Positions 1 through 64,000 of a stretch of 64,000 bases of DNA are shown here, piece after piece. The DNA lies in the IMG/VR virus record IMGVR_UViG_3300020460_001010, positions 30,641 to 94,640 of that record, one strand, 5' to 3'. Positions within the stretch are counted from its first letter, which is position 1, and the number at the start of each line of letters is the position of its first letter. Origin of the DNA: a virus. Its lineage: Duplodnaviria > Caudoviricetes. The notes under the pieces are model-generated. The model had not been told where the DNA came from, searched no databases, and saw only the letters and a program-made list of their open reading frames with translations. Made by a program: the position numbers and the translations under genes.

Positions 1-879
1 TTTAATGTTGCTCCTGAAGCAAAGTCTTTGACATCTTCTGGATTGAAAATAGTGAATAGTGATAGTTCGTTTGAACATTTGCTTAAGAAAGCAGGTCATA
101 GTTTGGACTTGGGTTCATTGGATGACGAGGTGTTTAATCAAATTACAAGTGATGACCCAAACTCAATTCGTTCCAAGGCAAAGCAAATAATGTTACAACA
201 ATTTGCTCATTACAAAAACGGAAGACTTGGTGTTATTATTGACGGAACGGGTGATGACTATGCTAAAATATCCAAGCAAAAGAAAGAGTTGGAAAAACTT
301 GGTTATGATTGCTATATGGTGTTTGTTAATACTTCACTTGAAGTTGCTCAACAAAGAAACGCATTTCGTGCAAGAAAACTTCCAAGGAAATTAGTGAAAG
401 CAGTTTGGACTGACGTGCAAAAAAACATGGGAAGATTCCAAAGTGCATTCAAGCAAAATTTCACCATCATAGATAATTCAGAAGATTTAAGAAGTAAGAC
501 AAAACCAGGAAAACTTGATCTTGCTCCTTTTATATTAAAAGCAACTGCAAAGTTTGTTGCAAAACCAATTCGCAATCCAATTGGAAAAGAGTGGATTAGT
601 TTGATGATGAAACATGACAAGGTTACCAAAAGTGGTGATAAACGCAACAGACTTCGTGAAGACGAAGATACCGAGAGTGAAACAGACCCATTGGAGGATG
701 TGACACTACCAATGGATCTGGAGAGATATTTGGGCAGAACTATCCACATCATAGAAAAGTTCGATTTGCAACCAAGAAAGAATCTTGCAGTTTTGTCGAG
801 GTTGGTTGATAGTTTAGAACTTAATAAAAATCAATTTATTAGATTTTTTAATAAAATAAAGGCAAGTAAGTTTGACTAA
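1..879 (+). CDS. P-loop kinase (AAA_33/zeta-toxin/PNK-kinase-like), 5' truncated by the window edge
   Basis: The frame is open from base 1. It has VNSD, a Walker-B-like GVIIDGTG and a lid motif VNTSLEVAQQRNAFRAR. Walker A is expected upstream of the window. A C-terminal extra module follows RLRE. Confidence 0.65.
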   Translation, partial: FNVAPEAKSLTSSGLKIVNSDSSFEHLLKKAGHSLDLGSLDDEVFNQITSDDPNSIRSKAKQIMLQQFAHYKNGRLGVIIDGTGDDYAKISKQKKELEKLGYDCYMVFVNTSLEVAQQRNAFRARKLPRKLVKAVWTDVQKNMGRFQSAFKQNFTIIDNSEDLRSKTKPGKLDLAPFILKATAKFVAKPIRNPIGKEWISLMMKHDKVTKSGDKRNRLREDEDTESETDPLEDVTLPMDLERYLGRTIHIIEKFDLQPRKNLAVLSRLVDSLELNKNQFIRFFNKIKASKFD

Positions 880-1247
880 TGGATCATGATGTTCGTATCG
901 ATACCAACCAATTGATTTCAGAATTGATTTCAGAATCTCTTGGGGACACCTGGAAACTTGAATTGGCTGCGACTGGAAAAAAATTCAGTTATGCTTCAAA
1001 GAGAGATGGTAATAGGTCGTGGGCAGACAAGATGGCAAAGAAACTTGTAAAAGATTCAATTGAGGATTATGAGTTTATAGGGATATTCAGTGAGGGTGAG
1101 TCCTCCGAGGGTCCCATACTCACGGGTGTCGTTTATCATTGTACTGAATTTTACTTAAAAAAGTCACCATATATGTACTTTGAGAAAAAGGATGCGTGTA
1201 AAATTGTATTTAAAACAAAAAAACCAACTGAATATATAGAAGGGTAA
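879..1247 (+). CDS. hypothetical protein
   Basis: 122-aa ORF; its ATG overlaps the upstream TAA (TAATG). Confidence 0.7.
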   Translation: MDHDVRIDTNQLISELISESLGDTWKLELAATGKKFSYASKRDGNRSWADKMAKKLVKDSIEDYEFIGIFSEGESSEGPILTGVVYHCTEFYLKKSPYMYFEKKDACKIVFKTKKPTEYIEG

Positions 1248-1249
1248 TT

Positions 1250-1774
1250 ATGGGTATTGAAGAGTATAAGAGATATAAAGATGATCCGTTTTGGATGAAG
1301 TCAAAATACGATGGAGTTTCCGGTGAGCAAAGATTACCAGTTCAACGCAGATTGCGAAAGGGCGGTGTTAAGTTTAAGAAGGGTGATGAAATATTGTATT
1401 ACCCTAAAGGTAAAGTGATATTGGTTGGAAAAGACGCAGAGCAAGCATGGAGAGATTTCCAGGCAGCTGCCCAAGACGAAGATTTTTATATGTCTCAATA
1501 TGAGGAGTCGATAATGGAAAAACAAATACAAGAAAAATATGATAGTTCGGAATACAAGAAGGCAATCAAGTTTATGTCGGGATTGCATTCAAGTATCTTG
1601 AAGGCACGTGATAAAGTAATTCGTTGGTTAGAACGAAAAGGTTTTAACAAGATAGCAGATGATATTGATGATATGAATTCAAAGGAATGGAATGCCTTTT
1701 TGTCCAATAAAGTATATGAGCAGAAATTGCGAAATGAAATTCGGACCATGTTGACTGAACTACTAAATAAATGA
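1250..1774 (+). CDS. hypothetical protein (modular)
   Basis: 174-aa ORF packed between its neighbours; C-terminal helix QKLRNEIRTMLTELL. Confidence 0.7.
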   Translation: MGIEEYKRYKDDPFWMKSKYDGVSGEQRLPVQRRLRKGGVKFKKGDEILYYPKGKVILVGKDAEQAWRDFQAAAQDEDFYMSQYEESIMEKQIQEKYDSSEYKKAIKFMSGLHSSILKARDKVIRWLERKGFNKIADDIDDMNSKEWNAFLSNKVYEQKLRNEIRTMLTELLNK

Positions 1775-4293
1775 CAAAAAATCGGACAGACGCACTCACT
1801 TCTGATCTAACGGAGTATATGCTTGGTGATTTACTTGCCGAAGCACCCAAGATTACAAAGGTGATTGGAATATATCCTGGTAGATTTCAACCTGCTGGAT
1901 TGCACCACTATAAAACATATAAGTGGTTGGACAAACAATTTGACGAAGCATGGGTTGCGACTAGCAACAAAACAGATGCAACTAAAAGTCCATTGAATTT
2001 TAAAGAAAAGGAAATGATATGGACAAAGCATAAAGTAAAGAATGTTGTTCAAGTTAAGAATCCGTATGTGTGTGAAGAATTATTAAAAAAGTATGACCCG
2101 AACAAAACTGCGGTGGTTTATATTTTTGGTGCTAAAGATGCAGGTAGATTGAAAACAAAAAAGGTGGACGGAACTCCTGGATACTATCAGTCGTATGCAA
2201 AGAACAAAAACAATTTAGAACCATATGCCAAACACGGATATTTTATTGTTGCTCCTCATGTGAGCATCAAGGTTCTTGGAAAGGAAGTAAACGGAACATA
2301 TATTCGTGAACTTCTTGGTAGTCCAAAGTATACAGATGCACAAAGAGTAGAAGCATTTGAGCAATTGTTTGGTTGGTATGACGAAAAGATTTATGTGTAT
2401 TTGAAAAAGAAGTTTAGTACTTTGTTTGAAAACGAAGAAATTTTTGAGGGATTTCTTCGTGAATATCCTGGAATTGAAACTTTCGTAAATACCCTACCCA
2501 GAGATATATTGGAACTTAGTAGTGTTTCTGGATTGGGAAAGACGATGGTCGATGATGGACCTACTGGATATTTTCCAGGAGACGCATATGAAACTCATAC
2601 CAAAGGTCGTGCGGAGATGCTTGGGTATGAAGTATTGGATTATGTGGTTGGGAAGAATTCTACATCACGGAATTCTGATTATAGAATGTGGGGGGATTAT
2701 TCTGGTCCCGTACCAAGTGTTTCATTTTTTCCATCTGGGGACATTGATGAGAAGACACCAACCAATCAAATAGAATTCGAAAATTCAAAGAAGGCATATG
2801 CCACTTGGGAAAACTTCATAAAATCATCCGCAGAGGTAGTCGGATTTAAGATTGTGGATTTTCTTGGTGCGGATATGTCCATCCGCAAACGTGACGAGCA
2901 GGGTGATGAGGATATGGAATCCAAGTTTGTTATTGATGCCGAAGAGTCGGAAGATGCTGACGAGATTGAATCAGGTGTCGAGGGTCAACTGGTAAGTGAA
3001 AGTAAACTTATAACAGAGGGTGGAGCTGCGGGTCATATGAGCCATCCATTTGATGATAGGGAATTAACGTTTGCAGACCTCAAGGAAATGATTCGTAGAT
3101 CTTTATCAGGTGAACTAAATGTTGAGAAGGAAGTCACGGAAAAACTTGATGGACAAAACCTAATGTTCAGTTGGAAAGACGGAAAACTAATATCGGCAAG
3201 AAACAAAGGTCATCTTAAGAATGCAGGCGCAGCTGCTCCAGATGTTGCCGGTATTGAAGAAATGTTTTCGGAAAAACCAGAAAATATCCGTGACGCATTC
3301 GTGGCCGCAGTCAAGGATTTGTCTACGGCAATATCCAAGTTAAGTGATGCTCAGAAGAATAAGGTGTTTAAGGAAGGTGAACGATTTATGAACATCGAGG
3401 TAATGACACCCGCAACACAGAATGTCATACCACAGAACAAAGATATGTTGGTATTCCACGGAACACAGGCATACGATTCGGCCGGATTGCCAGTATCAGT
3501 AGATTCTGATGGGAATGATATAACTGGTGAACTTAAAGGTTCTGCGAAAATGTTGGAGGGAATGCTTCGACAAATCAATGCTAATATTCAAAGTCGGTAT
3601 TCGTTAAATGCACCGATTGTTGTGGAATTGCCTAAAAGCAAATCTTTCGGTGAATCCCTCGCAAAGTATTCTGCTATGATAGATAAACTTAAAAAAGAAT
3701 TTAATTTAAAAAATAACGATAAGATAATGAAGTATCATGATGCATGGTGGAGAAATCTTTTGAATAAACAACAAGCACAAAAGAAAGAAGTATTTCCGTC
3801 AAACGTATATGAAGCACTGATAGGTAGGTGGGCATATAACGACAAATCAAACAAGATTACAACGATACGTATGGATCTGTCCAAGCAACCCAAACTACTT
3901 GCGTGGGTAAACAAATTTGAAAAAGAAGATATAGTAAAGCAGTTTGAAAAGAATATGTGGCCATTTCAATTCATCTTTTTGAAGTTGGGTGCAGAAGTGT
4001 TACAAAACGTAAAAGGATTTGTGGCAGCCGGTGGTTCTGACGATATTGCTAAAGCATTGGATACCCACATCAAAACTCTGGAGAAAAAGAAAATGAGCTC
4101 TGTGGAATCCACGGAGAAGTTTAAGAAAGACATGGAGAAGTTGAACAAGAATCTTGCTCGTTTGAATGCCATAGGAGGAACGGATGCGATTGCACCTTCG
4201 GAGGGAATTGTATTCCAATATAAAGGGGGTACATATAAATTGACAGGCACTTTCGCACCGATAAACCAAATTATGGGTATAATGAGGTTTTAA
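1771..4293 (+). CDS. fusion of an N-terminal HUP-fold (cytidylyltransferase-like) nucleotidyltransferase and a C-terminal ATP-dependent ligase-like NTase domain (DUF6267-like)
   Basis: N-terminal IYPGRFQPAGLHH (HIGH-like) and NPY. C-terminal GHMSHPFD, EKLDG (KxDG motif I, nt 3139-3153), ARNK, NIE, EGIVF (nt 4201-4215) and YKLTG. Confidence 0.65.
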   Translation: MTKNRTDALTSDLTEYMLGDLLAEAPKITKVIGIYPGRFQPAGLHHYKTYKWLDKQFDEAWVATSNKTDATKSPLNFKEKEMIWTKHKVKNVVQVKNPYVCEELLKKYDPNKTAVVYIFGAKDAGRLKTKKVDGTPGYYQSYAKNKNNLEPYAKHGYFIVAPHVSIKVLGKEVNGTYIRELLGSPKYTDAQRVEAFEQLFGWYDEKIYVYLKKKFSTLFENEEIFEGFLREYPGIETFVNTLPRDILELSSVSGLGKTMVDDGPTGYFPGDAYETHTKGRAEMLGYEVLDYVVGKNSTSRNSDYRMWGDYSGPVPSVSFFPSGDIDEKTPTNQIEFENSKKAYATWENFIKSSAEVVGFKIVDFLGADMSIRKRDEQGDEDMESKFVIDAEESEDADEIESGVEGQLVSESKLITEGGAAGHMSHPFDDRELTFADLKEMIRRSLSGELNVEKEVTEKLDGQNLMFSWKDGKLISARNKGHLKNAGAAAPDVAGIEEMFSEKPENIRDAFVAAVKDLSTAISKLSDAQKNKVFKEGERFMNIEVMTPATQNVIPQNKDMLVFHGTQAYDSAGLPVSVDSDGNDITGELKGSAKMLEGMLRQINANIQSRYSLNAPIVVELPKSKSFGESLAKYSAMIDKLKKEFNLKNNDKIMKYHDAWWRNLLNKQQAQKKEVFPSNVYEALIGRWAYNDKSNKITTIRMDLSKQPKLLAWVNKFEKEDIVKQFEKNMWPFQFIFLKLGAEVLQNVKGFVAAGGSDDIAKALDTHIKTLEKKKMSSVESTEKFKKDMEKLNKNLARLNAIGGTDAIAPSEGIVFQYKGGTYKLTGTFAPINQIMGIMRF

Positions 4294-4294
4294 G

Positions 4295-5710
4295 ATGAAG
4301 GTAGATGAACGAACTCTTTCCAGGTCTGCACGAAGAAAGATGTCTCAACGGGCAAGAAGAACTGCAAAAAAACGTGCGGTTAAACGAAAATCCCGTGCAA
4401 AACGAATGAAGTCAATTGAGCAATTAAAATCAAGTTCGGAGAAACTTGCTAAAAACTTACTTGTAAAAAAACTGACAGGGGGTAAGACATATCAACAATT
4501 GTCCGTTGGAAAGAAAGAAGTGGTTGATAAGAAACTTGCAAAAAGACCCGGTATCATTAAAAAAATTGCCCGCAAATTACTACCCAAGGTAAAGGCAAAG
4601 GAGAAAGAAAGGTTAATGCGGGTTAGAAACAAATCCAAAGAACTTGCGGAGGCAGTAGACCCACTTACGATTGCATCGATAGTTGGAATCACGGGAGGAG
4701 CAGTTGCCATTACCGCAACTCTTGCAAAAAAACTTTCGGATGTATTTTCACGCAATAATGTCAAATTTGACGTAGGTAAAACTTATAAACTTATTAAGAA
4801 AAAATACCCACATATCTTTACAATGATAAAGGATCAGAAATTTGGAAAGGGACATCTTGCAAAATTTATTAAAAAAATAAAGGATGAGATTCCTGGACTG
4901 AATAAAAATAAATCTATATATGCCACGACTAATATCATTGATCAACTTATGAAGTATCATATATCACACGCACTTGGGATAAATGATCCGAAACTTGATC
5001 CAGATAGATTTAAGAATGAATCAAAAGAAGGCAAGCACGGAGTGTTAACACTCAGTGTAGATGGTTCTCAACCAAAGGTATCGGCACGATATGTGAATGG
5101 AAATTTAGAACCTTATGTTTTTAAAACACGAAAAGATGCCAAGAAACATACCGATAAGGTTGGTGGAAAACCATTTGAATCCTCCGACACTGGATTGTTT
5201 TATGTGGAGTTTACCAAACTTGACGGACCGGTAAACGAGAAAATTGAATACAAAACTGCAAACGAAATAAAGAAAGATTGGAAGAAACAATATCCCAATG
5301 ATAAATTTACTTTCAAAAAAGTTCGTGCCAATGGAAATGAATTTCTTATGGTATTATCTCCAAAAGGTGTTGAACTTGAAAGATACCAATTTGTACCAAA
5401 AACAGGATGGACTGAAATGAACGAGAACAAAGATAACGAAGAAGATGTAAAAGAATTAAAAGCAATGCTTGATATTGCAAAAATGCTTAGTGATAAAAGT
5501 CCATACTTTAAGGGTCGTGGTAGCAAAAAGGAATACATCAAAATGCTTGTCCACAAAATACAAAAGTTGTCGGAAGCAAAAAAGCAAAAGTTGATGACAA
5601 AAATGGACGCATATAAAAAGGTGCGAAAACCAACTATGCCGAAAAGCAGACCCATGAAAAATAAAAAGGCATACGATAGAAAGGACTTAAAGAAGGGTAA
5701 ATATGATTAA
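4295..5710 (+). CDS. multi-module, very basic hypothetical protein (possible internal head protein)
   Basis: 471-aa ORF with Arg/Lys-rich N- and C-termini; modules are separated by x-x-E sites. Confidence 0.7.
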   Translation: MKVDERTLSRSARRKMSQRARRTAKKRAVKRKSRAKRMKSIEQLKSSSEKLAKNLLVKKLTGGKTYQQLSVGKKEVVDKKLAKRPGIIKKIARKLLPKVKAKEKERLMRVRNKSKELAEAVDPLTIASIVGITGGAVAITATLAKKLSDVFSRNNVKFDVGKTYKLIKKKYPHIFTMIKDQKFGKGHLAKFIKKIKDEIPGLNKNKSIYATTNIIDQLMKYHISHALGINDPKLDPDRFKNESKEGKHGVLTLSVDGSQPKVSARYVNGNLEPYVFKTRKDAKKHTDKVGGKPFESSDTGLFYVEFTKLDGPVNEKIEYKTANEIKKDWKKQYPNDKFTFKKVRANGNEFLMVLSPKGVELERYQFVPKTGWTEMNENKDNEEDVKELKAMLDIAKMLSDKSPYFKGRGSKKEYIKMLVHKIQKLSEAKKQKLMTKMDAYKKVRKPTMPKSRPMKNKKAYDRKDLKKGKYD

Positions 5711-6059
5711 ACTCATGGATGCAGTCATTGGAACGGTGAGTGATAAAGTAAACATCTCCGTTCAGATCAACAAGACTAAACACGCAGGTGAACGTCAGTC
5801 TAGGCACGACCATATGCAAATATCCGAAAAGGACATTATGGATGTTGCCGACAAAGCAATACCTGATATTACGAAGGCATTGTTGTTTGATAGAATTGAT
5901 GTGGGTGATTATATTCATGTAAAGGATAGAAAGACTGCATTGAATTTAATTGGAATACTTCAAGAGAAGTCACCCTACAATCTTATGTTTGTGGTGATGA
6001 CTGTTATGGTAAAACCAAACTTTGTGGCAAAACAAGGAACATATACGATTGTTGTGTAG
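5703..6059 (+). CDS. hypothetical protein
   Basis: 118-aa ORF overlapping the upstream stop; TKHAGERQSRH motif. Confidence 0.7.
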   Translation: MIKLMDAVIGTVSDKVNISVQINKTKHAGERQSRHDHMQISEKDIMDVADKAIPDITKALLFDRIDVGDYIHVKDRKTALNLIGILQEKSPYNLMFVVMTVMVKPNFVAKQGTYTIVV

Positions 6060-6072
6060 AGGATAGCATAAC

Positions 6073-6474
6073 ATGATAAAACTGAATGGAAACATTTATT
6101 TAACAGAAGATGAGACGGAGAAGTATGTATATGATATATCGTCTAAATTCACTACATCTCATCGAGCAATGTTGCCACGACAGATAGTTTATCTTGATGT
6201 TGATTTTGTATCGGATATCAGAGATGAGGCAAAGGAGACTTCATTATCATTGTTTTATTTGTATGGATATGGTGAACTTCATGCTCCAGTGAGAAAAATT
6301 ATAGATGCGATTGCAGAACGCAAGAGACCACCGAGTTCATGTACAGAGAAGTTATATTTTATGCAATATGATTTGTCGGACACCCAACGTAAGAAGTATA
6401 GAATTCAATATGGGAATTATTTGATAAACATATTTCTAGAAGAATGTATACTTAAATTTAAAAAGTTATCATAG
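6073..6474 (+). CDS. hypothetical protein
   Basis: 133-aa ORF with GAGGA upstream. Confidence 0.65.
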   Translation: MIKLNGNIYLTEDETEKYVYDISSKFTTSHRAMLPRQIVYLDVDFVSDIRDEAKETSLSLFYLYGYGELHAPVRKIIDAIAERKRPPSSCTEKLYFMQYDLSDTQRKKYRIQYGNYLINIFLEECILKFKKLS

Positions 6475-6477
6475 TAT

Positions 6478-6506
6478 TTGACAAAATACAAAAAAAGTGG
6501 AATAAT
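6478..6506 (+). promoter_or_regulatory. possible sigma70-type promoter
   Basis: TTGACA (6478-6483), N17, then AATAAT with TG upstream; the -10 is imperfect. Confidence 0.4.
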
Positions 6507-6512
6507 AAGGTT

Positions 6513-7139
6513 ATGGCTAAAATGGATAAAGAAGATTTGAAGCACGTGATTAAACGTTCACGTAAGTTGTTCAAGGGTGAAGAGATACCCAAAGTGCATG
6601 GTTACGAGGGAGAAGTTGAAGAACTTGTCATTCGTCAACCCGGAGAAATTTGGACAGACAAAGACGGAAAGGAGTGGAAACAGATTGGTGCTAATACAAA
6701 GGTACGAACGGATACCTTAATGGATAAGGTTCGGAAAATGACTAGAACTGCACCAAATTGTCCCAAGGAAGTTTGTACATGTGACACGACTAAGTTTTTG
6801 GATAAAAGAATGGTTGCCATGAAAGGAATGTGTTTTGATTGTGTATATGAACATGAGCAAACACTACGAGAAGATGGTAAGTATGAAGACTATGAGAAAA
6901 AAACTATACTTGAGAACGAGAAAAGTTTTTTGAACGATGCTCGTATAAAGATGGAAGAGTCTAGAAACTATATCACACAAGACCCTAAGTTTTTGAACGA
7001 AGATGGTACACTTGAGAAGTGGAATATTCCAAGCAAGGAAACTTTGATGAAAGAATTGGAGTCCGATTTGAAGCAACTTAATGACCGACTTGTGGAAATT
7101 GATTCTGAACTGGAAAAGTTTGAAGGAATGGAATTTTAG
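6513..7139 (+). CDS. hypothetical protein with Cys motifs and a coiled coil, immediately upstream of terL
   Basis: 208 aa; CPKEVC and CFDC (possible Zn site); C-terminal heptads. Confidence 0.75.
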   Translation: MAKMDKEDLKHVIKRSRKLFKGEEIPKVHGYEGEVEELVIRQPGEIWTDKDGKEWKQIGANTKVRTDTLMDKVRKMTRTAPNCPKEVCTCDTTKFLDKRMVAMKGMCFDCVYEHEQTLREDGKYEDYEKKTILENEKSFLNDARIKMEESRNYITQDPKFLNEDGTLEKWNIPSKETLMKELESDLKQLNDRLVEIDSELEKFEGMEF

Positions 7140-7197
7140 ACGATACCTCCAACTTTTTGTTTTTGTAAAAAAGATTATATATACATATTTATAGTGG

Positions 7198-8808
7198 ATG
7201 ACCGAAAAAAAAGATCTACCACTTAGAGAAAAAATTAAACAAGAGTATGCGGAGTGTCTGAAGTCACCTGTGTATTTTATGAAAAAGTATTGTAAAATAC
7301 AACATCCGACTCTTGGTACAATACCATTTCATTTATACGACTTCCAGGAGAAAACTCTTGAGAGTTTTAAAGATGAGCAGTTTAATATAGTCCTAAAGGC
7401 ACGTCAGATGGGTATTTCAACACTTGTGTCGGGATACGCATTGTGGTTGATGACATTCTTTACAGACAAGTCAATTCTTTGTATAGCAATCAATCAAGAG
7501 ACGGCAAAGAATATTGTTACCAAAGTAACGCATATGTCAGACTTTTTACCTTCTTGGTTACGTAGTGAGTGTACGGAAAAAAACAAATTGAGCATGAGGT
7601 TCAAAAACGGAAGTAGTATTCGTGCGGCGTCGAGTAGTGTAGACGCATCCCGTTCATCTTCGTTGAGTTTGCTCATAGTGGACGAGTGTGCCTTTATTAC
7701 TAACATGGAGGAAATATGGACTGCATCGCAATCTACGATTACAACAGGAGGTCGTTCTATTCTGCTATCTACTCCAAATGGAATTGGTAACTTTTTTCAT
7801 AAGACATGGGTTGGGTCGATGGAGGGATCTAATCAATTCAATCCAATTAAACTTCATTGGTCGTTACATCCGGACAGAGATCAGTCATGGAGGGATGAGC
7901 AAACTACATTGCTGGGAGAGAGTGGTGCAACGCAAGAATGTGATTGTGATTTTGTTACAAGTGGTAATTCGGTTGTGGATTCCACAATTGTAGAGTGGTA
8001 TAAAAATAATGTTGTGAAAGAACCACTTGAACGACGGGGTGTTAATAGAGAATACTGGATTTGGGAGTATCCAGATCATTCTAAGAATTATGTGGTTGCA
8101 GCTGACGTTGCCCGAGGTGATGGAAAAGATAAAAGTGCATTTCATGTGTTTGATGTTGAGAGTTTACGACAAGTCGCGGAATTTCGTGGTGATATGGAAA
8201 CTAAGGACTATGGAAATTTATTAGTTGCAGTTGCATCTGAATATAACGGTGCGTTGCTTGTTGTTGAAAATGCTAATATTGGATGGGCAGTTTTACAACA
8301 GATACTTGACCACGGATATGCCAATTTATATTACACACAGAGGGATTATCAATATGTTGATGAACTTGCACAACATACAAATAAAATAAACCGGATGGAG
8401 AAGAAGCAAGTTCCTGGATTTACGATGTCTACAAAAACTAGACCACTTGTAATAAGCAAGATGGAAACATATATGCGAGAAAAAGAACTAGTTATAAATT
8501 CAGAGAGAACTGTAGAGGAACTTTTTACATTCATATGGAGTGGCATGAAGGCAGAAGCAATGCCAGGATATACAGATGACTTGGTAATGAGTCTGTGTAT
8601 TGCATTGTGGGTCAGAGACACTGCTCTTAGATTTAGATCCGAGAGCATGAATACGCAAAAAACTATGTTTGATTATATGGGGACTAGTAATAATGTATTG
8701 AATGATGACCATCAAAAACCAATTGGCAAAAACGGTATGCCATACAATCCGTATGAAATGAAAAATCCACACGGAGGAACGGAAAGCTTGGACTGGTTAC
8801 TTAAATAA
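7198..8808 (+). CDS. terL: terminase large subunit (T4 gp17-like)
   Basis: Walker A LKARQMGIST, Walker B LLIVDE, coupling motif LLSTPNG, nuclease motifs ADVARG and DDLVMS. Confidence 0.95.
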   Translation: MTEKKDLPLREKIKQEYAECLKSPVYFMKKYCKIQHPTLGTIPFHLYDFQEKTLESFKDEQFNIVLKARQMGISTLVSGYALWLMTFFTDKSILCIAINQETAKNIVTKVTHMSDFLPSWLRSECTEKNKLSMRFKNGSSIRAASSSVDASRSSSLSLLIVDECAFITNMEEIWTASQSTITTGGRSILLSTPNGIGNFFHKTWVGSMEGSNQFNPIKLHWSLHPDRDQSWRDEQTTLLGESGATQECDCDFVTSGNSVVDSTIVEWYKNNVVKEPLERRGVNREYWIWEYPDHSKNYVVAADVARGDGKDKSAFHVFDVESLRQVAEFRGDMETKDYGNLLVAVASEYNGALLVVENANIGWAVLQQILDHGYANLYYTQRDYQYVDELAQHTNKINRMEKKQVPGFTMSTKTRPLVISKMETYMREKELVINSERTVEELFTFIWSGMKAEAMPGYTDDLVMSLCIALWVRDTALRFRSESMNTQKTMFDYMGTSNNVLNDDHQKPIGKNGMPYNPYEMKNPHGGTESLDWLLK

Positions 8809-8829
8809 ATCAACTTGGAGACAATTATT

Positions 8830-9432
8830 ATGAAAACGCAAATTATACTCACTATTGGGGGACTAATATTTACTGGTGGATGTACCACACAATCGTTACT
8901 ACCAACACAGGGAGTATATACTGAATCTGCATTTGAATCATACACTCAAGTTGAGGGGGTGGTTAACAAGATTGTTGTTGGGGAGACGAAATATTCAGAC
9001 TTGGTGGCAATGGGACTTGACTTGGAGAATATTCCGAATGTCAAGAGACTTACTTATCTTGATGTGATGAGTAAGTTCAAGTTGGATAGTCCGTCACGAT
9101 TTACTTTGTTTAATAAAATTGAATTGCCGTCCGGGGTTCTTAAAATGCTGGCTGCGAGGGAGGATGGTCTTGCATATGAAATAAATTTGGAAAGATTGAA
9201 AAATCAAAGAGAAGGAAGTTTGTTTTTGGATATGCTTAATTTTAGAAAAACAATACATACAACCGGTTGGCAAATTAGTGTGTTGATTTTAATTGTAGAT
9301 GGTACGGTTGAGTATGTATTATATTCGGGTGAGAAGAATATTGATAAAATAGAAAAAGAACGAAATCCACTTGGACCATTTCAAGGATTTGATGGGGGTG
9401 ACATCGTGGGAGCCGCAAGTGAGTTGAGGTGA
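8830..9432 (+). CDS. putative lipoprotein
   Basis: GGAG at 8817-8820 precedes ATG 8830. Signal MKTQIILTIGGLIFTGG-C is lipobox-like. Confidence 0.7.
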   Translation: MKTQIILTIGGLIFTGGCTTQSLLPTQGVYTESAFESYTQVEGVVNKIVVGETKYSDLVAMGLDLENIPNVKRLTYLDVMSKFKLDSPSRFTLFNKIELPSGVLKMLAAREDGLAYEINLERLKNQREGSLFLDMLNFRKTIHTTGWQISVLILIVDGTVEYVLYSGEKNIDKIEKERNPLGPFQGFDGGDIVGAASELR

Positions 9433-9445
9433 TGTATATATTAGT

Positions 9446-9474
9446 TTGACAAATACATATATATTACATACAAT
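9446..9474 (+). promoter_or_regulatory. sigma70-type promoter upstream of the portal gene
   Basis: TTGACA (9446-9451), N17, TACAAT (9469-9474). Confidence 0.7.
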
Positions 9475-9496
9475 CATACATTTATAAGGTTATATT

Positions 9497-11371
9497 ATGG
9501 CAGAAAAATCACGATCAGGAAAAATATTCGGAGGACTTAAAAAATTATTTTCTTCAGATGTAATTGTTAGGAATGTAGGAGGTAAAAAACTTAAAGTGGT
9601 GGATACGGATGATATCCAATATACAAGTAAGTTGCGAGATAAGTATAATCGTCTACACACATTATACAGTGATTATACAAGTAGATACAATAGCATTGGA
9701 TTTCAAACCGCACGACTAGAATTATTTAGTGATTACGATATGATGGAAAATGACCCAATCATATCAAGTGCACTTGACATATATGCAGATGAATCCACAA
9801 CTAAAAGTGAATTTGGTGATATTTTAAAAATCTCAAGCAATGATTCAAATGTTAAGGGTATCCTTGAAAATTTATTTTATGATATATTGAATATTGAGTT
9901 TACGTTGTGGGGGTGGACTCGTAATATGTGTAAGTATGGAGATTTTTATTTGCATCTAGAAATTGAACCAGACTATGGTGTACTTAATGTAAAACCCATA
10001 TCGACATACGAAATGACTCGTATTGAGGATACTGATCCGGAAAATCCTTCATATGTTGTTTTTAAACAAGAGGGTGCATATAAGGCAGATTATGAAAACT
10101 ATGAAATAGCACATTTTAGAATGTTGGGTGATAGTAACTTTCTTCCGTATGGAAAAAGTGTTATTGAATCGGGTAGACGGGTATGGAAGCAATTGCAGTT
10201 GATGGAAGATGCTATGCTTGTTCACCGAATAATGAGAGCTCCTGAAAAACGAATGTTTTATATTGATATTGGTAACATTCCACCAAATGAGGTTGATGGA
10301 TTTATGCAAAAGGTCATTGCCAAAATGAAGAAAGTTCCGTATGTAGATGAAAGAACTGGAGACTATAATTTAAAATTTAATATGCAAAATATGACCGAAG
10401 ATTTCTTCATGCCGGTGCGTGGTGGTGATAGTGGTACTCGCATTGAGAACATGGGTGGAATGACATATGACGGTACGGAGGATATTGAGTATGTTAAGAA
10501 TAAAATGATGGCCGCACTCAAAGTTCCCAAGGCCTTTCTTGGATATGAAGAGGGAATTACTGGTAAGGCAACTCTTGCGGCCGAGGACATTCGGTTTGCA
10601 AGAACAATAGAACGAGTTCAGAGAATTATGCTGAGTGAGTTAACTAAAATTGCGGTAGTACACTTATATAGTCAGGGATATACGGACTCCAAGTTGGTGG
10701 ATTTTGATTTACAACTTACAAATCCGTCTACTATATTTGAAGAAGAACGGGTCAGGATTTTAAGTGAAAAGTTGAACACTTCCAGAGATATGCTGGATGC
10801 CAAGATGTTCTCCAAGAAGTGGGTGTATGATTCAATTTTTGGACTATCCGAAGAAGAGGTGGAGGAAATACGTCAAGATTTTGTACAAGATGCCAAAGAA
10901 TACTATAGACTTGAGAGCATACAGAATGAGGGAACTGACCCTGCCGATCCGTCATCACCACCACCCGCAGGAGACAACGAAACTGAATGGGGATTTGGTG
11001 AGTTTGAGGATACCGACAAAGATGCGGAACCGGAAGACCGAGTACATCAGAAACACAAAGAAGAAAATAAACGAAAAAATGCTAATAAAAAATACGACCA
11101 CCCTGATAACAAACCAATGGGACGTGACCCACTTGGAGCAACTGAACGCAAGGTTTCTGGTAGAAATTGGAGTGACAGTCCACTGAAACTTGAGGCAGAT
11201 TTGGAACAACTTGATGTATATCTTAATAAAAAGAAAGAGACGTCGGTGTCAAAAAAAGAAATACTTGTAGAGGATATGGAGGAAAAAATAACTAAAAAAA
11301 ATTCTTCCGATGAAACCCCTAAACTGAACACTGGGAGCATATTGGACGAAGATAATTTAATCAATAAGTAA
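9497..11371 (+). CDS. gp20: portal protein (T4 gp20-like)
   Basis: QLQLMEDAMLVHRIMRAPEKRMFYIDIGN, EDFFMPVRG and ALKVPKAFL are gp20 signatures; acidic C-terminal tail. Confidence 0.95.
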   Translation: MAEKSRSGKIFGGLKKLFSSDVIVRNVGGKKLKVVDTDDIQYTSKLRDKYNRLHTLYSDYTSRYNSIGFQTARLELFSDYDMMENDPIISSALDIYADESTTKSEFGDILKISSNDSNVKGILENLFYDILNIEFTLWGWTRNMCKYGDFYLHLEIEPDYGVLNVKPISTYEMTRIEDTDPENPSYVVFKQEGAYKADYENYEIAHFRMLGDSNFLPYGKSVIESGRRVWKQLQLMEDAMLVHRIMRAPEKRMFYIDIGNIPPNEVDGFMQKVIAKMKKVPYVDERTGDYNLKFNMQNMTEDFFMPVRGGDSGTRIENMGGMTYDGTEDIEYVKNKMMAALKVPKAFLGYEEGITGKATLAAEDIRFARTIERVQRIMLSELTKIAVVHLYSQGYTDSKLVDFDLQLTNPSTIFEEERVRILSEKLNTSRDMLDAKMFSKKWVYDSIFGLSEEEVEEIRQDFVQDAKEYYRLESIQNEGTDPADPSSPPPAGDNETEWGFGEFEDTDKDAEPEDRVHQKHKEENKRKNANKKYDHPDNKPMGRDPLGATERKVSGRNWSDSPLKLEADLEQLDVYLNKKKETSVSKKEILVEDMEEKITKKNSSDETPKLNTGSILDEDNLINK

Positions 11372-11445
11372 TTTTTTAAAAAATATTAAGTGATAATTAT
11401 AGTTATATCTATATTTATGTTCATATATATTAGTTTGATTTTCAC

Positions 11446-12318
11446 GTGAAAAAATTAAAACACAGTAAATTTAAGAATACCGGCATTCTATTTGAACTCC
11501 TAGTTCGGCAGATAACTGCGGACATATTGGATGATACGAAGGAATCTCATGCCAACCGGTTGATGCGTAAGTATTTTGCTGAGAACACTGCACTTGGAAA
11601 GGAGCAACGATTGTATCAATTATTACTTGAAGAGTCTGCATCCGATGCAGTTCATGCGGAGAGATTGGTGGATGCAGTTTCTGAGTCTCATAAAAAATTG
11701 GATTCAAAAACATTGGCAAAACTTAGATATGAGTTGGTGCGTGAAATGCGTGACGCATATCCAATCGATGATTTCTTGCGGTCAAAAATTTCCAACTATA
11801 AGACATATGCAAGCATTTACAAACTATTTGAAAGTAAGTCACCCAATGTGTATTGTGATGCCAAAGAATTATACGAATCCAAGAATACGGTAATTTCAGA
11901 ATTGTGTAATAAACGTAGGCAAAAAACCACACAAGAGTCCAGTATTGAGGAAGAGTATGAGAAGCACAATGAAGACCTGCGTTTAATAAGTTATAAATTA
12001 TTGGTCGATAGGTTTAATGAAAAATATAGTGCGTTGAACGAGGATCAGCAATTGTTGCTTAAGAATTATATAAATAATATTTCAAATACCAATAGTCTGC
12101 GTGAGTATGTAAATATGCAGATACCGAAGGTGAAATCACGACTCGAAGAATTAACAAATACCTGTGTAGACGATGAAGTGGTTAAAATTAAGTTGGGAGA
12201 AGTAGTTTCTCAACTAAACAAGATTTCGGACGGCCGTCTTGTTAAGGATTCACAAGTTTCTACATTGCTTATGTCATATGAATTGATTAAGGAACTTGAG
12301 AAGCATGGCAACGACTGA
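11446..12318 (+). CDS. hypothetical head-module protein
   Basis: GTG start, 290 aa, helical; directly after the portal gene. Confidence 0.75.
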   Translation: MKKLKHSKFKNTGILFELLVRQITADILDDTKESHANRLMRKYFAENTALGKEQRLYQLLLEESASDAVHAERLVDAVSESHKKLDSKTLAKLRYELVREMRDAYPIDDFLRSKISNYKTYASIYKLFESKSPNVYCDAKELYESKNTVISELCNKRRQKTTQESSIEEEYEKHNEDLRLISYKLLVDRFNEKYSALNEDQQLLLKNYINNISNTNSLREYVNMQIPKVKSRLEELTNTCVDDEVVKIKLGEVVSQLNKISDGRLVKDSQVSTLLMSYELIKELEKHGND

Positions 12319-12865
12319 AACTCAAATTCGTAGAATTATTCGTAAAATAGTGCGAGAGGTTATGTCCGAGTCACATGATTGTAATTCCGTACACCCCGAA
12401 ATTTCGCATGAAGACTGGGAACATGAACAAGATTCCATTGAGGAATTGAATGCGACATCAAATGTCGATGGATATCAGACACCATTTGCATTTTCGGATA
12501 AATCTGAAGACGATCATGAGGAAGATATAAAAGATACTGCGGAAGTATTTGATTTCAAGAAAACCGAGAACCAAGCACTGAATACTGTTAAACTTGAGGA
12601 AGGGAAAAGTCTATATCATCTATACAGAGACCATGCAGATTACAGTCCTGCACAGAAGATAGGAGTTACTGTTAGGGAAGTCAATCGTTTGTTGACTGAA
12701 ATTGAAAAGTTGTTGCGGGTCAGTTCACGATTCAAGACAGAAACCAATCTTGGTACTGGGGCATTTTGGAAAACAACCAATAGATACTTATCGAATATTG
12801 ATGAGAAAATATTTAGAATATTGAGTAAAGTTAAAGATATTAAGGAAAAAAGTTATGAAGAATAG
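12305..12865 (+). CDS. hypothetical protein (putative capsid-internal)
   Basis: ATG 12305; N-terminal helix ETQIRRIIRKIVREVMSE; CNSVHPEISHEDW and GYQTPFAF motifs. Confidence 0.7.
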   Translation: MATTETQIRRIIRKIVREVMSESHDCNSVHPEISHEDWEHEQDSIEELNATSNVDGYQTPFAFSDKSEDDHEEDIKDTAEVFDFKKTENQALNTVKLEEGKSLYHLYRDHADYSPAQKIGVTVREVNRLLTEIEKLLRVSSRFKTETNLGTGAFWKTTNRYLSNIDEKIFRILSKVKDIKEKSYEE

Positions 12866-13295
12866 TATTAGATTAGATGTGGTGTCGGCAAATGATATGT
12901 TGCTTGATAAGAAATCCAAACAAAATAAATCAACTGGACCTGTGCGAAAGTCTGCAAATCGGGGTGATGCTAAGAATATTGTAAATTCTCTTGGGTCACC
13001 TTGGAAGGAAAGCACATGGGGTGCAGAAATCAAAGCCAATACACAAGATGCATCTGCAAAAGCAAATATTTACAAAAAGAGTGATGACACATACAATGTG
13101 AGATTGTCCATAGATGTCACATCATTGAGTTCGTTACAAGAAAATTCACCTGAAGATTGTATAAAAAATCTGCTAACGGGTATAGAATCGGTTGCAGATG
13201 TATGCTCACAACTATCAAGAGACCTTGCCCAACAACAGACCGAGCAGACGACTTTCAATGAAGTGTCGGAGGTTGTTCAAACCGAGGATGCGTAA
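12855..13295 (+). CDS. hypothetical protein
   Basis: 146-aa ORF with AAGGA upstream; overlaps both neighbours. Confidence 0.65.
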   Translation: MKNSIRLDVVSANDMLLDKKSKQNKSTGPVRKSANRGDAKNIVNSLGSPWKESTWGAEIKANTQDASAKANIYKKSDDTYNVRLSIDVTSLSSLQENSPEDCIKNLLTGIESVADVCSQLSRDLAQQQTEQTTFNEVSEVVQTEDA

Positions 13296-14179
13296 TGTCC
13301 GAATGTTCGTGTAAGATACGTGAGGTTGATATAGATGCAGTAAATCGTGCATCTTCCACGGACACTTCAATTTCAGACTACGAGTCTGCGTTGGTGGACT
13401 TGGCCAAAAAAGCAAAAAAGGCATCGAAATCCAAGGAAGGTAGGAAACTTGAAGACGATTATTGGAAACCTGTGTTTTTGATGATAAAGAATGCTAAACT
13501 TGGAATATCAATGGCACAACTTGGGTTATCTCCTGAAGATACCGATGGACCTGGACCTACCACGTCTGATATGAAGATACAACCAATGGGGGATACTCGG
13601 GACGGAGATAAACAATTTGATGTTGCAAAGGATGAAGAAGAAAAATTAGAAGACGAGAAGGAGAAAGAGGAGGAGGAAAAGGAATCCTCAAAAACTCCCA
13701 ATAAGTCTGAAAAGAAAGATGAGGGTATCCAAGAACGAGCAGTATCATCTTCTCAGCAAAGATTATTTGGAATGGTTCATGCGTATCAAACGGGTAAGTT
13801 GGATAAGAACAGAATAAGCAAATCGTTGTTATCTAAAATTGAGAAAATATCTGCTGGTATATCTACCAAAGATTCCGAGAAAATTGCATCCACGAAGCAC
13901 GATGATTTACCTGAGAAGGTGACTGAGACTGTCAATTTATCGGATGAGGTGAGGCATCTTGGAATTATACTTGAATCGGATGGATATAAGATAGCATCTG
14001 CAACATATTATGGAGGTGGGTGTGTGTTGGAGGTAAAGTCTGATGATACCACACATGTACTTAGCATGGATTCGGATATATTTCTAGAAGACTCCGACGG
14101 TTCAACAAAACTTGGAAGCACCAATGACTTTGGACACGTTGTGTATAATTTTAAGAAGGCAACTAAAATTGCAATTTAG
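13295..14179 (+). CDS. modular hypothetical protein with a DUF3008-like module
   Basis: Contains AVSSSQQRLFGMVHAYQTG...ASTKHDDLPEKV; TAATG coupling to the upstream gene. Confidence 0.6.
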   Translation: MSECSCKIREVDIDAVNRASSTDTSISDYESALVDLAKKAKKASKSKEGRKLEDDYWKPVFLMIKNAKLGISMAQLGLSPEDTDGPGPTTSDMKIQPMGDTRDGDKQFDVAKDEEEKLEDEKEKEEEEKESSKTPNKSEKKDEGIQERAVSSSQQRLFGMVHAYQTGKLDKNRISKSLLSKIEKISAGISTKDSEKIASTKHDDLPEKVTETVNLSDEVRHLGIILESDGYKIASATYYGGGCVLEVKSDDTTHVLSMDSDIFLEDSDGSTKLGSTNDFGHVVYNFKKATKIAI

Positions 14180-14261
14180 TGTTGAGTATTTTGTTGTGTG
14201 ATATAAAAAATACTACTGATATGTAAAATAAACATCGATACATATATACTTATTAAATGAA

Positions 14262-14894
14262 ATGGCTAAACAAGTGATAGTATCTACACGTCCCTTTGAA
14301 TTTACTCGGGAGCAAATTTCGGAGAGCATTGCCGAGAATGATGGTCGGTTGATCGTCAGAGGAGTTTTGCAAAAAGCCCGTGAACAGAATCAAAATGGAA
14401 GGGTATATACCAGAGAGTTGTTGGAACGTGAATCTGGTAAATATCAAGAATTAATTGACGATAAACGAGCATTGGGTGAACTTGATCATCCAGATAGTGC
14501 AGTGGTGAATTTGCAGAATGTGAGTCACAATGTTAAGAAGATGTGGTGGGACGGTGATAGTTTGGTTGGAGACGTTGAAGTACTTGGCACTCCATCGGGT
14601 AATATATTGAAAGAATTATTTAAGTCAGGAATCACACTTGGAATTAGTTCACGTGGAATGGGAACTACCAGAGAATCCGAAGGTAAGACACTTGTAAACG
14701 ATGATTTTGAATTGGTCGCATTTGATTTTGTGAGCAATCCTTCTACAAGAGGTGCGTTTCTTGAACCAGTTAATTTGAATGAATCGGTTGACCCAAGTGG
14801 CACGAAGGTTGTAACTGAAGGTAGAGTATGCTCAAAGTATTGTAAGGTTGAGGGGATTATTCACGAAATCTTGGGTGGACTTGGAGAATCTTAA
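14262..14894 (+). CDS. gp21: prohead core protease (T4 gp21-like)
   Basis: NQNGRVY, ALGELDHP (catalytic His), GISSRGMG (catalytic Ser) and DFVSNPS. Confidence 0.93.
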   Translation: MAKQVIVSTRPFEFTREQISESIAENDGRLIVRGVLQKAREQNQNGRVYTRELLERESGKYQELIDDKRALGELDHPDSAVVNLQNVSHNVKKMWWDGDSLVGDVEVLGTPSGNILKELFKSGITLGISSRGMGTTRESEGKTLVNDDFELVAFDFVSNPSTRGAFLEPVNLNESVDPSGTKVVTEGRVCSKYCKVEGIIHEILGGLGES

Positions 14895-14895
14895 T

Positions 14896-15357
14896 ATGGA
14901 AAAGAATGAGGTTATACGACTGATTAAGGAAAGTATTTTGGAAGTTGCAAAGGAGCAACGAGACCAGATAAATGAGTTTAACCCAAAGACAGGTAGGTTT
15001 TCCGATGAAGGTCTATCTATGGATCAAAAGAAACTTGCATCCGAAAAGATTTCAAAGTTTGGTAAATATCAACGATACATCGCACTCGAAGCAAGAGACA
15101 TGGATGTTGCCGAAGATATATGCAATATCGTTGATAACGCATCAAAGTATATTCTCAACGAAACTGATGATTGGTTTGATGCAATGAGTGTAAAAAGAAA
15201 CTTAAAAGAAATTAAAACTCTTGCAAAGGAATTTTACAAGACGGCAAGTGAGCGTCAAGTTTACACACAACGTATGCAGAGTTTGTACGAAGATATGGGC
15301 AACATATTGAATCGTTATTTTGAAATACAAGAGGAAACTACCAATGAAGAGAAGTGA
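14896..15357 (+). CDS. hypothetical head-module protein
   Basis: GGAG upstream of ATG 14896; N-terminal helix KNEVIRLIKESILE. Confidence 0.75.
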   Translation: MEKNEVIRLIKESILEVAKEQRDQINEFNPKTGRFSDEGLSMDQKKLASEKISKFGKYQRYIALEARDMDVAEDICNIVDNASKYILNETDDWFDAMSVKRNLKEIKTLAKEFYKTASERQVYTQRMQSLYEDMGNILNRYFEIQEETTNEEK

Positions 15358-16072
15358 ATTGAAGGATTATATATTTCAAGTTTTACTTGAGGCAATGGAT
15401 TGCCCATATGAAGTGGAGGGATCTCTTGTACAGAAAACTATGGGATTTTCCGGATATGAAACCAGAGTTGTGTGTGAGGGTACGGTGGGTGATGCAAATG
15501 AGTTTGCCCGTGAACATAACTTTAGTTTTGTGAAGTCAGATGACTCGCACTTTGGTGGGTACTATGAGGCCGAGCATAATACAATATATGAATTTATACC
15601 ATCCGATGAGTATTATGGTGAATTGATGGAAGCCGAAATGTCTGCATCCGATGCCCTTGCGAGATTGAATGGTGACAATGATCAAATTTTACAAGAACTG
15701 GATAATACACAGATCACAAACTTCATTCGTTCATTGATGGATAATGCAGATTTTGTTGAAAGTCGTGTAGTTCCTGTGTTTACGAATGTAGCAACCCGTG
15801 TGATGGAGGGAATGTCTGATCCAAAGCAGGTTGATAGATTATTGGGTGTTATCATCACACAGGGTCTCAAGACAGAGTTTACCGAAAATGTGGAATTGTC
15901 AAACAATCAACATAGACTTGCATTGGAAAATCTTCGTACTGAATTGGATACGTATATTAAATCAATGACAGACGTCTGTGAGTCATGTGTAACTACCGAC
16001 TATAGAGGAATCTTACTTAAAAACTATGGAAGAGTTTTGGGTACTGTTAAAGACATTTTACCAACTACATAA
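15344..16072 (+). CDS. hypothetical protein
   Basis: GAGGA upstream of ATG 15344; begins MKRSELKDYIFQVLLE. Confidence 0.7.
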   Translation: MKRSELKDYIFQVLLEAMDCPYEVEGSLVQKTMGFSGYETRVVCEGTVGDANEFAREHNFSFVKSDDSHFGGYYEAEHNTIYEFIPSDEYYGELMEAEMSASDALARLNGDNDQILQELDNTQITNFIRSLMDNADFVESRVVPVFTNVATRVMEGMSDPKQVDRLLGVIITQGLKTEFTENVELSNNQHRLALENLRTELDTYIKSMTDVCESCVTTDYRGILLKNYGRVLGTVKDILPTT

Positions 16073-16086
16073 GAGAATTATTAACT

Positions 16087-16731
16087 ATGAAAATTACAAG
16101 AAAAGAACTTAAAGAAATTATTCACGAAGTTGCCGATGAATTGGGACTTTTTGAAGGACTTACGAAAGCACAGGAAAAACTTCCTGAACCACTTAAGGCT
16201 GCTATACTAAAAAAGCAAGAATCAGATGATGCTTCTGATACCGAAGAAGAAATCTCAGAGGGAAACGCATGGGGTTCTGCCGTTCGTAAGGCACGTGAGG
16301 AAAATTTAAAAGAATTTGAATTTAATGGAAAAGTTTACACATTAACCGAAGATTCCAACTTGGATGAATCCGAGGACACTGAAGAATTTACCGGAGAAGA
16401 TGACGAGGAAGTCGAAGAAGGCAATGCTTTTGGTGATGCGGTTCGTAAAGCAAAAGAGGCCGGTGAGGATGAGTTTGAAGTGGACGGTAAGACTTTTCAA
16501 GTTAAGGAAGAATCTGGATGCTATTCCGAAGAAGACGAAACCGAAGAGGAAGTCGAAGAAGGCAATGCTTTTGGTGATGCGGTTCGTAAAGCAAAAGAGG
16601 CCGGTGAGGATGAGTTTGAAGTGGACGGCAAGACCTTTCAAGTTAAGGAAGGTGTGGTTAAGAACTTCCAAGGATGTACACTATCCGAGACTTTGGCAAG
16701 AATTTCAGGAAATAAGAAAATTATTACTTGA
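16087..16731 (+). CDS. acidic repeat-containing hypothetical protein
   Basis: Begins MKITRKELKEIIHE; three EGNA(F/W)GxAVRKA...EFExxGK modules. Confidence 0.75.
   Translation: MKITRKELKEIIHEVADELGLFEGLTKAQEKLPEPLKAAILKKQESDDASDTEEEISEGNAWGSAVRKAREENLKEFEFNGKVYTLTEDSNLDESEDTEEFTGEDDEEVEEGNAFGDAVRKAKEAGEDEFEVDGKTFQVKEESGCYSEEDETEEEVEEGNAFGDAVRKAKEAGEDEFEVDGKTFQVKEGVVKNFQGCTLSETLARISGNKKIIT
16405..16651 (+). repeat. intragenic 106-bp direct repeat (16405-16510 and 16546-16651)
   Basis: The two copies differ at 2 synonymous positions; a degenerate third copy lies near 16258-16345. Confidence 0.9.
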
Positions 16732-16757
16732 TTTTACTTAAAAAATAATAAGTTTTT

Positions 16758-16789
16758 AAAAAAAAGAGTGGTTGCCACTCTTTTTTTTT
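16758..16789 (+). terminator. intrinsic terminator
   Basis: A-run, GAGTGG-ttg-CCACTC hairpin, then T9. Confidence 0.8.
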
Positions 16790-16818
16790 ATTTTTTTTAA
16801 TATTTTCATACGTAAGTA

Positions 16819-16827
16819 TATATTTAT
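16819..16827 (+). promoter_or_regulatory. TATATTTAT motif (putative phage late promoter) upstream of the scaffold-capsid operon
   Basis: Lies right after a terminator; the same motif recurs before many structural genes. Confidence 0.55.
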
Positions 16828-16929
16828 TATTTCAAAATGCTTCCACATGATTGGAAACAAGACCAAAGGTTTTAACCTGATTGAAGTCCTTAATGACTTT
16901 AGAAAATTAATCAAGGAAAATATTACACC

Positions 16930-18210
16930 ATGAGTAAATTATTGAAAGAGGCTATTGCTGATGCGAAGGCTGTTCGTGAGACTGCACTTGCTAATGCACG
17001 ACTTGCACTTGAGGAGGCATTTGCTCCAAAATTGCAAAGTATGCTTACAAAGAAACTAAGAGAAGACGAGTCACTTGAAGATGACGAAGTTGAGGTTGCC
17101 GAAGATGATCTTGAGGTTGCCGATGACGAAGTTGCCGTAGAGGATGACGAAGTTGACACTGCTGAAGAAGAAGCTGAAGAAGACGCTGCCGAAGAAGAAG
17201 CTGCTGAAGAAGAAGCTGCTGAAGAAGAAGCACCTGCTGAAGAAGAAGCACCTGCTGAAGAAGAAGCACCTGCTGAAGAAGAAGCTGAAGAAGAAGAGGC
17301 TGCTGAAGAAGAAGCATCTGATGAAGTTGAAGAAGACGATCTTTACGAAGATAGTCTTGATCTCGAAAGTATCATTAAAGAGTTAGAAGATGACTTGGCA
17401 ATTAATGATGAGGAAGAAGTTGAGGAAGAGGACGAAGATGCTGTTGAAGAGCAATCTGATTCTTCTGAAATTGGAAACGGAGACAACCAAGTAGACATCG
17501 CAGATAGTGATGACGAAGAACTCCCCGAAACAGACGCACAAGATGCGGAACTCGGTGAGGAAGACGAAAATACAGAAGTTGTTGACGATCTTGAAGAAGA
17601 AATTGACATCGAAATCGTAGACGAAGAAGATGAGGCCGTTACTGAGGAAGACGAAGTTGTGGCTGAAGAAGACGTCGTTGAAGAAGAAGATGAAGAAATC
17701 AATCTTGAAGAGATTCTTAAAGAATTGGAAGAAGAATCTGCCGATGTGGTGGACGAAGACTCCACGGAAGAACTTGAAGAACTCAAGACAGCCAATGAAA
17801 AACTTCAGAAAGAAAACGATGAATACCGCAAGGTTTATAAATATTTGCGTGGTAAGTTGAACGAAGTGAATTTGCTAAATGCAAAACTTCTTTATACAAA
17901 TAAGTTGTTTAAGGAATTTGCGTTGGTAGAGGATCAAAAATTGAAGGTCGTAGAAAGTTTTGACCTCACGAAGAACGTTCGTGAAGCAAAATTGGTCTAC
18001 GCAACTCTTGGAGAATCATTCAGAACAACAGTTGAATCAAAAGAACCAACCGCAGAGGTAGAAACTGCTCCTGCAAAGAAGTCAACGAAGACACTGTCTG
18101 AAGGATTTGCATCCAAGGCAATTAAATCAACAAAACCGTCCAAGCAAATCTTGTCGGAAGGTAATGACCTTGCCAACCGTTTCAAGAAACTTGCCGGAAT
18201 TGCTGAGTAA
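16930..18210 (+). CDS. prohead scaffold/core protein (gp22 analogue)
   Basis: Directly upstream of the capsid gene; extremely acidic middle region, C-terminal coiled coil, ends RFKKLAGI. Confidence 0.8.
   Translation: MSKLLKEAIADAKAVRETALANARLALEEAFAPKLQSMLTKKLREDESLEDDEVEVAEDDLEVADDEVAVEDDEVDTAEEEAEEDAAEEEAAEEEAAEEEAPAEEEAPAEEEAPAEEEAEEEEAAEEEASDEVEEDDLYEDSLDLESIIKELEDDLAINDEEEVEEEDEDAVEEQSDSSEIGNGDNQVDIADSDDEELPETDAQDAELGEEDENTEVVDDLEEEIDIEIVDEEDEAVTEEDEVVAEEDVVEEEDEEINLEEILKELEEESADVVDEDSTEELEELKTANEKLQKENDEYRKVYKYLRGKLNEVNLLNAKLLYTNKLFKEFALVEDQKLKVVESFDLTKNVREAKLVYATLGESFRTTVESKEPTAEVETAPAKKSTKTLSEGFASKAIKSTKPSKQILSEGNDLANRFKKLAGIAE
17191..17274 (+). repeat. tandem coding repeats: 15-bp x2 and 18-bp x3 (EEEAA, EEEAPA)
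   Basis: gaagaagaagctgct twice, then gaagaagaagcacctgct three times. Confidence 0.85.
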
Positions 18211-18245
18211 AATCAAAAAAATTAACAATCAAAGGAATTGATAAA

Positions 18246-19775
18246 ATGAGCGAAATTAGTAAATTACTAAAAGATAGTCAAAATCCACAAGCAAAACTCA
18301 TGGCAGAAACCCGTGGTCTTGTTTCCAAGTGGGAAAAGACTGGATTATTAGAAGGTATCGGAAACGATACAGAGAAGAGTGGCATGGCTATTCTTCTTGA
18401 AAACCAAGCAAAGCAGCTGATTGACGAGGCTGGCAGAAGTGGAACAGGTGGTTCCGGTTCTGAGGAATGGAGTGGAGTAGCACTTCCCCTCGTACGTCGT
18501 GTGTTTGCAGAAATCGCAGCGAAGGAATTCGTTTCGGTTCAACCAATGAATCTTCCATCTGGGTTGATTTTCTACTTGGACTTCAAGTACGGATCAGACC
18601 AATCCAGACAAGGTTCTACCGGAAACGCAAGTTTGTTCGGTGGATCAGCAAATGCAAAGCACGGTTCGACCGACAAGGCAGAAGGTGGTCTTTACGGCAC
18701 AGGTCGTCATGGTTATTCGTTGAATGATAAACAAACAGCCGCAAGTGTTGCAATTGTTGCAGTAACAGAAGGTGAAGGTGACGATGCAAAGGTGGTTCAA
18801 ACTTACATCGTTGCACCAGCAGACGCAGATGCCGATGGAGCACGTGCGTTCACCGTAGGTGACGATACATACCGAATCACAGGTGCGGAATTGCAAGCTG
18901 ACGGTGAAACCGTTCACTTGATCACGGACGCAGACGATGCAGTTGCAGACGCTGGTAAACTTACTTACCATGTTAAGACAACTGATAGCACACGTGGTGA
19001 CTTCGAAGTAAGTTCTGAACAAGACTTCCACAGTGATGCAAAGACTACCGGTGATGACGTCGGAATTCCCGAAGTTAACTTGGAACTCAAGAGTGAACCA
19101 ATCGTTGCAAAGACACGTAAGTTGAAGGCAGTTTGGACACCTGAGTTGGCACAAGACCTCAATGCTTACCATAGTGTTGACGCAGAAGCAGAACTTACGT
19201 CACTTCTTTCCGAATACGTTTCAATGGAAATTGATTTGGAAATTCTTGACATGCTTCTTACGAATGCACATACAGACGGCGGTGACTTTGACGCATCGGC
19301 TGCTCTTACAGGTGGTGAGACTCAAGGAACATTGTTCCAGAAGCTCGGCACAAAGATTCAAAAGGTGAGTAACACAATTCATCAATTGACTCTTCGTGGT
19401 GGTGCAAACTTCTTGGTTTGTTCTCCACAAGTGGCAACCGTTCTTGAAAGTATCCCAGGATACGCTGCTGACACTGATGGAAATCAGTCCCAGTTCGCAA
19501 TGGGTGTTACCAAGGTTGGTGCATTGAACAATCGTTTCCAAGTTTACAAGAACCCATACATGACAAGTGGTGAAGTTCTTGTTGGATTCCGTGGTTCTAA
19601 CTTCCTAGAAACAGGTGCAGTTTATGCTCCGTACATTCCGTTGATCCAAACTCCATTGGTATACGATCCGGTCAACTTTACTCCACGTCGTGGTGTAATG
19701 ACCCGTTATGCCAAGAAGATGGTTCGTCCAGAATTCTACGGAAAACTCTCCGTTTCAGGTACAGAGTCTCTGTAA
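18246..19775 (+). CDS. gp23: major capsid protein (T4 gp23-like)
   Basis: LLENQ, LPLVRR, VQPM, AKTRKLKAVWTPELAQDL, YAPYIPL and PRRGVMTRY. Confidence 0.96.
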   Translation: MSEISKLLKDSQNPQAKLMAETRGLVSKWEKTGLLEGIGNDTEKSGMAILLENQAKQLIDEAGRSGTGGSGSEEWSGVALPLVRRVFAEIAAKEFVSVQPMNLPSGLIFYLDFKYGSDQSRQGSTGNASLFGGSANAKHGSTDKAEGGLYGTGRHGYSLNDKQTAASVAIVAVTEGEGDDAKVVQTYIVAPADADADGARAFTVGDDTYRITGAELQADGETVHLITDADDAVADAGKLTYHVKTTDSTRGDFEVSSEQDFHSDAKTTGDDVGIPEVNLELKSEPIVAKTRKLKAVWTPELAQDLNAYHSVDAEAELTSLLSEYVSMEIDLEILDMLLTNAHTDGGDFDASAALTGGETQGTLFQKLGTKIQKVSNTIHQLTLRGGANFLVCSPQVATVLESIPGYAADTDGNQSQFAMGVTKVGALNNRFQVYKNPYMTSGEVLVGFRGSNFLETGAVYAPYIPLIQTPLVYDPVNFTPRRGVMTRYAKKMVRPEFYGKLSVSGTESL

Positions 19776-19800
19776 TTCTGTTTGGAATAACAAAAAATTT

Positions 19801-19833
19801 AAGAGGGGTTCGTTTGAACCCCTCTTTTATTTT
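19801..19833 (+). terminator. intrinsic terminator after the capsid gene
   Basis: AAGAGGGGTTC-gttt-GAACCCCTCTT followed by a T-rich tail. Confidence 0.88.
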
Positions 19834-19868
19834 ATAACGATTAGTGATACAACAATATATTTATAGAC

Positions 19869-21209
19869 ATGGAAGATACTGAAAACACGGAACTAGAGAG
19901 AGTTAGGTGGGAAGGTACTGCAAGTTCACCCATAGGAAAGACTCCGTTTGGGTTCTTTGACACCGACTCTGAATTTATAAATTTTGCACCAAAGGCTGCT
20001 GACTGGGCAGCCACTAGACTTGGATATCCTGTCGTTGATATTGAAATGCTTGATGTGCAATTTTATGCTTGTCTTGAAGAGGCAATTGCCGAATATAGTG
20101 CACAAATAAATCAATTTTCAATTAAGCAGAATTTATATAGTTTACGAGGTACATCCACAAGTGTGAATTTGACAACATCGGTATTACAAACACAACCTTT
20201 GCCATTTTATTTAAAACTTGCAGAAGCATATGGTGCGGAAGTCGGAGCAGGTGGAAACGTTGACTGGAGAAAGGCAAGTTTGGAGGTTAAAGCAGGGGTG
20301 CAGACATATGACTTGCAGGGATTATTCACACAATACTATACAGACCCACGAACTGGTGAGAAAAAATTAGAAAGAATTGAGGTTAAACGAATATTTCACA
20401 ACCCACCACCAAGTTTAAATAAAATATTTGACCCAATGGCAAACTCTGGCATGGCACATTCAAATTTATTAAGTGAGTTTGGGTGGAACGGGATGCACCC
20501 GGTAGGAACGCAGTTTTTGCTAAGACCGGTGAACGAGGATTTAATGAGATTGCAGGCAATTGAGTTTAATGAACAAGTCAGAAGAAGTTCATACGGGTTT
20601 GAAATAATAAATAACAAACTCACAATATTCCCGATACCTACAAAAGATTTTACACTGTGGTTTGATTATGTATATAAACGAGAACGTGATATAGCAGCGG
20701 TTCAGGGATATGTCGATGCTGATGAATTCAACGTAATGCCAAAAACACAAACGGAGATTACGGAGGAAACAACTGAACAGGTTGTCGTTGATGAAACTCA
20801 ATCTGGTCTTGACGATGGTACAAATGGTGATGTTTCGGACACGGAGCTCCACAGACCACATGAAAGTGTAACGGATGCGAGTAATGCCCCATATCAATTT
20901 CATAGTTTTGCAACTATCAATGATGTTGGAAAGAGGTGGATAATGAAATATTATCTATCAACGTGCAAGGAATTATTAGGATCAATTCGTGCAAAATATC
21001 AAAGTATTCCGATTCCTGGAGGAGAAACTTCACTTGATGGTGATGCACTTCGTCAAGAGGCGGCTTCGGAGAAAGAGCAACTTATTACTGAATTGCGTGA
21101 GGATTTGGAAGTTACGAGTCGTAGCACTACAAGTGAGCAACTTAATCAAGTATCTGATAATTTGCAAGAGAATCTGAGAAAAGTTCCAAACTTTTTATAC
21201 ATAGGATAG
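19869..21209 (+). CDS. neck/head-tail adaptor protein (T4 gp13-like)
   Basis: RLGYPVVDIE at the N-terminus and LGSIRAKY.SIPIPGGETSLDG at the C-terminus; follows the capsid gene. Confidence 0.8.
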   Translation: MEDTENTELERVRWEGTASSPIGKTPFGFFDTDSEFINFAPKAADWAATRLGYPVVDIEMLDVQFYACLEEAIAEYSAQINQFSIKQNLYSLRGTSTSVNLTTSVLQTQPLPFYLKLAEAYGAEVGAGGNVDWRKASLEVKAGVQTYDLQGLFTQYYTDPRTGEKKLERIEVKRIFHNPPPSLNKIFDPMANSGMAHSNLLSEFGWNGMHPVGTQFLLRPVNEDLMRLQAIEFNEQVRRSSYGFEIINNKLTIFPIPTKDFTLWFDYVYKRERDIAAVQGYVDADEFNVMPKTQTEITEETTEQVVVDETQSGLDDGTNGDVSDTELHRPHESVTDASNAPYQFHSFATINDVGKRWIMKYYLSTCKELLGSIRAKYQSIPIPGGETSLDGDALRQEAASEKEQLITELREDLEVTSRSTTSEQLNQVSDNLQENLRKVPNFLYIG

Positions 21210-21210
21210 T

Positions 21211-21678
21211 ATGGAAAGGTCACGCGGCAGATATTATTCACGACGAGATGTGCGTTTTATGAATAGTATAAATGGTGAGCTGATGGCAGATATAATTGAG
21301 CAACTTGTCGTTATATATAAAATTAATCCACATGAAACATCTGCAAATTTGTATGGTGAAAGTGTTGAGAAAAGTTATTTTCAAGGTGTACAAACAACCT
21401 GTTTAGTCGAAACTGATCCAGAAAGCACATTATATGAGGGATTTGGTCCAGATGTGAAGAAGGGAACATTGTTTAGATTTCACCAGAAATTGTGTGAAAT
21501 GAAAGATGTATATCCACAAGTTGGAGATATTGTATTGTGGGAGAATGCGTATTTTGAAATATCCAATATTGTTGAAAATCAGTATCTCGGAGGACAGCCT
21601 GAGAAAAATTATAGTTTGATATCAAATGCACATATGACTCGCATTAGTAAATTGAATATTGTTGAGAGGGATATATAA
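21211..21678 (+). CDS. head closure/neck protein (T4 gp14-like)
   Basis: NLYGES, PQVGDIV and YFEI; follows the gp13-like gene. Confidence 0.7.
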   Translation: MERSRGRYYSRRDVRFMNSINGELMADIIEQLVVIYKINPHETSANLYGESVEKSYFQGVQTTCLVETDPESTLYEGFGPDVKKGTLFRFHQKLCEMKDVYPQVGDIVLWENAYFEISNIVENQYLGGQPEKNYSLISNAHMTRISKLNIVERDI

Positions 21679-22913
21679 TGGCAGATTATGATACAGTAAA
21701 TAATCCGTTCATAACTTTAAAAAAACTTGGTGGGGATGGAACTGAGCAATTTAAGGCACGATTGAATACAACTCCACCGAGTGTATCGGAGGATGCGTAC
21801 AGATCTGATATGAAGAAACCAGAACACTCACTGGAAACTGATAATCGTGCATCCAAAATGCGAATGGATGAAACTGAGAGTTTTAAACAATATTCAATAA
21901 CATTGATGGATATTGATAATGTGTTATATGAGTATTTTATAAATGTAATACAACCAAGAGTGCTGGGTCCAGGAGGAGAGGCAATTGAAGTTCCTGTTAG
22001 ACACGCATCCCCAGAAAGGTGGGCGGCAATACAACAGGATGGTGTATTGAGAGACAAGCAGGGCCAGCTGCAACGTCCGATGATAATATTTACCAGAAGT
22101 AACATGGAACGTGATGACCAACTGGTAACATTCAACAAGTATTTAACGGTTCCGTTCGTAAAGAAATTTGATAAGTATAATATGTACGATAGGTTCAGTG
22201 CATTATCTGGAACTAAACCTGCGGGTGAGATACACAATGTGACATTTCCTGATCATGTTGTATTGACATATGATTTTACAATGTCAACCGAATATGTTGA
22301 GCAGATGAATACACTTGTAGAGAAAATAAATTTTGCAAGTGATGACTATTGGGGTGACCCACGAAGACTTAAATTCAGAGCCTCGGTACAGGGATTTTCC
22401 AACACAATAGAAGTTCCATCTGATGATGACAGAGTGGTAACTACGACATTTAATTTAACGGTAAACGCATATTTACTTCCTGAGATTTTTAATAATCAAA
22501 CCACAACTCAACGAGGTCTTACGAAACGAAAGGTGGTATTTACCGGGGAAGCAATTTCAGGACCAGGAGGGGTTTTGGGTGAGGATGAACTCCCGTCACG
22601 AAATATATTTACCTTGAAACGAACGAACCGAGAGTTGTATTTTGAAAATACCGATATGGAATATGAAATTCATACATGGAATGATGAAGCATATTATGAA
22701 CTTATATTACTTGGTGAATCGTATTACATTTCATTCAAGAAGGATGGAAGTGGTAGTCATCTATTATGGGACATAGAAGGTTCGAAGTCAAAGGTGTATT
22801 GTGATGAAACATTGACAATTGACATATCAGATGTATGGTCAGCAGAGATAACTACGGATAAGATGACTACGGAAAAATTTAAAATTAAGTTTGTTCGGAA
22901 AAATAATAGTTGA
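21678..22913 (+). CDS. tail terminator/sheath stabiliser (T4 gp15-like) with C-terminal extension
   Basis: VPVRHASPERW and PDHVVLTY...EQMNTLVE; lies between the neck and sheath genes. Confidence 0.6.
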   Translation: MADYDTVNNPFITLKKLGGDGTEQFKARLNTTPPSVSEDAYRSDMKKPEHSLETDNRASKMRMDETESFKQYSITLMDIDNVLYEYFINVIQPRVLGPGGEAIEVPVRHASPERWAAIQQDGVLRDKQGQLQRPMIIFTRSNMERDDQLVTFNKYLTVPFVKKFDKYNMYDRFSALSGTKPAGEIHNVTFPDHVVLTYDFTMSTEYVEQMNTLVEKINFASDDYWGDPRRLKFRASVQGFSNTIEVPSDDDRVVTTTFNLTVNAYLLPEIFNNQTTTQRGLTKRKVVFTGEAISGPGGVLGEDELPSRNIFTLKRTNRELYFENTDMEYEIHTWNDEAYYELILLGESYYISFKKDGSGSHLLWDIEGSKSKVYCDETLTIDISDVWSAEITTDKMTTEKFKIKFVRKNNS

Positions 22914-22938
22914 TTTTAAGTTTGATTTGTCTTATATT
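22910..22938 (+). promoter_or_regulatory. possible sigma70-type promoter (leaderless geometry)
   Basis: TTGATT, N17, TATATT; ATG 22945 lies 6 nt after the -10. Confidence 0.45.
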
Positions 22939-22944
22939 AGTTAT

Positions 22945-23235
22945 ATGGAAACTAATGAAATAAAATTTACAACCGATGAAGTCGATGAGGTCACTAACTT
23001 AAATGCAGAGTACCAGTCATTGTTATTGGAGTTGGGTGAGGTGTATTTGAAGAAAATACAAATTGAAGAACAACAATCTGAAATTAATTCGGCAGAAGAC
23101 GAACTCCGTGGAGTGTACTCTGATTTACAGAAACGTGAATCCACACTGTCTGCTAGAATAACTAAAAAGTACGGTCCAGGTCGTCCAGATTTTGCTCGGG
23201 GAATGTATCTAAAAGATATTGATACGAAAAATTAG
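22945..23235 (+). CDS. small coiled-coil hypothetical protein
   Basis: ATG 22945, 96 aa; heptad pattern, ends KYGPG. Confidence 0.7.
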   Translation: METNEIKFTTDEVDEVTNLNAEYQSLLLELGEVYLKKIQIEEQQSEINSAEDELRGVYSDLQKRESTLSARITKKYGPGRPDFARGMYLKDIDTKN

Positions 23236-23337
23236 TAATAAATATAGGTTTTTGCGTTTTTTGACTCATATTTATCATAAAAAGTCAATCATCCGATTTT
23301 AATCATATAAACCTAAAATTTAAGGAGACAAAATAAG

Positions 23338-25833
23338 ATGGCAGAAAGAGTAGTAAGTCCAGCAGTATTCACCAATGAAATCGACCAGTCATTTTTGGCA
23401 CAAGGTATATCTCAAATAGGTGGAGCAATCGTAGGTCCTTTTGATAGAGGACCAGCATTTGCACCAACGGTAGTAAGAAGTCAGTCAGATTTGGAAGATC
23501 TATTTGGCGCACCAGATGGTAAGTATTACCAACCGTGGGTAGCACAACAGTATCTCAAGCACCAGGGTGTTGTGACAATCGTTCGAGTGGGTTCACTTGG
23601 AGGATATGAACAACAAAATCCTGTGGTTATTAAAGCAGTTGCCCAGACAACATCTGGATCAATCGAAGCAGGTGACGAATTCGTTATCGGTGTTCTTGCA
23701 AATACATTGAAAGCAGGTTCGGATGAACCAACATATCAAGGTTTTGCATATGAAGATGGTCGTAAGGCACACATGACAGACGAAGACATTTCCGATGGGG
23801 ATTTACTTGCGGAAATTGCACTTCCAAACCCAACAGAAGATGCCGGTCATGCAGATGAGTATATAACAAGTAAGTTTTCTCTTAATCCTGCAAGTCCAGA
23901 TAGTATAAACAACGTATTTGGAAGAGCACCACAAAAGAACACAAAAACTGCATATTTGTATTCATATTTTGAAGACACCGCACGTAAGGTAGCAGAGGCA
24001 ACATCAGGAACACAATCATTCAAGCTTGCACTTGATATACCATCATCCGATGGACCTTTGGATTTTATAGACGAAGGTATCAGTGAAGCAAAGACTCCGT
24101 GGGTAAAGTCACAACTTATCAGTGATGACCGATATGACTTGTTCAGAGTTGCAACTCGCAACCAAGGAACACTTGCAAACCGTGAGATTAAAGTCGGTAT
24201 CTACAATGTTAAAACTCCAGGTTCATTACAAGGAACGGATTATGGAACGTTTAGTTTGGTAGTTCGTAGATTCAACGATAATGACAAGAATCAAGAAGTT
24301 CTTGAAAATTATGACAACTTGAATCTTGATCCAGGAAGTCCACAATACTTACCACGTGTTATCGGTGATAGAAAAGTTACTGTTGATAGTAAGGGTAAGA
24401 TTATTGAGCATGGTGACTATGGAAACAAGAGTAATTGGATTCGTATTGAAATGCCAGACGACGCATATGCTCCTGCGAATGCAATGCCATACGGATATGG
24501 TCCGTACGCATCCCCTCTTGCAAATGTTAACTTGCCAGAACCAGAGTGGAGTTATGCAAGTCATTACGAGAAAAACCCAGGAAGATACTTCTGTGGTACG
24601 GTGTTTAATCAAGAAAGTCCTGATGGATTGCTTGAACTACCAGAATCGTCACGCAACTCAATTGAATTGTTTGCCCCAATCCCACCAAGTGCGGGTGTTG
24701 CCGGAAATGGATTCTACCTTGACGAACCTGGACAATATGTCAGTCTTGACGCACAGCCAGATGGAAGTAGTGATTATGAAACACATATCACGGAACCTGT
24801 GGATGCAGATTTGCTTGGAACAAATGATTATGTCAATGTTCGTGCAAGAAGATTCCTCGTAGGTTTCCAAGGTGGTTTTGATGGTCACTCACCTACACAT
24901 CCAATACGTTTGGGTGCGGCTATCTCACCACAAAACGCACAAGGACTCAATTGTTCCGGACCACATACGGAAGGAACAGAGGGATACAAGAAAGCATTTG
25001 CGGCTTTGAGTAATCAAGACGAGTTTGATATTAACTTGCTTGTGACTCCTGGTTTGAGTCTCGACCTTCATAGAAATGTTGTTAATCGTGGAGTTGATCT
25101 GTGTGAAACCCGTGAAGATTGTTTCTACATTCTTGATTGTGTTGGGGCTGCCAACCAACCAGGTAGAGTAGATGACGCAGTTGATATGGTAACAACACTT
25201 GATACCAACTACGCTGCAACATACTATCCGTGGGTTAAGATTATCGACCCATCCACTAACAAGATTATGCCATTCCCACCAAGTGCGGTTATGCCAGCAG
25301 TATATGCGTCCAACGATAAGGTTTCCGCAGAGTGGTTCGCACCTGCCGGTTTGAATCGTGGTGGAATTGAAAAGGCAGTTGGTGTTATGGATCGTCTTAA
25401 CTTCGCAGAGAGAGATGTACTGTACGAAGGTAAGGTTAATCCAATCGCTGCATTCCCAGGACAGGGCATCGTGGCATTCGGTCAAAAGACACTTCAAAGA
25501 CGTCCATCTGCTCTTGACAGAATTAACGTACGTCGTTTGATGATTGCTCTCAAGAAGTTCATTGCAAGTACCGCAAGATTCTTGATATTCGAACAAAATG
25601 TGGCTGCCACACGAAATCGTTTCTTGAGTATTGTAAATCCATACTTGGAAAGTGTACAACAAAGACATGGTCTGTATGCTTACCGTGTAATCATGGACGA
25701 AACCAACAACACACCTGCGTTGATTGACAGAAACATTCTGTATGGTCAGATCTTCTTGCAACCAGCAAAGGCAGTTGAGTTTGTAATTCTTGATTTCAGT
25801 CTTACACCGACCGGTGCAAGTTTTGAAGGATAA
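23338..25833 (+). CDS. gp18: contractile tail sheath protein (T4 gp18-like)
   Basis: VSPAVFTNEID, YAATYYPW, WFAPAGLNRG, GQKTL and DRINVRRL; AAGGAG RBS. Confidence 0.95.
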   Translation: MAERVVSPAVFTNEIDQSFLAQGISQIGGAIVGPFDRGPAFAPTVVRSQSDLEDLFGAPDGKYYQPWVAQQYLKHQGVVTIVRVGSLGGYEQQNPVVIKAVAQTTSGSIEAGDEFVIGVLANTLKAGSDEPTYQGFAYEDGRKAHMTDEDISDGDLLAEIALPNPTEDAGHADEYITSKFSLNPASPDSINNVFGRAPQKNTKTAYLYSYFEDTARKVAEATSGTQSFKLALDIPSSDGPLDFIDEGISEAKTPWVKSQLISDDRYDLFRVATRNQGTLANREIKVGIYNVKTPGSLQGTDYGTFSLVVRRFNDNDKNQEVLENYDNLNLDPGSPQYLPRVIGDRKVTVDSKGKIIEHGDYGNKSNWIRIEMPDDAYAPANAMPYGYGPYASPLANVNLPEPEWSYASHYEKNPGRYFCGTVFNQESPDGLLELPESSRNSIELFAPIPPSAGVAGNGFYLDEPGQYVSLDAQPDGSSDYETHITEPVDADLLGTNDYVNVRARRFLVGFQGGFDGHSPTHPIRLGAAISPQNAQGLNCSGPHTEGTEGYKKAFAALSNQDEFDINLLVTPGLSLDLHRNVVNRGVDLCETREDCFYILDCVGAANQPGRVDDAVDMVTTLDTNYAATYYPWVKIIDPSTNKIMPFPPSAVMPAVYASNDKVSAEWFAPAGLNRGGIEKAVGVMDRLNFAERDVLYEGKVNPIAAFPGQGIVAFGQKTLQRRPSALDRINVRRLMIALKKFIASTARFLIFEQNVAATRNRFLSIVNPYLESVQQRHGLYAYRVIMDETNNTPALIDRNILYGQIFLQPAKAVEFVILDFSLTPTGASFEG

Positions 25834-25859
25834 TTTATACTAAAAACCAAACAAAAAAG

Positions 25860-25890
25860 AAAACCCCCTGCATATGCGGGGGGTTTTTTT
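25860..25890 (+). terminator. intrinsic terminator after the sheath gene
   Basis: AAAACCCCCTGC-atat-GCGGGGGGTTTTTTT. Confidence 0.85.
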
Positions 25891-25913
25891 GTGTCGATAT
25901 ATATTTATTTTAA

Positions 25914-26615
25914 ATGGATATGTCTCTTACGGATATTTTGCACGAAATGCAATATGATGAGTTTGTTTTGTTTGTGCGTAAGCATAAACTAGACGAAGAT
26001 TGTTCTGTGTTGACTGAGTTGAGCATACCAGGTAGACTTAAAAAGATTTGGGGGTTTATAAAGGAATTGGCCTCCAAGGTATCGTTGAAGTTGGTGGACT
26101 TGGTTAAATTGTTTCTTGATAAAACTGTATTCAAATTCTTTGCTAAGATTAAGTTTAGCATGGAGTGGTTGTTCAAACTCGTTAAAAAGGGATTCAAGGC
26201 ATACAAGGACGTAATAAAGGCAATTGGTGATTATCTTGCAAGTACCAAGGTAGGTAAGTGGACAGAAGAAAAACTCAAGGCCTTGGATGCCTTTTTGAAA
26301 AAACATCCAAAAACCAAGAGAATTGCAGGAATGGCAGTTGCTGGTATTCTAATTTATATTTGGTTGAACATGACGTTCACGGGTAACGCAGACTACGACT
26401 TTGATATGGGAGATATGATTCTTGCACTTGGTGGAGGATTTACTTTATCAACTTTGTTTGCAGGTCCTGAAGGTATGGCATTATTAACTTTGTTTGCAAC
26501 TGGTATGATTGGGTTATCATTTCCTTGGCCAGGACCGCAACATTTCCAGTTCGTGGGTGCAGTTTTATATGGTTCTGCTAAATTGGTTGGAAAGAAATTA
26601 AGGAAAGATAAATAA
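25914..26615 (+). CDS. membrane protein of unknown function
   Basis: Lys-rich amphipathic N-terminal half; several hydrophobic segments (IAGMAVAGILIYIWL, LLTLFATGMIGL). Confidence 0.75.
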   Translation: MDMSLTDILHEMQYDEFVLFVRKHKLDEDCSVLTELSIPGRLKKIWGFIKELASKVSLKLVDLVKLFLDKTVFKFFAKIKFSMEWLFKLVKKGFKAYKDVIKAIGDYLASTKVGKWTEEKLKALDAFLKKHPKTKRIAGMAVAGILIYIWLNMTFTGNADYDFDMGDMILALGGGFTLSTLFAGPEGMALLTLFATGMIGLSFPWPGPQHFQFVGAVLYGSAKLVGKKLRKDK

Positions 26616-26741
26616 ATATATTTTTTTCTTTGTTGATATTTATTAAATAAATGAGGTTGAAATTTTGAAAAAAAGGTTTTTTTGATTTTTTAATTCATAT
26701 TTATCTAAAAGTTCTAAACTATAAACTGGAGAAGTTAAATT

Positions 26742-27233
26742 ATGGCAGAGTTAATCGAAGCACAAGAAATGTTTTTTACGGCGTTTGAACCCAAAACTTC
26801 AAATCGCTTTATTATGTACGTTGACGGGATTCCCGCATATCTTATTAAGGGGATGTCACGTCCAACACTAGCAATCGAGGTTAATACCTTGGATCACATC
26901 AACATCAAACGTAAAGTCCGTGCAGGTAAGGCAGAGTGGCAAGACATCACAATGACACTTTATGATCCTGTTGTTCCAAGTGCAGCGCAAGCAACAATGG
27001 AATGGGTTCGTCTCTCCCACGAATCAGTTACAGGAAGAAACGGATATGCAGACTTCTATAAGAAGGACTTGGTATTCAATATGCTCGGACCTGTTGGTGA
27101 TAAGGTTGAAGAGTGGACAATCAAGGGTGCGTTTATCAACAACGCAACTTTCGGTACACTTGACTGGGCAACTGGTGATCCAATGACCGTTGAATTGACA
27201 TTGTCATACGACTACGCAATTCTTCAATACTAA
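26742..27233 (+). CDS. gp19: tail tube protein (T4 gp19-like)
   Basis: FEPKTSNRF, WQDITMTLYDP, EEWTIKGAF and TLSYDYA; GGAG RBS. Confidence 0.9.
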   Translation: MAELIEAQEMFFTAFEPKTSNRFIMYVDGIPAYLIKGMSRPTLAIEVNTLDHINIKRKVRAGKAEWQDITMTLYDPVVPSAAQATMEWVRLSHESVTGRNGYADFYKKDLVFNMLGPVGDKVEEWTIKGAFINNATFGTLDWATGDPMTVELTLSYDYAILQY

Positions 27234-27262
27234 ATTGATAATACACCAACTCCGGTTTTTAC

Positions 27263-27295
27263 AAAAAAAAAACTTCCTACGGGAAGTTTTTTTTT
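27263..27295 (+). terminator. intrinsic terminator after the tube gene
   Basis: A10-CTTCC-tacg-GGAAG-T9. Confidence 0.85.
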
Positions 27296-27317
27296 GGCCA
27301 GTATATATTTATTTAAT

Positions 27318-27659
27318 ATGAATAAGACTTTATTAAAGCAAACTATTCTTGAACTCTTTGAAGAGGTAACCGAGGAAAATTCAACTGACATTCGGTTGGA
27401 TGAGTCTTTTAAACCTGCATACCACGCACTTCTTAAATTTTTATTAAAGATGGTACAAAAGGGAAAGTTTCGTAGACCTTATGATATTGACACCAGTTCC
27501 GGACGAATGGTTTTTGTCACGAAAGGTGGGAAGAAACTTGTAATTAATGATGCTAACATCGGTATTACTATCTTAAAGACATGGAAAGGTAGAAAGGATA
27601 AGAATTTCTTTGACTACAGTGAGCATGATGAAATTATGAAATTTGCACTTGCTGGTTGA
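27318..27659 (+). CDS. hypothetical protein
   Basis: ATG 27318, 5 nt after TATATTTAT; begins MNKTLLKQTILELFEE. Confidence 0.7.
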   Translation: MNKTLLKQTILELFEEVTEENSTDIRLDESFKPAYHALLKFLLKMVQKGKFRRPYDIDTSSGRMVFVTKGGKKLVINDANIGITILKTWKGRKDKNFFDYSEHDEIMKFALAG

Positions 27660-27689
27660 TTATATATCAAAAAAAGAAAAAAAAATACA

Positions 27690-27718
27690 TTGACCGAATA
27701 TATATATTTTGTTAAGGT
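27690..27718 (+). promoter_or_regulatory. possible sigma70-type promoter
   Basis: TTGACC, N17, TAAGGT. Confidence 0.4.
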
Positions 27719-27749
27719 TTAATGTATAAATTAAAAAAGGTTACAAATT

Positions 27750-28685
27750 ATGGCAGACGATAATACACCAGTCGAACTTCCACCGGAAGTTAAGGAAGCA
27801 ATGCGAAGGGATGCGGAAAAGACGGCATCGACCCAACAAAAGGCACAACCATCCCCATCGCAATCAACACCAACGCAAGATGCACCTGTGTTTTCACAAC
27901 AAACGGATCAGGTACAAACTACACAATACCCGAGTGAGGTTATTGATTTACCAAGTCGTGGTTGGTTCTACCCACCCGAGTCTCCACTTGCAAGAGGTAA
28001 GGTTGACATCAAATACATGACTGCAAAGGAAGAAGACATTCTGACCAGTCAAAACTTGATTAAGAAGGGTCTTGTTCTTGATAAATTGCTTGAAGAACTT
28101 ATTGTTACACCTGGCATTTCTCTTGACGATATTTTAGTTGGTGATAAGAATGCAATTTTTATCGCCGCAAGAATTCTTGCGTATGGTAAGGACTATAAGG
28201 TTAAATTTAAGGACCCATCAACTGGTGACGATGTTGAAGATGTAATTGATCTAACTCACCTTGATAATAAGGAATTTGACTTTGAGAGTGCAGAACGTGG
28301 AAGAAACTTATTTGAATATGAACTTCCGTATAGTAAGAAGAAGATACATTGGAGTCTACTGAAGCACTCGGATGAAAAGGCAATTGATGCAGAACTAAAG
28401 AGTCTTAAAAAGTTTTCAAGGGATAAGAACCAGTCAAGTGAAGTTACGACACGTCTTAAGTATGTTATTAAGGCACTTGATGGTGAAGATGATAAAACTA
28501 AGATTAAGAAATATGTGGATACCGAGTTGCTTGCAAGGGATAGTTTGTCTTTCCGCAATCACATTAAGGAAAATACTCCTGATATTGATTTGACCTTTAA
28601 TTTTGAGTCTGAAGAAACGGGATATACCGAAAGGATGAATCTGCCCCTTGGGGTAGACTTTTTTTACCCTACCGCCCGAGTATAA
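27750..28685 (+). CDS. tail/baseplate-hub assembly chaperone (T4 gp26-like)
   Basis: IDLPSRG, YMTAKEEDILTS, GDKNAIFIAARILAYG and a C-terminal PLGVDFF; between tube and tape measure genes. Confidence 0.8.
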   Translation: MADDNTPVELPPEVKEAMRRDAEKTASTQQKAQPSPSQSTPTQDAPVFSQQTDQVQTTQYPSEVIDLPSRGWFYPPESPLARGKVDIKYMTAKEEDILTSQNLIKKGLVLDKLLEELIVTPGISLDDILVGDKNAIFIAARILAYGKDYKVKFKDPSTGDDVEDVIDLTHLDNKEFDFESAERGRNLFEYELPYSKKKIHWSLLKHSDEKAIDAELKSLKKFSRDKNQSSEVTTRLKYVIKALDGEDDKTKIKKYVDTELLARDSLSFRNHIKENTPDIDLTFNFESEETGYTERMNLPLGVDFFYPTARV

Positions 28686-28908
28686 GGTCAACCTCCACGA
28701 AGAGGTTTTTAACTTATCTTATTACAGTCAAGGTGCGTTTACGCAGGAAATTGTCTACAATCTCCCGATACATCTTAGAAGGTTTTATGCCAAGAAACTT
28801 ATCGATGTAAAGAACAAGGAAAACGAGCAAGCAAAAAAGGCTCAACAAGATGCAAAGTCTAAGGCATCCGCTGCAAAGGCTCGTTCACCAAAACGTTCAT
28901 ATAAATAA
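28657..28908 (+). CDS. start-less ORF (gp51-like chaperone extension), predicted to be reached by frameshift from the upstream gene
   Basis: The +1 frame is open from the TAG at 28654-56 to the TAA at 28906-08 and reads TFFTLPPEYKVNLHEEVFNLSYYSQGAFTQEIVYNLPIHLRRFYAKKL. It has no in-frame ATG, GTG or TTG. T7 run at 28659-28665. Confidence 0.75.
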   Translation, partial: TFFTLPPEYKVNLHEEVFNLSYYSQGAFTQEIVYNLPIHLRRFYAKKLIDVKNKENEQAKKAQQDAKSKASAAKARSPKRSYK

Positions 28909-28942
28909 GTCAATTTTTTGATACATTGACTGGGTTTATTTT

Positions 28943-28975
28943 AACTCCGTTTTTAACACAAAACGGAGTTCTTTT
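28943..28975 (+). terminator. intrinsic terminator-like hairpin
   Basis: AACTCCGTTTT-taacac-AAAACGGAGTT-cTTTT, placed after the frameshift ORF. Confidence 0.75.
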
Positions 28976-29016
28976 ATATTTATGAATATATCTACATATA
29001 TTTAGGAGTTTTTGTA

Positions 29017-29301
29017 ATGAAAAAGAAGTTATACACCGAAGCACAGATAAATGAAATTTTGAGTAAAATTGCAACTGCCATTTTGGGAGGTTACACCAAG
29101 GGACTTCTTAAAGTTGCCGAGAAAGACCCCAAGTTACATCAGGCAATTAGTGCAGTTGCGGATGCAAAGATAGCGTTGGATGATTATGTTAGTGCAGAGT
29201 ATATGCTTCCAGATGCGGAAAGTTTGTCAGATAACAGTAAGAAAAACCAACTACGACTACAAAAAAATCTTGCAAAACTTGCACAACGTCGCAAAAAATG
29301 A
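29017..29301 (+). CDS. hypothetical protein
   Basis: AGGAG RBS; 94 aa, helical. Confidence 0.7.
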   Translation: MKKKLYTEAQINEILSKIATAILGGYTKGLLKVAEKDPKLHQAISAVADAKIALDDYVSAEYMLPDAESLSDNSKKNQLRLQKNLAKLAQRRKK

Positions 29302-29328
29302 GTGTGAAGTTCCACAGGAAATATCATT

Positions 29329-32300
29329 ATGCCACCGGACCAGGATGAATCTGAAAATGAGAATATTCAACAACTTATTGATATTCTCAAAAAGCATAAT
29401 GCGGACTTGTATCAAAGTTTGATAAAGTCAGTTGGTGCAACTGATGCAAACTTGATATCGTTTATAAAGGAATATAAGCGAAAACAGAAAAATCAAAAGG
29501 CAGATTTAGGTGATATATTGAAGGCAACTAAAGGTGTAAATAAACACCTTGAAAAAGATTTAGATTCTTTTGTTGATAGTTTTCTGAACTATGTTGATAA
29601 ACAAAAGGATGCAAATTCTAAAGTCATATCATCAACCGAAAGTATAAGTGCATCGTTGTCAAAGGAAATATCAAAGATAGATTCTGGAGTCGGAGGACTT
29701 GCGAAGTCCACAAATTCTGCTTTAATAAAGATGCAAAGTTTGATGGCAAACTTGGCGAAAGAATATACTGCGATGTCTAGAGCATCTGCACACGTAATTA
29801 AGACCGCAACATTGGATGGGACGAAAGTCGGAGGAAAAAGTGAACCTGGTGGTTCGTTGGTTGCGGTGTCAAATATATCGGAACTTGCCAGTGGAGTTGC
29901 AACTGCAACTTCATCTGTAAATGACTTATCTGCCGAATATGATAGTCACGAAGCAACTGCAACACAGGCTAAAGAAATCACACTGACAAATCGGAATGCG
30001 GCCGCAGAAACTCTAGGGGCTGCACAGGCAGACCAAATGTCAGCAACGGCAACCGCAGATTCGGAGGGAAATTATATTGATATGCAGAAATCTGTCGAAG
30101 TTCTTAAAGACGGACATAAAACTGCAATGCAGTATATGACTGACGGAACAAGTCATCTTGCAAGAAATATTGATATGGCGTCGGACATGGCACTGCACCA
30201 ACAGAAGAAGTTTGCTTCGGAAAGTGCCAACGCAGGAGCCAACACTGGAATCACATCTGAGGATTGGTTGGGTGCTGTCACAACTACGAATGATGTTGAT
30301 TTGTCTGGGCTGGAAGAACTTGCGAACAAACGAACAGATATTGCCAGACAAATGCAGGAATCGGCAGAAAAAGGTACACTCAGTGACGATTTGCCTGGAA
30401 TTGCAGACGATTATGTTGCAGATCTGCAAAAACAAAGTTCGGCTGCACGGGAATATCTGGATGCTCGTCGTGACGACATTGCAGACTATAGAAGTGAGGT
30501 TGAAGAACTTGGTGCGGAGCATACCGATTTAACCAAACGCATGGTGAATATGGATAAAACATCGGATGAGTATAAAAATGCAGCCGAGGAAGCACAACTC
30601 CTACAGGACACAATGGAGGGTCTTAACCGAGAAATCGGAAACTATGAAGCAGTTGGTCAAATTTCTGTTACACTTGATGCGAATCTAAAGGGAATGGAGA
30701 CAATTGAACAGGCAAGAAATAATTTGGAACAATTTGAAAGTCAGGCAAACGGATTTAAAATCCAACAAGGTGCATTTGAAAATCTCAAGGGACTTCTCAC
30801 CACAATTCAACGTGGAACACGGAAGGTGTCTAACAAGGAACTTGCATCTGCATATAAAGATGCAGGAATGCAGAATATGCCGGAGTACGATCAGGCTGTA
30901 CAAAATCCGATTGGTCTTGCAAGTTTGCCGGAAAATTATCATAAACTTACCGATGATCTGAACAGACGACAACAAGAAGCATATCAAAATCAACAGGCCG
31001 CATTGGCAGATGCCGAGAAGATTCATGGTGAGATAGCATCCGTAAATTCGACAAACATTGGTTATGCGAACCGGATGGTTAAAAGACAAGAGGAACAGAA
31101 TGATTTGGCAGAAGAGGCTTTGGGACTTGCTCAGAAAACTCAGGAAATTGCTCTTGAGGCAACGGGGACCGGAGTTTGGTCAGATTCCATAATAAAGCAG
31201 ACCGATGCATTTCACGATAAAATGCTCGACATTGTAGGTAAAGTTCCATTATTGGGTACGGCTATGAGATCTGCATTGGAAGAACCGATGAAGAAATCTA
31301 AAGAGAAAATGCAGGACATAGTTGTCCAAGGCATCGGGGGAATCTCCTCAAAAATTGCAGAATTGCACAAACAGAATGGTAAAGATGGCATTCTTGGTCC
31401 AGTAAGTGCATCGGAAAAATTCGGCATAATTAAAGATGGTTTCAAGGACATGGGAAAGCAAATCACAGGACTTACCAGTATGTTTGCCAATTTGTTTTCA
31501 CCTGCCATCATAGGTGCAGGTATATTATTTGTTCTGATCGGCCTTGCCATTTCTCGGTTTCTTGAACTGGACAAAGCTGCCGAAGACTTTAGACGTGAAG
31601 TTGGACTTGGTCGTGATCAGACTGCGGAAATTGAGGATATTGCCAGGAATGTAAATGTTGAATTCCAAAAGTTTGGGATAAGTCTGGAACACGCATTTCA
31701 CGCAGCCAGTGCGTTGACTAATCAGTTTGGAACACTTGTAATGGCAACTAGAGAAAATGTTGAAATGGTTGCACTCCTTGCAGAGAATCATGCGGTATCA
31801 ACTGCAAACGCTGCGGGTGCGTTGGATGTGTTATCAAGAGTTGGAGACGGAACTGCGGAGTCGGCAAGAAGTGCAATGCACCTTGCAACTGGAATGGCAA
31901 AGGCTGCCGGTGTACCTTTGGATAAGGTTATGGAAGATGTTGCAGGAGCAAGTGATGAAACTCTTGCATTGATACGAGGAAGTACAAAAGAATTGATACA
32001 CGCATCTGTTGAAGCACGTAGACTTGGTGTATCCCTTGAAACATTAAGTGGGGCTGCATCTCATATGCTTGATTTTGAATCGAGTATTAGAAGTGAAATG
32101 GAGGCATCGGTTTTTGCAGGACGTCATTTAAGTTTCGCAAAGTCAAGACAACTTGCTTTTGAGGGTGACATTGTAGGAATGCAAAAAGCATCGTTGGAAA
32201 CAATAAAACAGGCAGGTGAATGGACGGAACTGAGTTATTTCCAACAAAAGAAACTTGCAGAGGCAGCCGGTATGACTGTGGGTGAAATCGGAACACAACT

Positions 32301-35300
32301 TACCCGTGAAAAGCAACTTGAAGCATTAAAGCATGGAACGGCCGAACAACAGAAAATGTATAATCGGTATATGCAAATGCAGAGTGATCTGCAAGATGGC
32401 AATAATAAGTCTTTGGAGCAACAGGGTGAGGAGATGATCAAGCAAGAGTTGATGCAGAGCAAGATGAATGAACTTAAAGACCGATTCAGAGCAATTATGA
32501 CCGAACTGGGTGAAAAACTATTGCCACTTGTTGAGGTAGGTTTTTCATTGATAGTACCAATTGTACAGGTTCTATTTGAAACTGCAAAATTGATACTGAT
32601 GCCGTTCACTGTGTTGTCTGATATAGTTAGAGCATTGACAGGAGATTTTAGTGGTCTTGGTGAAAGATTTGGAAGTTTTGGGGATATTGCATATACTGCA
32701 CTTGGACTTATTATTGGTTCTGTTGTTCTTCTAAATACTAAGTTACTTGGATTGGGTCCATTGATAGGAAAAGTCGGAACAGGTATTTCAGGAATGTTCA
32801 CAGGTGGTAAAGAGGCCCTTGCAGGCCTAACAAAGGGACTTGGTGACTTTTTTAATGGAGGAGAAACCGGCGCAACTTCACTTGGATCGAAAATGAGAAC
32901 TATGTTTGATGGATTATCAAAGAAGGTAACCGGAATGTTCAGTTCAGACGATGCGGTCAAAGGTGCAACGAAAAAGGCAAAAGATAAAATAAAGAGTACG
33001 GTTGCAGACAAAGCAAAAGATGTTGCCGAGGATGTTGCACAGGAAAAGGTAACGGACTCGATTTCATCTGGAACCCGTGGTGGATCGGATGTATCAAAGA
33101 ATTCCATGCCTGATGTAGACACAGATAAAGGTGGTAAGGGTGTAACAAGTTTTGCTGAAAAATTTAATTCAATTGATATGAAAAAAATCCTACAAGGTGC
33201 GGCCGCATTATTGGTTTTATCGGGTGCATTGTGGGTATCTGCAAAAGCATTTCAAGAATTTGGTAAAGTTACATGGGATGGTGTATTAAAGGGCACGGCT
33301 GCACTTGGAGTTTTGGTGGGTGGACTTTATGCAATTGGAAAGGTAATGGATCAAAATGCAGATAAAATTCTAAAAGGTTCACTTGCAATCGCTGCAATAG
33401 GGGCGGCTTTATTGCCAGCTGCTTATGCATTTGATATGTTCGGTGATGTCAACTGGGGTGGTTTATTATTTGGTATTACTGCATTGGGTGCGTTTACTGT
33501 TGCAATCATGGCCATCGGTGCAATTATGAAGAGTGGTGTTGGAGCAGTTGCTTTATTGGCAGGTGCGGCCGCAATTGCAGTTCTTGGTGTAGCACTTGTT
33601 CCTGCGGCTTATGCAATGGATATAATGTCCGGTGCGTTCGCAACATTTACAGATGCGTTAAATACTTTAGAGTGGGAATCAATTGCAAAGGTAATTGCAT
33701 TGCAAGTTGCATTTGCGGGCATAGGAATACTTGCTCCTGCGATTTTAATTGGTGCGGGTGCGGCTATGGCTCTTGGTGCAGCCGTTGGTATATTGGCAGT
33801 GGGTGCGTGGGTTTTGTCGGATGCAATTGATACACTTGGTCCGGCAATAGTATCACTCGGTGACAGTGCAGGTAGTTTAATTGCATTTGCAGGAGCAGTT
33901 TCGTTAATAGGTCTTATGGCTCCATTAGTGCTTCTTGGTGCAGCTGCACTTGGTGTATTGGGAATCGCAATGATTCCAGTTGCAGCTGCAAGTATATTGG
34001 TTGGTGCTGGATTTAGTTTGATGGCAAATGCAGTTTCAGAACTTGATAGTGTTAATTTGGTTGGACTTGTGTTTGAACTTGGACTTGCGTTTGGATTGCT
34101 TGGGTTAATGGCCCCTGCAATTGCTTTAGGAGCAGTGGCAATGGGAATAATGACAGTTGCTCTGATACCATTCTCGGCCGCATTGTTGGTTGCCGGTGCA
34201 GGTATGGCATTGTTTGGTATGGGATTGGAGATGACGATGGATTCACTTAAAGATGCACCCGAAGCAGCCTTGGGATTGATTGCATTTGTTGGTGCGGTGT
34301 CAATGATAGCATTGCTTGCTCCGTTGGTGATAGTTGGTGCAGTGGCACTTGGAATACTTGGAATTGGTCTTGCACTCCTTGCCGTTCCATTGCTTGTTGT
34401 TTCTGCGGCCATGTGGGTACTTGGTTCTGCTATGAAGTTGATGGGGGATGCGATTGAATCGATGGCAGAGTCGGGTGCTATTGGAATGATTTTTGGATTA
34501 GGTGCGGCTTTTATATTTTTGGCAACAATTTTACCTGCGGTAATACTGGGTGCGTTGTCCATGTGGATAATGACTGCGGCTTTACTTCCATTGTCAGTTG
34601 CATTGTTTACTGCTGGTCTTGGAATGAAAATGTTAGTTGATGGTCTAAATTCATTGGAGAGTTCTGGAGACAAAGTTAAAGAATTGACTGCGGTGATGTA
34701 TGAACTTGGGTCTAATGTGTTAGTCTTTGTTTTGGCGGCCGCCGGACTCTATATCATAGGATCTGCATTGCTCTTCTTTGGTATTGCGGCTTCAATTGCA
34801 TCAGTGGGTGTTGCTCTTATGGGGGCTGCGTTGACTGTATTACAAGAACCAATGCTTGCTATAATGGATGGTTTGGTAAGTGTTATCGATAGTTTGACCG
34901 GCCTGGGTGAAGTTGGTCCCGGATTGATATCGGCCGCAGTTGGAGCATTTATGCTTGCAGGTGCAATATTAGTTCTCGGTGCAGCCATGGCTTCATATGG
35001 CATAATGAGTATGTTCTTTGCTGAAAATGATCCAATTGAACAATTTATTAGGTTGGGCAAAGTTGGTCCTGAAATCGAGGCGGTGGGAAATGCACTTGGG
35101 GTATTTGCAAGTGCAGCTGACGGTATTGGTGAAATGGGGGATTCCCTTGAGGGGATTGCGGATGGACTTGATGTCATTTTTGAGGTAATGAGTGGTGTTC
35201 CTGATACTATGGGTTCAACGATGGCAATGGTTGGTCAAGGTATGAAAGACTTACTATCTGCATTTGGTCCAGAGTTTTTGGCATTCTCGGTTGTTGCAGA

Positions 35301-38300
35301 CTTGGAAGATCCGTTGGAAGGTTTGGGTGACGGAATAGAAGCAATGTTTGATTCACTGGAGGATGTGGATATATCAATCGCACCCAACTTTTCAATAATT
35401 GGGGAGGGTATGAACTCTTTACTAGGTGCGTTTTCTGGTGGTGTATTGCTTGAATTGAATGAGGATGTGGAGGATATACTAGAGGGTCTAGGTTATGGTA
35501 TTGGTGAATTCTTTGAGGGTCTTGAAGATGTAGACCCGGCAATTGTTCCAGTGCTGGGTGCGATAGGACCAAGCATCTCTCAATTGTTGGTTTCACTTGG
35601 AACAGAAGGACTTGCCGAGTTTGATACGGACTTGGAGGATGTGTTTGAGGGACTTGGTGATGGAGTTACAGAGTTTATGAGTTCCATTGAAGGATTTGAT
35701 GCTGATCAAATACTTGCAATGTCTGGAGTCGGTGATGCAATTGCTAGGATTTTGGAGGGCATAGGTAGTGTTGGTGAGATTGACTTTGATGCGGATGATT
35801 TCGGGGATGTATTGGAATCTGTTGGTGAAGGTGTTGAATCATTGTTTGAACCTATGCGTGGTATGGATGATGATTTACTTGAAGCTGCAAGAAGTGTGGG
35901 TGGGGTATTATCTGGACTTTTTAGTAATCTCGGAACAATTGGAGAAGTGGGTGACGATTGGGATGATGTGTTTGAAGGATTTGGTGAGGGTGTTGAAGCA
36001 ATGTTTGACGAATTGAACGATATAGACCGAAAAGATTTAAAAATTGCCGTATTGGTTGGGGATGTTATGGCGGAGTTATTTTCTGCATTTGAGGGAATAA
36101 ATCTTACTGAAGACCTTGGTGATGCCGTGGAGACGTTGGGAGAGGGAATTTATGAATTGTTTGATGAGATTGAGGAAGTGGATGAGGAAGCAATGGACAT
36201 GGCATCAAGTGTAGGTCGTGCGGTTTCTAGGTTGTTTAATAATTTACCACTAGACGCAATGTCTAAGATAAATCCAGAAACCATAGGAGACCAACTTAAT
36301 GAGTTGGGATATGGTATCTATGAACTGTTTTATGAAATGGATGTAACTGACTTTGAAGAGGACTTGGAGTTGATGTCTAAGGTGGGACTTTCGATACAGA
36401 ATGTTGTACTTCCTATAATAAACACCGACTTGTCTGCAATACCGAAAGATGTTGGTTCTATTCTAAATGATTTGGGTGCGGGAATATATGATCTATTTGA
36501 TGAGATGGACGACTTGGGTGGTGAGGAGGAAACTTTAGATCTAATGAGTGGTATGGGAGGATTTGGCCAAATGCTTTCTGGAGTGGCTGCGATTTCGGAC
36601 ACAGGAGTAGATATGACTGCATTAAGTGAGATAGCAGATTCAATGAGAATGATAATCACTTCAATCTCGGAGATTTATGAAGAAATTGAGGATGAGGAGG
36701 ACTCGGCATTCTCGGGTATGTGGAATACGGCATCGGAGGGCAAGTCGCAGGACGCAATCGGGAAACTGGTGGAACGGATGCGAGGTCTCGGCGAGGGAGC
36801 CCGTGCGTTGATAGATGGATTTGGAGATTTGGACTTATTGAAAGAACTTGCTTCTATGAATGTAGGTGAGTTGATATCAGGAATAACAACTGGAATGTTA
36901 GGGTTGGTCCAACTGGTTAATCCTGAAACATTTGGTAGAGAGTTTGAAACAGAGGACGAGGCCTCGGATTATTTTGCACACCTTTCGGTACGGATGTCAT
37001 TGCTAGGTAAGGGTGTACAAAGTATAATTCAAGCATTTTCGGATTTGAACATATTGAGTGGGTTGGGTGAAATGGATTTGGATGGCATTATGTGGGATAT
37101 GCAATACGGCATCAGAAAGATGATGGACTTGGTTGACGTGTCCAGTTGGTGGAGTGATGAATCGGAAGAAGATGCAACCAAACGATTTGATGAAATGTCA
37201 AAACGAATGAAGTTTCTCGGAGAGGGAATGCAGAGCATTATTGGTGCGTTCTCCGACGTTGATACATTGAGTGCATTGGGAGAAATTGATTTTGATGGTA
37301 TTATGTCGGATATGCAATATGGGATAAAGTCTATGATGCGACTAACCGAGTGGGGTTGGTATGTTGGTGATGAGGAAGAGGAAACCGATTATTATGCTCA
37401 AATTTCACAAAGAATGAAGAGTCTCGGAGAGGGAATGCAGAGCATTATTGGTGCGTTCTCCGACGTTGATACGTTGAGTGCATTGGGAGAAATTGATTTC
37501 GAGGGTGTTATGGAGGATATGCGATGGGGTATAAAGTCTATGATGCGACTAACCGAGTGGGGTTGGTATGTCGGTGACGAGGAAGAAGAAACTGATTATT
37601 ATGCTCAAATTTCACAGAGAATGCAGAGTCTCGGAGAGGGGATGCAGAGCATTATTGGTGCGTTCTCCGACATTGATACCTTAAATACATTGAATAACAT
37701 TGATTTTGAGGGTATTATGGAAGATATGCAATATGGGATAAAGTCCATGATGCGACTGGCCGAATGGGGTTGGTATGTTGGTGATGAACAAGAGGAAACT
37801 GATTACTATGCTCAGATGTCAGAGAGAATGAAAAGTTTGGGAGAGGGAGTCGGAAGTATCATTGATGCATTTTCCGACATAGATACTTTGAGTGCTTTGG
37901 GTGATATTGACTTGGATGACATTATGGTTGATATGAAATATGGAATTAAGGGAATGATGCAACTAACCGAATGGGGTTGGTATGTTGGTGATGAACAAGA
38001 GGAAACTGATTACTATGCTCAAATGTCAGAGAGAATGAAAAGTTTGGGTGAAGGAGTTGGAAGCATTGTCGGTGCGTTCTCCGACATTGATACTATGAGT
38101 ACATTGAATGACATTGATTTTGATGGTGTTATGGCGGATATGAAATATGGGGTCAGGAAGATGATGGACTTGGTTGATGTAGGGACTTGGTGGTGGAGAC
38201 CTACGAAAGACGAAGATATAACCAAACGATTTGATGAATTGTCAAAACGAATGAAGGCTCTTGGAGAGGGTGTTGGAAGTATTATCGGTGGATTCTCCAA

Positions 38301-38919
38301 TATAAGTTCAATTGGTGATGTGGATGTTGAAGATGTAATGGAAGGAATGTCGGCAGGTATTGAAGAAATTATGGATACGATGAGTGACATAGACGAATCG
38401 GCATTATCAAAATTTGTAAAATTAGGTGAGGCATTGGCGACCATATCAATCTCAGGGACAGGAATTGATGTTGCATTTAATGGACTCAAGTCAATTGCAT
38501 CTCAAGAATTTGTGGATGGTCTATCCCGTGCAACCAGTGCGATATATGATTTTGCATACGCACTGCTTGCACTTAATAATGTAGATGATGTGGATGGAAT
38601 TATACAAGGTGAACCAACCACACCGACAAGTGGTATATTTGACGATGAGTCTAGTACAGGTACGGCAGATTTCGACCAACTTGCAAGGTATTCGGGAGGA
38701 GCATTTGGTAGAAGTGCTGGTGAGTCAAACACACCACTTGTTGTGGAGACATTGGCAAGCGTTGGTCAGTCCGGTGGATCGACCGATATGACGAATGTGG
38801 AGGCAAAGTTGGGTGAACTTATAGGTTTAATGAAATCTGGGGGTATTGCGGTTAATCTTGATGGTAGGAAGGTGCATAAGGGTCTTGCATCCTCAGTCGA
38901 ATCAAGTCCAATTTCATAG
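29329..38919 (+). CDS. tape measure protein (3196 aa)
   Basis: Position after tube and chaperone; coiled-coil N-terminus, long Ala/Gly/Leu hydrophobic block, acidic repeats, C-terminal VNLDGRKV. Confidence 0.88.
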   Translation: MPPDQDESENENIQQLIDILKKHNADLYQSLIKSVGATDANLISFIKEYKRKQKNQKADLGDILKATKGVNKHLEKDLDSFVDSFLNYVDKQKDANSKVISSTESISASLSKEISKIDSGVGGLAKSTNSALIKMQSLMANLAKEYTAMSRASAHVIKTATLDGTKVGGKSEPGGSLVAVSNISELASGVATATSSVNDLSAEYDSHEATATQAKEITLTNRNAAAETLGAAQADQMSATATADSEGNYIDMQKSVEVLKDGHKTAMQYMTDGTSHLARNIDMASDMALHQQKKFASESANAGANTGITSEDWLGAVTTTNDVDLSGLEELANKRTDIARQMQESAEKGTLSDDLPGIADDYVADLQKQSSAAREYLDARRDDIADYRSEVEELGAEHTDLTKRMVNMDKTSDEYKNAAEEAQLLQDTMEGLNREIGNYEAVGQISVTLDANLKGMETIEQARNNLEQFESQANGFKIQQGAFENLKGLLTTIQRGTRKVSNKELASAYKDAGMQNMPEYDQAVQNPIGLASLPENYHKLTDDLNRRQQEAYQNQQAALADAEKIHGEIASVNSTNIGYANRMVKRQEEQNDLAEEALGLAQKTQEIALEATGTGVWSDSIIKQTDAFHDKMLDIVGKVPLLGTAMRSALEEPMKKSKEKMQDIVVQGIGGISSKIAELHKQNGKDGILGPVSASEKFGIIKDGFKDMGKQITGLTSMFANLFSPAIIGAGILFVLIGLAISRFLELDKAAEDFRREVGLGRDQTAEIEDIARNVNVEFQKFGISLEHAFHAASALTNQFGTLVMATRENVEMVALLAENHAVSTANAAGALDVLSRVGDGTAESARSAMHLATGMAKAAGVPLDKVMEDVAGASDETLALIRGSTKELIHASVEARRLGVSLETLSGAASHMLDFESSIRSEMEASVFAGRHLSFAKSRQLAFEGDIVGMQKASLETIKQAGEWTELSYFQQKKLAEAAGMTVGEIGTQLTREKQLEALKHGTAEQQKMYNRYMQMQSDLQDGNNKSLEQQGEEMIKQELMQSKMNELKDRFRAIMTELGEKLLPLVEVGFSLIVPIVQVLFETAKLILMPFTVLSDIVRALTGDFSGLGERFGSFGDIAYTALGLIIGSVVLLNTKLLGLGPLIGKVGTGISGMFTGGKEALAGLTKGLGDFFNGGETGATSLGSKMRTMFDGLSKKVTGMFSSDDAVKGATKKAKDKIKSTVADKAKDVAEDVAQEKVTDSISSGTRGGSDVSKNSMPDVDTDKGGKGVTSFAEKFNSIDMKKILQGAAALLVLSGALWVSAKAFQEFGKVTWDGVLKGTAALGVLVGGLYAIGKVMDQNADKILKGSLAIAAIGAALLPAAYAFDMFGDVNWGGLLFGITALGAFTVAIMAIGAIMKSGVGAVALLAGAAAIAVLGVALVPAAYAMDIMSGAFATFTDALNTLEWESIAKVIALQVAFAGIGILAPAILIGAGAAMALGAAVGILAVGAWVLSDAIDTLGPAIVSLGDSAGSLIAFAGAVSLIGLMAPLVLLGAAALGVLGIAMIPVAAASILVGAGFSLMANAVSELDSVNLVGLVFELGLAFGLLGLMAPAIALGAVAMGIMTVALIPFSAALLVAGAGMALFGMGLEMTMDSLKDAPEAALGLIAFVGAVSMIALLAPLVIVGAVALGILGIGLALLAVPLLVVSAAMWVLGSAMKLMGDAIESMAESGAIGMIFGLGAAFIFLATILPAVILGALSMWIMTAALLPLSVALFTAGLGMKMLVDGLNSLESSGDKVKELTAVMYELGSNVLVFVLAAAGLYIIGSALLFFGIAASIASVGVALMGAALTVLQEPMLAIMDGLVSVIDSLTGLGEVGPGLISAAVGAFMLAGAILVLGAAMASYGIMSMFFAENDPIEQFIRLGKVGPEIEAVGNALGVFASAADGIGEMGDSLEGIADGLDVIFEVMSGVPDTMGSTMAMVGQGMKDLLSAFGPEFLAFSVVADLEDPLEGLGDGIEAMFDSLEDVDISIAPNFSIIGEGMNSLLGAFSGGVLLELNEDVEDILEGLGYGIGEFFEGLEDVDPAIVPVLGAIGPSISQLLVSLGTEGLAEFDTDLEDVFEGLGDGVTEFMSSIEGFDADQILAMSGVGDAIARILEGIGSVGEIDFDADDFGDVLESVGEGVESLFEPMRGMDDDLLEAARSVGGVLSGLFSNLGTIGEVGDDWDDVFEGFGEGVEAMFDELNDIDRKDLKIAVLVGDVMAELFSAFEGINLTEDLGDAVETLGEGIYELFDEIEEVDEEAMDMASSVGRAVSRLFNNLPLDAMSKINPETIGDQLNELGYGIYELFYEMDVTDFEEDLELMSKVGLSIQNVVLPIINTDLSAIPKDVGSILNDLGAGIYDLFDEMDDLGGEEETLDLMSGMGGFGQMLSGVAAISDTGVDMTALSEIADSMRMIITSISEIYEEIEDEEDSAFSGMWNTASEGKSQDAIGKLVERMRGLGEGARALIDGFGDLDLLKELASMNVGELISGITTGMLGLVQLVNPETFGREFETEDEASDYFAHLSVRMSLLGKGVQSIIQAFSDLNILSGLGEMDLDGIMWDMQYGIRKMMDLVDVSSWWSDESEEDATKRFDEMSKRMKFLGEGMQSIIGAFSDVDTLSALGEIDFDGIMSDMQYGIKSMMRLTEWGWYVGDEEEETDYYAQISQRMKSLGEGMQSIIGAFSDVDTLSALGEIDFEGVMEDMRWGIKSMMRLTEWGWYVGDEEEETDYYAQISQRMQSLGEGMQSIIGAFSDIDTLNTLNNIDFEGIMEDMQYGIKSMMRLAEWGWYVGDEQEETDYYAQMSERMKSLGEGVGSIIDAFSDIDTLSALGDIDLDDIMVDMKYGIKGMMQLTEWGWYVGDEQEETDYYAQMSERMKSLGEGVGSIVGAFSDIDTMSTLNDIDFDGVMADMKYGVRKMMDLVDVGTWWWRPTKDEDITKRFDELSKRMKALGEGVGSIIGGFSNISSIGDVDVEDVMEGMSAGIEEIMDTMSDIDESALSKFVKLGEALATISISGTGIDVAFNGLKSIASQEFVDGLSRATSAIYDFAYALLALNNVDDVDGIIQGEPTTPTSGIFDDESSTGTADFDQLARYSGGAFGRSAGESNTPLVVETLASVGQSGGSTDMTNVEAKLGELIGLMKSGGIAVNLDGRKVHKGLASSVESSPIS
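36787..38300 (+). repeat. tandem 207-216-nt (69-72 aa) repeats in the tape measure gene
   Basis: LG(E/K)G unit starts at 36787, 37003, 37216, 37423, 37630, 37837, 38044 and 38260. The four central units share EWGWYVGDE(E/Q)EETDYYAQ. Confidence 0.92.
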
Positions 38920-38954
38920 ATTGATAAAAACCCCATTGCCGAATATTTATATAT

Positions 38955-40628
38955 ATGGCATTATTTAGTGAAGACAGTGCAAAAGATCCGTTTGGATTTC
39001 TTGGTTTAAAACGACAACCACCAAATACCCACAATATACATGGAACGTCGGGTGGGTCAAGTGTAGGTAATGACATACAATCACAGACACCATCTCCCAA
39101 ACCAGACATATCCGACCAACCTGGATTAAATCAAATACGACGTCATTCCATTAAATCAGAGGGAAAGTCCAGGGGATACCTTGGGGATAAACTTGAACAA
39201 AATAAAGCACAGGTATATAAAAGTCCAGGTGACCCCACATCCACATCAACAAATTCCAACGTTGGACTTGCATTGGATCAACGACGTGATGTACCGGATA
39301 ACTGGTATGCCGGAGGTCCGTCAAAAGAATATGATAAAAAATATGATATAGAAAAAAAGTTTGATGACGTGAAACTAGTACCACAACATCGCAGATCACC
39401 TGCGAATGCGGAACTTGGTAAGGCTGCTAACGACCTCCTTGAGTTTAAAAAAAATTACAATTCTGTATTAAGTAGATTGGATGTGAAAACCGAACCAGGG
39501 GTTCTGAATAATATAAAGTCATCTGAGGTGTTAACAACATTGGCAACCGGCCGGAGTTCTGCGTTTGGAATGGAAAACCTGATGCATCCACCTCAATTCG
39601 TGGATGGTAAGTGGAAAAAAAGTGAAAATGCCAAAACGGATACTTACTACGAGGCAATGTCACAGACATACAACAAACAATATACTAACAACTCGGAACA
39701 TTTAGATAAAAAGAAAATACCAGACTACTCCAAAGACGAACAATCCCTCCGAATTGATGGATACAATACAAAGACGGTAGAACCTAATAATGTTACAAAC
39801 CAGTGGAAATATAGAAATGAAGATTTAATTCCACTATACTTTCACGATCTTGTTAACAAAAAATTCATACCGTTTAGATCATTTATTAATTCACTTTCGG
39901 AAGGGTCAAATGCAACATGGTCGGAGGTGCAATATTTGGGAAGAGCAGATAAGGTGTATATATATTCAGGATTCACCCGCACTATGACAATTGACTTCAC
40001 ATGTCAAGCATTCAGTATTGAGGAGTTACATCCAATGTGGCAACGAATTAATTATTTGGTTGGATTAACAAAACCAGCAGGATATACATCAGATGTTTCT
40101 TTATCGGCAATGGATTCGTTTATAATACCTCCGTTTGTTAAGTTTAGATTGGGTGATATGTACCGAAACCAACCGGTGATTATAACGGATGTATCAACCA
40201 CTGTACCAACTGAAGCTTCCTGGGAATTAGTTTCAAATGAACATGGTAAGGAAAATAACTATGATTATTTAAATGGTTCGATTGTTAGAAACAACTCAAG
40301 GTCTGCTCAATATCCAACGATGGTTACGATGGGAGTTTCTATGACATTACTTGAAAAACGTGCACCCCAAACGATTGCTAGACATTTTGGAGACTCTACG
40401 GTGGAGAGTGTACATGATACCGAAGATAATTCATTGCCAAGAGGTGACTTTAATCATCAATTGACACATTATGATGTGCAGAAACCAATTGATCCGTCAT
40501 TGGCAGAATTGCCGAATCCAAATGCTACGAACGAAGCGGCAACTGATTCGGATAGAAAGGCACCTGGTGAGGATGCACTTGGAACATTCAATAGACTGAA
40601 GTCCAAGTATGAAACTCTTGCAGAGTAG
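38955..40628 (+). CDS. baseplate tail-tube initiator-like protein (gp48/gp54/CIS-tube-like C-terminal domain)
   Basis: IPFRSFI, WSEVQYLGRADKVYIYSGFTR and PPFVKFRLGD; directly after the tape measure gene. Confidence 0.6.
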   Translation: MALFSEDSAKDPFGFLGLKRQPPNTHNIHGTSGGSSVGNDIQSQTPSPKPDISDQPGLNQIRRHSIKSEGKSRGYLGDKLEQNKAQVYKSPGDPTSTSTNSNVGLALDQRRDVPDNWYAGGPSKEYDKKYDIEKKFDDVKLVPQHRRSPANAELGKAANDLLEFKKNYNSVLSRLDVKTEPGVLNNIKSSEVLTTLATGRSSAFGMENLMHPPQFVDGKWKKSENAKTDTYYEAMSQTYNKQYTNNSEHLDKKKIPDYSKDEQSLRIDGYNTKTVEPNNVTNQWKYRNEDLIPLYFHDLVNKKFIPFRSFINSLSEGSNATWSEVQYLGRADKVYIYSGFTRTMTIDFTCQAFSIEELHPMWQRINYLVGLTKPAGYTSDVSLSAMDSFIIPPFVKFRLGDMYRNQPVIITDVSTTVPTEASWELVSNEHGKENNYDYLNGSIVRNNSRSAQYPTMVTMGVSMTLLEKRAPQTIARHFGDSTVESVHDTEDNSLPRGDFNHQLTHYDVQKPIDPSLAELPNPNATNEAATDSDRKAPGEDALGTFNRLKSKYETLAE

Positions 40629-40640
40629 AGATATTTTGAT

Positions 40641-40934
40641 ATGAGATATAAAAACGCAAAAACAAAACCAAATGAGTCAGGTAAAAAAATATTTACATCT
40701 ACATTATATCCACGGGTGAAGCAGAGAAGTACCGATACATTTTTGGTTATGGTTGAGAAGACTCGTCTTGACCACCTTGCATATAAATTTTATGAAGATG
40801 CAAATCATTGGTGGATAATTGCAATTGCAAATAACATAAAGGGGACAATGTATGTCAATCCAGGGACGCAACTTAGAATTCCAAGAGAACTTGGGGAGAT
40901 ATTGCATGACTATAATAAAATAAACAAACGATAG
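40641..40934 (+). CDS. LysM-like baseplate wedge protein (gp53/P2 gpX-like)
   Basis: RLDHLAYKFYEDANHWWIIAIAN and PGTQLRIP. Confidence 0.8.
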   Translation: MRYKNAKTKPNESGKKIFTSTLYPRVKQRSTDTFLVMVEKTRLDHLAYKFYEDANHWWIIAIANNIKGTMYVNPGTQLRIPRELGEILHDYNKINKR

Positions 40935-40947
40935 AAAGGTTATATAG

Positions 40948-43740
40948 ATGTCTTTTTTTGACAATAAATTAAATTCCATAAAGGATAAGGTTTCCGGTTT
41001 GTTTGATGGACTTTCTGACGAAAGTTCGGGTATGTCTAATCTTTTTGGAGGTGCATTTGGAGGATTCTCTGAGGCATTTGATGGGATCTACGATGCGGTA
41101 TCAGGAGTATTCAAACCTCAGTTTGAAACCATGGCCGAGGCAGAAGATGCATTGTTTAATGAACAACCAAAACCTCCCGCACCAGGTAGTATTTATGAGT
41201 CCAGTGTACAGGATGCGAAATCTCATTCGAGTTATGGAGATGTGTTGATGGTTCGTAGTTTTGTGAGAAATGAACTTGCAAATCGTGAACGAGATTTTGG
41301 ATTGTACTATACAAGTAATGGGGAATCTGCCGAGGGAGTACCGGATAATCCAAACGACCCATATACAGGAGAGATGTATCGTGGGCCAAGAAGTGCTTGG
41401 GTTCGGATATGTTCAAATTCACTATATCAACCCGAGGGGTCTTCGGATAAATATACTGGATTTGTTATGCATGGTGTAAATGATTTCAAAGATATATATG
41501 GATTCTCCGAAGATTCTACAAGAGAGTCAAGTTCGAATGTCATTGGATATGATGTATTTGGAAAACCGCATACGGTAAAGGAGAAAATGTTTCACCACCG
41601 ACCATGCCCAGGAATTACAGGAATTGATTCAAAGGTTGTGGACAATATGCAAAATGGGAGAGAGAGTACTATTAAATTAACTTGTTGGAGCAGGTCTCAA
41701 TTGGACTATCTCCAACCTTATTTTTTTAATCCAGGGATATCAATTGTATTGGAGTGGGGGTGGAACACATTTCCAAGAGATGCGTTGATAGATTTGAAGG
41801 ATGAGGGATCCAGTCAAGATGCGGCTGATTGGTCAAGTGCATTTGATATGTGGGATGATGATGTGGCATCTTCTGGTTTAGTGGGTTTACACTACGATGT
41901 ACAATATGCAAATAAACATATAATGCGTGGTCGTGGAAACTATATGTTTTTAATTGGGATGATAACTAACTTTGATTATTCGATTCGTGATGATGGTGGG
42001 TATGATTGTTCTATTGAGATTAAAAATGTCGGTTCTCTTGCACATGAACAAAAAACTAAGAATGGTAAGAAAACTTGTGGCACTGAATTGACGGAGGACG
42101 AGGAAGAGGACGTGACCGAGGACGAAGAAACCAGAACACAGGACTTTGAGGATTTTGTTAACAAACATTTAACCGACTACCTTGATGAGTCTGATGATAC
42201 GAAGGGTGTTGATGTGACTTTTGATGCTCATCCGTTTGGTAAAGACGATGGTGTTTATATGGACAAAGTAACAAAGGGACAATTTACACGTGGAAGATAT
42301 TTTACACCCGACCCCTTTAACGCAAAGTCAAGTTATGAACTTGGGTTTAGTGAAACCAGTTATTATATTACATTCGGACTTTTTGTGGATTTTGTTAATG
42401 AGTTTTATGGGAAAACTGCATTAACTAAAAACGGTTCAAATGCAACATTATTTAAATTTACATGTGAAAGAACCCGTTGTGCAGCTCACCCGAATATTAA
42501 ATCTTTAAATGGTGATGTTTTGTTGATACCAAATTCAACTGCACCACGCAGGAATGGTGGTCCCAGTACATCGGTTGACCGAGTTATATCTGCATCTACT
42601 AGAGGTGTATCTTCACAGGAACTTAAGATTGCTATGATGGCATCTGCATCAACTGGGGGGAAGAAAGCAGACGATTTGGCAACTGCATTAAAATTATCAC
42701 CACGTGATGATTTGTTTGAAATTTTGGCAAATAAGGCAATTCGTACAGGAAATCAAAGACAAATTCGTGAATATGTCAAGGATCAGAAAACTGGAACCTT
42801 GAAAAAGGAATGGATAACGGAACAGGCAGTAAAACCATTTCCAGATTATGTGGAGGGGTCGGGGGGATATTCCGGAAGACTCAAAGATTTATTTATCAAT
42901 GTTGAAATTATTAAAGATGCGGTCTCCAAGTCGGTGGATGTTAAGGGATTTATGACCGACGTATTGAACAAAATGTCGGAGGCATCCGGTGGGTTGTGGA
43001 GTTTTAATTTGGGTGCGGAGGACAAGTCTGTACCGAATTGTCCGGTTATGGCAATTGTGGATAGAAATTATTCAGGACTAGGTTCAACCGACGAACGTCA
43101 GAGGAGTGGTGAGATATATACGTTCAACTCCCATGTAAAAAACAGCATTGTTCAGGGAATGTCATTATCGGTAGAATTGTCAGGAGAGGTTGCAACCGAA
43201 GTAATGGGTTCTGCAAATGCCAAGGATTCGAGTAAGGAGACACGGGCATTCCAACCACTTTCGGAGGACCGAATAATAAACAAAATGCTTCCAAATGAGT
43301 GTGGGGATTCTACATCTGCCAAAAAAGCAGAGGACAAGGATGACATTGATGATCCTGAACGATATATAGTTTTTAAGAAAATAGAGGTTCAAGTCGAGAA
43401 AGGTCTTTTCGAGTGGGATGGTGTTGATACAAATGAAATAAAGATTGAAATGGTGGACACCAATAGACCACGGGCAATGAAGTCAATGAGGAATGACCAA
43501 AATCCACAGAATAATGTGAACTATAATGGACCAGTTAATCCGATAAAACTTGAGATTACATTGATGGGAATTGCTGGGTTTCGTGTTATGGAGGCGTTTA
43601 ATTGCACTGGAATACCAACATTATATTTTACAAGAGGGCATTTTACGATAATAGGAATTACGGATTCCATATCAAACAACAGTTGGACAACAACAATTGA
43701 GGGAACATATGTTACAAATTCCAACGAGATAAAGAAGTGA
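40948..43740 (+). CDS. putative baseplate hub protein
   Basis: Follows the LysM gene; PGITGI, LEWGW, ITNFDYS...GGYDC and C-terminal LEITLMGIAG...WTTTIEG. Confidence 0.55.
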   Translation: MSFFDNKLNSIKDKVSGLFDGLSDESSGMSNLFGGAFGGFSEAFDGIYDAVSGVFKPQFETMAEAEDALFNEQPKPPAPGSIYESSVQDAKSHSSYGDVLMVRSFVRNELANRERDFGLYYTSNGESAEGVPDNPNDPYTGEMYRGPRSAWVRICSNSLYQPEGSSDKYTGFVMHGVNDFKDIYGFSEDSTRESSSNVIGYDVFGKPHTVKEKMFHHRPCPGITGIDSKVVDNMQNGRESTIKLTCWSRSQLDYLQPYFFNPGISIVLEWGWNTFPRDALIDLKDEGSSQDAADWSSAFDMWDDDVASSGLVGLHYDVQYANKHIMRGRGNYMFLIGMITNFDYSIRDDGGYDCSIEIKNVGSLAHEQKTKNGKKTCGTELTEDEEEDVTEDEETRTQDFEDFVNKHLTDYLDESDDTKGVDVTFDAHPFGKDDGVYMDKVTKGQFTRGRYFTPDPFNAKSSYELGFSETSYYITFGLFVDFVNEFYGKTALTKNGSNATLFKFTCERTRCAAHPNIKSLNGDVLLIPNSTAPRRNGGPSTSVDRVISASTRGVSSQELKIAMMASASTGGKKADDLATALKLSPRDDLFEILANKAIRTGNQRQIREYVKDQKTGTLKKEWITEQAVKPFPDYVEGSGGYSGRLKDLFINVEIIKDAVSKSVDVKGFMTDVLNKMSEASGGLWSFNLGAEDKSVPNCPVMAIVDRNYSGLGSTDERQRSGEIYTFNSHVKNSIVQGMSLSVELSGEVATEVMGSANAKDSSKETRAFQPLSEDRIINKMLPNECGDSTSAKKAEDKDDIDDPERYIVFKKIEVQVEKGLFEWDGVDTNEIKIEMVDTNRPRAMKSMRNDQNPQNNVNYNGPVNPIKLEITLMGIAGFRVMEAFNCTGIPTLYFTRGHFTIIGITDSISNNSWTTTIEGTYVTNSNEIKK

Positions 43741-43747
43741 TATAGGT

Positions 43748-44158
43748 ATGAGTGAGTTTGACGATATTGATGTGTATAAAGTTTTGTCCCGACAAGATAC
43801 TTCTTTTTATTCCGACCACCCCAAACCACATTTTCCAAAACCAGATGACTCGGAATACGCATCTGGATATGTTAGACGGTACTTTTCCCGCAAGACAAAT
43901 GATGAGAACGCACCCATTGTGGAAATAAGTGAACACACTGCATCGTTGTTTGTAGATAACCCGTTTTACATAATTGTTGGGATAACATGGAAAATTGCAG
44001 GACAAATGAACACGGTGAACCTCGGTGGTGTTGAGTATGAGGAGGGGGTTGCGGAATATAACCATCGTGCGGTAACGAACGCAAATACCAAGATACCTGG
44101 ATTGCAGGACAAACTATCAGATGTATTTCAGTTTTATAGAAGTCAAAAGAGAAGTTGA
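43748..44158 (+). CDS. hypothetical protein (end of baseplate module)
   Basis: 136 aa; PKPDDSEYASGYVRRYF and WKIAG. Confidence 0.7.
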   Translation: MSEFDDIDVYKVLSRQDTSFYSDHPKPHFPKPDDSEYASGYVRRYFSRKTNDENAPIVEISEHTASLFVDNPFYIIVGITWKIAGQMNTVNLGGVEYEEGVAEYNHRAVTNANTKIPGLQDKLSDVFQFYRSQKRS

Positions 44159-44183
44159 CAAATTGAAGTTGCTGATGTAATAT
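44155..44183 (+). promoter_or_regulatory. sigma70-type promoter (leaderless geometry)
   Basis: TTGACA (44155-60), N17, TAATAT (44178-83); ATG at 44190 with no SD sequence. Confidence 0.65.
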
Positions 44184-44189
44184 TACTAA

Positions 44190-45485
44190 ATGCGATTTGT
44201 TGAAACTGGAAAGGATGTTGGTGTGTTGTTTGATGCCCTGTCCACCGGGGAGTGCTTTATGTACATATGGTATCGGCACGGATTACATCCCACAAAAGAT
44301 GAACCATTTGTGTTGATGATACACCATTATGGAACTGATGAGATATATGTGGTTTCATTTTCACATCCAGATTGTATTTCCACAGAACCGAGGGTGCTAC
44401 AACTAATTGCAAATACGGAATGTAGGAAATATGTGCTAGACCGAAAGAATATGTTGTATTTTGTTGATATGAAGAATTGTGTGGATATCGGTTTGGATGT
44501 ATATGCCAAAACGTTAACTCAAATTGAGTTTGATAAATTTCGGTGTAATGATATTAGATCTATACCAATAATGCATATGATAAAAAGTTTCAAGGATATT
44601 TCCAATAGTATACACCCACATATAAATACCGTGGACGAGAATATGACCAAATATGAGTCGGAGTTTTCATATGTTTTGAAGGATATTGAGGAGTCGGGTA
44701 TTTATGTGAATAATTTTAATTTAGGAGATTCATCATTGGTGGATGAATCTAATTTGGTATATAGTCAATATAATATGAAAACACCCACCGGCCGACCGAG
44801 TAATAGATTTGGTGGAGTTAATTACGCTGCATTGAATAAAAAGACCGGTGACAGAGATTGTTTCGTAAGTCGGTATGGAAAAGACGGAGCAATCGTTATG
44901 ATGGATTACGAAAGTTATCACCTTCGTTTGTTTGGCAATCACGTGGAGTTTGATTTACCCAACGAATCTTTACATGGATATTTAGGAAAATTGTATCACG
45001 GAAAAGAAGAACTAACTGAAGAAGAATATGATTTATCCAAGAAGATTACTTTTAATTTGATTTACGGAGGAATAACCGATGATGTGCGTGACAATGTTCC
45101 GTTCATGGCAAGAATTGCAGATTTCGTAGACGAAACATGGAACTTCTATAAACAAAATGGATATGTTGAAACTTGGTTTTACAAAAGAAAATTAAAGTCT
45201 TCAATTTTTAATGACAAAACAAACTCGTACAAAGTTTTCAATTATCTACTACAATCTGCCGAAACTGAACGAAATTGTGGAATAATGCGTAAAGTTCTCG
45301 ATTATATACACGGAAAACGAATAAAGTTTTTCCTATACACATACGATGCATTTTTATTTGATATCCAACGGGAGGAGTTCGGTGAGGTGAAGAATCTTGC
45401 CGAGATAATGGATGATGGTGGAAAGTATCCAGTTCGGGTTGAAGTGGGTGGAAACTATGGAGATTTGCGTGAAGTGACCTTTTAG
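44190..45485 (+). CDS. short family-A DNA polymerase-like protein
   Basis: TPTGRPS, motif A MDYESYHLR, motif B SKKITFNLIYG, NYLLQS and motif C YTYDAFLF. Confidence 0.8.
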   Translation: MRFVETGKDVGVLFDALSTGECFMYIWYRHGLHPTKDEPFVLMIHHYGTDEIYVVSFSHPDCISTEPRVLQLIANTECRKYVLDRKNMLYFVDMKNCVDIGLDVYAKTLTQIEFDKFRCNDIRSIPIMHMIKSFKDISNSIHPHINTVDENMTKYESEFSYVLKDIEESGIYVNNFNLGDSSLVDESNLVYSQYNMKTPTGRPSNRFGGVNYAALNKKTGDRDCFVSRYGKDGAIVMMDYESYHLRLFGNHVEFDLPNESLHGYLGKLYHGKEELTEEEYDLSKKITFNLIYGGITDDVRDNVPFMARIADFVDETWNFYKQNGYVETWFYKRKLKSSIFNDKTNSYKVFNYLLQSAETERNCGIMRKVLDYIHGKRIKFFLYTYDAFLFDIQREEFGEVKNLAEIMDDGGKYPVRVEVGGNYGDLREVTF

Positions 45486-45525
45486 TAAAATTGTTGTATA
45501 TTTATTAGTAATAATAGGTTACAAT

Positions 45526-45921
45526 ATGAATACACAATTACTATGTACTTTCAGTACCGTAGATGGGTACAATGACGATGTTGATGCGATAGTTAAGTTT
45601 TATAGTGTGTTGTTTGGAAAGGTCTATGTATTGCAAAATGAAGATAATTTGAACAATTTAATGTTGACTTACAACATTAATCCGAATAGTTTAAGTGTAA
45701 ACAGATATTACGCAAATACAATAAGTGTACATCGCAAAAAAGATTCCAATACAATATACACGATAAATTCATTGAACGCATTGATAAAAGATTTAAATGG
45801 AGGAGTCCTCGACCGTAATTTTTCAGTGGACTGGAATCAATACCGAAATATCATTTTGTTAACTGATGAGTCTTCGTATAAGAAGATTCCAACAAAATTG
45901 TATAAAATAATTAATATTTAA
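45526..45921 (+). CDS. hypothetical protein
   Basis: 131 aa; HRKKDSNTIYTINSLN. Confidence 0.75.
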   Translation: MNTQLLCTFSTVDGYNDDVDAIVKFYSVLFGKVYVLQNEDNLNNLMLTYNINPNSLSVNRYYANTISVHRKKDSNTIYTINSLNALIKDLNGGVLDRNFSVDWNQYRNIILLTDESSYKKIPTKLYKIINI

Positions 45922-45944
45922 AACTATGAACTCAATTAAATAGG

Positions 45945-45973
45945 TTGACGTATTTAATAAAAAACAATAAGGT
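45945..45973 (+). promoter_or_regulatory. possible sigma70-type promoter of the prkA operon
   Basis: TTGACG, N17, TAAGGT. Confidence 0.45.
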
Positions 45974-45982
45974 TATAAACAT

Positions 45983-48085
45983 ATGGAAAATAAAAAAGAA
46001 TCTTCAAAAAACAAGTCGGATAAATCTAATAGTTTATCATCCATTATTAAACGGGAGAACAATGAGGCAGTTTCCGACTATCGTGTACAAAATTGGACAG
46101 GTACATTTTGGGAGTACCTTGAACTTGTGGAGGACAATCCGAAGATTGTTCGGAACGCATATCAACGTTTGTTTGATATGGTAACTTCACATGGAATTGA
46201 GGAAATTGAATATTGCAAGAGAAAGTATGTAAAGTATAATTTTTTCAAAGATCGGGGTGACATCTCCATTTATGGGTTAGAAGAAAATCTAATGGAACTG
46301 ATGGATACACTCAAAAGTGCAAGTAGACATTATGGACCCGAACGACGTGTATTGCTTCTACACGGTCCTGTGGGAAGTAGTAAGTCAACCATCGTCACGG
46401 CATTGAAGAAAGGACTTGAGGAATATTCACAAACCAACGAGGGTGCGTTGTATAGTTTTAGTTGGAAGGTTGTTGATAGTGAGGGTAATGAGCAAATCGT
46501 ACCCTGTCCCATGAATGAAGAACCATTGAAGTTGCTACCAGATGACGTTAGGTCGGAGATTATAGGCAAATTGAATGCTTCTATAAAAGAGTCAGACTAT
46601 CAAATTAGATTGGATGGTTCGTTGAATCCTGTAAATGAGTTTTACTATAAGAAGTTGATGGAGCAGTATGGTGGGGATTATCGCAAGGTTCTGGACCATG
46701 TAGTGGTTCGTAGAGTTATAGTATCCGAAAAGAATCGGGTGGGTATTGGAACTTTTCAACCCAAAGACGAGAAGTCTCAAGACGCAACTGAACTTACAGG
46801 TGACATCAACTACCGCAAGTTGGCAGAGTACGGAAGTGAAAGTGACCCACGGGCGTTTGACTTTGACGGAGAGTTTTTGGTATCAAATCGTGGACTCATT
46901 GAGTTTCAAGAAATCCTTAAGTTGCAGACCGAATTCTTGTATGACCTACTTGGTGCAACCCAAGAGCATCGTGTTAAACCACGTCGTTTCAACCAAGTAC
47001 CTATTGACGAAGTTATTCTTGGACATACGAATAATGCTGAATTTGAAAAGTTGAAGAACAACAAGTTCATGGAAGCATTGCGTGATAGAACCATCAAGGT
47101 GGACATTCCATATTTGCTGAAGATTTCAGAAGAACAAAAGATTTATGATCACTTCTATAACAACAAGTCGGTCAACAAGCACATTGCACCACACACTACG
47201 TATTTGGCTGCATTGTTCTCTGTTGTAAGTCGTTTGGAAGAAAGTTCCAAACACGACATGAGCATCATTCAAAAGGCAAAACTTTACAATGGTCAGAGTG
47301 TTCATGGATTTACTGACGAACACGTCAAGGAAATGCAAGAAGAGTCACCAAACGAAGGATTGTATGGTGGAGTTTCTGCACGATTCATACAGAACCAGTT
47401 TTCCAATGCAATCGTTAATCCAAGAATGGGTGCAAAGAGTTTGAATCCGTTTATGTTGTTTGCACAAATCCGTGAAGGATTGAAAAGTTATAGTGGATTT
47501 CAAAGTGAAGACCAAAAGAAGACCATGATGGAACGTCTTGAACTTGTAGAAAAGGAATACGATAGAATTGTGAAACGAGAAGTACAACAAGCACTTAGTA
47601 GCAGTGAAGAAGCAATAAAGGCACTCTGCACAAACTACATTGATAACATCGTGGCATACATTCAAGACGAAAAGGTTAAGAACCCCGTCACCGGTAAGGA
47701 TGAGCAAGCAAACGAACAACTTATGCGTAGCATTGAAGAAAAGATTGGAATCTCCGAAGGAATGAAGGATGATTTCCGCAGAGAAATCATGAACTACATG
47801 GGTGGCCTTGCCGCCAAGGGCAAAGAGTTTAAGTATGATTCCAACGAGCAACTTTACAAGGCACTTGAAAAGAAGTTGTTTGAAGATACCAAGGATAGCA
47901 TCAAGTTGTCTGCTCTTGCTCAAGATACCGCAACTGTTGTTGATAAGGAACTTCTTGAAAAGATTGATGCGTTGAAGCAACGTCTTATCACTTCGTTTGG
48001 ATACGATGAAGATAGTGCATCGGATGTTCTCACCTATGTAGGTAGTATTTTTGCCCGTGGTGACGTTGACGATGACGAAGATTAA
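45983..48085 (+). CDS. prkA: PrkA/YeaG family AAA+ serine protein kinase/ATPase
   Basis: RNAYQR, Walker A LLHGPVGSSKS, CPMNEEPL, PKDEKSQD, SESDPRAF, NRGLIEFQE, EALRDR and GVSARF. Confidence 0.93.
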   Translation: MENKKESSKNKSDKSNSLSSIIKRENNEAVSDYRVQNWTGTFWEYLELVEDNPKIVRNAYQRLFDMVTSHGIEEIEYCKRKYVKYNFFKDRGDISIYGLEENLMELMDTLKSASRHYGPERRVLLLHGPVGSSKSTIVTALKKGLEEYSQTNEGALYSFSWKVVDSEGNEQIVPCPMNEEPLKLLPDDVRSEIIGKLNASIKESDYQIRLDGSLNPVNEFYYKKLMEQYGGDYRKVLDHVVVRRVIVSEKNRVGIGTFQPKDEKSQDATELTGDINYRKLAEYGSESDPRAFDFDGEFLVSNRGLIEFQEILKLQTEFLYDLLGATQEHRVKPRRFNQVPIDEVILGHTNNAEFEKLKNNKFMEALRDRTIKVDIPYLLKISEEQKIYDHFYNNKSVNKHIAPHTTYLAALFSVVSRLEESSKHDMSIIQKAKLYNGQSVHGFTDEHVKEMQEESPNEGLYGGVSARFIQNQFSNAIVNPRMGAKSLNPFMLFAQIREGLKSYSGFQSEDQKKTMMERLELVEKEYDRIVKREVQQALSSSEEAIKALCTNYIDNIVAYIQDEKVKNPVTGKDEQANEQLMRSIEEKIGISEGMKDDFRREIMNYMGGLAAKGKEFKYDSNEQLYKALEKKLFEDTKDSIKLSALAQDTATVVDKELLEKIDALKQRLITSFGYDEDSASDVLTYVGSIFARGDVDDDED

Positions 48086-48106
48086 TAATCAACGGACATT
48101 CACAGT

Positions 48107-49255
48107 ATGCCATCACGCAGAGTCAGAGAAGACCACAAAGAATATAGAGACATCGTCAAAGGAAATGTTGACGAAAAACTCAAGAAGCACATAAAAGGTG
48201 GTCAACGAATAACACGAAGAGGAAAAGACTTTGTTGTTGTTCGTGTTCCACATGTAGAACTTCCAAGTTTTCGTTACGGAAAACCTTCCAATGGAGAGGG
48301 AGTCGGTAACGGAGAAGTTGGAGTGGGTGATGAAGTAGGTGATGGACCTCCACAGGATGGAAGTGGCAATGAACCTGGAGAGGGTGGAAGTGGTGATGGT
48401 GAACACGAAATAGATGTTGGAATTAGCATGGATGCGTATTTTGACATGATAGGTGATGAACTTAAGTTACCAAATCTACAACCAAAAGAAAATGGTGATT
48501 TGGTGAAGGAAAAGATTAAGTGGAATCGCATCGCAAAGGTAGGCAACAATAGTTTGCTTCACAAAAGACGAACACTCAAGAATGCGTTTAAACGGATCAT
48601 CTCCGTAGGTGAGTTTGATCCATTGGACGTATCCAATGTATATCCGATTAAGGAAGACAAAGAATTTAGAAGTTGGAGTTCGGTTGAAGTACCTGATACA
48701 AACGCTGCTATCTTTTTTGTTGCGGACATATCCGCAAGTATGGATACTGAAAAACGTTCGTTAATTCGTGAACTCTGTTGGTATTTGGAAAACTGGATTG
48801 AGAGATTCTACCAAGAGACCCAGAAGAAATATATAGTACATGATCATGTTGCACAAGAAGTAGACCAAGAGAAATTTTATAAATATAGGAGTGGGGGAGG
48901 AACGCAAATCAGCAGTGCGTTTGAACTTGTAAATGATGTTATAGAAAAGGCATTTCCTCTCAATGAATGGAATATCTATGTATTTTACTTGAGTGATGGA
49001 GAAAATTTTGGTGATGACAACGAACTCTGCGTGGAACATCTTAAGAAGATGCAAACTTATACCAACTTGATTGGGATTACGGAAGTCAAGGCAGTTCGTA
49101 GTTGGGCAACATTTTTACCTCACATTCGGAAACGGATTGAAGATAAGACATTAGATTTTAACAAGATTTCAACTGCATCTATGGAAAGTCAGAGTGATGT
49201 GCTAAAAACACTTCAGTCGTTACTAACACCTGAGGATGAAGAAGTACCTTTTTGA
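48107..49255 (+). CDS. yeaH: YeaH/YhbH (DUF444) vWA-domain protein
   Basis: Gly-rich linker, LKLPNL, MIDAS elements DISASM, SGGGTQIS and LSDGEN; WNIY. Confidence 0.9.
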   Translation: MPSRRVREDHKEYRDIVKGNVDEKLKKHIKGGQRITRRGKDFVVVRVPHVELPSFRYGKPSNGEGVGNGEVGVGDEVGDGPPQDGSGNEPGEGGSGDGEHEIDVGISMDAYFDMIGDELKLPNLQPKENGDLVKEKIKWNRIAKVGNNSLLHKRRTLKNAFKRIISVGEFDPLDVSNVYPIKEDKEFRSWSSVEVPDTNAAIFFVADISASMDTEKRSLIRELCWYLENWIERFYQETQKKYIVHDHVAQEVDQEKFYKYRSGGGTQISSAFELVNDVIEKAFPLNEWNIYVFYLSDGENFGDDNELCVEHLKKMQTYTNLIGITEVKAVRSWATFLPHIRKRIEDKTLDFNKISTASMESQSDVLKTLQSLLTPEDEEVPF

Positions 49256-49257
49256 AT

Positions 49258-50823
49258 ATGGGAATTGCGTGTGAAATTGATAGTCTGAACTATGGAGTTT
49301 GTCCAGAGTTGGCTGCCCTTATACCAGATGTACTGAAGGCGTGTTACGACAATGGACTTGATCCATATCCGTTGTGTATTGAAGAATTTGATGCAGACGA
49401 AATTGTAGAGATTGCGGCGTATGGTGGATTTCCTGTTCGTTATCCTCATTTTAATTTCGGACAACAATTTGAGCAGTTACATCATCAGTATCATTCTGGT
49501 ATGGGTAAGATTTACGAAATGGTTGTAAATACTGATCCAACTTATATGTACCTTCAACGAAACAATCCTATCGTTGATAATCTTACTGTTGTTGCACACG
49601 CAACTGCACATAGTGATTTCTTTAAGAACAACATTATGTTTAAGCATACGAATCGTAACATGATGAATGTGATGGCAAATCATAGTGATAAGATTCGTAT
49701 GTACATGGATCGTTTTGGTCGCAAAAAAGTGAAGGACTTTTTGAATGCAGCTCTTGCTATTGATAGTTTGATTGACCCTTCTTTGTGTTATCGTGAAAGT
49801 AATCTGAAAAAAGCATCCAAGTTTAATTTTGAAGACAGAAAACCAAGAGAGCACGTATCTCGGTTGAACACCAAGGAGTATATGGAGAAGTATGTTAATC
49901 CATCCCACTATATTGAGAAACAACGGAGGGAACGTGAAGAAAGACAAAAGTTAGCAGAAAATAAATTTCCTCTTAACCCAGAACGAGATATTATGTTGAT
50001 GATTATTAACCATGTTCGTCTTGAACCTTGGCAACAAAATATTCTTAGTATGATTCGTGATGAGTCTATTTACTATCGTCCACAGGGAATGACCAAGGTT
50101 CTCAATGAGGGTTGGGCAAGTTATTGGGACTCCTATATAATGGCAAGTTGCAACTTTGCAGGAGACGAAGGAATTTTTGATTATGCGAAGCACCACGCCG
50201 GAGTTCTCGGTGGTAAATATAACATGAACAATCCATATAAACTTGGAAACACTTTATTACGTGACATTGAAGACCGTTGGAATAAAGGCAAGTTTGGTAA
50301 AGAGTATGAAAATTGCGACAACGGAGAAGAAAAAAGATATTGGAATAAAAATCTTGGTCTTGGACGAGAGAAACTTTATGAGGTTCGTGAGAACTACAAC
50401 GATGTTACATTTTTAAATGAATTTTTTACCAAAGACTTTTGCGAAAAGCATAAATATTTCGAATATGCACTTGATAAGGATACCAATAAATATGTGGTGG
50501 TTAGCAAGGACTATAAGAAAATAAAAAGTAAACTTATAGACCGTCATGTTAATATGGGAATGCCTGTAATTTACATGGAGAACATGAAATACAAAAACAA
50601 TGAAATTTTACTTAGACATGAATTTGAAGGTAGACCCCTTGATGTAAAATACGCAACCGGAACAATGGCATATTTACATGAGATTATCAAAAAACCTATT
50701 AATATTTTGACCAGTGATGTTCTTGAGGAGGGATATGGTAGGGAGAAAGAAACGGTAGAAGTTGAGGTTAGGTATCGTTACAATAATGGTGAGATGAAAC
50801 GATACGAGGGTAGTAAAGTTTAA
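49258..50823 (+). CDS. spoVR: SpoVR/YcgB family protein
   Basis: GFPVRYPH, KIYEMVVNTDP, VAHATAHSDFFKNN, TKVLNEGWASYW and NPYKLG. An alternative TTG start lies at 49252. Confidence 0.92.
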   Translation: MGIACEIDSLNYGVCPELAALIPDVLKACYDNGLDPYPLCIEEFDADEIVEIAAYGGFPVRYPHFNFGQQFEQLHHQYHSGMGKIYEMVVNTDPTYMYLQRNNPIVDNLTVVAHATAHSDFFKNNIMFKHTNRNMMNVMANHSDKIRMYMDRFGRKKVKDFLNAALAIDSLIDPSLCYRESNLKKASKFNFEDRKPREHVSRLNTKEYMEKYVNPSHYIEKQRREREERQKLAENKFPLNPERDIMLMIINHVRLEPWQQNILSMIRDESIYYRPQGMTKVLNEGWASYWDSYIMASCNFAGDEGIFDYAKHHAGVLGGKYNMNNPYKLGNTLLRDIEDRWNKGKFGKEYENCDNGEEKRYWNKNLGLGREKLYEVRENYNDVTFLNEFFTKDFCEKHKYFEYALDKDTNKYVVVSKDYKKIKSKLIDRHVNMGMPVIYMENMKYKNNEILLRHEFEGRPLDVKYATGTMAYLHEIIKKPINILTSDVLEEGYGREKETVEVEVRYRYNNGEMKRYEGSKV

Positions 50824-50826
50824 CAA

Positions 50827-51609
50827 GTGTATTCAGAAAACGAAATATACTGCATGGACAACTTGAAGTTTCTATGCGAATTGGATTCTAATTATATCAA
50901 TTTGATTTATTGTGATATATTGTATGGAACTGGTAAGAAGTTTAAGGATTATGATGACCTTCCACCGGAAAAGAGTGTAATTGAAAATCACTACATTCCT
51001 CGTCTAAGGGAAATGCGTAGAGTGCTGACGGATACGGGAACGATCTGTTTGCAAATGGATTTGCGTATTGTTCATTGGATAAGAAATATAATGGACGATA
51101 TATTTGGTTATGAAAATTTTAGAAATCAAATCGTGGTAAAGTTTAATATTGGTGGTCGAGGTAAACGAGAGTTTGCAAAGAAACATGATTATATTATTGT
51201 CTATACCAAATCCGATGAGTTTGTATTCAATGACATGGACATCCGAGTACCATACAAGTCGGTTATCAGTAAGAAGCAAGATAGACCAAATATCACCGAA
51301 GAAAAATTAAAAATTGGGACGATACCTACAAATGTTTGGGATGACATTCCGTCTGGATTAAAAGTCAAGAAAGCAACTGACTATTATAGTGAAAAACATC
51401 CGAAGATTTTGGAAAGAATTATCAAGGCAAGCAGTAACGAAGGTGACTTGGTAGGTGACTTTTATTGCGGAAGTGGAACTACATTTGCGGTTGCCAAGTC
51501 GTTGAATCGTAGGTTCATCGGGTGCGATAAAAACGAGGATGCAGTACAAATTTCAAGGGACAGAATTAATGAGAAAATAAGTCAATTTTTTTCCTTGAAA
51601 ACTGCATAA
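50827..51609 (+). CDS. N4-C/N6-A DNA methyltransferase (beta class)
   Basis: LIYCDILY at the DPPY position, FRNQIV, TNVW, EKHPKILERII and SAM-binding DFYCGSGTT; GTG start. Confidence 0.85.
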   Translation: MYSENEIYCMDNLKFLCELDSNYINLIYCDILYGTGKKFKDYDDLPPEKSVIENHYIPRLREMRRVLTDTGTICLQMDLRIVHWIRNIMDDIFGYENFRNQIVVKFNIGGRGKREFAKKHDYIIVYTKSDEFVFNDMDIRVPYKSVISKKQDRPNITEEKLKIGTIPTNVWDDIPSGLKVKKATDYYSEKHPKILERIIKASSNEGDLVGDFYCGSGTTFAVAKSLNRRFIGCDKNEDAVQISRDRINEKISQFFSLKTA

Positions 51610-51691
51610 AATTGAGTTAAAATATATTTATATATGAGCATTAAAAACGTTAATGTTCATCACACACAAACACACACAAAGGAATAAAGAA

Positions 51692-51925
51692 ATGATTACT
51701 ACAACTAATCAAAACCCGAATGCATATGCTATTCGGTTGGAAGTACTAAAGAACGCAAAAGACCTAGTTTGGGATGCGTGGCACATGAAGAATAACGAGG
51801 CAGAACGAAATGCTGAAGCTCGTAACGAATCATACGAAATGCCCCCACAACCATCGACAAAGGATGTACTGGACACTGCGGCTCAATTGTACGACTTCGT
51901 GCAAAATCACGGAAAAAAATCTTAA
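51692..51925 (+). CDS. small hypothetical protein
   Basis: AAGGA upstream of ATG 51692; NAYAIRLEVLKNAKD...AAQLYDFV. Confidence 0.7.
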   Translation: MITTTNQNPNAYAIRLEVLKNAKDLVWDAWHMKNNEAERNAEARNESYEMPPQPSTKDVLDTAAQLYDFVQNHGKKS

Positions 51926-51942
51926 GAAAAATATGTTTCTTA

Positions 51943-51971
51943 TTGACGAAAGTCGAAACGAACCGTATTAT
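51943..51971 (+). promoter_or_regulatory. sigma70-type promoter upstream of ssb
   Basis: TTGACG, N17, TATTAT. Confidence 0.6.
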
Positions 51972-52013
51972 ATTAAGAATATTATTAACAAATAAAAACT
52001 AAAGGATTAAGAA

Positions 52014-52838
52014 ATGGCTATTGACCTAGACAAAATCAAAAGCAGACTTTCAAGTCTGTCTCAAAGTAATAACAGAACGAACTATCAATGGAAACCACAA
52101 CCTGGTAAACAACAAGTTCGTATCGTACCCTACAAGCATCAACCCGATAATCCGTTTATTGAGTTGTTTTTCCATTACGGAATCAACAATCGGACTTATC
52201 TTTCCCCTGTATCGTTTGGTCGTCCCGACCCTATTTGCGAATTTGCGGAAAAGTTGAAGCGAAGTGGAGACAAGGATGATTATCGTATGGGGCGTTCTCT
52301 TATGCCCAAGATGCGTACCTTCGTCCCTGTTATTGTCCGAGGTGAAGAAGCAGAAGGTGTTAAGTTCTGGGGATTCGGAAAGGAAGTTTATCAAGAACTT
52401 CTCGGTGTAATCGCAGATCCTGACTACGGAGATATTACTGACCCAGAAAATGGTCGTGATATTACCATTGAATTCCTTTCTGCCGAAGAAGCAGGTCGTT
52501 CGTTTCCGAAGACCAACATCCGTGTTAAACCAAACACGTCACCAATCTCGGAAAACAAAAACGTACTGGAGAGTGTTTCCAATTCACAAGCAGAGATTAC
52601 TGAAATCTATCAGGAACTTGGTTATGATGAACTAAAAGAAGCACTTGAAAAGTGGGTAAGTGGTGAGACGGAAGAAGCACCCCCCGCAGAATCCGAGACG
52701 GTTGCCAGTGTAACTAAGGTTGAATCTTCAGAAGCACAGGTCAAACAACCCGCAAGTGCCACATCTGAAAAGAGTGGTTTGAATGTTGCAGCTACGGAAG
52801 ACGTAGAGGCTGCATTTGAAGAGTTGTTTAAGTCTTGA
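52014..52838 (+). CDS. ssb: single-stranded DNA-binding protein (T4 gp32-like)
   Basis: VRIVP, NPFIELFFHY, DPICE, VKFWGFGK and DITDPENGRDI; acidic tail ending FEELFKS. Confidence 0.85.
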   Translation: MAIDLDKIKSRLSSLSQSNNRTNYQWKPQPGKQQVRIVPYKHQPDNPFIELFFHYGINNRTYLSPVSFGRPDPICEFAEKLKRSGDKDDYRMGRSLMPKMRTFVPVIVRGEEAEGVKFWGFGKEVYQELLGVIADPDYGDITDPENGRDITIEFLSAEEAGRSFPKTNIRVKPNTSPISENKNVLESVSNSQAEITEIYQELGYDELKEALEKWVSGETEEAPPAESETVASVTKVESSEAQVKQPASATSEKSGLNVAATEDVEAAFEELFKS

Positions 52839-52854
52839 GGTTAACATAGGACAC

Positions 52855-52888
52855 GATGTGGTGTGGGAAATTCGTCCTACACCACATC
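52855..52888 (+). other. 14-bp intergenic stem-loop without U-tract
   Basis: GATGTGGTGTGGGA-aattcg-TCCTACACCACATC, with one G-U pair. Confidence 0.7.
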
Positions 52889-52918
52889 AGTCCACCTATT
52901 TAGGAAAGAATTTAAAAT

Positions 52919-54079
52919 ATGGCAAAGAAAAAAGAAGTTGTAACTACCAGTAAATCTGATGACTTGGCAAATGTACTTGCTGAGAGTTTGAACAAAGCAT
53001 ATAAAGACGAAGGCAAGGTTGCCTTTTTCTTGAGTGAGGGTGATGATCCATCACTTATCACCGATTGGATTTCAACGGGTAGTAGTCTTCTTGACTTGGC
53101 AATTTCCAACCGACCTGAGGGGGGAATCCCTGCCGGTAGGATTACGGAACTCACGGGACTGGAGCAGAGTGGAAAGAGTCTACTTTCAGGTCACATTCTT
53201 GCGGAAACACAAAAGAAAGGTGGAGTCGCAGTTTTGATTGATACGGAAACGAGTGTATCAGCAGAATACTTAACGGCAATTGGAGTGGATACGGAGAAAC
53301 TTCTTTATATTCATGTGGATACTGTTGAAGATATTTTTGCAACGATTGATAACATAATTGCAACTATTAGAAAGTCTGACAAGGATAGACTTGTTACGAT
53401 TGTAACTGATAGTGTCTCGGCCGCATCAACCAAAGTTGAGATGGCAACCGATTATAGCAAGGACGGATATGCAACAACCAAAGCAATCCTTATCAGCAAG
53501 GCAATGCGTAAGTTGACTTCCACAATTGGACGTCAACGAATTGCTCTTGTGTTTACTAATCAACTTCGTCAGAAGATGGGAGTTATGTTTGGTGATCCGT
53601 GGACAACTAGTGGTGGTAAGGCACTTGCCTTTCATGCAAGTGTCAGAGTTCGTCTGAAGAATCTTGGACAGATTAAACAAGGCACTACTACTGAGGTAAT
53701 TGGAAACAAGTGCGAAGCAACCATTGTTAAGAACCGAATGGGTCCACCCCAACGCAAAGCTGCGTTTGAAATTTATTTCAATCGGGGTGTGGATGATATT
53801 GGGAGTTGGATAACTACTCTCAAGACTCATAAGATTTTTAAGCAAGGTGGTGCATATTATTCGTATACTGATGATAAGGGAAATGACCATAAATTTATGG
53901 CAAAAGAATTTCCCGACTTGCTCAAGGATGAAGATCTTAAAAATGAACTTTACCAAAAGATTTGCGACAAGGTTGTAATGGAATATTCCTCTGCAAATAG
54001 TGTCATAGATGAAGATGTAGAGTTTGAAGACAACGATGAAATTGCCGAAAAAGAATTGGCAACCGTTGAAGATGAGTGA
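52919..54079 (+). CDS. recA: RecA/UvsX recombinase
   Basis: ISTGSSLLD, Walker A GLEQSGKS, IDTE, DSV, FTNQLR, GGKALAFHASVR and VKNR. Confidence 0.93.
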   Translation: MAKKKEVVTTSKSDDLANVLAESLNKAYKDEGKVAFFLSEGDDPSLITDWISTGSSLLDLAISNRPEGGIPAGRITELTGLEQSGKSLLSGHILAETQKKGGVAVLIDTETSVSAEYLTAIGVDTEKLLYIHVDTVEDIFATIDNIIATIRKSDKDRLVTIVTDSVSAASTKVEMATDYSKDGYATTKAILISKAMRKLTSTIGRQRIALVFTNQLRQKMGVMFGDPWTTSGGKALAFHASVRVRLKNLGQIKQGTTTEVIGNKCEATIVKNRMGPPQRKAAFEIYFNRGVDDIGSWITTLKTHKIFKQGGAYYSYTDDKGNDHKFMAKEFPDLLKDEDLKNELYQKICDKVVMEYSSANSVIDEDVEFEDNDEIAEKELATVEDE

Positions 54080-55154
54080 TAAGACACGTATATTTAGTTT
54101 ATTTGAAGAGTTTAGCGAGGAGCAAAAGGAATCACTGGAATCTAACGCAGGCATCAATGGAAATGCCCTGTTAATTGATGGTATGAATACCTTTATGCGT
54201 GTGTGGACGATGTATCCAACCACGAACGATAACGGTGAGCATATCGGAGGATTTACTGGATTTCTAAAAAGCATAGGTCATGCGATTCGTTTATTGAAAC
54301 CAACTCGTTGTATCATTGTATTTGATGGTAAGGGTGGAAGTCAGAGAAGAAGAAAGATTTTCCCCGATTATAAAATGAAAAAGAACGTTAGGTTTCGTGT
54401 AAACCGTGCAATGAGTTTGGATATGGATCGTGAGGAAGAGTCGGATTCAATGAAGACTCAAATAGTAAAACTTGTTCAATACTTGGACTTGCTACCAGTT
54501 ACTACGATTTGTATTGATAATGTGGAAGCAGATGACGTACTTGCATTTTTGGCCAAGGAGAAGTTTGAAGCAAACGGACATCGTGCAACTATAATGAGTA
54601 CGGATAAGGACTTTCTTCAGTTGGTTAGTGAAAACATATCCGTTTATTCTCCAACCAAGAGAAAGATTTATTTACCTGACACGGTTGCACACGAATATGG
54701 GATACATCCGAAAAATTATCTTACATACAGGACAATAGATGGGGATCGAGGTGACAATATTGATGGAATCAAGGGTGCGGGTGAGAAAAAAATAAAAACC
54801 GCATTTCCATGTTTGTCGGAAGCTCGGAAAGTTGATATGAAGGAATTGGTAGAAATATCCGAAGCAAATAAAAAATCGATGCCATTTTACAAAACATTTC
54901 TAAAAGAGGAAAACCAAACTTTGCTAAGTCGCAATTATGATTTAATGCAACTCCATGATAGTATCATGCCAGCGAGTATGCAAACCAAGATACTTGACCA
55001 TGTGGATACCCCACTCAACTCACTGAATAAGTTTGAGTTCAGTAAGAAGTTTGCTGAAGACCAGTTGTGGGCTGCATTTCCAAACCATCATAATTGGTTA
55101 ATGGAGACTTGGACTCTTTTGAATAGTTATGCGGTAGTTGATTCTCCAACTTAA
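54072..55154 (+). CDS. 5'-3' exonuclease/flap endonuclease (T4 RNase H or PolA N-terminal-like)
   Basis: LLIDGMN, VFDG, YK, EADD, STDKDFLQL and GDRGDNIDGIKGAGEK. Confidence 0.92.
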   Translation: MSDKTRIFSLFEEFSEEQKESLESNAGINGNALLIDGMNTFMRVWTMYPTTNDNGEHIGGFTGFLKSIGHAIRLLKPTRCIIVFDGKGGSQRRRKIFPDYKMKKNVRFRVNRAMSLDMDREEESDSMKTQIVKLVQYLDLLPVTTICIDNVEADDVLAFLAKEKFEANGHRATIMSTDKDFLQLVSENISVYSPTKRKIYLPDTVAHEYGIHPKNYLTYRTIDGDRGDNIDGIKGAGEKKIKTAFPCLSEARKVDMKELVEISEANKKSMPFYKTFLKEENQTLLSRNYDLMQLHDSIMPASMQTKILDHVDTPLNSLNKFEFSKKFAEDQLWAAFPNHHNWLMETWTLLNSYAVVDSPT

Positions 55155-55177
55155 TTTGATATTTTGAAAGAAAAACC

Positions 55178-55206
55178 TTGAATGATGTGGGAGACTTTGA
55201 TAAGGT
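55178..55206 (+). promoter_or_regulatory. possible sigma70-type promoter
   Basis: TTGAAT, N17, TAAGGT, with an extended -10 TG. Confidence 0.4.
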
Positions 55207-55215
55207 ATATATTAA

Positions 55216-56622
55216 ATGACTGAGACTGCACAAGAAGAAACTGATACACTCCAGAAATACGGAACTGCATTTCAAAGTAAAGCAATCCGTGCTTTGATTG
55301 ATGACAAGCAATTTTTGGAAAGAACCCATGATATCGTTGACACCGAATACTGGGAAAGTGAACCAAATAAATGGATTGTTTCCGAGATACTAGATTATTT
55401 TGGAATATATAAACGAACGATTACTTTAGACGTATTTAAGATTAAAGTAGATGATGTTGGAATTGAGGTGCTGAAGGCGGCAATCATTGATCAACTCAAA
55501 GTAGTTTTTACGGTAGATACAAATGACAACACATTTGTGAAAGAGGAGTTTTTAACTTTTTGTAAGAATCAGAAGTTAAAAAATGCAATCATATCAAGTG
55601 TCGATTTACTTAAACTCGGTCAGTACGATTCTATTAAACGAACCGTAGATGACGCAATGAAGGCAGGTACGGAACGTAATCTTGGACACGACTATATGGA
55701 GGGTCTTGATGAACGAATGTCTGAAACTGCAAGAGAAACTATTCCAACTGGGTGGGAGGTTATTGACGATTTAACTGCACAGGGGTTGGGTCCTGGAGAA
55801 CTTGGGGTAATCATTAGTAGTGCAGGTGGTGGTAAGAGTTGGTGTCTTGCTCATCTTGGTAAAGAAGCAATGAAACGTGGAAAGAATGTATTGCACTACA
55901 CTCTTGAGTTGAACGAGTGTTATGTGGGATTGCGTTATGATAGTTGTTTTGCAAATATCCCATTTCAGGAAATCATGGAGAGCATTGAAAAAGTGAGATC
56001 AGTTATTAGTGGGATTAGTGGTAATCTTCTTATTAAGGAATACCCCACAAAAAGTGTTGGGGTTTCAACCATCCTTGCCCATGCGAATTTGGCAAGGACA
56101 ATGGGATACGGTGTGGACATGGTTGTTGTGGACTATGCAGACATTTTGTCACCGGGTAATATTGGCAATAATGCAAACACATATGTTGAACAAGGTAGTA
56201 TTTATGAAGACCTTAGAGGTCTTGCGGGGGAACTGGGGGTTCCCGTGTGGACGGCATCACAGGCAAGTCGTTCTTCGTTGGATGATAATATCATTGAGGC
56301 TCAAAAAGTTGCGGATAGCTATCGTAAGATAATGACTGCGGATTTTGTTATGAGTTTATCAAGAAAATCAACCGATAAAATAAGTAATACAGGTAGATTT
56401 CATGTGATCAAAAATAGATTTGGTCCAGATGGAATGACCTTCCCGAGTCGAGTAGATACCTCAGCTGGCATGATTGAGATATATGATGAAAAAAGCACTA
56501 ATGGTGCAGAAATAATGGTGGAAATGAACAATGCAGATAATTCCGCACAAGGAGCATTGCGACAAAGATATAATCAAATGAATCAATCAGAAAGTGGAGA
56601 AGAATACGAAGAACTTGGATAA
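55216..56622 (+). CDS. replicative SF4 helicase (DnaB/T4 gp41-like)
   Basis: IPTGW, Walker A SAGGGKS, YTLEL, VVDYAD, WTASQ and KNRFG. Confidence 0.92.
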   Translation: MTETAQEETDTLQKYGTAFQSKAIRALIDDKQFLERTHDIVDTEYWESEPNKWIVSEILDYFGIYKRTITLDVFKIKVDDVGIEVLKAAIIDQLKVVFTVDTNDNTFVKEEFLTFCKNQKLKNAIISSVDLLKLGQYDSIKRTVDDAMKAGTERNLGHDYMEGLDERMSETARETIPTGWEVIDDLTAQGLGPGELGVIISSAGGGKSWCLAHLGKEAMKRGKNVLHYTLELNECYVGLRYDSCFANIPFQEIMESIEKVRSVISGISGNLLIKEYPTKSVGVSTILAHANLARTMGYGVDMVVVDYADILSPGNIGNNANTYVEQGSIYEDLRGLAGELGVPVWTASQASRSSLDDNIIEAQKVADSYRKIMTADFVMSLSRKSTDKISNTGRFHVIKNRFGPDGMTFPSRVDTSAGMIEIYDEKSTNGAEIMVEMNNADNSAQGALRQRYNQMNQSESGEEYEELG

Positions 56623-56713
56623 ATTTTTCATATATATTGTATGTATATTTTTCGGCATTTTGTCGAAAGGATTTATTATAGTTTTTCTATAATTTTTAAC
56701 AAAAGGTTACAAT

Positions 56714-59188
56714 ATGAAAGTAAAGAAGAGAAATGGTCGGTTAGAAGAGTTTAACGTTGATAAAATCAACAAATGTGCAGAACGTGCGTGTAAAAATTTA
56801 GAAAACGTAAGTGCAAGTGAAGTGTTGATTGATGCCAAAATCAAGTTGTACGACAAAGTTACCACCATTGAGATAGACAAATCACTTATTATGAGTGCGA
56901 GGTCTAAAATTGAGTTTGAACCCAATTATGCTTATGTGGCCGCACGAATCCTTCTTAACACAATTTACAAAGAAGTATTTGGAGAAGGAGTAGATAGTGA
57001 TGCGTTTGAACTTCAGTATCGTAAAAGTTTTATTACAAATATGCGTAGATTAGTCCGAGAAGAAATCTTGGACGAACAACTTCTTGAATGTTTTGATTTG
57101 CGTGATTTGAGTGCAAGATTGAATATTGAACGGGAAAAAGATTGGAAGTATCTTGGTATTCAAACGATATATGATCGTTATCTTCTTCACATAGACAATC
57201 GCAGAATGGAAACACCACAAGCAATGTGGATGCGTATTGCTATGGGTCTTGCGTTAAATGAAAAACCAGAAGACCGACAAGAATATGCTTTGAAGTTTTA
57301 TGAAACATTAAGTCAGTTTGATGTAGTGAGTTCAACTCCAACTTTGTTTAATAGTGGAACGACTCATAGTCAATTGAGTAGTTGCTATTTAAATACATTT
57401 GATGATTCCATTGATGGGATTTTTGATGGACTCTGGCAAGAAGCAAGAAAGAGCAAGTTTGCAGGGGGACTTGGGTTCGACATCACCAACTTTCGTTCAC
57501 GGGGCAGTTTTATCAAGGGTACGAACGGGACAAATCAAGGTCCCGTTTATTTTTGGAAACTTTACAACGATATGCTTGTTGCAGTAAATCAGGGTGGAAA
57601 AAGAAAAGGTGCGGGATGTGCATACTTGGAAACATGGCACGCTGACATTGAAGATTTCCTTGCATTGAGAAAAACAGTCGGTGACGATAGAATGCGTTGC
57701 CACGACATGAATACTGCAAATTGGATTCCAGATTTGTTCATGGAGCAAGTTGAAAAGGATGGAGATTGGCATCTGTTTAGTCCAGATGAAGTTCCAGAAC
57801 TACATGAAACTTTTGGTGCGGAGTTTAAGAAGCACTATAAGAAGTATGTCAAGAAGGGTAACGCAGGAGAACTTAGGGTGTTCAAGACTGTTTCTGCAAA
57901 GGGTTTGTGGAAGAAGATGCTTAAGAGTTTGTTTGAAACAGGACATCCGTGGATTACGTTTAAAGATCCATCAAACCTTCGTTATAGCAACCAGCACGTT
58001 GGTGCGGTTCATAGCAGTAATCTTTGCACGGAAATTCTTCTTCATACCATACCAACTATTCATAATGACGATGGAACGCGTTCGGTAAAGGAATATGGAG
58101 AAACCGCAACTTGCAATCTTGCGAGTATCAATTTGAAACGTCATGTTGGTGTAGACAAGCATGGTGAAAAGTTTATCGACTATGAGAAGTTGGAACGAAG
58201 CACCAAGATGGCCATGCGTATGTTGGACAATGTTATTGACCTCAATTACTATCCAACTGAGGAAGCAAGAAAGAGCAACATGACTCATCGTCCAGTTGGA
58301 TTGGGTACAATGGGTTGGCATGATATGTTCTATGAGTTTAATATAAATTACGGAAGTGAAGATGCGATTCGCATTAGTGACGAAATATATGAGAATGTTT
58401 CCTATTTCGCAATTGAGTCATCTTCCGACATGGCACTTGAAAAAGAAACATATGAATCATATTCGGGAAGTCTATGGAGCAAGGGAACATTCCCAATTGA
58501 TACCTACAAAGAACTCATGGAACTTCGTGGTACTGAGCAGAAAATTACTCCACGGAAAGATTGGGACAAACTAAAAGCAAAAGTTGCCAAACAAGGAATG
58601 CGTAATTCAAATACGATGGCAATTGCACCGACTGCAACAATCAGTTACATCGCAGGTTGCTCACAAAGCATTGAACCCAATTTTGGAGTGATTTTTGTAT
58701 ACTCCACGTTGAGTGGTGAATTCACAATGATGAACGAATACTTTGTCAACGACATGAAGGCAGAGGGAATTTGGACAAAGGAACTTGCCAACCTCGTAAA
58801 AAGTGTAGACGGAGATTTGCACAAACTCAATGGTTCTATTCCACAATGGATTAAAGAAAAATACGTAACCGCATTTCACCAAGACCAATTTAAGTTGATT
58901 GATTGTGCAGCTGCTCGTCAAAAGTGGATTGACCAAGGACAGAGTTTGAATCTTTACAATGACAAAAGCAGTATGAAGTTTTTGAATGACATTTACTTTC
59001 ATGCTTGGAGAAGTGGTTTGAAGACAACTTACTATTTGCGAAATCTGGCTGCAAGTGCAGTTGAGAAGTCTACGGGAGTCAATGTAGAAGAACCCACGGA
59101 TACATCAGACTCACAAGAAACCGCAGAACCTTCTTTGTGTAGTTTAGAAGCAAAAATGCGTGGAGAAATCTGCGAAAGTTGTCAGTGA
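56714..59188 (+). CDS. nrdA: ribonucleotide reductase class I alpha subunit with ATP cone (NrdAz-like)
   Basis: VKKRNG ATP cone, TPTLFN, SSCYL, SNLCTEI, CNLAS, APTATIS, TTYYLR and C-terminal CESCQ. Confidence 0.97.
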   Translation: MKVKKRNGRLEEFNVDKINKCAERACKNLENVSASEVLIDAKIKLYDKVTTIEIDKSLIMSARSKIEFEPNYAYVAARILLNTIYKEVFGEGVDSDAFELQYRKSFITNMRRLVREEILDEQLLECFDLRDLSARLNIEREKDWKYLGIQTIYDRYLLHIDNRRMETPQAMWMRIAMGLALNEKPEDRQEYALKFYETLSQFDVVSSTPTLFNSGTTHSQLSSCYLNTFDDSIDGIFDGLWQEARKSKFAGGLGFDITNFRSRGSFIKGTNGTNQGPVYFWKLYNDMLVAVNQGGKRKGAGCAYLETWHADIEDFLALRKTVGDDRMRCHDMNTANWIPDLFMEQVEKDGDWHLFSPDEVPELHETFGAEFKKHYKKYVKKGNAGELRVFKTVSAKGLWKKMLKSLFETGHPWITFKDPSNLRYSNQHVGAVHSSNLCTEILLHTIPTIHNDDGTRSVKEYGETATCNLASINLKRHVGVDKHGEKFIDYEKLERSTKMAMRMLDNVIDLNYYPTEEARKSNMTHRPVGLGTMGWHDMFYEFNINYGSEDAIRISDEIYENVSYFAIESSSDMALEKETYESYSGSLWSKGTFPIDTYKELMELRGTEQKITPRKDWDKLKAKVAKQGMRNSNTMAIAPTATISYIAGCSQSIEPNFGVIFVYSTLSGEFTMMNEYFVNDMKAEGIWTKELANLVKSVDGDLHKLNGSIPQWIKEKYVTAFHQDQFKLIDCAAARQKWIDQGQSLNLYNDKSSMKFLNDIYFHAWRSGLKTTYYLRNLAASAVEKSTGVNVEEPTDTSDSQETAEPSLCSLEAKMRGEICESCQ

Positions 59189-59209
59189 ATTAAAATAATA
59201 TCCCCAAAC

Positions 59210-59233
59210 CATGCCGAAACTGCACTTGGCATG
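59210..59233 (+). other. intergenic hairpin after nrdA
   Basis: CATGCCGA...TTGGCATG inverted repeat with no strong U-tract. Confidence 0.4.
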
Positions 59234-59273
59234 ATATATATTAGTATTAACTAATTTAACGAGGTATATGCTA

Positions 59274-60272
59274 ATGAAACTATTTGTAATCGCAATTTTA
59301 AGTATGGCAGTGACTATGGTTACTGTAAGTGGTGAAGGAAAAACAATGAGAGAAGTTGCGGATCATTTACAAGACATCTCAGTTACCATCAAGTCTGAGG
59401 GTAGATATAGCAAATCAGAAGGTTCTGGTGCTATGATTATCCGTGAGGTGGATGGACAAAAGGTAACGTTCGTTTGGACAGCCGCACACGTAATTGATAA
59501 CCTTCGTTCAGTTAGAACTGTTATCAATGAAAAAGGTCAACCAGTTAAGTTGGTAGAATTTGAAGACCCCAAGATTGTTAAGGAACTTGTTGAGAAAGGT
59601 CGTAGAGTCGGTGAAATGAAGATGGATGCGAGAGTTATCAAGTATTCAGACGCAGATGACGGAGAAGACTTGGCACTTCTTATGGTTCGTGCAAGAGATT
59701 ATGCAAAGAGTGGTGCTAAGTTTAAGATACAATCTGCTAAGAAGGACGATGACAACATTGTACCAATCGGAACTCGTTTGTTTCACGTAGGGTCTTTGCT
59801 TGGTCAGATGGGTGCAAACTCAATGACAACCGGTATTATTTCACAAGTAGGCAGAACTCTGGGAAAAGTTGAATATGACCAAACTACCGTTACTGCATTT
59901 CCAGGCAGTTCCGGAGGAGGTGTATATCTAACCGATGGCCGTTACATGGGTATGTTGGTAAGAGGTGCGGGTGAAGGTTTTAATCTGATTGTTCCAGTTC
60001 GTAGAATGGTACGTTGGGCAGAGAAGAATGACATTATGTGGGCAATTGACCCAAGTGTTGAAATGCCATCTCTCGATGAGATTAACGAAATTCCAGTAGA
60101 GGATGCGGGTGTCGGAGGAAAGAAAAAGTCCGATGGTGACGATGATAAGTCACTTCGTTCACTTCCGTATCTTATTAAAGTCACTCCAATCAACGAAACA
60201 CTTGATGCGAGTGAGGAGTTGGATGTTCGTCCCACAGATGGAACAATTTCCCCAAAACTCGAGCTTAGATAA
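59274..60272 (+). CDS. secreted trypsin-like (S1) serine protease
   Basis: Signal peptide MKLFVIAILSMAVTMVTVSG; triad motifs TAAHV, DLALL and PGSSGGG. GAGGT spacing favours ATG 59274 over 59268. Confidence 0.88.
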   Translation: MKLFVIAILSMAVTMVTVSGEGKTMREVADHLQDISVTIKSEGRYSKSEGSGAMIIREVDGQKVTFVWTAAHVIDNLRSVRTVINEKGQPVKLVEFEDPKIVKELVEKGRRVGEMKMDARVIKYSDADDGEDLALLMVRARDYAKSGAKFKIQSAKKDDDNIVPIGTRLFHVGSLLGQMGANSMTTGIISQVGRTLGKVEYDQTTVTAFPGSSGGGVYLTDGRYMGMLVRGAGEGFNLIVPVRRMVRWAEKNDIMWAIDPSVEMPSLDEINEIPVEDAGVGGKKKSDGDDDKSLRSLPYLIKVTPINETLDASEELDVRPTDGTISPKLELR

Positions 60273-60818
60273 TTGGATTATCTGAGATTTACGCAAAAGG
60301 TTATATCAACAATAATATTATTTATATCGTCCTCGGTGCTATCGTGTGCCGGGGACGATGGGTTTATAAAGGAAACGGATTCCAAAGAACCGAAGAAAGT
60401 TGAGGACACTCCAAAGACTTCGGATGATAAACAAGAATCCAAGGTGGATTGGACAATTGTAGTTGACCCACGACTACAAGCATCGTATGAGAAGTACGAA
60501 CGAGAGAAACGCATTCGTGCACAATTCTCAAAAGACATTGCAAGATTTGCCACATTGAAAAAGAAAACTTTTGACATGGTTGCATTGATTCATAAGTTTG
60601 ACTTGAAAGGTCCTCATTATGATCCGACAAAGTTTGATGAACTCACAAAATGGATGAGGATATATGAGAAGGAGATTTTGATTGCAATGGACAATTATGA
60701 TGCAGCCGCCTACGTTTTCTTTTTTGAAGAATTTGCAAAGCTCACAATACAACGAGCGGGTATGATAAATCCTGACTGCAAACTTAAAGATTGCGAATGT
60801 CGCAATTATAAAGATTAA
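60273..60818 (+). CDS. putative exported protein or lipoprotein
   Basis: Hydrophobic ISTIILFISSSVLS-C; C-terminal CKLKDCEC; the TTG start is uncertain. Confidence 0.55.
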   Translation: MDYLRFTQKVISTIILFISSSVLSCAGDDGFIKETDSKEPKKVEDTPKTSDDKQESKVDWTIVVDPRLQASYEKYEREKRIRAQFSKDIARFATLKKKTFDMVALIHKFDLKGPHYDPTKFDELTKWMRIYEKEILIAMDNYDAAAYVFFFEEFAKLTIQRAGMINPDCKLKDCECRNYKD

Positions 60819-60835
60819 ATTTTATATTTATAAAA

Positions 60836-60934
60836 ATGGAATGTTTGAAAAAAATAATCTGTAAAATTAAATGTTTTTTTGTAAAATGTTGCAAAGACAA
60901 TAGTTGTGAGTGTGCTTGTCACGACAAGAAATAA
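60836..60934 (+). CDS. 32-aa Cys-rich peptide (8 Cys, 1 His)
   Basis: MECLKKIICKIKCFFVKCCKDNSCECACHDKK; ATG lies 4 nt after TATATTTAT (60823-60831). Confidence 0.6.
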   Translation: MECLKKIICKIKCFFVKCCKDNSCECACHDKK

Positions 60935-60943
60935 TTTAATTAC

Positions 60944-60972
60944 TTTACACATACAGTAAATTGTGGTATATT
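60944..60972 (+). promoter_or_regulatory. sigma70-type promoter inside the repeat (second copy at 61863-61891)
   Basis: TTTACA, N17, TATATT, with a TGn extended -10. Confidence 0.6.
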
Positions 60973-61041
60973 ACTTCAATTAATAAAGTTGAAGGAATAG
61001 ACCGATGAAATTTCAAGGAACTGCTATTTGGTGAAGAGGAC

Positions 61042-61716
61042 ATGAGTGAGGAACATACATGGCTTCGGAAATCTGCATGGAATGAGAAGGATGAATACTA
61101 TACTCCCTCCATTTTAGTCAAGGCAATTATTCCCTATCTTAAATGCAATCCTAATACCATTGACCTACCTCACAAAGACATTACTATTTGGTGTCCCTTT
61201 GATACCGAAAATAGTGAGTTTGTTTTGTGCTTACAAGAAGCAGGTTTCAATGTGATTTACAGTCATTTGTGGACGGGACAGGACTTCTTTGAGTATGAAC
61301 CCGAAGAAGAATATCATTACATCGTTTCTAACCCACCATTCACACTCAAATTGAAAGTATTTGAAAGATTATTTGAGTTAGAAAGACCATTTGCTATGGT
61401 CATGGGGCTCCCAATTCTGAACTACCAGGAAGTCGGCTCGGTTTTCCTCAATCATCAACAAAATGACCGCAATCTTCAATTACTGATAGTGGACAAGAAA
61501 GTTTCCTTCGATGGGAATACGGCTTCGTTCAACAATTCGTATTTTTGTTGGAATGTACTTGAAAACGACATTGTATTCCACCATTTAGAGAACAACAATT
61601 CTCGGAAACACTATGTTCCAAGTAGAATGTTTCAAGATGCAGAAAAGGAGACAAAGACAACACCCTTGACACCAAGATCTCTGGTAACCGATACTTTCTT
61701 CCGGAAGGTTGAATGA
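61042..61716 (+). CDS. putative N6-adenine methyltransferase
   Basis: DEYYTP, IWCPFD, GQDFF and IVSNPPF; GAGGA RBS. Confidence 0.8.
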   Translation: MSEEHTWLRKSAWNEKDEYYTPSILVKAIIPYLKCNPNTIDLPHKDITIWCPFDTENSEFVLCLQEAGFNVIYSHLWTGQDFFEYEPEEEYHYIVSNPPFTLKLKVFERLFELERPFAMVMGLPILNYQEVGSVFLNHQQNDRNLQLLIVDKKVSFDGNTASFNNSYFCWNVLENDIVFHHLENNNSRKHYVPSRMFQDAEKETKTTPLTPRSLVTDTFFRKVE

Positions 61717-61853
61717 TAATAGGAGAAATCCTTTCTTTGTTCACTCCATCCGGAATGGAATGTTTGAAAAAAATAATCTGTAAAATTAAATGTTTTTTTG
61801 TAAAATGTTGCAAAGACAATAGTTGTGAGTGTGCTTGTCACGACAAGAAATAA
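61713..61853 (+). CDS. second copy of the Cys-rich peptide with a 14-aa N-terminal extension
   Basis: ATGA overlap with the methyltransferase stop; reads MIIGEILSLFTPSG-MECLKK...; internal ATG at 61755. Confidence 0.45.
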   Translation: MIIGEILSLFTPSGMECLKKIICKIKCFFVKCCKDNSCECACHDKK

Positions 61854-61892
61854 TTTAATTACTTTACACATACAGTAAATTGTGGTATATTA
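61754..61892 (+). repeat. 139-bp direct repeat, copy 2
   Basis: Identical to 60835-60973. Confidence 0.95.
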
Positions 61893-61919
61893 TTTTCCTA
61901 AATATAAGGAGAACTATAT

Positions 61920-62270
61920 ATGAAAAAATTATTGATATTACTATGTTTGGCCACACTTGTATCGTGTGGGATTAAAGATAAGTTTTTAAATTCAAGTACA
62001 GGTGGTTTAGGAGTACCGAAGCAACCAAGTGAAGTCGTGGTACTTGATGATAATGGAACGACACAGAACTCAGATGGGTTACCCACTGAAATTGCCGGCC
62101 ACAAAGTTACTTATTCGGATATGAACACTACAACTGACGATGCATCTGAAGCAAGTCCCGATGAGGTCGAGACTTCGTTTAATTGGTATTATTTGATTTT
62201 GGTCGGCATTCTTTTGATTGTTGCTTTTTTGGTTTATAGGTTAAAAAAGCAGAACATGATTTCGGAGTGA
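61920..62270 (+). CDS. lipoprotein with a C-terminal transmembrane helix (u-spanin-like topology)
   Basis: AAGGAG RBS; signal MKKLLILLCLATLVS-C; C-terminal WYYLILVGILLIVAFLVY-RLKK. Confidence 0.75.
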   Translation: MKKLLILLCLATLVSCGIKDKFLNSSTGGLGVPKQPSEVVVLDDNGTTQNSDGLPTEIAGHKVTYSDMNTTTDDASEASPDEVETSFNWYYLILVGILLIVAFLVYRLKKQNMISE

Positions 62271-62301
62271 ATTAAAGTAACTGGGGGTTATATATATTAG
62301 T

Positions 62302-63309
62302 ATGAAAACGGGTGAACTACTGGGAAAAGAACTGGAAGGTGTGAATCAAATTCTTCCGCACAAGCATAAGTGGGCATGGGACTTGTACGAACAAGGTGTA
62401 AAAAATAACTGGGTACCAACTGACGTACCCATGACAAAGGATGTCCAGCATTGGAAGTCTCCACCTGAAGATTCGTTGAGTGAGGATGAACGATTGGTTA
62501 TCAAGAGATGTCTTGGTTTCTTTGCCGGAAGTGAAAGTTTGGTGGCAAACAATTTGATGACATTATCCAAATATATTACCGACCCAGAATGTAGACAATA
62601 TATGGCACGACAAATGTATGAAGAGTGTTTACACAATCATACAATTGTTTACATCTGCGATAGTTTGGATTTGGATGTTGGTGAAGTATATGAGGCATAT
62701 CAAACGGTACCATCCATTAAGGCAAAGGATGATTTCCTCATGGAAGTTACAGGTGGTTTAAATGAATCAGAGATAAACACCTCCACACAAAAAGGAAGAA
62801 AGGAACTTTACAAGGCCGCATTCACATATTGGGTTGTGTGTGAGGGAACATTCTTTTTCAGTGGTTTCGCAATGTTGCTTGCATTGAGTGACAAGATTCC
62901 TGGTATCGCAGAACAAATTCAATATACACTTCGTGATGAAAGTATTCACATTAAGTTTGGAACTACTTTACTCAACAAACTCCGTGAGCAGTATCCTGAT
63001 ATTATGACCGATAAGTTTGAAACGGAACTTACCGAGGTTTTGAAACGAGCAGTTGACCTTGAAATCGAATATGCACAAGACGTATTACCAAGAGGAATTT
63101 TGGGGTTAAACTCTGAAATGTTTGTGGATTATATGCAGTTCATCGCAAACCGCAGATTGGAAAATTTGGATATGAAGTTTCGTTATGATAGTGATACGAA
63201 TCCGTTTCCGTGGTTAAGTGAGGTTATTGATATTCGTAAGCAGAAGAACTTTTTTGAAACAAGAGTCATTGATTATCAAGATGAATCGGCATTAGTTGAC
63301 GATTTTTAA
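62302..63309 (+). CDS. nrdB: ribonucleotide reductase beta subunit with class Ic-like signatures
   Basis: NNWVPTDV, FFAGSESLV, EECLH, EGTFFFSGF, RDESIH and KNFFETRVIDY. Confidence 0.95.
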   Translation: MKTGELLGKELEGVNQILPHKHKWAWDLYEQGVKNNWVPTDVPMTKDVQHWKSPPEDSLSEDERLVIKRCLGFFAGSESLVANNLMTLSKYITDPECRQYMARQMYEECLHNHTIVYICDSLDLDVGEVYEAYQTVPSIKAKDDFLMEVTGGLNESEINTSTQKGRKELYKAAFTYWVVCEGTFFFSGFAMLLALSDKIPGIAEQIQYTLRDESIHIKFGTTLLNKLREQYPDIMTDKFETELTEVLKRAVDLEIEYAQDVLPRGILGLNSEMFVDYMQFIANRRLENLDMKFRYDSDTNPFPWLSEVIDIRKQKNFFETRVIDYQDESALVDDF

Positions 63310-63335
63310 TCAGTATGTACATATATATATAGTTA

Positions 63336-63557
63336 GTGGAGTACGACCAGGAACTATATGAGAGAAGTTTGTATTATCGTCACGTTGTTGATGAGTGTAA
63401 TGAGATTGATAAGCATAAGTGGATTGAGTCTGAAAAGGCAGGAAAGGACATCGGTAAAGATAACGCACGATGGTCATGGATTTGCAATCACAAGAATAAC
63501 TGGCATTCGTATTGGATCGGAAAAAATCTAAAGCATTTGTCAGATAAAATGGAATAG
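63336..63557 (+). CDS. small DUF4032-like protein
   Basis: EIDKHKWIESEKAGKDIG...W motif; GTG start. Confidence 0.6.
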   Translation: MEYDQELYERSLYYRHVVDECNEIDKHKWIESEKAGKDIGKDNARWSWICNHKNNWHSYWIGKNLKHLSDKME

Positions 63558-63586
63558 TTTTTATATTCCAATAGTATTTATAATAT

Positions 63587-64000
63587 ATGGCAGAAACGGA
63601 CTGGAAAAAACTAAGTGAACAAAAGAATAAAGCGGTCGATGCGAAGACATTTAAGTTCCTTCCATCTGAACCATTTAAAAACTTAAAATTGTTGTTGGTG
63701 GTACTTCTGCACCATGCAGTTGTTATTGGTAATTTTTCTGCATTTTTCATACTAGCATTTCAAGGATTTACTCCGTATGGATTTCCGTGGTATGTTGCAC
63801 TTCCTTTGTGTTCGTTTATTGTACTTGTGTCATTTTCAAAGGTACTTGATTGCCCGATGACTCGTTATGAGAATAAACTGAGGAGGGAAATTGGTAAGCA
63901 AGAGATTCGTGGGTTTATGAAACACTATATAATCAGACCATATGCAAGATTTAGATATCTAAAGAAAAAGAAGAAAGCAAAAAAATCAACGGACACCTGA
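63587..64000 (+). CDS. membrane protein (DUF2784-like)
   Basis: Two hydrophobic segments and CPMTRYENKLR; TGA at 63998-64000. Confidence 0.6.
   Translation: MAETDWKKLSEQKNKAVDAKTFKFLPSEPFKNLKLLLVVLLHHAVVIGNFSAFFILAFQGFTPYGFPWYVALPLCSFIVLVSFSKVLDCPMTRYENKLRREIGKQEIRGFMKHYIIRPYARFRYLKKKKKAKKSTDT

Follow-up and report, generated by a model that had tools for sequence, protein, structure and literature searches.

Gene Content and Setting of the Locus

The window analysed here, a 64,000-nucleotide stretch of the viral record IMGVR_UViG_3300020460_001010, carries on its plus strand three intact open reading frames (45983-50823, from ORF calling) that encode a PrkA/YeaG-family AAA+ ATPase, a YeaH/YhbH (DUF444) protein and a SpoVR/YcgB protein (Table 1). 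In the order prkA-yeaH-spoVR, these are all three genes of the cellular yeaG-yeaH-ycgB module, co-linear and in one transcription unit, with a gap of 21 nt between the first two and a 4-nt overlap between the last two. A preliminary description of this DNA had reported three intact, tightly linked genes within a replication module, and both statements are borne out by the reading frames and their neighbors. A weak match to DNA_pol_A lies upstream, and an N6/N4 methylase, gp32, RecA, a 5′-3′ exonuclease, DnaB and RNR follow downstream.

The carrier is an uncultured, far-T4-like aquatic myovirus of about 200 kb and of lytic appearance. Its full 94.6-kb record is phage-like, with all genes on one strand: beside a terminase, portal, head and sheath of T4 type, it encodes baseplate, primase, SbcC-like and RNR proteins. 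Two giant proteins of virion type (3196 and 2597 aa) are also encoded by the phage, and a search of the window for tRNA genes found none, nor did any other clue to the host emerge. When 50,697 phage records were searched with the region at the DNA level, none matched; relatives come up only in protein-level searches. No member of the window's lineage has been cultured or deposited. The nearest cultured relatives by major capsid protein (MCP), Flavobacterium phage immuto and Microcystis phage Mel-JY01, gave no PrkA match.

The trio is flanked by two genes of different standing. The small gene o131, which has no match in Pfam, PHROG or Atlas, probably opens the transcription unit and lies outside the trio; it was rejected as a fourth component because it is a backbone gene that also occurs in sister phages devoid of the trio. 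The methyltransferase is the next gene after spoVR in the lineage loci that extend far enough downstream (78-93% identity) and has no detectable counterpart in the trio-less sister phages (a single 26% match). It accompanies the trio in the window's lineage only.

Table 1. Features of the prkA-yeaH-spoVR locus, in window coordinates.
Feature	Position	Strand	Description	Pfam
ATATTTAT box	45498..45505	+	28 nt upstream of o131, the small gene preceding PrkA	
o131	45526..45921	+	131 aa; backbone gene; 43-51% identical homolog beside gp32 in trio-less sister phages	
TTGAC(G/T)-N17-TAAGGT box	45945..45973	+	directly upstream of PrkA; kept in 32/32 lineage loci	
PrkA/YeaG-family AAA+ ATPase	45983..48085	+	long form, 700 aa	PF08298, PF06798
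YeaH/YhbH (DUF444)	48107..49255	+	382 aa; C-terminal vWA domain, complete MIDAS	PF04285
SpoVR/YcgB	49252..50823	+	523 aa; predicted zincin-like fold; HxxxH and NEGWAS, no catalytic Glu	PF04293
N6/N4 DNA methyltransferase	50827..51609	+	starts 3 nt after SpoVR	PF01555

The Three Proteins

The phage PrkA matches both Pfam families of its class, AAA_PrkA (PF08298; E 7.6e-90, 302 bits, cut-off 25) and the PrkA C-terminal domain (PF06798; E 1.1e-71, 241.9 bits, cut-off 25), the latter complete in the phage copy. It also aligns over residues 27-692 with a solved structure annotated as a "serine protein kinase" (9xip; E 2.6e-215). The previously quoted motif GPVGSSKS is present (LLLHGPVGSSKST) with an intact Walker A lysine, K134. 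Every viral and cellular PrkA group keeps this block, together with the NRGxxEFxE region, HTN and RDR. Without its Walker A lysine (K108), Bacillus subtilis PrkA loses both ATPase activity and function (PMC9512850). PrkA has been placed among clade III AAA+ proteins with a pore loop and is YME1-like (PMC13001217). The "kinase" part of the earlier label is doubtful, as PrkA purified from neither B. subtilis nor B. anthracis showed kinase activity, and the kinase-like domain has a degenerate P-loop (PMC9512850, PMC13001217). Casein degradation was attributed to B. subtilis PrkA (PMC9512850), but B. anthracis PrkA did not reproduce it after stringent purification, and the earlier activity may stem from a contaminant (PMC13001217). 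Given this conflict, the biochemistry of the cellular module is unsettled.

YeaH (PF04285; E 7.6e-67, 226.6 bits, cut-off 27) contains the motifs VADISASMD, GGGTQISS and LSDGEN. Its MIDAS residues D207, S209, T266 and D297 do not vary across 27 sequences, and S211 is also invariant or nearly so. With the AlphaFold model as query, Foldseek finds vWA domains (E 7e-8, probability 1.00), with 314 matches at E <= 0.001. Residues and fold together uphold the description of this protein as a vWA protein with a full MIDAS.

SpoVR covers profile positions 7-405 of 407 of its family (PF04293; E 6.8e-108, 361.4 bits, cut-off 27) and carries the motifs VVAHATAHSDFF and NEGWASYW, in which H116, H120, N285, E286 and G287 are invariant. 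Both His of the HxxxH are kept in all 25 sequences compared, and none of these has the catalytic Glu of HExxH at the +1 position (HATAH in the window, HVxGH in the family consensus). The candidate Glu ligand in NEGWAS lies about 165 residues from the His pair, unlike the arrangement in classical gluzincins. The invariant N285-E286-G287 resembles the "NEGFA" motif of M1 peptidases. A wide VIA-align search with the SpoVR model (pLDDT 76.9) returned a top 50 made up almost entirely of zincin/gluzincin metallopeptidases, at middling Z values (6-10.8) for a largely helical model. They include a DUF885 protein (3o0y, Z 10.8), an M1 peptidase (4fgm, 9.5) and thermolysin (7.6), with further matches to M32, M3, LasB, collagenases, ACE and MATCAP. 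Foldseek found nothing for the model at E <= 0.001 in the PDB; rows for anthrax lethal factor (E 0.2-2, TM about 0.12) were not counted as evidence, and the SpoVR sequence profile had no match among PDB sequences even at E 10. The description of a gluzincin-like ligand pattern without the catalytic Glu stands, with a tentative fold match from the model added to it. This match offers a concrete hypothesis centered on H116, H120 and E286.

Upstream Elements

Two conserved boxes precede the trio. The first, ATATTTAT, occurs 21 times in the window against 5.7 expected, and its plus-strand copies lie just 5′ of the terminase, the sheath and other structural genes. The copy upstream of the o131 homolog is kept in 31 of the 32 lineage loci. 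This is a box common to structural genes and promoter-like, and would act as a promoter. The T4 late promoter TATAAATA was considered and rejected: it has 12 matches, and its plus-strand copies are not upstream of genes, the gene-proximal plus-strand motif being ATATTTAT instead.

The second box begins with TTGACG at 45945-45950, followed after 17 nt by TAAGGT. It corresponds to the candidate promoter of the preliminary description, which is only partly sustained: the box is kept in all 32 related loci, but its TAAGGT matches the -10 consensus at just three of six positions, and a consensus promoter scan did not call the box. It may be a weak sigma-70-like box, a Shine-Dalgarno sequence or both; its 3′ part may be the Shine-Dalgarno AAGGT common to many genes of the phage. 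The sharing of the first box with structural genes would fit late, bulk use of the trio better than an early takeover.

Conservation and Cassette Behavior

The same gene order, including the same junctions, is found in more than 30 independent IMG/VR contigs from different samples. Across the lineage the trio remains 76-93% identical, whereas its neighbors o930, o136 and polA431 fall to 28-74%. Purifying selection on the phage copies, a check proposed earlier, is evident from dN/dS values of 0.00-0.08 (PrkA 0.03-0.065, YeaH 0.00-0.076, SpoVR 0.01-0.07), the level of gp32, RecA and DnaB, compared with 0.1-0.45 for the neighbors.

The trio occupies a slot between o131 and gp32. In sister phages with the same backbone it is absent, and the slot holds other cargo, namely a Trp halogenase, 2OG-Fe(II) oxygenases or an Fpg-like glycosylase. 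A search of the complete 276-kb record of one sister phage, with positive controls included, gave no match to PF08298 or PF04293. Given these trio-less sister phages, the trio is an accessory cassette that has become fixed in the window's lineage.

The proposed phylogenetic check gave a consistent answer, as the phage copies of the window's lineage are monophyletic in all three gene trees (support 98-100). Together with a second group of viral contigs they form a clade with support 100 in each tree, and the cellular sequences fall on one side of a branch (support 99, 94 and 73). PrkA of the second group is 76% identical to that of the window, but its MCP only 35%; its MCP gene is found about 10 kb upstream of the trio. 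The PrkA tree also contains a further clade of huge phages (support 100). Because the two viral PrkA clades and the cellular clade form a three-way split, neither a donor nor a single viral origin is claimed.

Trios in Other Phages

A search of viral databases for co-located PrkA, DUF444 and SpoVR, as suggested in the preliminary description, recovered trios in deposited phages. These are the Thermus phages phiYS40 (2006), TMA, phiLo, MN1 and Lalka, the Ralstonia jumbo phage RsoM2USA (ORF30-29-28) and the huge metagenomic phages LR756511, LR745206, LR756502 and LR756504; the three proteins also have PHROG families (phrog_22605, phrog_19072 and phrog_35217). The trio is therefore a known kind of phage gene set, and the preliminary description was right that none of the phage versions has been characterized. 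For example, the RsoM2USA paper merely lists the genes (PMC8504454).

The nearest deposited record to the window is LR756511 (51% and 43% identity). The Thermus phage copies are far more distant (PrkA 30-33% and SpoVR 20-23% identical) and permuted (vWA-SpoVR-x-PrkA) beside TerL, in contrast to the prkA-yeaH-spoVR order of the window. The trio of phiYS40 adjoins TerL; that of Lalka has TerL on one side and the portal and minor head genes on the other. PrkA of RsoM2USA and LR745206 groups with the enterobacterial-type YeaG in the tree. The "YeaG/YeaH" genes of Enterobacter phage LAU1 were rejected as a further case; they sit beside tail genes at the extreme end of a record of lambdoid prophage type and are read as host flank.

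Relation to Cellular Systems

The closest cellular form is a long-form subtype of PrkA/YeaG(SpdA)-YeaH/YhbH-SpoVR/YcgB, with a PrkA of about 680-700 aa, found in Myxococcota, Planctomycetota, Calditrichota and Bdellovibrionota. The same families stand in the same order in 54 of 80 cellular loci sampled, and all ATPase, MIDAS and SpoVR motifs are common to phage and cell. The phage trio differs in having its own upstream boxes, no RpoS or sigma-54 context and an appended DNA methylase. The best cellular PrkA is at most 57-58% identical (185,579 species covered).

That the cellular genes form a conserved module, as described earlier, agrees with their high cofitness in six bacteria, where they act as a single pathway (10.1101/072470). 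The non-specific proteolysis that sets in on starvation and yields amino acids and ATP requires YeaG/SpdA, and this bulk proteolysis decides survival and regrowth (PMC13684143). What the study (PNAS, 2026) establishes is that the process depends on YeaG; it does not identify YeaG, YeaH or YcgB as the protease (PMC13684143). YeaG-dependent starvation proteolysis, rather than signaling, is the best current cellular phenotype.

Two further systems share design features with the trio. FtsH/YME1-type AAA+ zinc metalloproteases combine a AAA+ motor, to which the clade III-like PrkA is comparable (PMC13001217), with a zincin-fold partner. In the trio, however, motor and zincin-like protein are encoded as two polypeptides, and any bridge between them would be the vWA protein; SpoVR lacks the HExxH Glu, and no membrane anchor was seen. 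The likeness would be one of working principle only, not of membership. A zincin-fold partner would nevertheless be a plausible route by which a AAA+ protein without its own protease site could support proteolysis. The trio also resembles MoxR-vWA and other AAA+/vWA-MIDAS pairs in placing a AAA+ gene beside a vWA gene with an intact MIDAS, and the YeaH model matches the vWA domains of Rpn10 (proteasome), BatB and others. PrkA is not a MoxR-family protein by Pfam (PF08298), has a large kinase-like C-terminal domain and, unlike MoxR-vWA pairs, comes with a third obligatory partner, SpoVR.

Possible Roles in Infection

The reading we tentatively favor, at somewhat short of even confidence, is that the trio is a functional phage-owned module, acquired as a cassette, kept by purifying selection and running YeaG-type bulk protein turnover or remodeling. 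The division of labor, the timing of expression and the benefit to the phage are inferred. The trio would have arrived in the accessory-gene slot and then come under strong purifying selection. PrkA would be the ATP-driven AAA+ motor, and YeaH a vWA/MIDAS adaptor coupling it to its partner or substrates. SpoVR may be the zincin-fold partner, acting either as a metallopeptidase of unorthodox type or as a pseudo-peptidase that binds substrates. The three proteins together would start or perform YeaG-type bulk turnover or remodeling of cytoplasmic proteins. The host proteome would thereby be converted to amino acids and energy at the stage when the bulk of the phage's structural protein is produced in a host poor in nutrients, in analogy to the recycling of host DNA into nucleotides by phages. 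That the host is poor in nutrients is assumed from the relatives, which are aquatic and marine-like. Since the trio is under selection as tight as that on phage replication genes, its benefit should fall within a single infection cycle.

A bolder form of this proposal, possible though doubtful, is that the trio is a split FtsH-like machine of AAA+ unfoldase, vWA/MIDAS coupler and unorthodox zincin peptidase. It would then be the missing executor of YeaG/SpdA-dependent proteolysis, and the cassette would circulate among large aquatic phages that liquidate the host proteome.

An unlikely alternative, and the main idea of the preliminary description, is that a regulatory (pseudo)kinase/ATPase module reprograms the starvation, nitrogen or stationary-phase state of the host without bulk proteolysis, for instance by keeping a starved cell metabolically active or by blocking entry into dormancy. 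E. coli YeaG is reported as a kinase in nitrogen starvation in work cited by PMC9512850 and PMC13684143. Mutant phenotypes vary by species but all touch the use of nitrogen or amino acids, a pattern that the authors interpret as a signaling pathway (10.1101/072470). The full retention of PF06798 by the phage also fits such a role. Nonetheless, it is at odds with the lack of kinase activity and degenerate P-loop of Bacillus PrkA (PMC9512850, PMC13001217) and with proteolysis as the strongest cellular phenotype so far (PMC13684143). Signaling would moreover depend on host targets that match, yet trios that are almost identical occur in unrelated phages (PrkA 76%, MCP 35%), and the nearest cellular homolog is just 57% identical.

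Still less probable is a phage-directed chaperone or assembly factor that, in the manner of MoxR-vWA pairs, matures, metal-loads or quality-controls phage proteins of the head, the packaging machinery or the large virion. The box shared with structural genes, the proximity of the trio to TerL, portal and minor head genes in Lalka and to TerL in phiYS40, the nearby MCP gene of the second viral group and the giant virion-type proteins are all compatible with it. However, sister phages with the same structural genes, among them the complete 276-kb record, lack the trio, which is thus not needed to assemble such virions. The closeness of every motif to cellular proteins argues for the cellular activity and not for a new phage-specific one.

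Counter-defense, in which the module unfolds or degrades host defense proteins, appears very unlikely; the preliminary description had named the remodeling of defense proteins among the possible purposes. A variable cargo slot is a typical site of host-interaction genes, and a DNA methyltransferase accompanies the cassette. Against this, PrkA and DUF444 matched no defense family in PADLOC-DB, and SpoVR reached a restriction-enzyme model only at chance level (E 0.007). A dN/dS of about 0.05 and 76-93% identity are unlike those of arms-race genes, and nothing known of the cellular module ties it to defense.

Lastly, a mis-assembled host fragment or a decaying, unexpressed passenger, as the IMG/VR label "provirus" on this record and several relatives might imply, can practically be dismissed and is refuted as far as sequence data reach: the full record is phage-like with all genes on one strand, the same junctions recur in over 30 contigs, the intact reading frames and low dN/dS (0.00-0.08) are those of a trio neither chimeric nor decaying, and no PrkA above 57% identity occurs among the genomes of 185,579 species.

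Broader Relevance

PrkA/YeaG-YeaH-SpoVR is among the most widespread bacterial gene sets without an agreed biochemical function. Being compact and self-contained and lacking host regulation, the phage copies are convenient for reconstituting the three-protein system, and the trio-less sister phages provide natural controls. In a survey of marine viromes, spoVR was the most abundant "sporulation" auxiliary metabolic gene (PMC8940887). Such genes probably serve protein turnover in large T4-like phages, with no relation to spores.

The trio on phage DNA

Three intact genes encoding PrkA (YeaG), DUF444 (YeaH) and SpoVR (YcgB) lie together in the window, confirming an observation made in the preliminary description. 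PrkA and DUF444 are separated by 21 nt, and DUF444 and SpoVR overlap by 4 nt. In Pfam, the first ORF matches AAA_PrkA (E 7.6e-90) and the PrkA C-terminal domain (E 1.1e-71), the second DUF444 (E 7.6e-67) and the third SpoVR (E 6.8e-108), every match being well over the curated cut-offs. The motifs claimed earlier were also located: GPVGSSKS in PrkA; DISAS, GGGT and SDGE in DUF444; HATAH and NEGWAS in SpoVR. The PrkA ATPase, DUF444 MIDAS and SpoVR motifs are retained in all phage groups, the very divergent Thermus copies included. PrkA also aligns, over residues 27-692 and at E 2.6e-215, with a 692-aa 'serine protein kinase' of solved structure (9xip, 9xiq, 9xir); a sequence search for solved relatives of DUF444 and SpoVR found none.

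Coordinates of the trio and associated features (window positions unless a locus is named; L214 and L223 are loci of sister phages)
Feature	Location	Strand	Description
PrkA ORF	45983-48085	+	intact, 700 aa
DUF444 (YeaH) ORF	48107-49255	+	intact, 382 aa
SpoVR ORF	49252-50823	+	intact, 523 aa
ATATTTAT box	7185, 11411, 16820, 19857, 23268, 25901, 26636, 26697, 28976, 38943, 45498, 51624, 60824	+	motif matches
Variable cargo slot, o131-gp32 interval	45921-52014; L214:2569-8812; L223:3940-8864		trio and methylase in window

The trio is a new uncultured example of a phage-borne PrkA-YeaH-SpoVR set already recorded, neither exclusive to the window nor new to databases. Phage copies go back in the records to phiYS40 (2006), where the annotations read 'SpoVR' and 'serine kinase' and a DUF444 homologue lies immediately upstream. 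Further Thermus phage carriers are TMA, phiLo, MN1 and Lalka; the Lalka trio, annotated as vWA, hypothetical protein and AAA ATPase, has the head genes on one side and TerL on the other. Ralstonia phage RsoM2USA (ORF30-29-28) and four huge metagenomic phages are also carriers, and PHROGs holds families for all three proteins. The RsoM2USA paper lists the genes and nothing more (PMC8504454), while a marine virome study ranked spoVR as the top 'sporulation' AMG by abundance and interpreted it as spore-related (PMC8940887). A literature search turned up no functional work on phage-borne versions of the trio. What is added here is evidence for the trio as a mobile accessory cassette, constrained much as core genes are, for natural sister phages without it, and for a probable zincin fold in SpoVR.

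The Enterobacter phage LAU1 record (MN688132.1, bases 1-3308) was rejected as a phage trio. Its YeaG and YeaH genes lie at the record start beside lambdoid tail genes, which looks like host flank in a prophage-derived record, and SpoVR was not found in it.

Possible function

The three cellular genes show high cofitness in six bacteria and were inferred to form a single pathway (10.1101/072470). In Escherichia coli, YeaG, renamed SpdA, is needed for starvation-induced, largely non-specific breakdown of cytoplasmic proteins, which yields amino acids and ATP (PMC13684143). Bacillus subtilis PrkA binds and hydrolyses ATP by means of Walker A and was seen to degrade casein slowly, with no kinase activity seen (PMC9512850). 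Stringently purified B. anthracis PrkA showed neither protease nor kinase activity and was assigned to clade III AAA+ proteins, with a pore loop and a YME1-like character (PMC13001217); the paper also warns of contaminants in such preparations.

The AlphaFold model of DUF444 (pLDDT 74) contains a C-terminal vWA domain, matched to known vWA domains by Foldseek at E 7e-8 and probability 1.00 (314 hits at E <= 0.001), and the MIDAS residues are invariant. For the SpoVR model (pLDDT 76.9, pTM 0.74), Foldseek returned no significant match. VIA-align, which is independent of Foldseek, gave a top 50 consisting almost entirely of zincin/gluzincin metallopeptidase chains, for example DUF885 3o0y (Z 10.8), M1 aminopeptidases (Z up to 9.5) and thermolysin (7.6), with other matches to M32, M3, LasB, collagenases, ACE and MATCAP and a span of about residues 5-405. 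On this model, a zincin fold is probable, short of certain because the Z scores are middling for a helical model. The invariant residues H116-x3-H120 and N285-E286-G287 are consistent with such a fold; the catalytic Glu of HExxH is missing family-wide, and the ligand candidates lie about 165 residues apart.

Tentatively, the trio may be an SpdA-type protein-turnover machine that turns the host proteome into phage building blocks, the reading we favour, at slightly less than even odds. PrkA would be a motor driven by ATP, YeaH a coupler dependent on its MIDAS, and SpoVR a zincin-fold partner serving either as a peptidase of unorthodox type or as a pseudo-peptidase that binds substrates; the three would jointly initiate or perform the turnover. 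Since the SpdA work, the phage trio is open to testing.

The preliminary description had proposed that the phage overrides host starvation or dormancy signalling, or remodels host or defence proteins. Its interpretation is partly supported. A signalling takeover by the trio seems unlikely, set beside the two Bacillus PrkA proteins in which kinase activity was sought. Doubtful to a slightly greater degree is a chaperone or assembly role directed at the phage's own proteins. Counter-defence by the trio is improbable.

Conservation and constraint

An IMG/VR scan gave 167 viral stretches encoding PrkA relatives, and 80 of these loci were retrieved for comparison. Of the 80, some 35 are members of the window's lineage (lineage A), in which the recurring co-location sought for the three genes takes a common order: polA-like gene, o131, PrkA, DUF444, SpoVR, methylase, o90, gp32, RecA, exonuclease, DnaB and RNR. 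Across the lineage loci, the trio genes keep 76-93% identity to those of the window; identity of the neighbouring o930, o136 and polA-like gene goes down to 28-74%. By the Nei-Gojobori method, twelve pairs gave dN/dS values of 0.03-0.065 for PrkA, 0.00-0.076 for DUF444 and 0.01-0.07 for SpoVR, on par with gp32, RecA and DnaB; the variable neighbours range from 0.1 to 0.45. Given this synteny, identity and low dN/dS, a chimeric host fragment and gene decay, either of which could have overturned the preliminary description, are disposed of, and it is scarcely credible that the trio is an artefact.

The variable neighbours, a 431-aa ORF (the polA-like gene) and the preceding 930-aa and 136-aa ORFs, evolve faster than any other gene nearby. 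Within window positions 40948-45485, the DNA_pol_A match is confined to the 431-aa ORF at 44190-45485, and the ORFs of this stretch may represent a split or highly divergent polymerase.

An accessory cassette in a cargo slot

A gp32 scan revealed a large population of sister phages (gp32 56-62%, RecA about 60% identical) that share the backbone, an o131 homologue included. Between o131 and gp32, these sisters have no PrkA, DUF444, SpoVR or methylase. The distance between the two genes is about 500 nt in several sisters; in others the gap is filled by a tryptophan halogenase, several 2OG-Fe(II) oxygenases, an Fpg-like glycosylase or DUF1599 proteins. A 276-kb sister record rated complete gave zero matches to PF08298 and PF04293 anywhere, with lineage and group B records, the latter from a second viral group, matching as positive controls. 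So the trio and methylase sit in a variable cargo slot and are fixed in lineage A only. As a fourth component, o131 was rejected: it is a backbone gene, since sister phages without the trio keep it.

Phylogeny and distribution

Some 80 protein-database clusters are 72-94% identical to the window's PrkA; every one consists of unnamed proteins from metagenomes, on contigs reaching 290 kb. Identity then falls abruptly to <=58%, the level at which named cellular proteins start. With one genome per species across 185,579 species, the best cellular PrkA proteins are 53-57% identical and come from Myxococcota (e.g. Haliangium, Kofleriaceae), Planctomycetota, Calditrichota and Bdellovibrionota.

In trees of PrkA, SpoVR and DUF444, lineage A is monophyletic (98-100), as is A with group B (100), and a branch (supports 99, 94 and 73) has the sampled cellular copies all on the same side. 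A third, purely viral clade of huge phages (clade C; support 100) in the PrkA tree includes the deposited 595-kb phage LR756511. Records of this clade are real huge phages, one of them a complete 572-kb genome that bears terminal repeats, and their T4-like head protein is 35-36% identical to that of the window. In the PrkA tree, A+B, C and the cellular clade form a three-way split. Thermus phage copies have very long branches, and PrkA of RsoM2USA and LR745206 clusters with enterobacterial-type YeaG.

Group B phages carry the trio with PrkA 74-78% identical, yet identity of the head protein drops to 35%, and the search for gp32 gave no match in them. We read the A/B similarity as probably a cassette swapped between unrelated large phages, not common descent.

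The carrier phage and its upstream elements

The window forms the end (64 kb) of an IMG/VR record 94.6 kb long with a CheckV completeness of 47%, and all sizeable genes share a single coding strand. Genes were identified in the record for a T4-type large terminase and portal, for the major head protein, a tail sheath and a baseplate wedge, and also for primase, SbcC-like nuclease, gp32, RecA, 5'-3' exonuclease, DnaB and RNR. The head protein is nearest to those of Flavobacterium phage immuto (52%), a 484-kb metagenomic phage and Microcystis phage Mel-JY01 (48%), and is 37% identical to that of Rhodothermus phage RM378; because of these relatives, the carrier is placed as a far-T4-like myovirus.

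IMG/VR labels the record, and several lineage relatives (G008-G010), 'provirus'. Host DNA was not seen in this record, the examined parts of records so labelled showed neither host genes nor an integrase, and bacterial genomes hold no close PrkA copy; the label may stem from host-like cargo, e.g. the trio.

Two upstream boxes bear indirectly on the timing of expression. A TTGAC(G/T)-N17-TAAGGT box stands immediately before PrkA in 32/32 lineage loci and overlaps the likely Shine-Dalgarno sequence. The ATATTTAT box has 21 matches in the window against 5.7 expected (about four-fold enriched). On the + strand, copies are found 12-110 nt upstream of genes that are mostly structural (terminase, sheath and others) and also upstream of o131, where the box is retained in 31/32 lineage loci. 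It may be a lineage-specific, possibly late, promoter or leader element. As a T4 late promoter it was rejected, since its orientation is wrong and it reads as the reverse of TATAAATA.

An AAGGT(T) Shine-Dalgarno-like element occurs 8-11 nt ahead of many start codons, for example those at window positions 6513, 9497, 27750, 40948, 45526, 45983, 55216 and 56714. These elements argue for a host with SD-led initiation, an odd fit to the Flavobacterium-phage-like head protein.

Giant ORFs of 3196 aa (window 29329-38919) and 2597 aa (L084:10009-17802) were also noted. The first lies within a stretch of raised GC (0.42-0.45), atypical for the window, over which GC skew is strong (up to 0.42) and one bin has negative AT skew.

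Follow-up and report, generated by a model that had tools for sequence, protein, structure and literature searches.

A predicted orphan adenine methyltransferase gene between perfect 139-bp direct repeats in a large uncultured marine phage: a likely gain by duplication-insertion

The Locus and Its Repeat

The DNA considered here, termed the window, is a stretch of 64,000 nucleotides that constitutes the final 64 kb of a 94,640-bp virus record; this record represents approximately 47% of the genome of a phage of about 200 kb. A segment of 139 bp occurs twice on its plus strand, which also carries the genes and signals at this site. Copy 1 of this direct repeat is found at 60835..60973 and copy 2 at 61754..61892, with identity at 139/139 positions and with the match ending at both borders. 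A chance origin of such an exact match is out of the question, and no more than these two copies are present in the entire record. An automated repeat search listed the same repeat as a 151-nt pair with 97% identity. The left end of the repeat lies 1 nt ahead of the ATG (60836) of a Cys-rich mini-gene of 32 codons, copy 1 of which (60836..60934) retains its native upstream context, and the right end lies 1 nt past the -10 hexamer of a predicted promoter, TTTACA-N17-TATATT, with the TG of an extended -10 element. Both copies of the promoter are recognized by consensus scan and by conservation; copy 1 (60944..60972) now faces a methyltransferase gene, and copy 2 (61863..61891) occupies the native place upstream of a lipoprotein-type gene.

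Between the two copies of the repeat lie 780 bp of foreign DNA (60974..61753). This insert holds a 9-codon open reading frame (ORF; 61005..61034), the stop codon of which is 7 nt ahead of the ATG of a gene for a 224-residue predicted gamma-class N6-adenine methyltransferase (61042..61716) with an NPPF motif at residues 97-100. A further ATG, at 61713, shares bases with the stop codon of this gene (ATGA), and the 14 foreign codons that it opens continue in frame into the second repeat to produce a 46-codon ORF (61713..61853) in which they are fused to mini-gene copy 2. On the left, the structure is bordered by a gene of 181 codons (60273..60818) that had no match in Pfam or PHROG, but which is found at the same position in 22 relatives with 36-70% amino acid identity. 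On the right is a gene of 116 codons (61920..62270; 34-48% amino acid identity, same position in relatives), the product of which has a C-terminal hydrophobic helix and, as taken from the sequence, an LVSC lipobox, and hence it is referred to here as lipoprotein-type. The repeats, the NPPF-containing insert, the 9-codon ORF, the 14 codons and the precise ends of the repeat had all been described in an earlier, sequence-only reading of this DNA, and every element was found to be correct on re-inspection.

As the sequence derives from a metagenome assembly, and an exact repeat of 139 bp is not far in size from the k-mers and reads in common use, it could be supposed that an empty-site genome was joined with reads from another molecule, or that a tandem array is hidden within a collapsed population. 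The exact 224-residue protein is found on four contigs (NCBI, JGI, ENA and Tara; the longest of 495,094 bp), but a single assembly may underlie all four. Both repeat-insert joints are nonetheless present in the assembled sequence, and hence the data connect each end of the insert to the repeat. Other than the linear form, this leaves just a 919-bp circle, which has no replication function, or a tandem array, and either of these would itself derive from the linear form. Moreover, no further sequence of the phage clade occurs within the insert, its right joint is an in-frame fusion, and its left joint sets an intact gene behind a promoter. An artefact of this kind is thus regarded as quite unlikely.

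The Empty Site in Relatives

Relatives of the phage were found by means of both the 181-codon upstream gene and nrdB, which together led to 22 distinct viral contigs with nrdB identities of 84-93%. Cultured phages provided no match at the DNA level, and the identity of their nrdB was 43% at most. A common gene order was observed in 22/22 of the relatives: nrdA, a trypsin-like protease, the 181-codon gene, the mini-gene, the promoter, the lipoprotein-type gene, and nrdB. With each of these 22, the mini-gene and promoter occur as a single copy and the methyltransferase gene is missing. The stop codon of the 181-codon gene and the nrdB start are separated by approximately 540 bp in the relatives compared to 1484 bp in the window, a difference that is essentially the 919-bp unit of one repeat plus the insert. 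Given the single repeat unit and the lack of the methyltransferase in all of the relatives, the window holds a lineage-specific gain of 919 bp.

The methyltransferase gene was not found elsewhere in the five largest of the relative records (39-161 kb), with the record of the window itself serving as the positive control. The sequence-only reading had proposed that relatives be inspected for other cargo at this site; none was found among the 22, and consequently this is no insertion hot spot. Its proposal of a recent gene capture was upheld by the empty site with a single repeat unit, by the absence of the gene from the five large records, and by the finding that the nearest homologues of the gene reside in unrelated phage contexts (see below). 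The insertion is a recent, lineage-specific horizontal gain by a large uncultured marine phage.

The Repeat as Duplicated Resident Sequence

A homologue of the mini-gene, encoding 31-34 residues with the core KIKCFF..CC..C.C.CH, was present in 19/19 relatives examined. A conserved ATATTTAT motif directly precedes it in the relatives, as it does mini-gene copy 1 in the window; mini-gene copy 2 has no such motif ahead of its start codon. Judged by this conservation, the mini-gene is a real gene. Within the promoter, the TTTAC of the -35 element and the TGnTATATT of the extended -10 element are invariant across 19 relatives, while the 17-nt spacer between them varies freely. It is predicted to be a sigma-70-like extended -10 promoter, and its pattern of conservation behaves like that of a functional site. 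The claim that the insert and the lipoprotein-type gene are each provided with a copy of the same promoter is thereby strengthened, as a prediction, by the invariance of its elements. With both the conserved mini-gene and the promoter being single-copy in the relatives, the repeat is recognized as a duplicated target sequence and not as part of a mobile element.

This arrangement calls to mind the PeSLs of T4-type phages, approximately 50 dispersed motifs that each combine a promoter with a stem-loop within hyperplastic regions (PMC2839356), and which have been described both as promoter/stem-loop cassettes and in association with mini-circles (PMC2839356, PMC4122927). As with PeSL cassettes, a gene is bracketed by direct repeats, each with a sigma-70-like early promoter, one of the joints is located just past the -10 box, and excision as a small circle by the recombination system of the phage itself is to be expected. 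It could thus be argued that the structure arose by modular shuffling, i.e., by homologous recombination among promoter cassettes that were already scattered through a hyperplastic region; the predicted promoter is present in both flanking repeats, the left joint directly follows the -10 box, as do the mapped crossovers of PeSLs, and some homologous methyltransferase loci (L022) have repeated translation-initiation regions on successive genes. However, no copies of the promoter were found beyond the two in the 94.6-kb record, which covers about half of the genome, and each relative has but one. No stable stem-loop was detected in the repeat (positions 60925-60990 fold at -5.1 kcal/mol, z=0.20 relative to shuffled sequences), nor were any known RNA families found in 60200-62400. 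The region is not hyperplastic, as its gene order is common to the 22 relatives, and the repeat includes a complete, conserved coding gene. Unlike PeSLs, the repeat would have arisen by duplication during the insertion and not from pre-existing copies. The phage itself is not T4-like, encoding as it does RecA, a DnaB-type helicase and a PolA-type polymerase. The resemblance to PeSL cassettes is therefore in outline only; this is not a PeSL in the strict sense, and its origin through PeSL-type shuffling is very unlikely.

The Methyltransferase

The 224-residue protein matched PHROG 799, "DNA methyltransferase," with an E-value of 1.1e-30. It fell below the threshold of the Pfam family N6_Mtase (PF02384; 12.7 bits compared to a cut-off of 20.4), and no match was obtained with NCBIfam or with the restriction-modification methyltransferase models of PADLOC. 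An AlphaFold2 model, generated with 38 homologues, had a pLDDT of 86.5 and a pTM of 0.83, with the last approximately 20 residues disordered. A Foldseek search with this model returned CamA, the PacII M protein, HsdM, M.BseCI, and M.TaqI, each with a probability of 1.00 and with query-normalized TM scores of approximately 0.45-0.50. Residues N97, P98 and P99 of the NPPF motif are invariant in the 38 homologues. In its model, the protein thus folds as a gamma-class N6-adenine methyltransferase with a Rossmann-type, S-adenosylmethionine-dependent fold. TrmM, a tRNA m6A enzyme, was also among the structural neighbours and some database records label homologues as tRNA methyltransferases; DNA is favoured as the predicted substrate by the phage context and by the N6_N4 DNA methyltransferases that are adjacent to the gene in donor-like loci.

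The family to which the protein belongs has more than 2,500 relatives, nearly all of them unnamed. One protein (P0001) is 95% identical to it, while the best matches in cultured phages, at approximately 39% identity, are Campylobacter phage genes annotated as putative adenine methyltransferases. Comparison of the gene with its homologue at L042, a marine metagenome locus, revealed 35 synonymous and 10 non-synonymous codon differences, indicative of purifying selection, and the gene appears, from its sequence, to be intact and functional-looking.

Orphan DNA adenine methyltransferases are used by phages against restriction. The enzyme shares with these a Rossmann fold, the NPPF motif following the cofactor-binding motifs, the lack of a partner endonuclease, and its carriage by a phage. 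It differs in being very small, with a core of approximately 200 residues, such that any target-recognition part would be minimal.

Donor-Like Loci and the Edges of the Insert

The closest relatives at the DNA level are L042 and a second marine metagenome locus, L044, with 92.4% nucleotide identity that extends over 61047-61651 only, i.e., from about codon 2 to about codon 204 of the methyltransferase gene; this is the sole part of the insert that matches other phage contigs. The genes flanking these closest loci are unrelated to the phage of the window. In them, a gene for a 353-residue N6_N4 methyltransferase lies directly downstream of the small methyltransferase gene and overlaps it by ATGA, and the next gene begins with the same -4 overlap in 10/19 of the closest homologous loci. 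As this overlap is common in donor-like loci, the ATG at 61713 may be read as the start of the downstream gene of the donor, a reading that the comparison supports. The 14 foreign codons give the impression of the N-terminus of an N6_N4 methyltransferase, G-[DE]-x-L-x-x-[LF], and short-peptide tblastn searches with them provided no meaningful match.

The remainder of the insert has remained without counterpart. The C-terminal tail of the methyltransferase (approximately residues 205-224) has no equivalent in the closest homologues; the left 73 bp (60974-61046) and the right 102 bp (61652-61753) returned nothing above chance when compared by blastn-short with the genome and about 120 loci; and neither the left joint nor the 14-codon stretch was recovered when viral contigs were scanned for exact patterns. 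These edges look like leftovers of an earlier, unsampled context, and the 9-codon ORF is probably either another such leftover or a small upstream ORF. The possibility that the left edge is a diverged copy of the 5' region of the lipoprotein-type gene, and hence the trace of a longer and older duplication, was considered and rejected; alignment scores of 12-14 were below those of random gene starts in the genome (up to 21), and the similarity of the 9-codon ORF to that 5' region did not exceed chance. The true donor of the insert was not found among the methyltransferase loci compared. Comparison of codon usage between the insert and its flanks, as the sequence-only reading had advised, proved uninformative: the methyltransferase gene and the window have the same GC content (38.8% and 38.8%), and neither composition nor codon position 3 discriminates as a sign of foreign origin.

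Origin by Duplication-Insertion

Two mechanisms had been offered for the capture in the sequence-only reading, namely integration of a 919-bp circle and duplication-insertion. The first of these would involve a circle composed of one repeat and the insert, comparable to a PeSL mini-circle, which enters by Campbell-type homologous recombination within the repeat. A single crossover would yield exactly the observed repeat-insert-repeat layout, the gene set of the phage includes RecA, a gp32-like protein and a 5'-3' exonuclease, and PMC2839356 documents promoter-repeat mini-circles of RB49 and phi1 in which the crossover falls between the -10 box and the ATG. Such a circle, however, must already hold the repeat, and the repeat is specific to this clade, single-copy in the 22 relatives, and absent from all 108 methyltransferase loci examined; no repeats bracketing the gene were found in the six closest of these loci. 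The circle could come solely from a genome that already bears the structure, and the initial acquisition would still be in need of an explanation. Its derivation from any of the sampled relatives is excluded, since the two copies are identical at every position while the repeats of the relatives differ by at least 12%. As the origin of the structure, the circle is considered unlikely, though it could have served as a later intermediate. Of the two mechanisms, then, duplication-insertion is the one that stands as the more economical.

Direct repeats on either side of an acquired gene could also denote a transposon or a site-specific element such as an integron cassette, with the repeat as its target-site duplication or attachment site. 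In agreement with the earlier observation that no integrase or transposase is nearby, neither tyrosine (PF00589) nor serine (PF00239) recombinases were found in the 94.6-kb record (approximately 47% of the genome), with positive controls, and no transposase was found in the insert or its neighbours. The neighbouring genes are those of replication and nucleotide metabolism: a DnaB-type helicase, the 5'-3' exonuclease, RecA, the gp32-like protein, nrdA, and nrdB. A test for terminal inverted repeats of the insert did not exceed chance level, and 139 bp far exceeds the length of enzymatic target duplications. Furthermore, the duplications at homologous insertions vary in length (21-28 bp). Without a recombinase, terminal inverted repeats, dispersed promoter copies or a stable stem-loop, transposition and site-specific integration are excluded as far as these searches extend, and an element of either kind is extremely improbable.

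The likely origin of the structure is instead a duplication-insertion through two illegitimate joints, by which the phage would have acquired an orphan N6-adenine DNA methyltransferase gene. A foreign fragment of 780 bp, consisting of the methyltransferase gene and scraps of its former neighbours, would have been joined into the nrdA-nrdB block in one event, through either template switching or end joining among copies of the genome under replication; joining to two sister copies within a concatemer would be another example of such a route. The left joint would have been made 1 nt past the -10 box of the resident promoter, and the right joint 1 nt ahead of the ATG of the resident 32-codon mini-gene, a point located 139 bp upstream of the first. 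With joints that overlap in this manner, the 139 bp of the recipient between the two points would be duplicated, and no resident gene or signal would be lost. Products of duplication-insertion keep all resident functions and hence would survive selection. The identity of the two copies fits a very recent event, but it is also compatible with gene conversion or with the collapse of variants during assembly.

Related Insertions at Other Loci

A comparable insertion was observed on another marine metagenome contig (L057). There, a homologous methyltransferase gene lies between two resident genes with a target duplication of 21 bp, a 4-bp microhomology (ATGG) is found at one joint, and a relative of the contig (L201) has the empty site. 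With a further relative that is 95% identical (L200), a different methyltransferase gene, of the N6_N4 type, occupies the same site. The L057 insertion thus resembles that of the window in its methyltransferase family, in the target duplication between two resident genes, and in the existence of an empty-site relative. The two differ in what the duplication supplies: the 21 bp of L057 provide the methyltransferase gene with its ATG and stop codon, whereas the 139 bp of the window provide a promoter.

Bracketing repeats of a similar kind, of 21-28 bp, are present at L022, L107, L072 and L095. Repeats of at least 20 bp bracket 4/88 methyltransferase loci and 5/389 other ORFs from the same loci (odds ratio 3.7, p=0.065). 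This excess is not significant, so bracketing by target repeats was rejected as a speciality of the methyltransferase family and is taken instead to reflect a way in which these phages gain genes in general.

Expression, Function, and Stability

Given its new position, promoter copy 1 would drive the 9-codon ORF, the methyltransferase gene, and the ATGA-coupled, N-terminally extended mini-protein of 46 residues, and promoter copy 2 would continue to drive the lipoprotein-type gene and nrdB. No terminator-like site was found on the plus strand of 60800-61900; read-through from promoter copy 1 is therefore probable, and the lipoprotein-type gene and nrdB are likely served by both copies. Mini-gene copy 2 probably depends on the ATGA coupling, since the conserved motif is missing upstream of it. 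Expression of the methyltransferase is probably early, as its predicted promoter is of the host sigma-70 type and serves genes of nucleotide metabolism, and this timing suits the protective methylation of replicating phage DNA. The putative enzyme most likely methylates the phage DNA and guards it against a restriction system of the host. The phage already holds an N6_N4 DNA methyltransferase (50827-51609), to which the inserted gene would add a second specificity of methylation.

The RecA of the phage, postulated earlier as the agent of excision or amplification, was identified at 52919-54079. With a perfect direct repeat of 139 bp and its own RecA, the phage should undergo recombination at this site, and such recombination would restore the ancestral empty site exactly; loss of the cassette is therefore to be expected unless selection keeps it. 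Based on these features, RecA-driven excision or amplification is plausible. The suggestion of a switchable anti-restriction cassette is speculative, being plausible in the sense of a passive instability; nothing indicates a regulated switching. In its most extended form, the idea would be that of a reversible RecA cassette that is excised, circularized or amplified in tandem, with plus, minus and multi-copy genomes shifting with restriction by the host, together with a recurrent spread of small methyltransferase genes among marine phages by duplication-insertion. This combined proposal is speculative and rather doubtful. A recurrent route of this kind may borrow the promoter, start codon or stop codon of its target, with 139 bp taken here and 21-28 bp at L057, L022, and L107.

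Significance

The gain described here is comparable to the phage morons of the moron-accretion model, which is reportedly that of Hendrix and colleagues. Like a moron, the methyltransferase gene has been added, by horizontal acquisition, between two genes that are neighbours in related phages, and it is probably useful under particular host conditions. Unlike morons, the insert has neither a promoter nor a terminator of its own, borrowing instead the resident promoter by way of the 139-bp target duplication, and its base composition does not deviate from that of the genome (38.8% GC in the gene as in the window). The event is a moron-type gain of an orphan methyltransferase, clean but fairly ordinary, and it is not a new kind of system.

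Its value lies in the unusually clean record of a gene gain that it provides: empty sites in 22 relatives can be set beside the filled one, for which the two joints and the leftovers of a former neighbourhood are available as well. It illustrates how a target duplication can give a foreign gene that lacks a promoter the use of a resident one, with the resident genes undamaged and the gain exactly reversible. Taken with the 21-bp case of L057, it suggests that target duplications of variable length are a mark of illegitimate gene insertion in phages, and such duplications could be searched for systematically in order to date and count gene gains. It also draws attention to a widespread, uncharacterised family of miniature adenine methyltransferases as a candidate for counter-defence.

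Upstream Motifs

A ATATTTAT(A/T)A motif located 2–6 nt 5' of the ATG of the mini-gene, the small Cys-rich reading frame carried by the long direct repeats, was found to be retained in all relatives (window 60819–60835 and the equivalent position in 19 relatives), and no Shine-Dalgarno sequence was recognized ahead of this ATG in either the window or these 19 relatives. The motif may serve either in translation, as a signal, or as the promoter of a near-leaderless transcript; the second mini-gene copy, which the duplication produced, is devoid of it. A separate motif, ..TATATATATTAGTAT.., is common to window positions 59224–59250, where it directly precedes the protease gene, and 62280–62306, where it directly precedes nrdB, and occurs again at approximately 45490. 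Its copy at 59224–59250 comes immediately after a terminator-like hairpin (59210–59233), and the motif may represent a phage-specific class of promoter.

Genome and Neighboring Genes

The entire 94,640-bp record and four of its five large relatives are labeled 'provirus' in IMG/VR, despite a gene content typical of a large phage of the lytic type. CheckV completeness values of 47% at 94.6 kb and 80% at 161 kb place the genome at approximately 200 kb. A bacterial stress triad is located within the phage replication module (window 45983–50823), where three neighboring genes match PrkA (AAA and kinase C-domain), DUF444 (YeaH-like), and SpoVR. In two more distant relatives (L147 and L148:83–3769), the nrdA match is split in two with approximately 1.2 kb between the pieces, which suggests insertion of an intein, an intron, or a homing endonuclease. 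The several shifted pieces in the nrdA and protease gene matches of the related contig L125 (1–3457) are frameshifts or sequencing errors.

Methyltransferase Genes and Their Insertion Sites

A second DNA methyltransferase is encoded at window 50827–51609 (Pfam N6_N4_Mtase, E = 9e-43), its product also matching the PADLOC type II methyltransferase models; the exact protein of the small methyltransferase is carried by a 495,094-bp contig as well. Exact direct repeats of 21–28 bp closely flank further homologs of the small methyltransferase on four phage contigs (L022:5945–6900, L107:22–655, L095:3014–3620, and L072:4935–5590), and these repeats consist of local sequence, being either a ribosome-binding site together with the ATG, or else the 3' end of the gene that lies upstream. 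With L022, the 24–28-bp translation-initiation region is present as three consecutive copies.

In another marine phage lineage, one and the same site was observed in three states: empty (L201:2340–2510), occupied by the small methyltransferase, for which a 21-bp target duplication provides both the ATG and stop (L057:1404–2090), or occupied by a different, N6_N4-type methyltransferase (L200:1358–2500) with flanks 95% identical to those of L057. This site, which adjoins a gene with a C5-methyltransferase-like C-terminus, looks like a methyltransferase hot spot.

Follow-up and report, generated by a model that had tools for sequence, protein, structure and literature searches.

We consider it likely that nrdB and nrdA of this uncultured, T4-like phage form a working aerobic class I ribonucleotide reductase (RNR) that supplies dNTPs during infection, with a β subunit from an Ile/Val 'class Ic-like' NrdBz lineage whose oxidant would be stored on metal, most likely as Mn(IV)/Fe(III). 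This reading is drawn from the sequences and from analogy with the Chlamydia trachomatis (Ct) enzyme. The subclasses of class I RNR are defined by the way in which β stores its oxidant, and class Ic is anchored experimentally by the chlamydial enzyme only. As judged from its residues, the phage NrdB is a further member of a known lineage that has already been flagged and is biochemically unexplored. New here are an argument for function from genomes in which the Ile-type enzyme is the sole RNR, a tally of Asp–Tyr against Glu–non-Tyr pairing and an inventory of the residues near the metals that are specific to the lineage.

The nrdB gene and its active site

An uninterrupted open reading frame at 62302–63309 of the window (the 64 000-nucleotide stretch of phage DNA that was analysed) encodes an R2/NrdB protein of 335 residues. 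It lies on the plus strand, as do all features with coordinates in nrdB and nrdA given below. Pfam family PF00268 (Ribonuc_red_sm) matches residues 15–301 with an E-value of 1.1e-72 and 245.2 bits, compared with a cut-off of 33.6. By this match and the PDB matches described below, NrdB is a class I RNR β subunit of the ferritin-like R2 family, and it is assigned to the Ile/Val 'Ic-like' lineage. The 94.6 kb phage record contains no other R2 gene.

All six metal ligands are intact in the aligned sequence, in the order E/E/H/E/E/H with Glu first. The first ligand is Glu78 (codon GAA, 62533–62535), which lies in the motif FFAGSE, replaces the Asp of classes Ia and Ib and aligns with Ct Glu89. The second and third ligands are provided by the ExxH motif Glu108-Cys-Leu-His111 (62623–62634; Ct Glu120 and His123). 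Directly before it stands Glu107, the second-sphere Glu listed for NrdBzc (PMC6370689 Table 4). The fourth ligand, Glu181 (62842–62844; Ct Glu193), follows the clade-specific Cys180. The segment Y208-T-L-R-D212-E213-S-I-H216 (62923–62949, positions checked) contains the equivalent of Ct Tyr222, the second-sphere Asp and the fifth and sixth ligands, its residues Tyr208, Asp212, Glu213 and His216 pairing with Ct Tyr222, Asp226, Glu227 and His230.

The position of the radical tyrosine (Escherichia coli Tyr122, Ct Phe127) is occupied by Ile115 (codon ATT, 62644–62646) within the motif E108-C-L-H111-N-H-T-I115-V-Y117. Both substitutions, Glu at the first ligand and Ile at the radical site, had been read in a first-pass annotation of this DNA and are borne out by the alignment and by inspection of the codons. 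Its wider claim of class Ic signatures also holds: NrdB is a Chlamydia-type NrdBz β whose first ligand is Glu and whose radical site is occupied by an aliphatic residue that cannot be oxidised. The residues that make up the class Ic sequence pattern are Glu78, Ile115, the remaining ligands Glu108, His111, Glu181, Glu213 and His216, and the second-sphere residues Glu107 and Asp212.

The residues associated with radical translocation (Trp37, Tyr208 and Tyr325) are all present. Trp37 (62410–62412) aligns in 1SYY with Ct Trp51, the conserved Trp of the electron/radical transfer path, and is kept in nearly all representatives clustered at 50% identity. The sequence KNFFETRVIDY, earlier taken for the C-terminus, does occur, but ten more residues (QDESALVDDF) follow it, and Tyr325 is the conserved pathway tyrosine (Ct Tyr338, E. 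coli Tyr356). Tyr325 and this tail span 63274–63309. By analogy with class I RNRs in general, the acidic, Phe-ended tail should dock on NrdA. Its residues Leu331, Asp333, Asp334 and Phe335 are invariant in the Ile/Val lineage.

Comparison with R2 proteins of known structure

The best PDB matches to NrdB are the C. trachomatis R2c entries 1SYY and 4D8F and the F127Y mutant 2ANI (E-value about 2e-112 and about 378 bits over residues 13–331; 378.7 bits for 1SYY). The next is 6Y2N, a second R2 with Phe at the site (1e-98). All remaining R2 entries score 118 bits or less, with E. coli R2 at about 48 bits, the class Id entries 6CWO and 6CWP at only 52–59 bits and the R2lox entries 7QBK and 3EE4 at 42 bits or less. 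Identity to 1SYY is about 53%, as counted by eye on the printed alignment. The alignment runs without a gap from the first-ligand helix to the ExxH helix, and this, together with the E-value of 2e-112 to a solved structure, fixes the homology. Residues pair one to one, such that Ile115 lies opposite Phe127 in 1SYY and opposite Tyr127 in the mutant 2ANI.

Compared with the C. trachomatis class Ic R2 (1SYY, 4D8F/4D8G and 4M1H/4M1I) and 6Y2N, the phage protein has the same fold and the same length. It shares with the chlamydial enzyme the E/E/H/E/E/H ligand set beginning with Glu, the second-sphere Glu and Asp, the equivalents of Trp51, Tyr222, Tyr338 and Phe197, an NrdAz-type partner and a radical site without tyrosine. 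The differences are the Ile in place of Phe127, a set of residues adjoining the ligands in the Ile/Val lineage (Asn112, Val116, Cys119, Cys180 and Thr209), a longer, acidic tail ending in DDF, and an α subunit with a single ATP-cone. The chlamydial α subunit has three.

Three other assignments were considered and rejected. Class Id NrdBi (Flavobacterium johnsoniae and Leeuwenhoekiella; Mn2(IV/III)) has Glu as first ligand in common with NrdB, and its oxidant is metal-centred, replacing the tyrosyl radical, as we infer for the phage protein. NrdBi nevertheless retains the Tyr and has Cys or Ser before the second ligand, where NrdB has Ile115 and Glu107, and similarity to it is weak (58.6 bits for 6CWO versus 378.7 for 1SYY). 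In class Ie (NrdFe) three carboxylate ligands are lost and a Tyr-derived DOPA radical is used; NrdB has six ligands and a site without Tyr. R2lox proteins have no C-terminal pathway Tyr, carry a Tyr–Val cross-link site and are unpaired with NrdA; NrdB has Tyr325, a docking tail and linkage to nrdA, and matches R2lox with at most 42 bits.

Ile and Val at the radical site

An Ile at this position had implicitly been presented as a rarity. This part of the annotation does not stand, as Ile or Val is found throughout the relatives and is already noted in the literature. The 120 closest proteins, 70–94% identical to NrdB, were drawn from a collection of 5.8 billion proteins, and two of them are fragments without the site region. 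In the other 118, the site residue is Ile or Val without exception and the pattern EC(S)LHN.T[I/V]V. is kept in all. NrdB is also matched by 318 IMG/VR contigs; the 80 viral relatives taken from these all combine Glu as first ligand with Val (56) or Ile (24).

On the cellular side, NrdB of this lineage occurs at 18 loci in bacterial genomes. The closest cellular sequences come from Alphaproteobacteria MAGs (72–75% identity, ECLHNHTIVY), and those from Cellvibrionales and Pseudomonadales MAGs are 60% identical and read ...TVV. at the site. Taking bacteria and viruses together, Ile or Val accompanies Glu in 215 of the 215 lineage members collected with a full ligand set. By these counts, the Ile of this NrdB is more than chance and no oddity of one phage: viruses and bacteria of a large lineage have Ile or Val there as a rule. 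A collection of deposited phages contains no protein with 60% or more identity to NrdB. The nearest enzymes there are of the Asp/Tyr type (Acinetobacter phage MD-2021a and Pseudomonas phage Peetri) and of the Glu/Phe type (Aquificae Joseph's Coat Spring virus).

The first ligand and the site residue go together across the wider family. An exhaustive search without profiles was run against 1.84 billion cluster representatives (50% identity). Among its best 150 matches, Asp as first ligand is accompanied by Tyr at the site in 46 representatives. Glu is accompanied by Phe in 30, Val in nine, Ile in five and Leu in four (48 in total), and by Tyr in six. This pairing of Asp with Tyr and of Glu with a non-Tyr residue matches the published signatures of class Ia versus Ic (PMC6370689 Table 4; PMC4118035).

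The Ile/Val lineage further has invariant residues of its own beside the ligands: Asn112 after the ligand His, Val116, Cys119, Cys180 before the ligand Glu181, and Thr209 beside the Tyr222 equivalent. Cys180 is present in 214 of 215 Ile/Val sequences, and the other groups have Met, Leu or Phe there.

Many NrdBz-like cluster representatives (P0123, P0124, P0127, P0129, P0131–P0133 and others) are 610–760 residues long and match the query in two stretches. Both features suggest that inteins interrupt the R2 gene; judging by the break points, they occupy more than one site.

Phylogeny and published relatives

A quick maximum-likelihood tree was calculated from 69 full-length, intein-free sequences, a set in which C. 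trachomatis R2 itself is absent; its cluster is probably represented by P0125, which contains HTHTF. All 25 Ile/Val sequences fall on one side of a branch with an SH-aLRT value of 94, and inside this group Ile and Val have been exchanged several times. The phage NrdB is placed among viral and alphaproteobacterial sequences. The Chlamydia-type Phe sequences (P0125 and L016 from Rhodomicrobium) lie beside Asp/Tyr sequences of NrdBza type, with weak supports. When the Ile/Val and Chlamydia-type sequences are forced into one clade, the AU test gives p = 0.19, and a single clade is thus not rejected. The first-pass annotation had proposed to place NrdB in an RNR phylogeny, and the outcome is divided: the Ile/Val sequences group together, and a joint clade with the chlamydial type is simply compatible with the data.

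Since the Chlamydia-type Phe sequences lie nearer to Asp/Tyr NrdBza than to the Ile/Val group in this tree, the Tyr-less state may have arisen more than once. Such a placement, with its weak supports, would fit a passage of PMC3824934 that, citing Lundin 2010, reports R2c as polyphyletic.

Aliphatic residues at the Tyr site have been described before. In work based on RNRdb, subclass Ic (NrdBzc) has Phe, Leu or Val there (PMC6370689, citing Lundin 2009), and a passage of PMC3824934 credits Högbom 2010 with Leu, Ile or Val at this site of R2c. The phage NrdB shows what defines NrdBzc in RNRdb, namely Glu as first ligand, a non-Tyr hydrophobic residue at the site and the second-sphere Glu and Asp, although the tree sets its lineage apart from the Chlamydia-type Phe sequences without a single clade being rejected.

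The closest published counterpart is found in a February 2026 preprint on viral RNRs from GOV 2.0, which describes a marine 'subclass Ic-like' clade of 269 sequences, or 1.44% of viral RNRs (PMC12918982). This clade is closest to NrdAz, Ile or Val takes the place of the radical Tyr in its β subunits, and it has no RNRdb reference sequence; Ile and Val are deemed atypical of the references (PMC12918982). The phage gene agrees with every trait stated for the clade, as judged from the clade description: viral origin, an α subunit near NrdAz and an Ile/Val β without the radical Tyr. The preprint finds the 'Ic-like' group to be anti-correlated with predicted iron (its Figure 6A), and its discussion sees no pattern due to a single trace metal (PMC12918982).

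Probable cofactor and proposed mechanism

With about 53% identity to the C. trachomatis enzyme, Mn(IV)/Fe(III) is the most likely cofactor of the phage NrdB. Sequence data do not allow the metals to be identified (PMC4118035), and the 'Ic-like' lineage has no biochemically characterised member (PMC12918982). Following the chlamydial enzyme (PMC8463856), O2 or H2O2 would oxidise an Mn(II)/Fe(II) cluster to Mn(IV)/Fe(III). The oxidising equivalent would then be kept on the metal cluster without a tyrosyl radical, with Mn in site 1 next to Ile115. Upon binding of α, the oxidant would be passed via Trp37 and Tyr325 to the Tyr pair of NrdA and on to the catalytic Cys. In this scheme Ile115 would merely fill the hydrophobic pocket that is occupied by Phe in Chlamydia and pack against site 1. 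A packing role fits the free interchange of Ile and Val in the lineage and the occurrence of Phe or Leu elsewhere. That the phage gains from sparing iron or from tolerance to oxidants, as the annotation envisaged, is speculation by analogy.

The alternative that survives best keeps the scaffold and the radical-free principle and changes the cofactor, to Mn2(IV/III) as in class Id, to diiron, or to a centre assembled by another route, such that the lineage would be a separate subclass and not class Ic proper. We regard this as unlikely. Class Id likewise couples a Glu first ligand to a metal-centred oxidant (PMC8463856; PMC6370689 Table 4). The second-sphere residues Asn112, Cys180, Thr209 and Cys119 are invariant and peculiar to the Ile/Val lineage, and they could alter metal selection or assembly; with Val116 added, these residues are the reason why another cofactor has to be allowed for. 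In the tree, the Chlamydia-type Phe sequences fall outside the Ile/Val group, and the 2026 preprint keeps 'Ic-like' apart and leaves a mixed, another or no cofactor possible (PMC12918982). Against this, the residue before the second ligand is Glu107 as in class Ic and not the Cys or Ser of class Id (PMC6370689 Table 4), the Tyr kept in class Id is absent from the lineage, the chlamydial enzyme is by far the closest solved structure, with 6CWO and 6CWP far behind, and the AU test leaves the Ile/Val and Chlamydia-type sequences unseparated. That the lineage amounts to a biochemically distinct class I subclass with a different metal pair, oxidant or assembly route, going beyond a class Ic enzyme with a smaller plug residue, strikes us as a doubtful proposition, with roughly the standing of an outside chance. 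On that view, such a subclass would be the sole RNR of many marine phages and of some streamlined Alphaproteobacteria.

Either outcome would be of consequence, as the lineage is common: it comprises 215 sequences with a full ligand set, 318 IMG/VR contigs and 269 GOV 2.0 sequences, and for at least two alphaproteobacteria with small genomes it provides the only RNR. If the cofactor is Mn/Fe, the range of this chemistry would widen beyond an intracellular pathogen to phages and bacteria that abound in aquatic habitats, and would give a molecular handle on the trace-metal cost of viral replication. If it is another, the Ile/Val lineage would be a new subclass. For enzymology, the whole lineage makes a good target, and the value of the phage gene is that of one more clean, full-length representative which, with its partner α, is suited to expression.

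Function of the Ile-type enzyme

In two alphaproteobacterial genomes, one of which is a single chromosome of 1.65 Mb, we find one RNR α barrel each (PF02867, which also detects class II RNR) and one R2 each. The R2 is of the Ile type in both and lies beside the lone α, and class III NrdD was not found in either genome. As the sole RNR of these genomes, the Ile-type enzyme must be catalytically competent, unless these bacteria obtain their dNTPs wholly by salvage of deoxynucleosides.

These genomes provide a strong argument against a protein that does not generate a radical at all, be it an inactive partner β' (compare yeast Rnr4 and apicomplexan R2_e2) or an R2lox-type oxidase. Such proteins are also without the radical tyrosine, and R2_e2 of Theileria and Babesia likewise has Ile or Val at the site (PMC3824934). 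In NrdB, however, the six ligands are intact and the docking tail and the C-terminal Tyr are conserved, the latter being absent from R2lox and R2_e2 (PMC3824934). The phage record holds no second R2 gene, linkage to nrdA is seen in 92 loci, and in the two bacterial genomes the Ile type is both the only R2 and the only RNR. We therefore hold a role of this kind to be very improbable.

Equally hard to credit is an ordinary tyrosyl-radical enzyme with its radical on another Tyr such as Tyr117, two residues past the site on the same helix, since Tyr117 pairs with Tyr129 of the radical-free Chlamydia enzyme and not with the radical site, is replaced by Thr or His in 42 of the 80 viral relatives (...TVVT, ...TIVT, ...IVH), and belongs to a protein whose Glu first ligand accompanies non-Tyr residues across the family; the objection held in reserve by the annotation, that Tyr117 might occupy the radical site, fails on the same pairing.

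A Cellvibrionales MAG (G003, the genome of locus L011) has two RNR α genes that both appear split in two (C4:155586–157248 and C5:1006936–1008578), with an in-frame TAA in one fragment per gene. A frameshift, an insertion or misassembly could account for this. The second α has no adjoining R2 and may be of class II.

The NrdA partner and the phage

The nrdA gene (56714–59188) encodes an α subunit of 824 residues with one ATP-cone. Pfam matches cover the ATP-cone, the all-α domain (Ribonuc_red_lgN) and the barrel (Ribonuc_red_lgC, E-value 3e-182). The protein is intact and retains the catalytic NLCTE motif, the tyrosine pair in YYLR and, at its C-terminus, CESC. The two NrdAz-type motifs that had been pointed out earlier are both confirmed, GKRKGAGCAYLETWH at residue 295 and HDMNTANWIPDLFM at residue 330. 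The best PDB match is 5IM3 (4e-242), a bacterial class I α chain of 963 residues which we take to be the NrdAz-type α of Pseudomonas aeruginosa. NrdA is 57–63% identical to the α subunits beside Ile/Val β subunits and 48% identical to those beside NrdBz of the Phe or Tyr type. From its motifs and these identities, NrdA is the NrdAz-like cognate α of the phage NrdB.

In the phage, nrdA lies 3.1 kb upstream of nrdB, and a homologous α is found upstream of β in 92 related loci. The distance is about 2.1 kb in the closest viral relatives (L020–L040), and the two genes are immediate neighbours in most other loci, both viral and bacterial (for example L043 and L002). The space between them seems to be a hotspot for inserted genes.

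The gap at 59189–62301 contains four open reading frames of at least 100 codons. Right after nrdA, 59268–60272 encodes a 334-residue trypsin-like serine peptidase (Pfam Trypsin_2, E-value 2e-10) with a hydrophobic N-terminus that resembles a signal peptide. A direct repeat of 151 nucleotides (60835–60985 and 61754–61904, 97% identical, 919 nucleotides from start to start) brackets an open reading frame at 61042–61716, the 224-residue product of which has no match in the Pfam search. This arrangement resembles a cassette that entered through duplication or recombination. Immediately upstream of nrdB, 61920–62270 encodes 116 residues, with an N-terminus that resembles that of a lipoprotein (LVSCG) and a hydrophobic helix at the C-terminal end, and a search for a family match to it gave none.

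The window belongs to a phage record that is 94.6 kb long in IMG/VR, where it is estimated to be 47% complete and labelled 'provirus'. All large open reading frames of the window are on one strand. PHROG matches in the window include terminase, portal, major head protein, adaptor and tail sheath. The structural genes are followed by a replication module (single-strand DNA-binding protein, UvsX-like recombinase, exonuclease and DnaB-like helicase) that ends directly upstream of nrdA. By this gene content the phage is a genuine myophage. Its major capsid protein shares only 52% identity with the counterpart in Flavobacterium phage vB_FspM_immuto and 48% with the one in Microcystis phage Mel-JY01, and is more distantly related to those of T4-like phages.

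Three consecutive genes at 45983–50823 match PHROGs of unknown function (phrog_22605, phrog_19072 and phrog_35217); the gene that matches phrog_19072 also has a weaker match to a 'sporulation protein'. Downstream of the tail genes, a single open reading frame at 29329–38919 encodes 3196 residues. Within it, GC content (0.43) and GC skew (0.33) reach their highest values in the region at 32–36 kb, where the AT skew is negative, which sets this region apart from the rest of the window.
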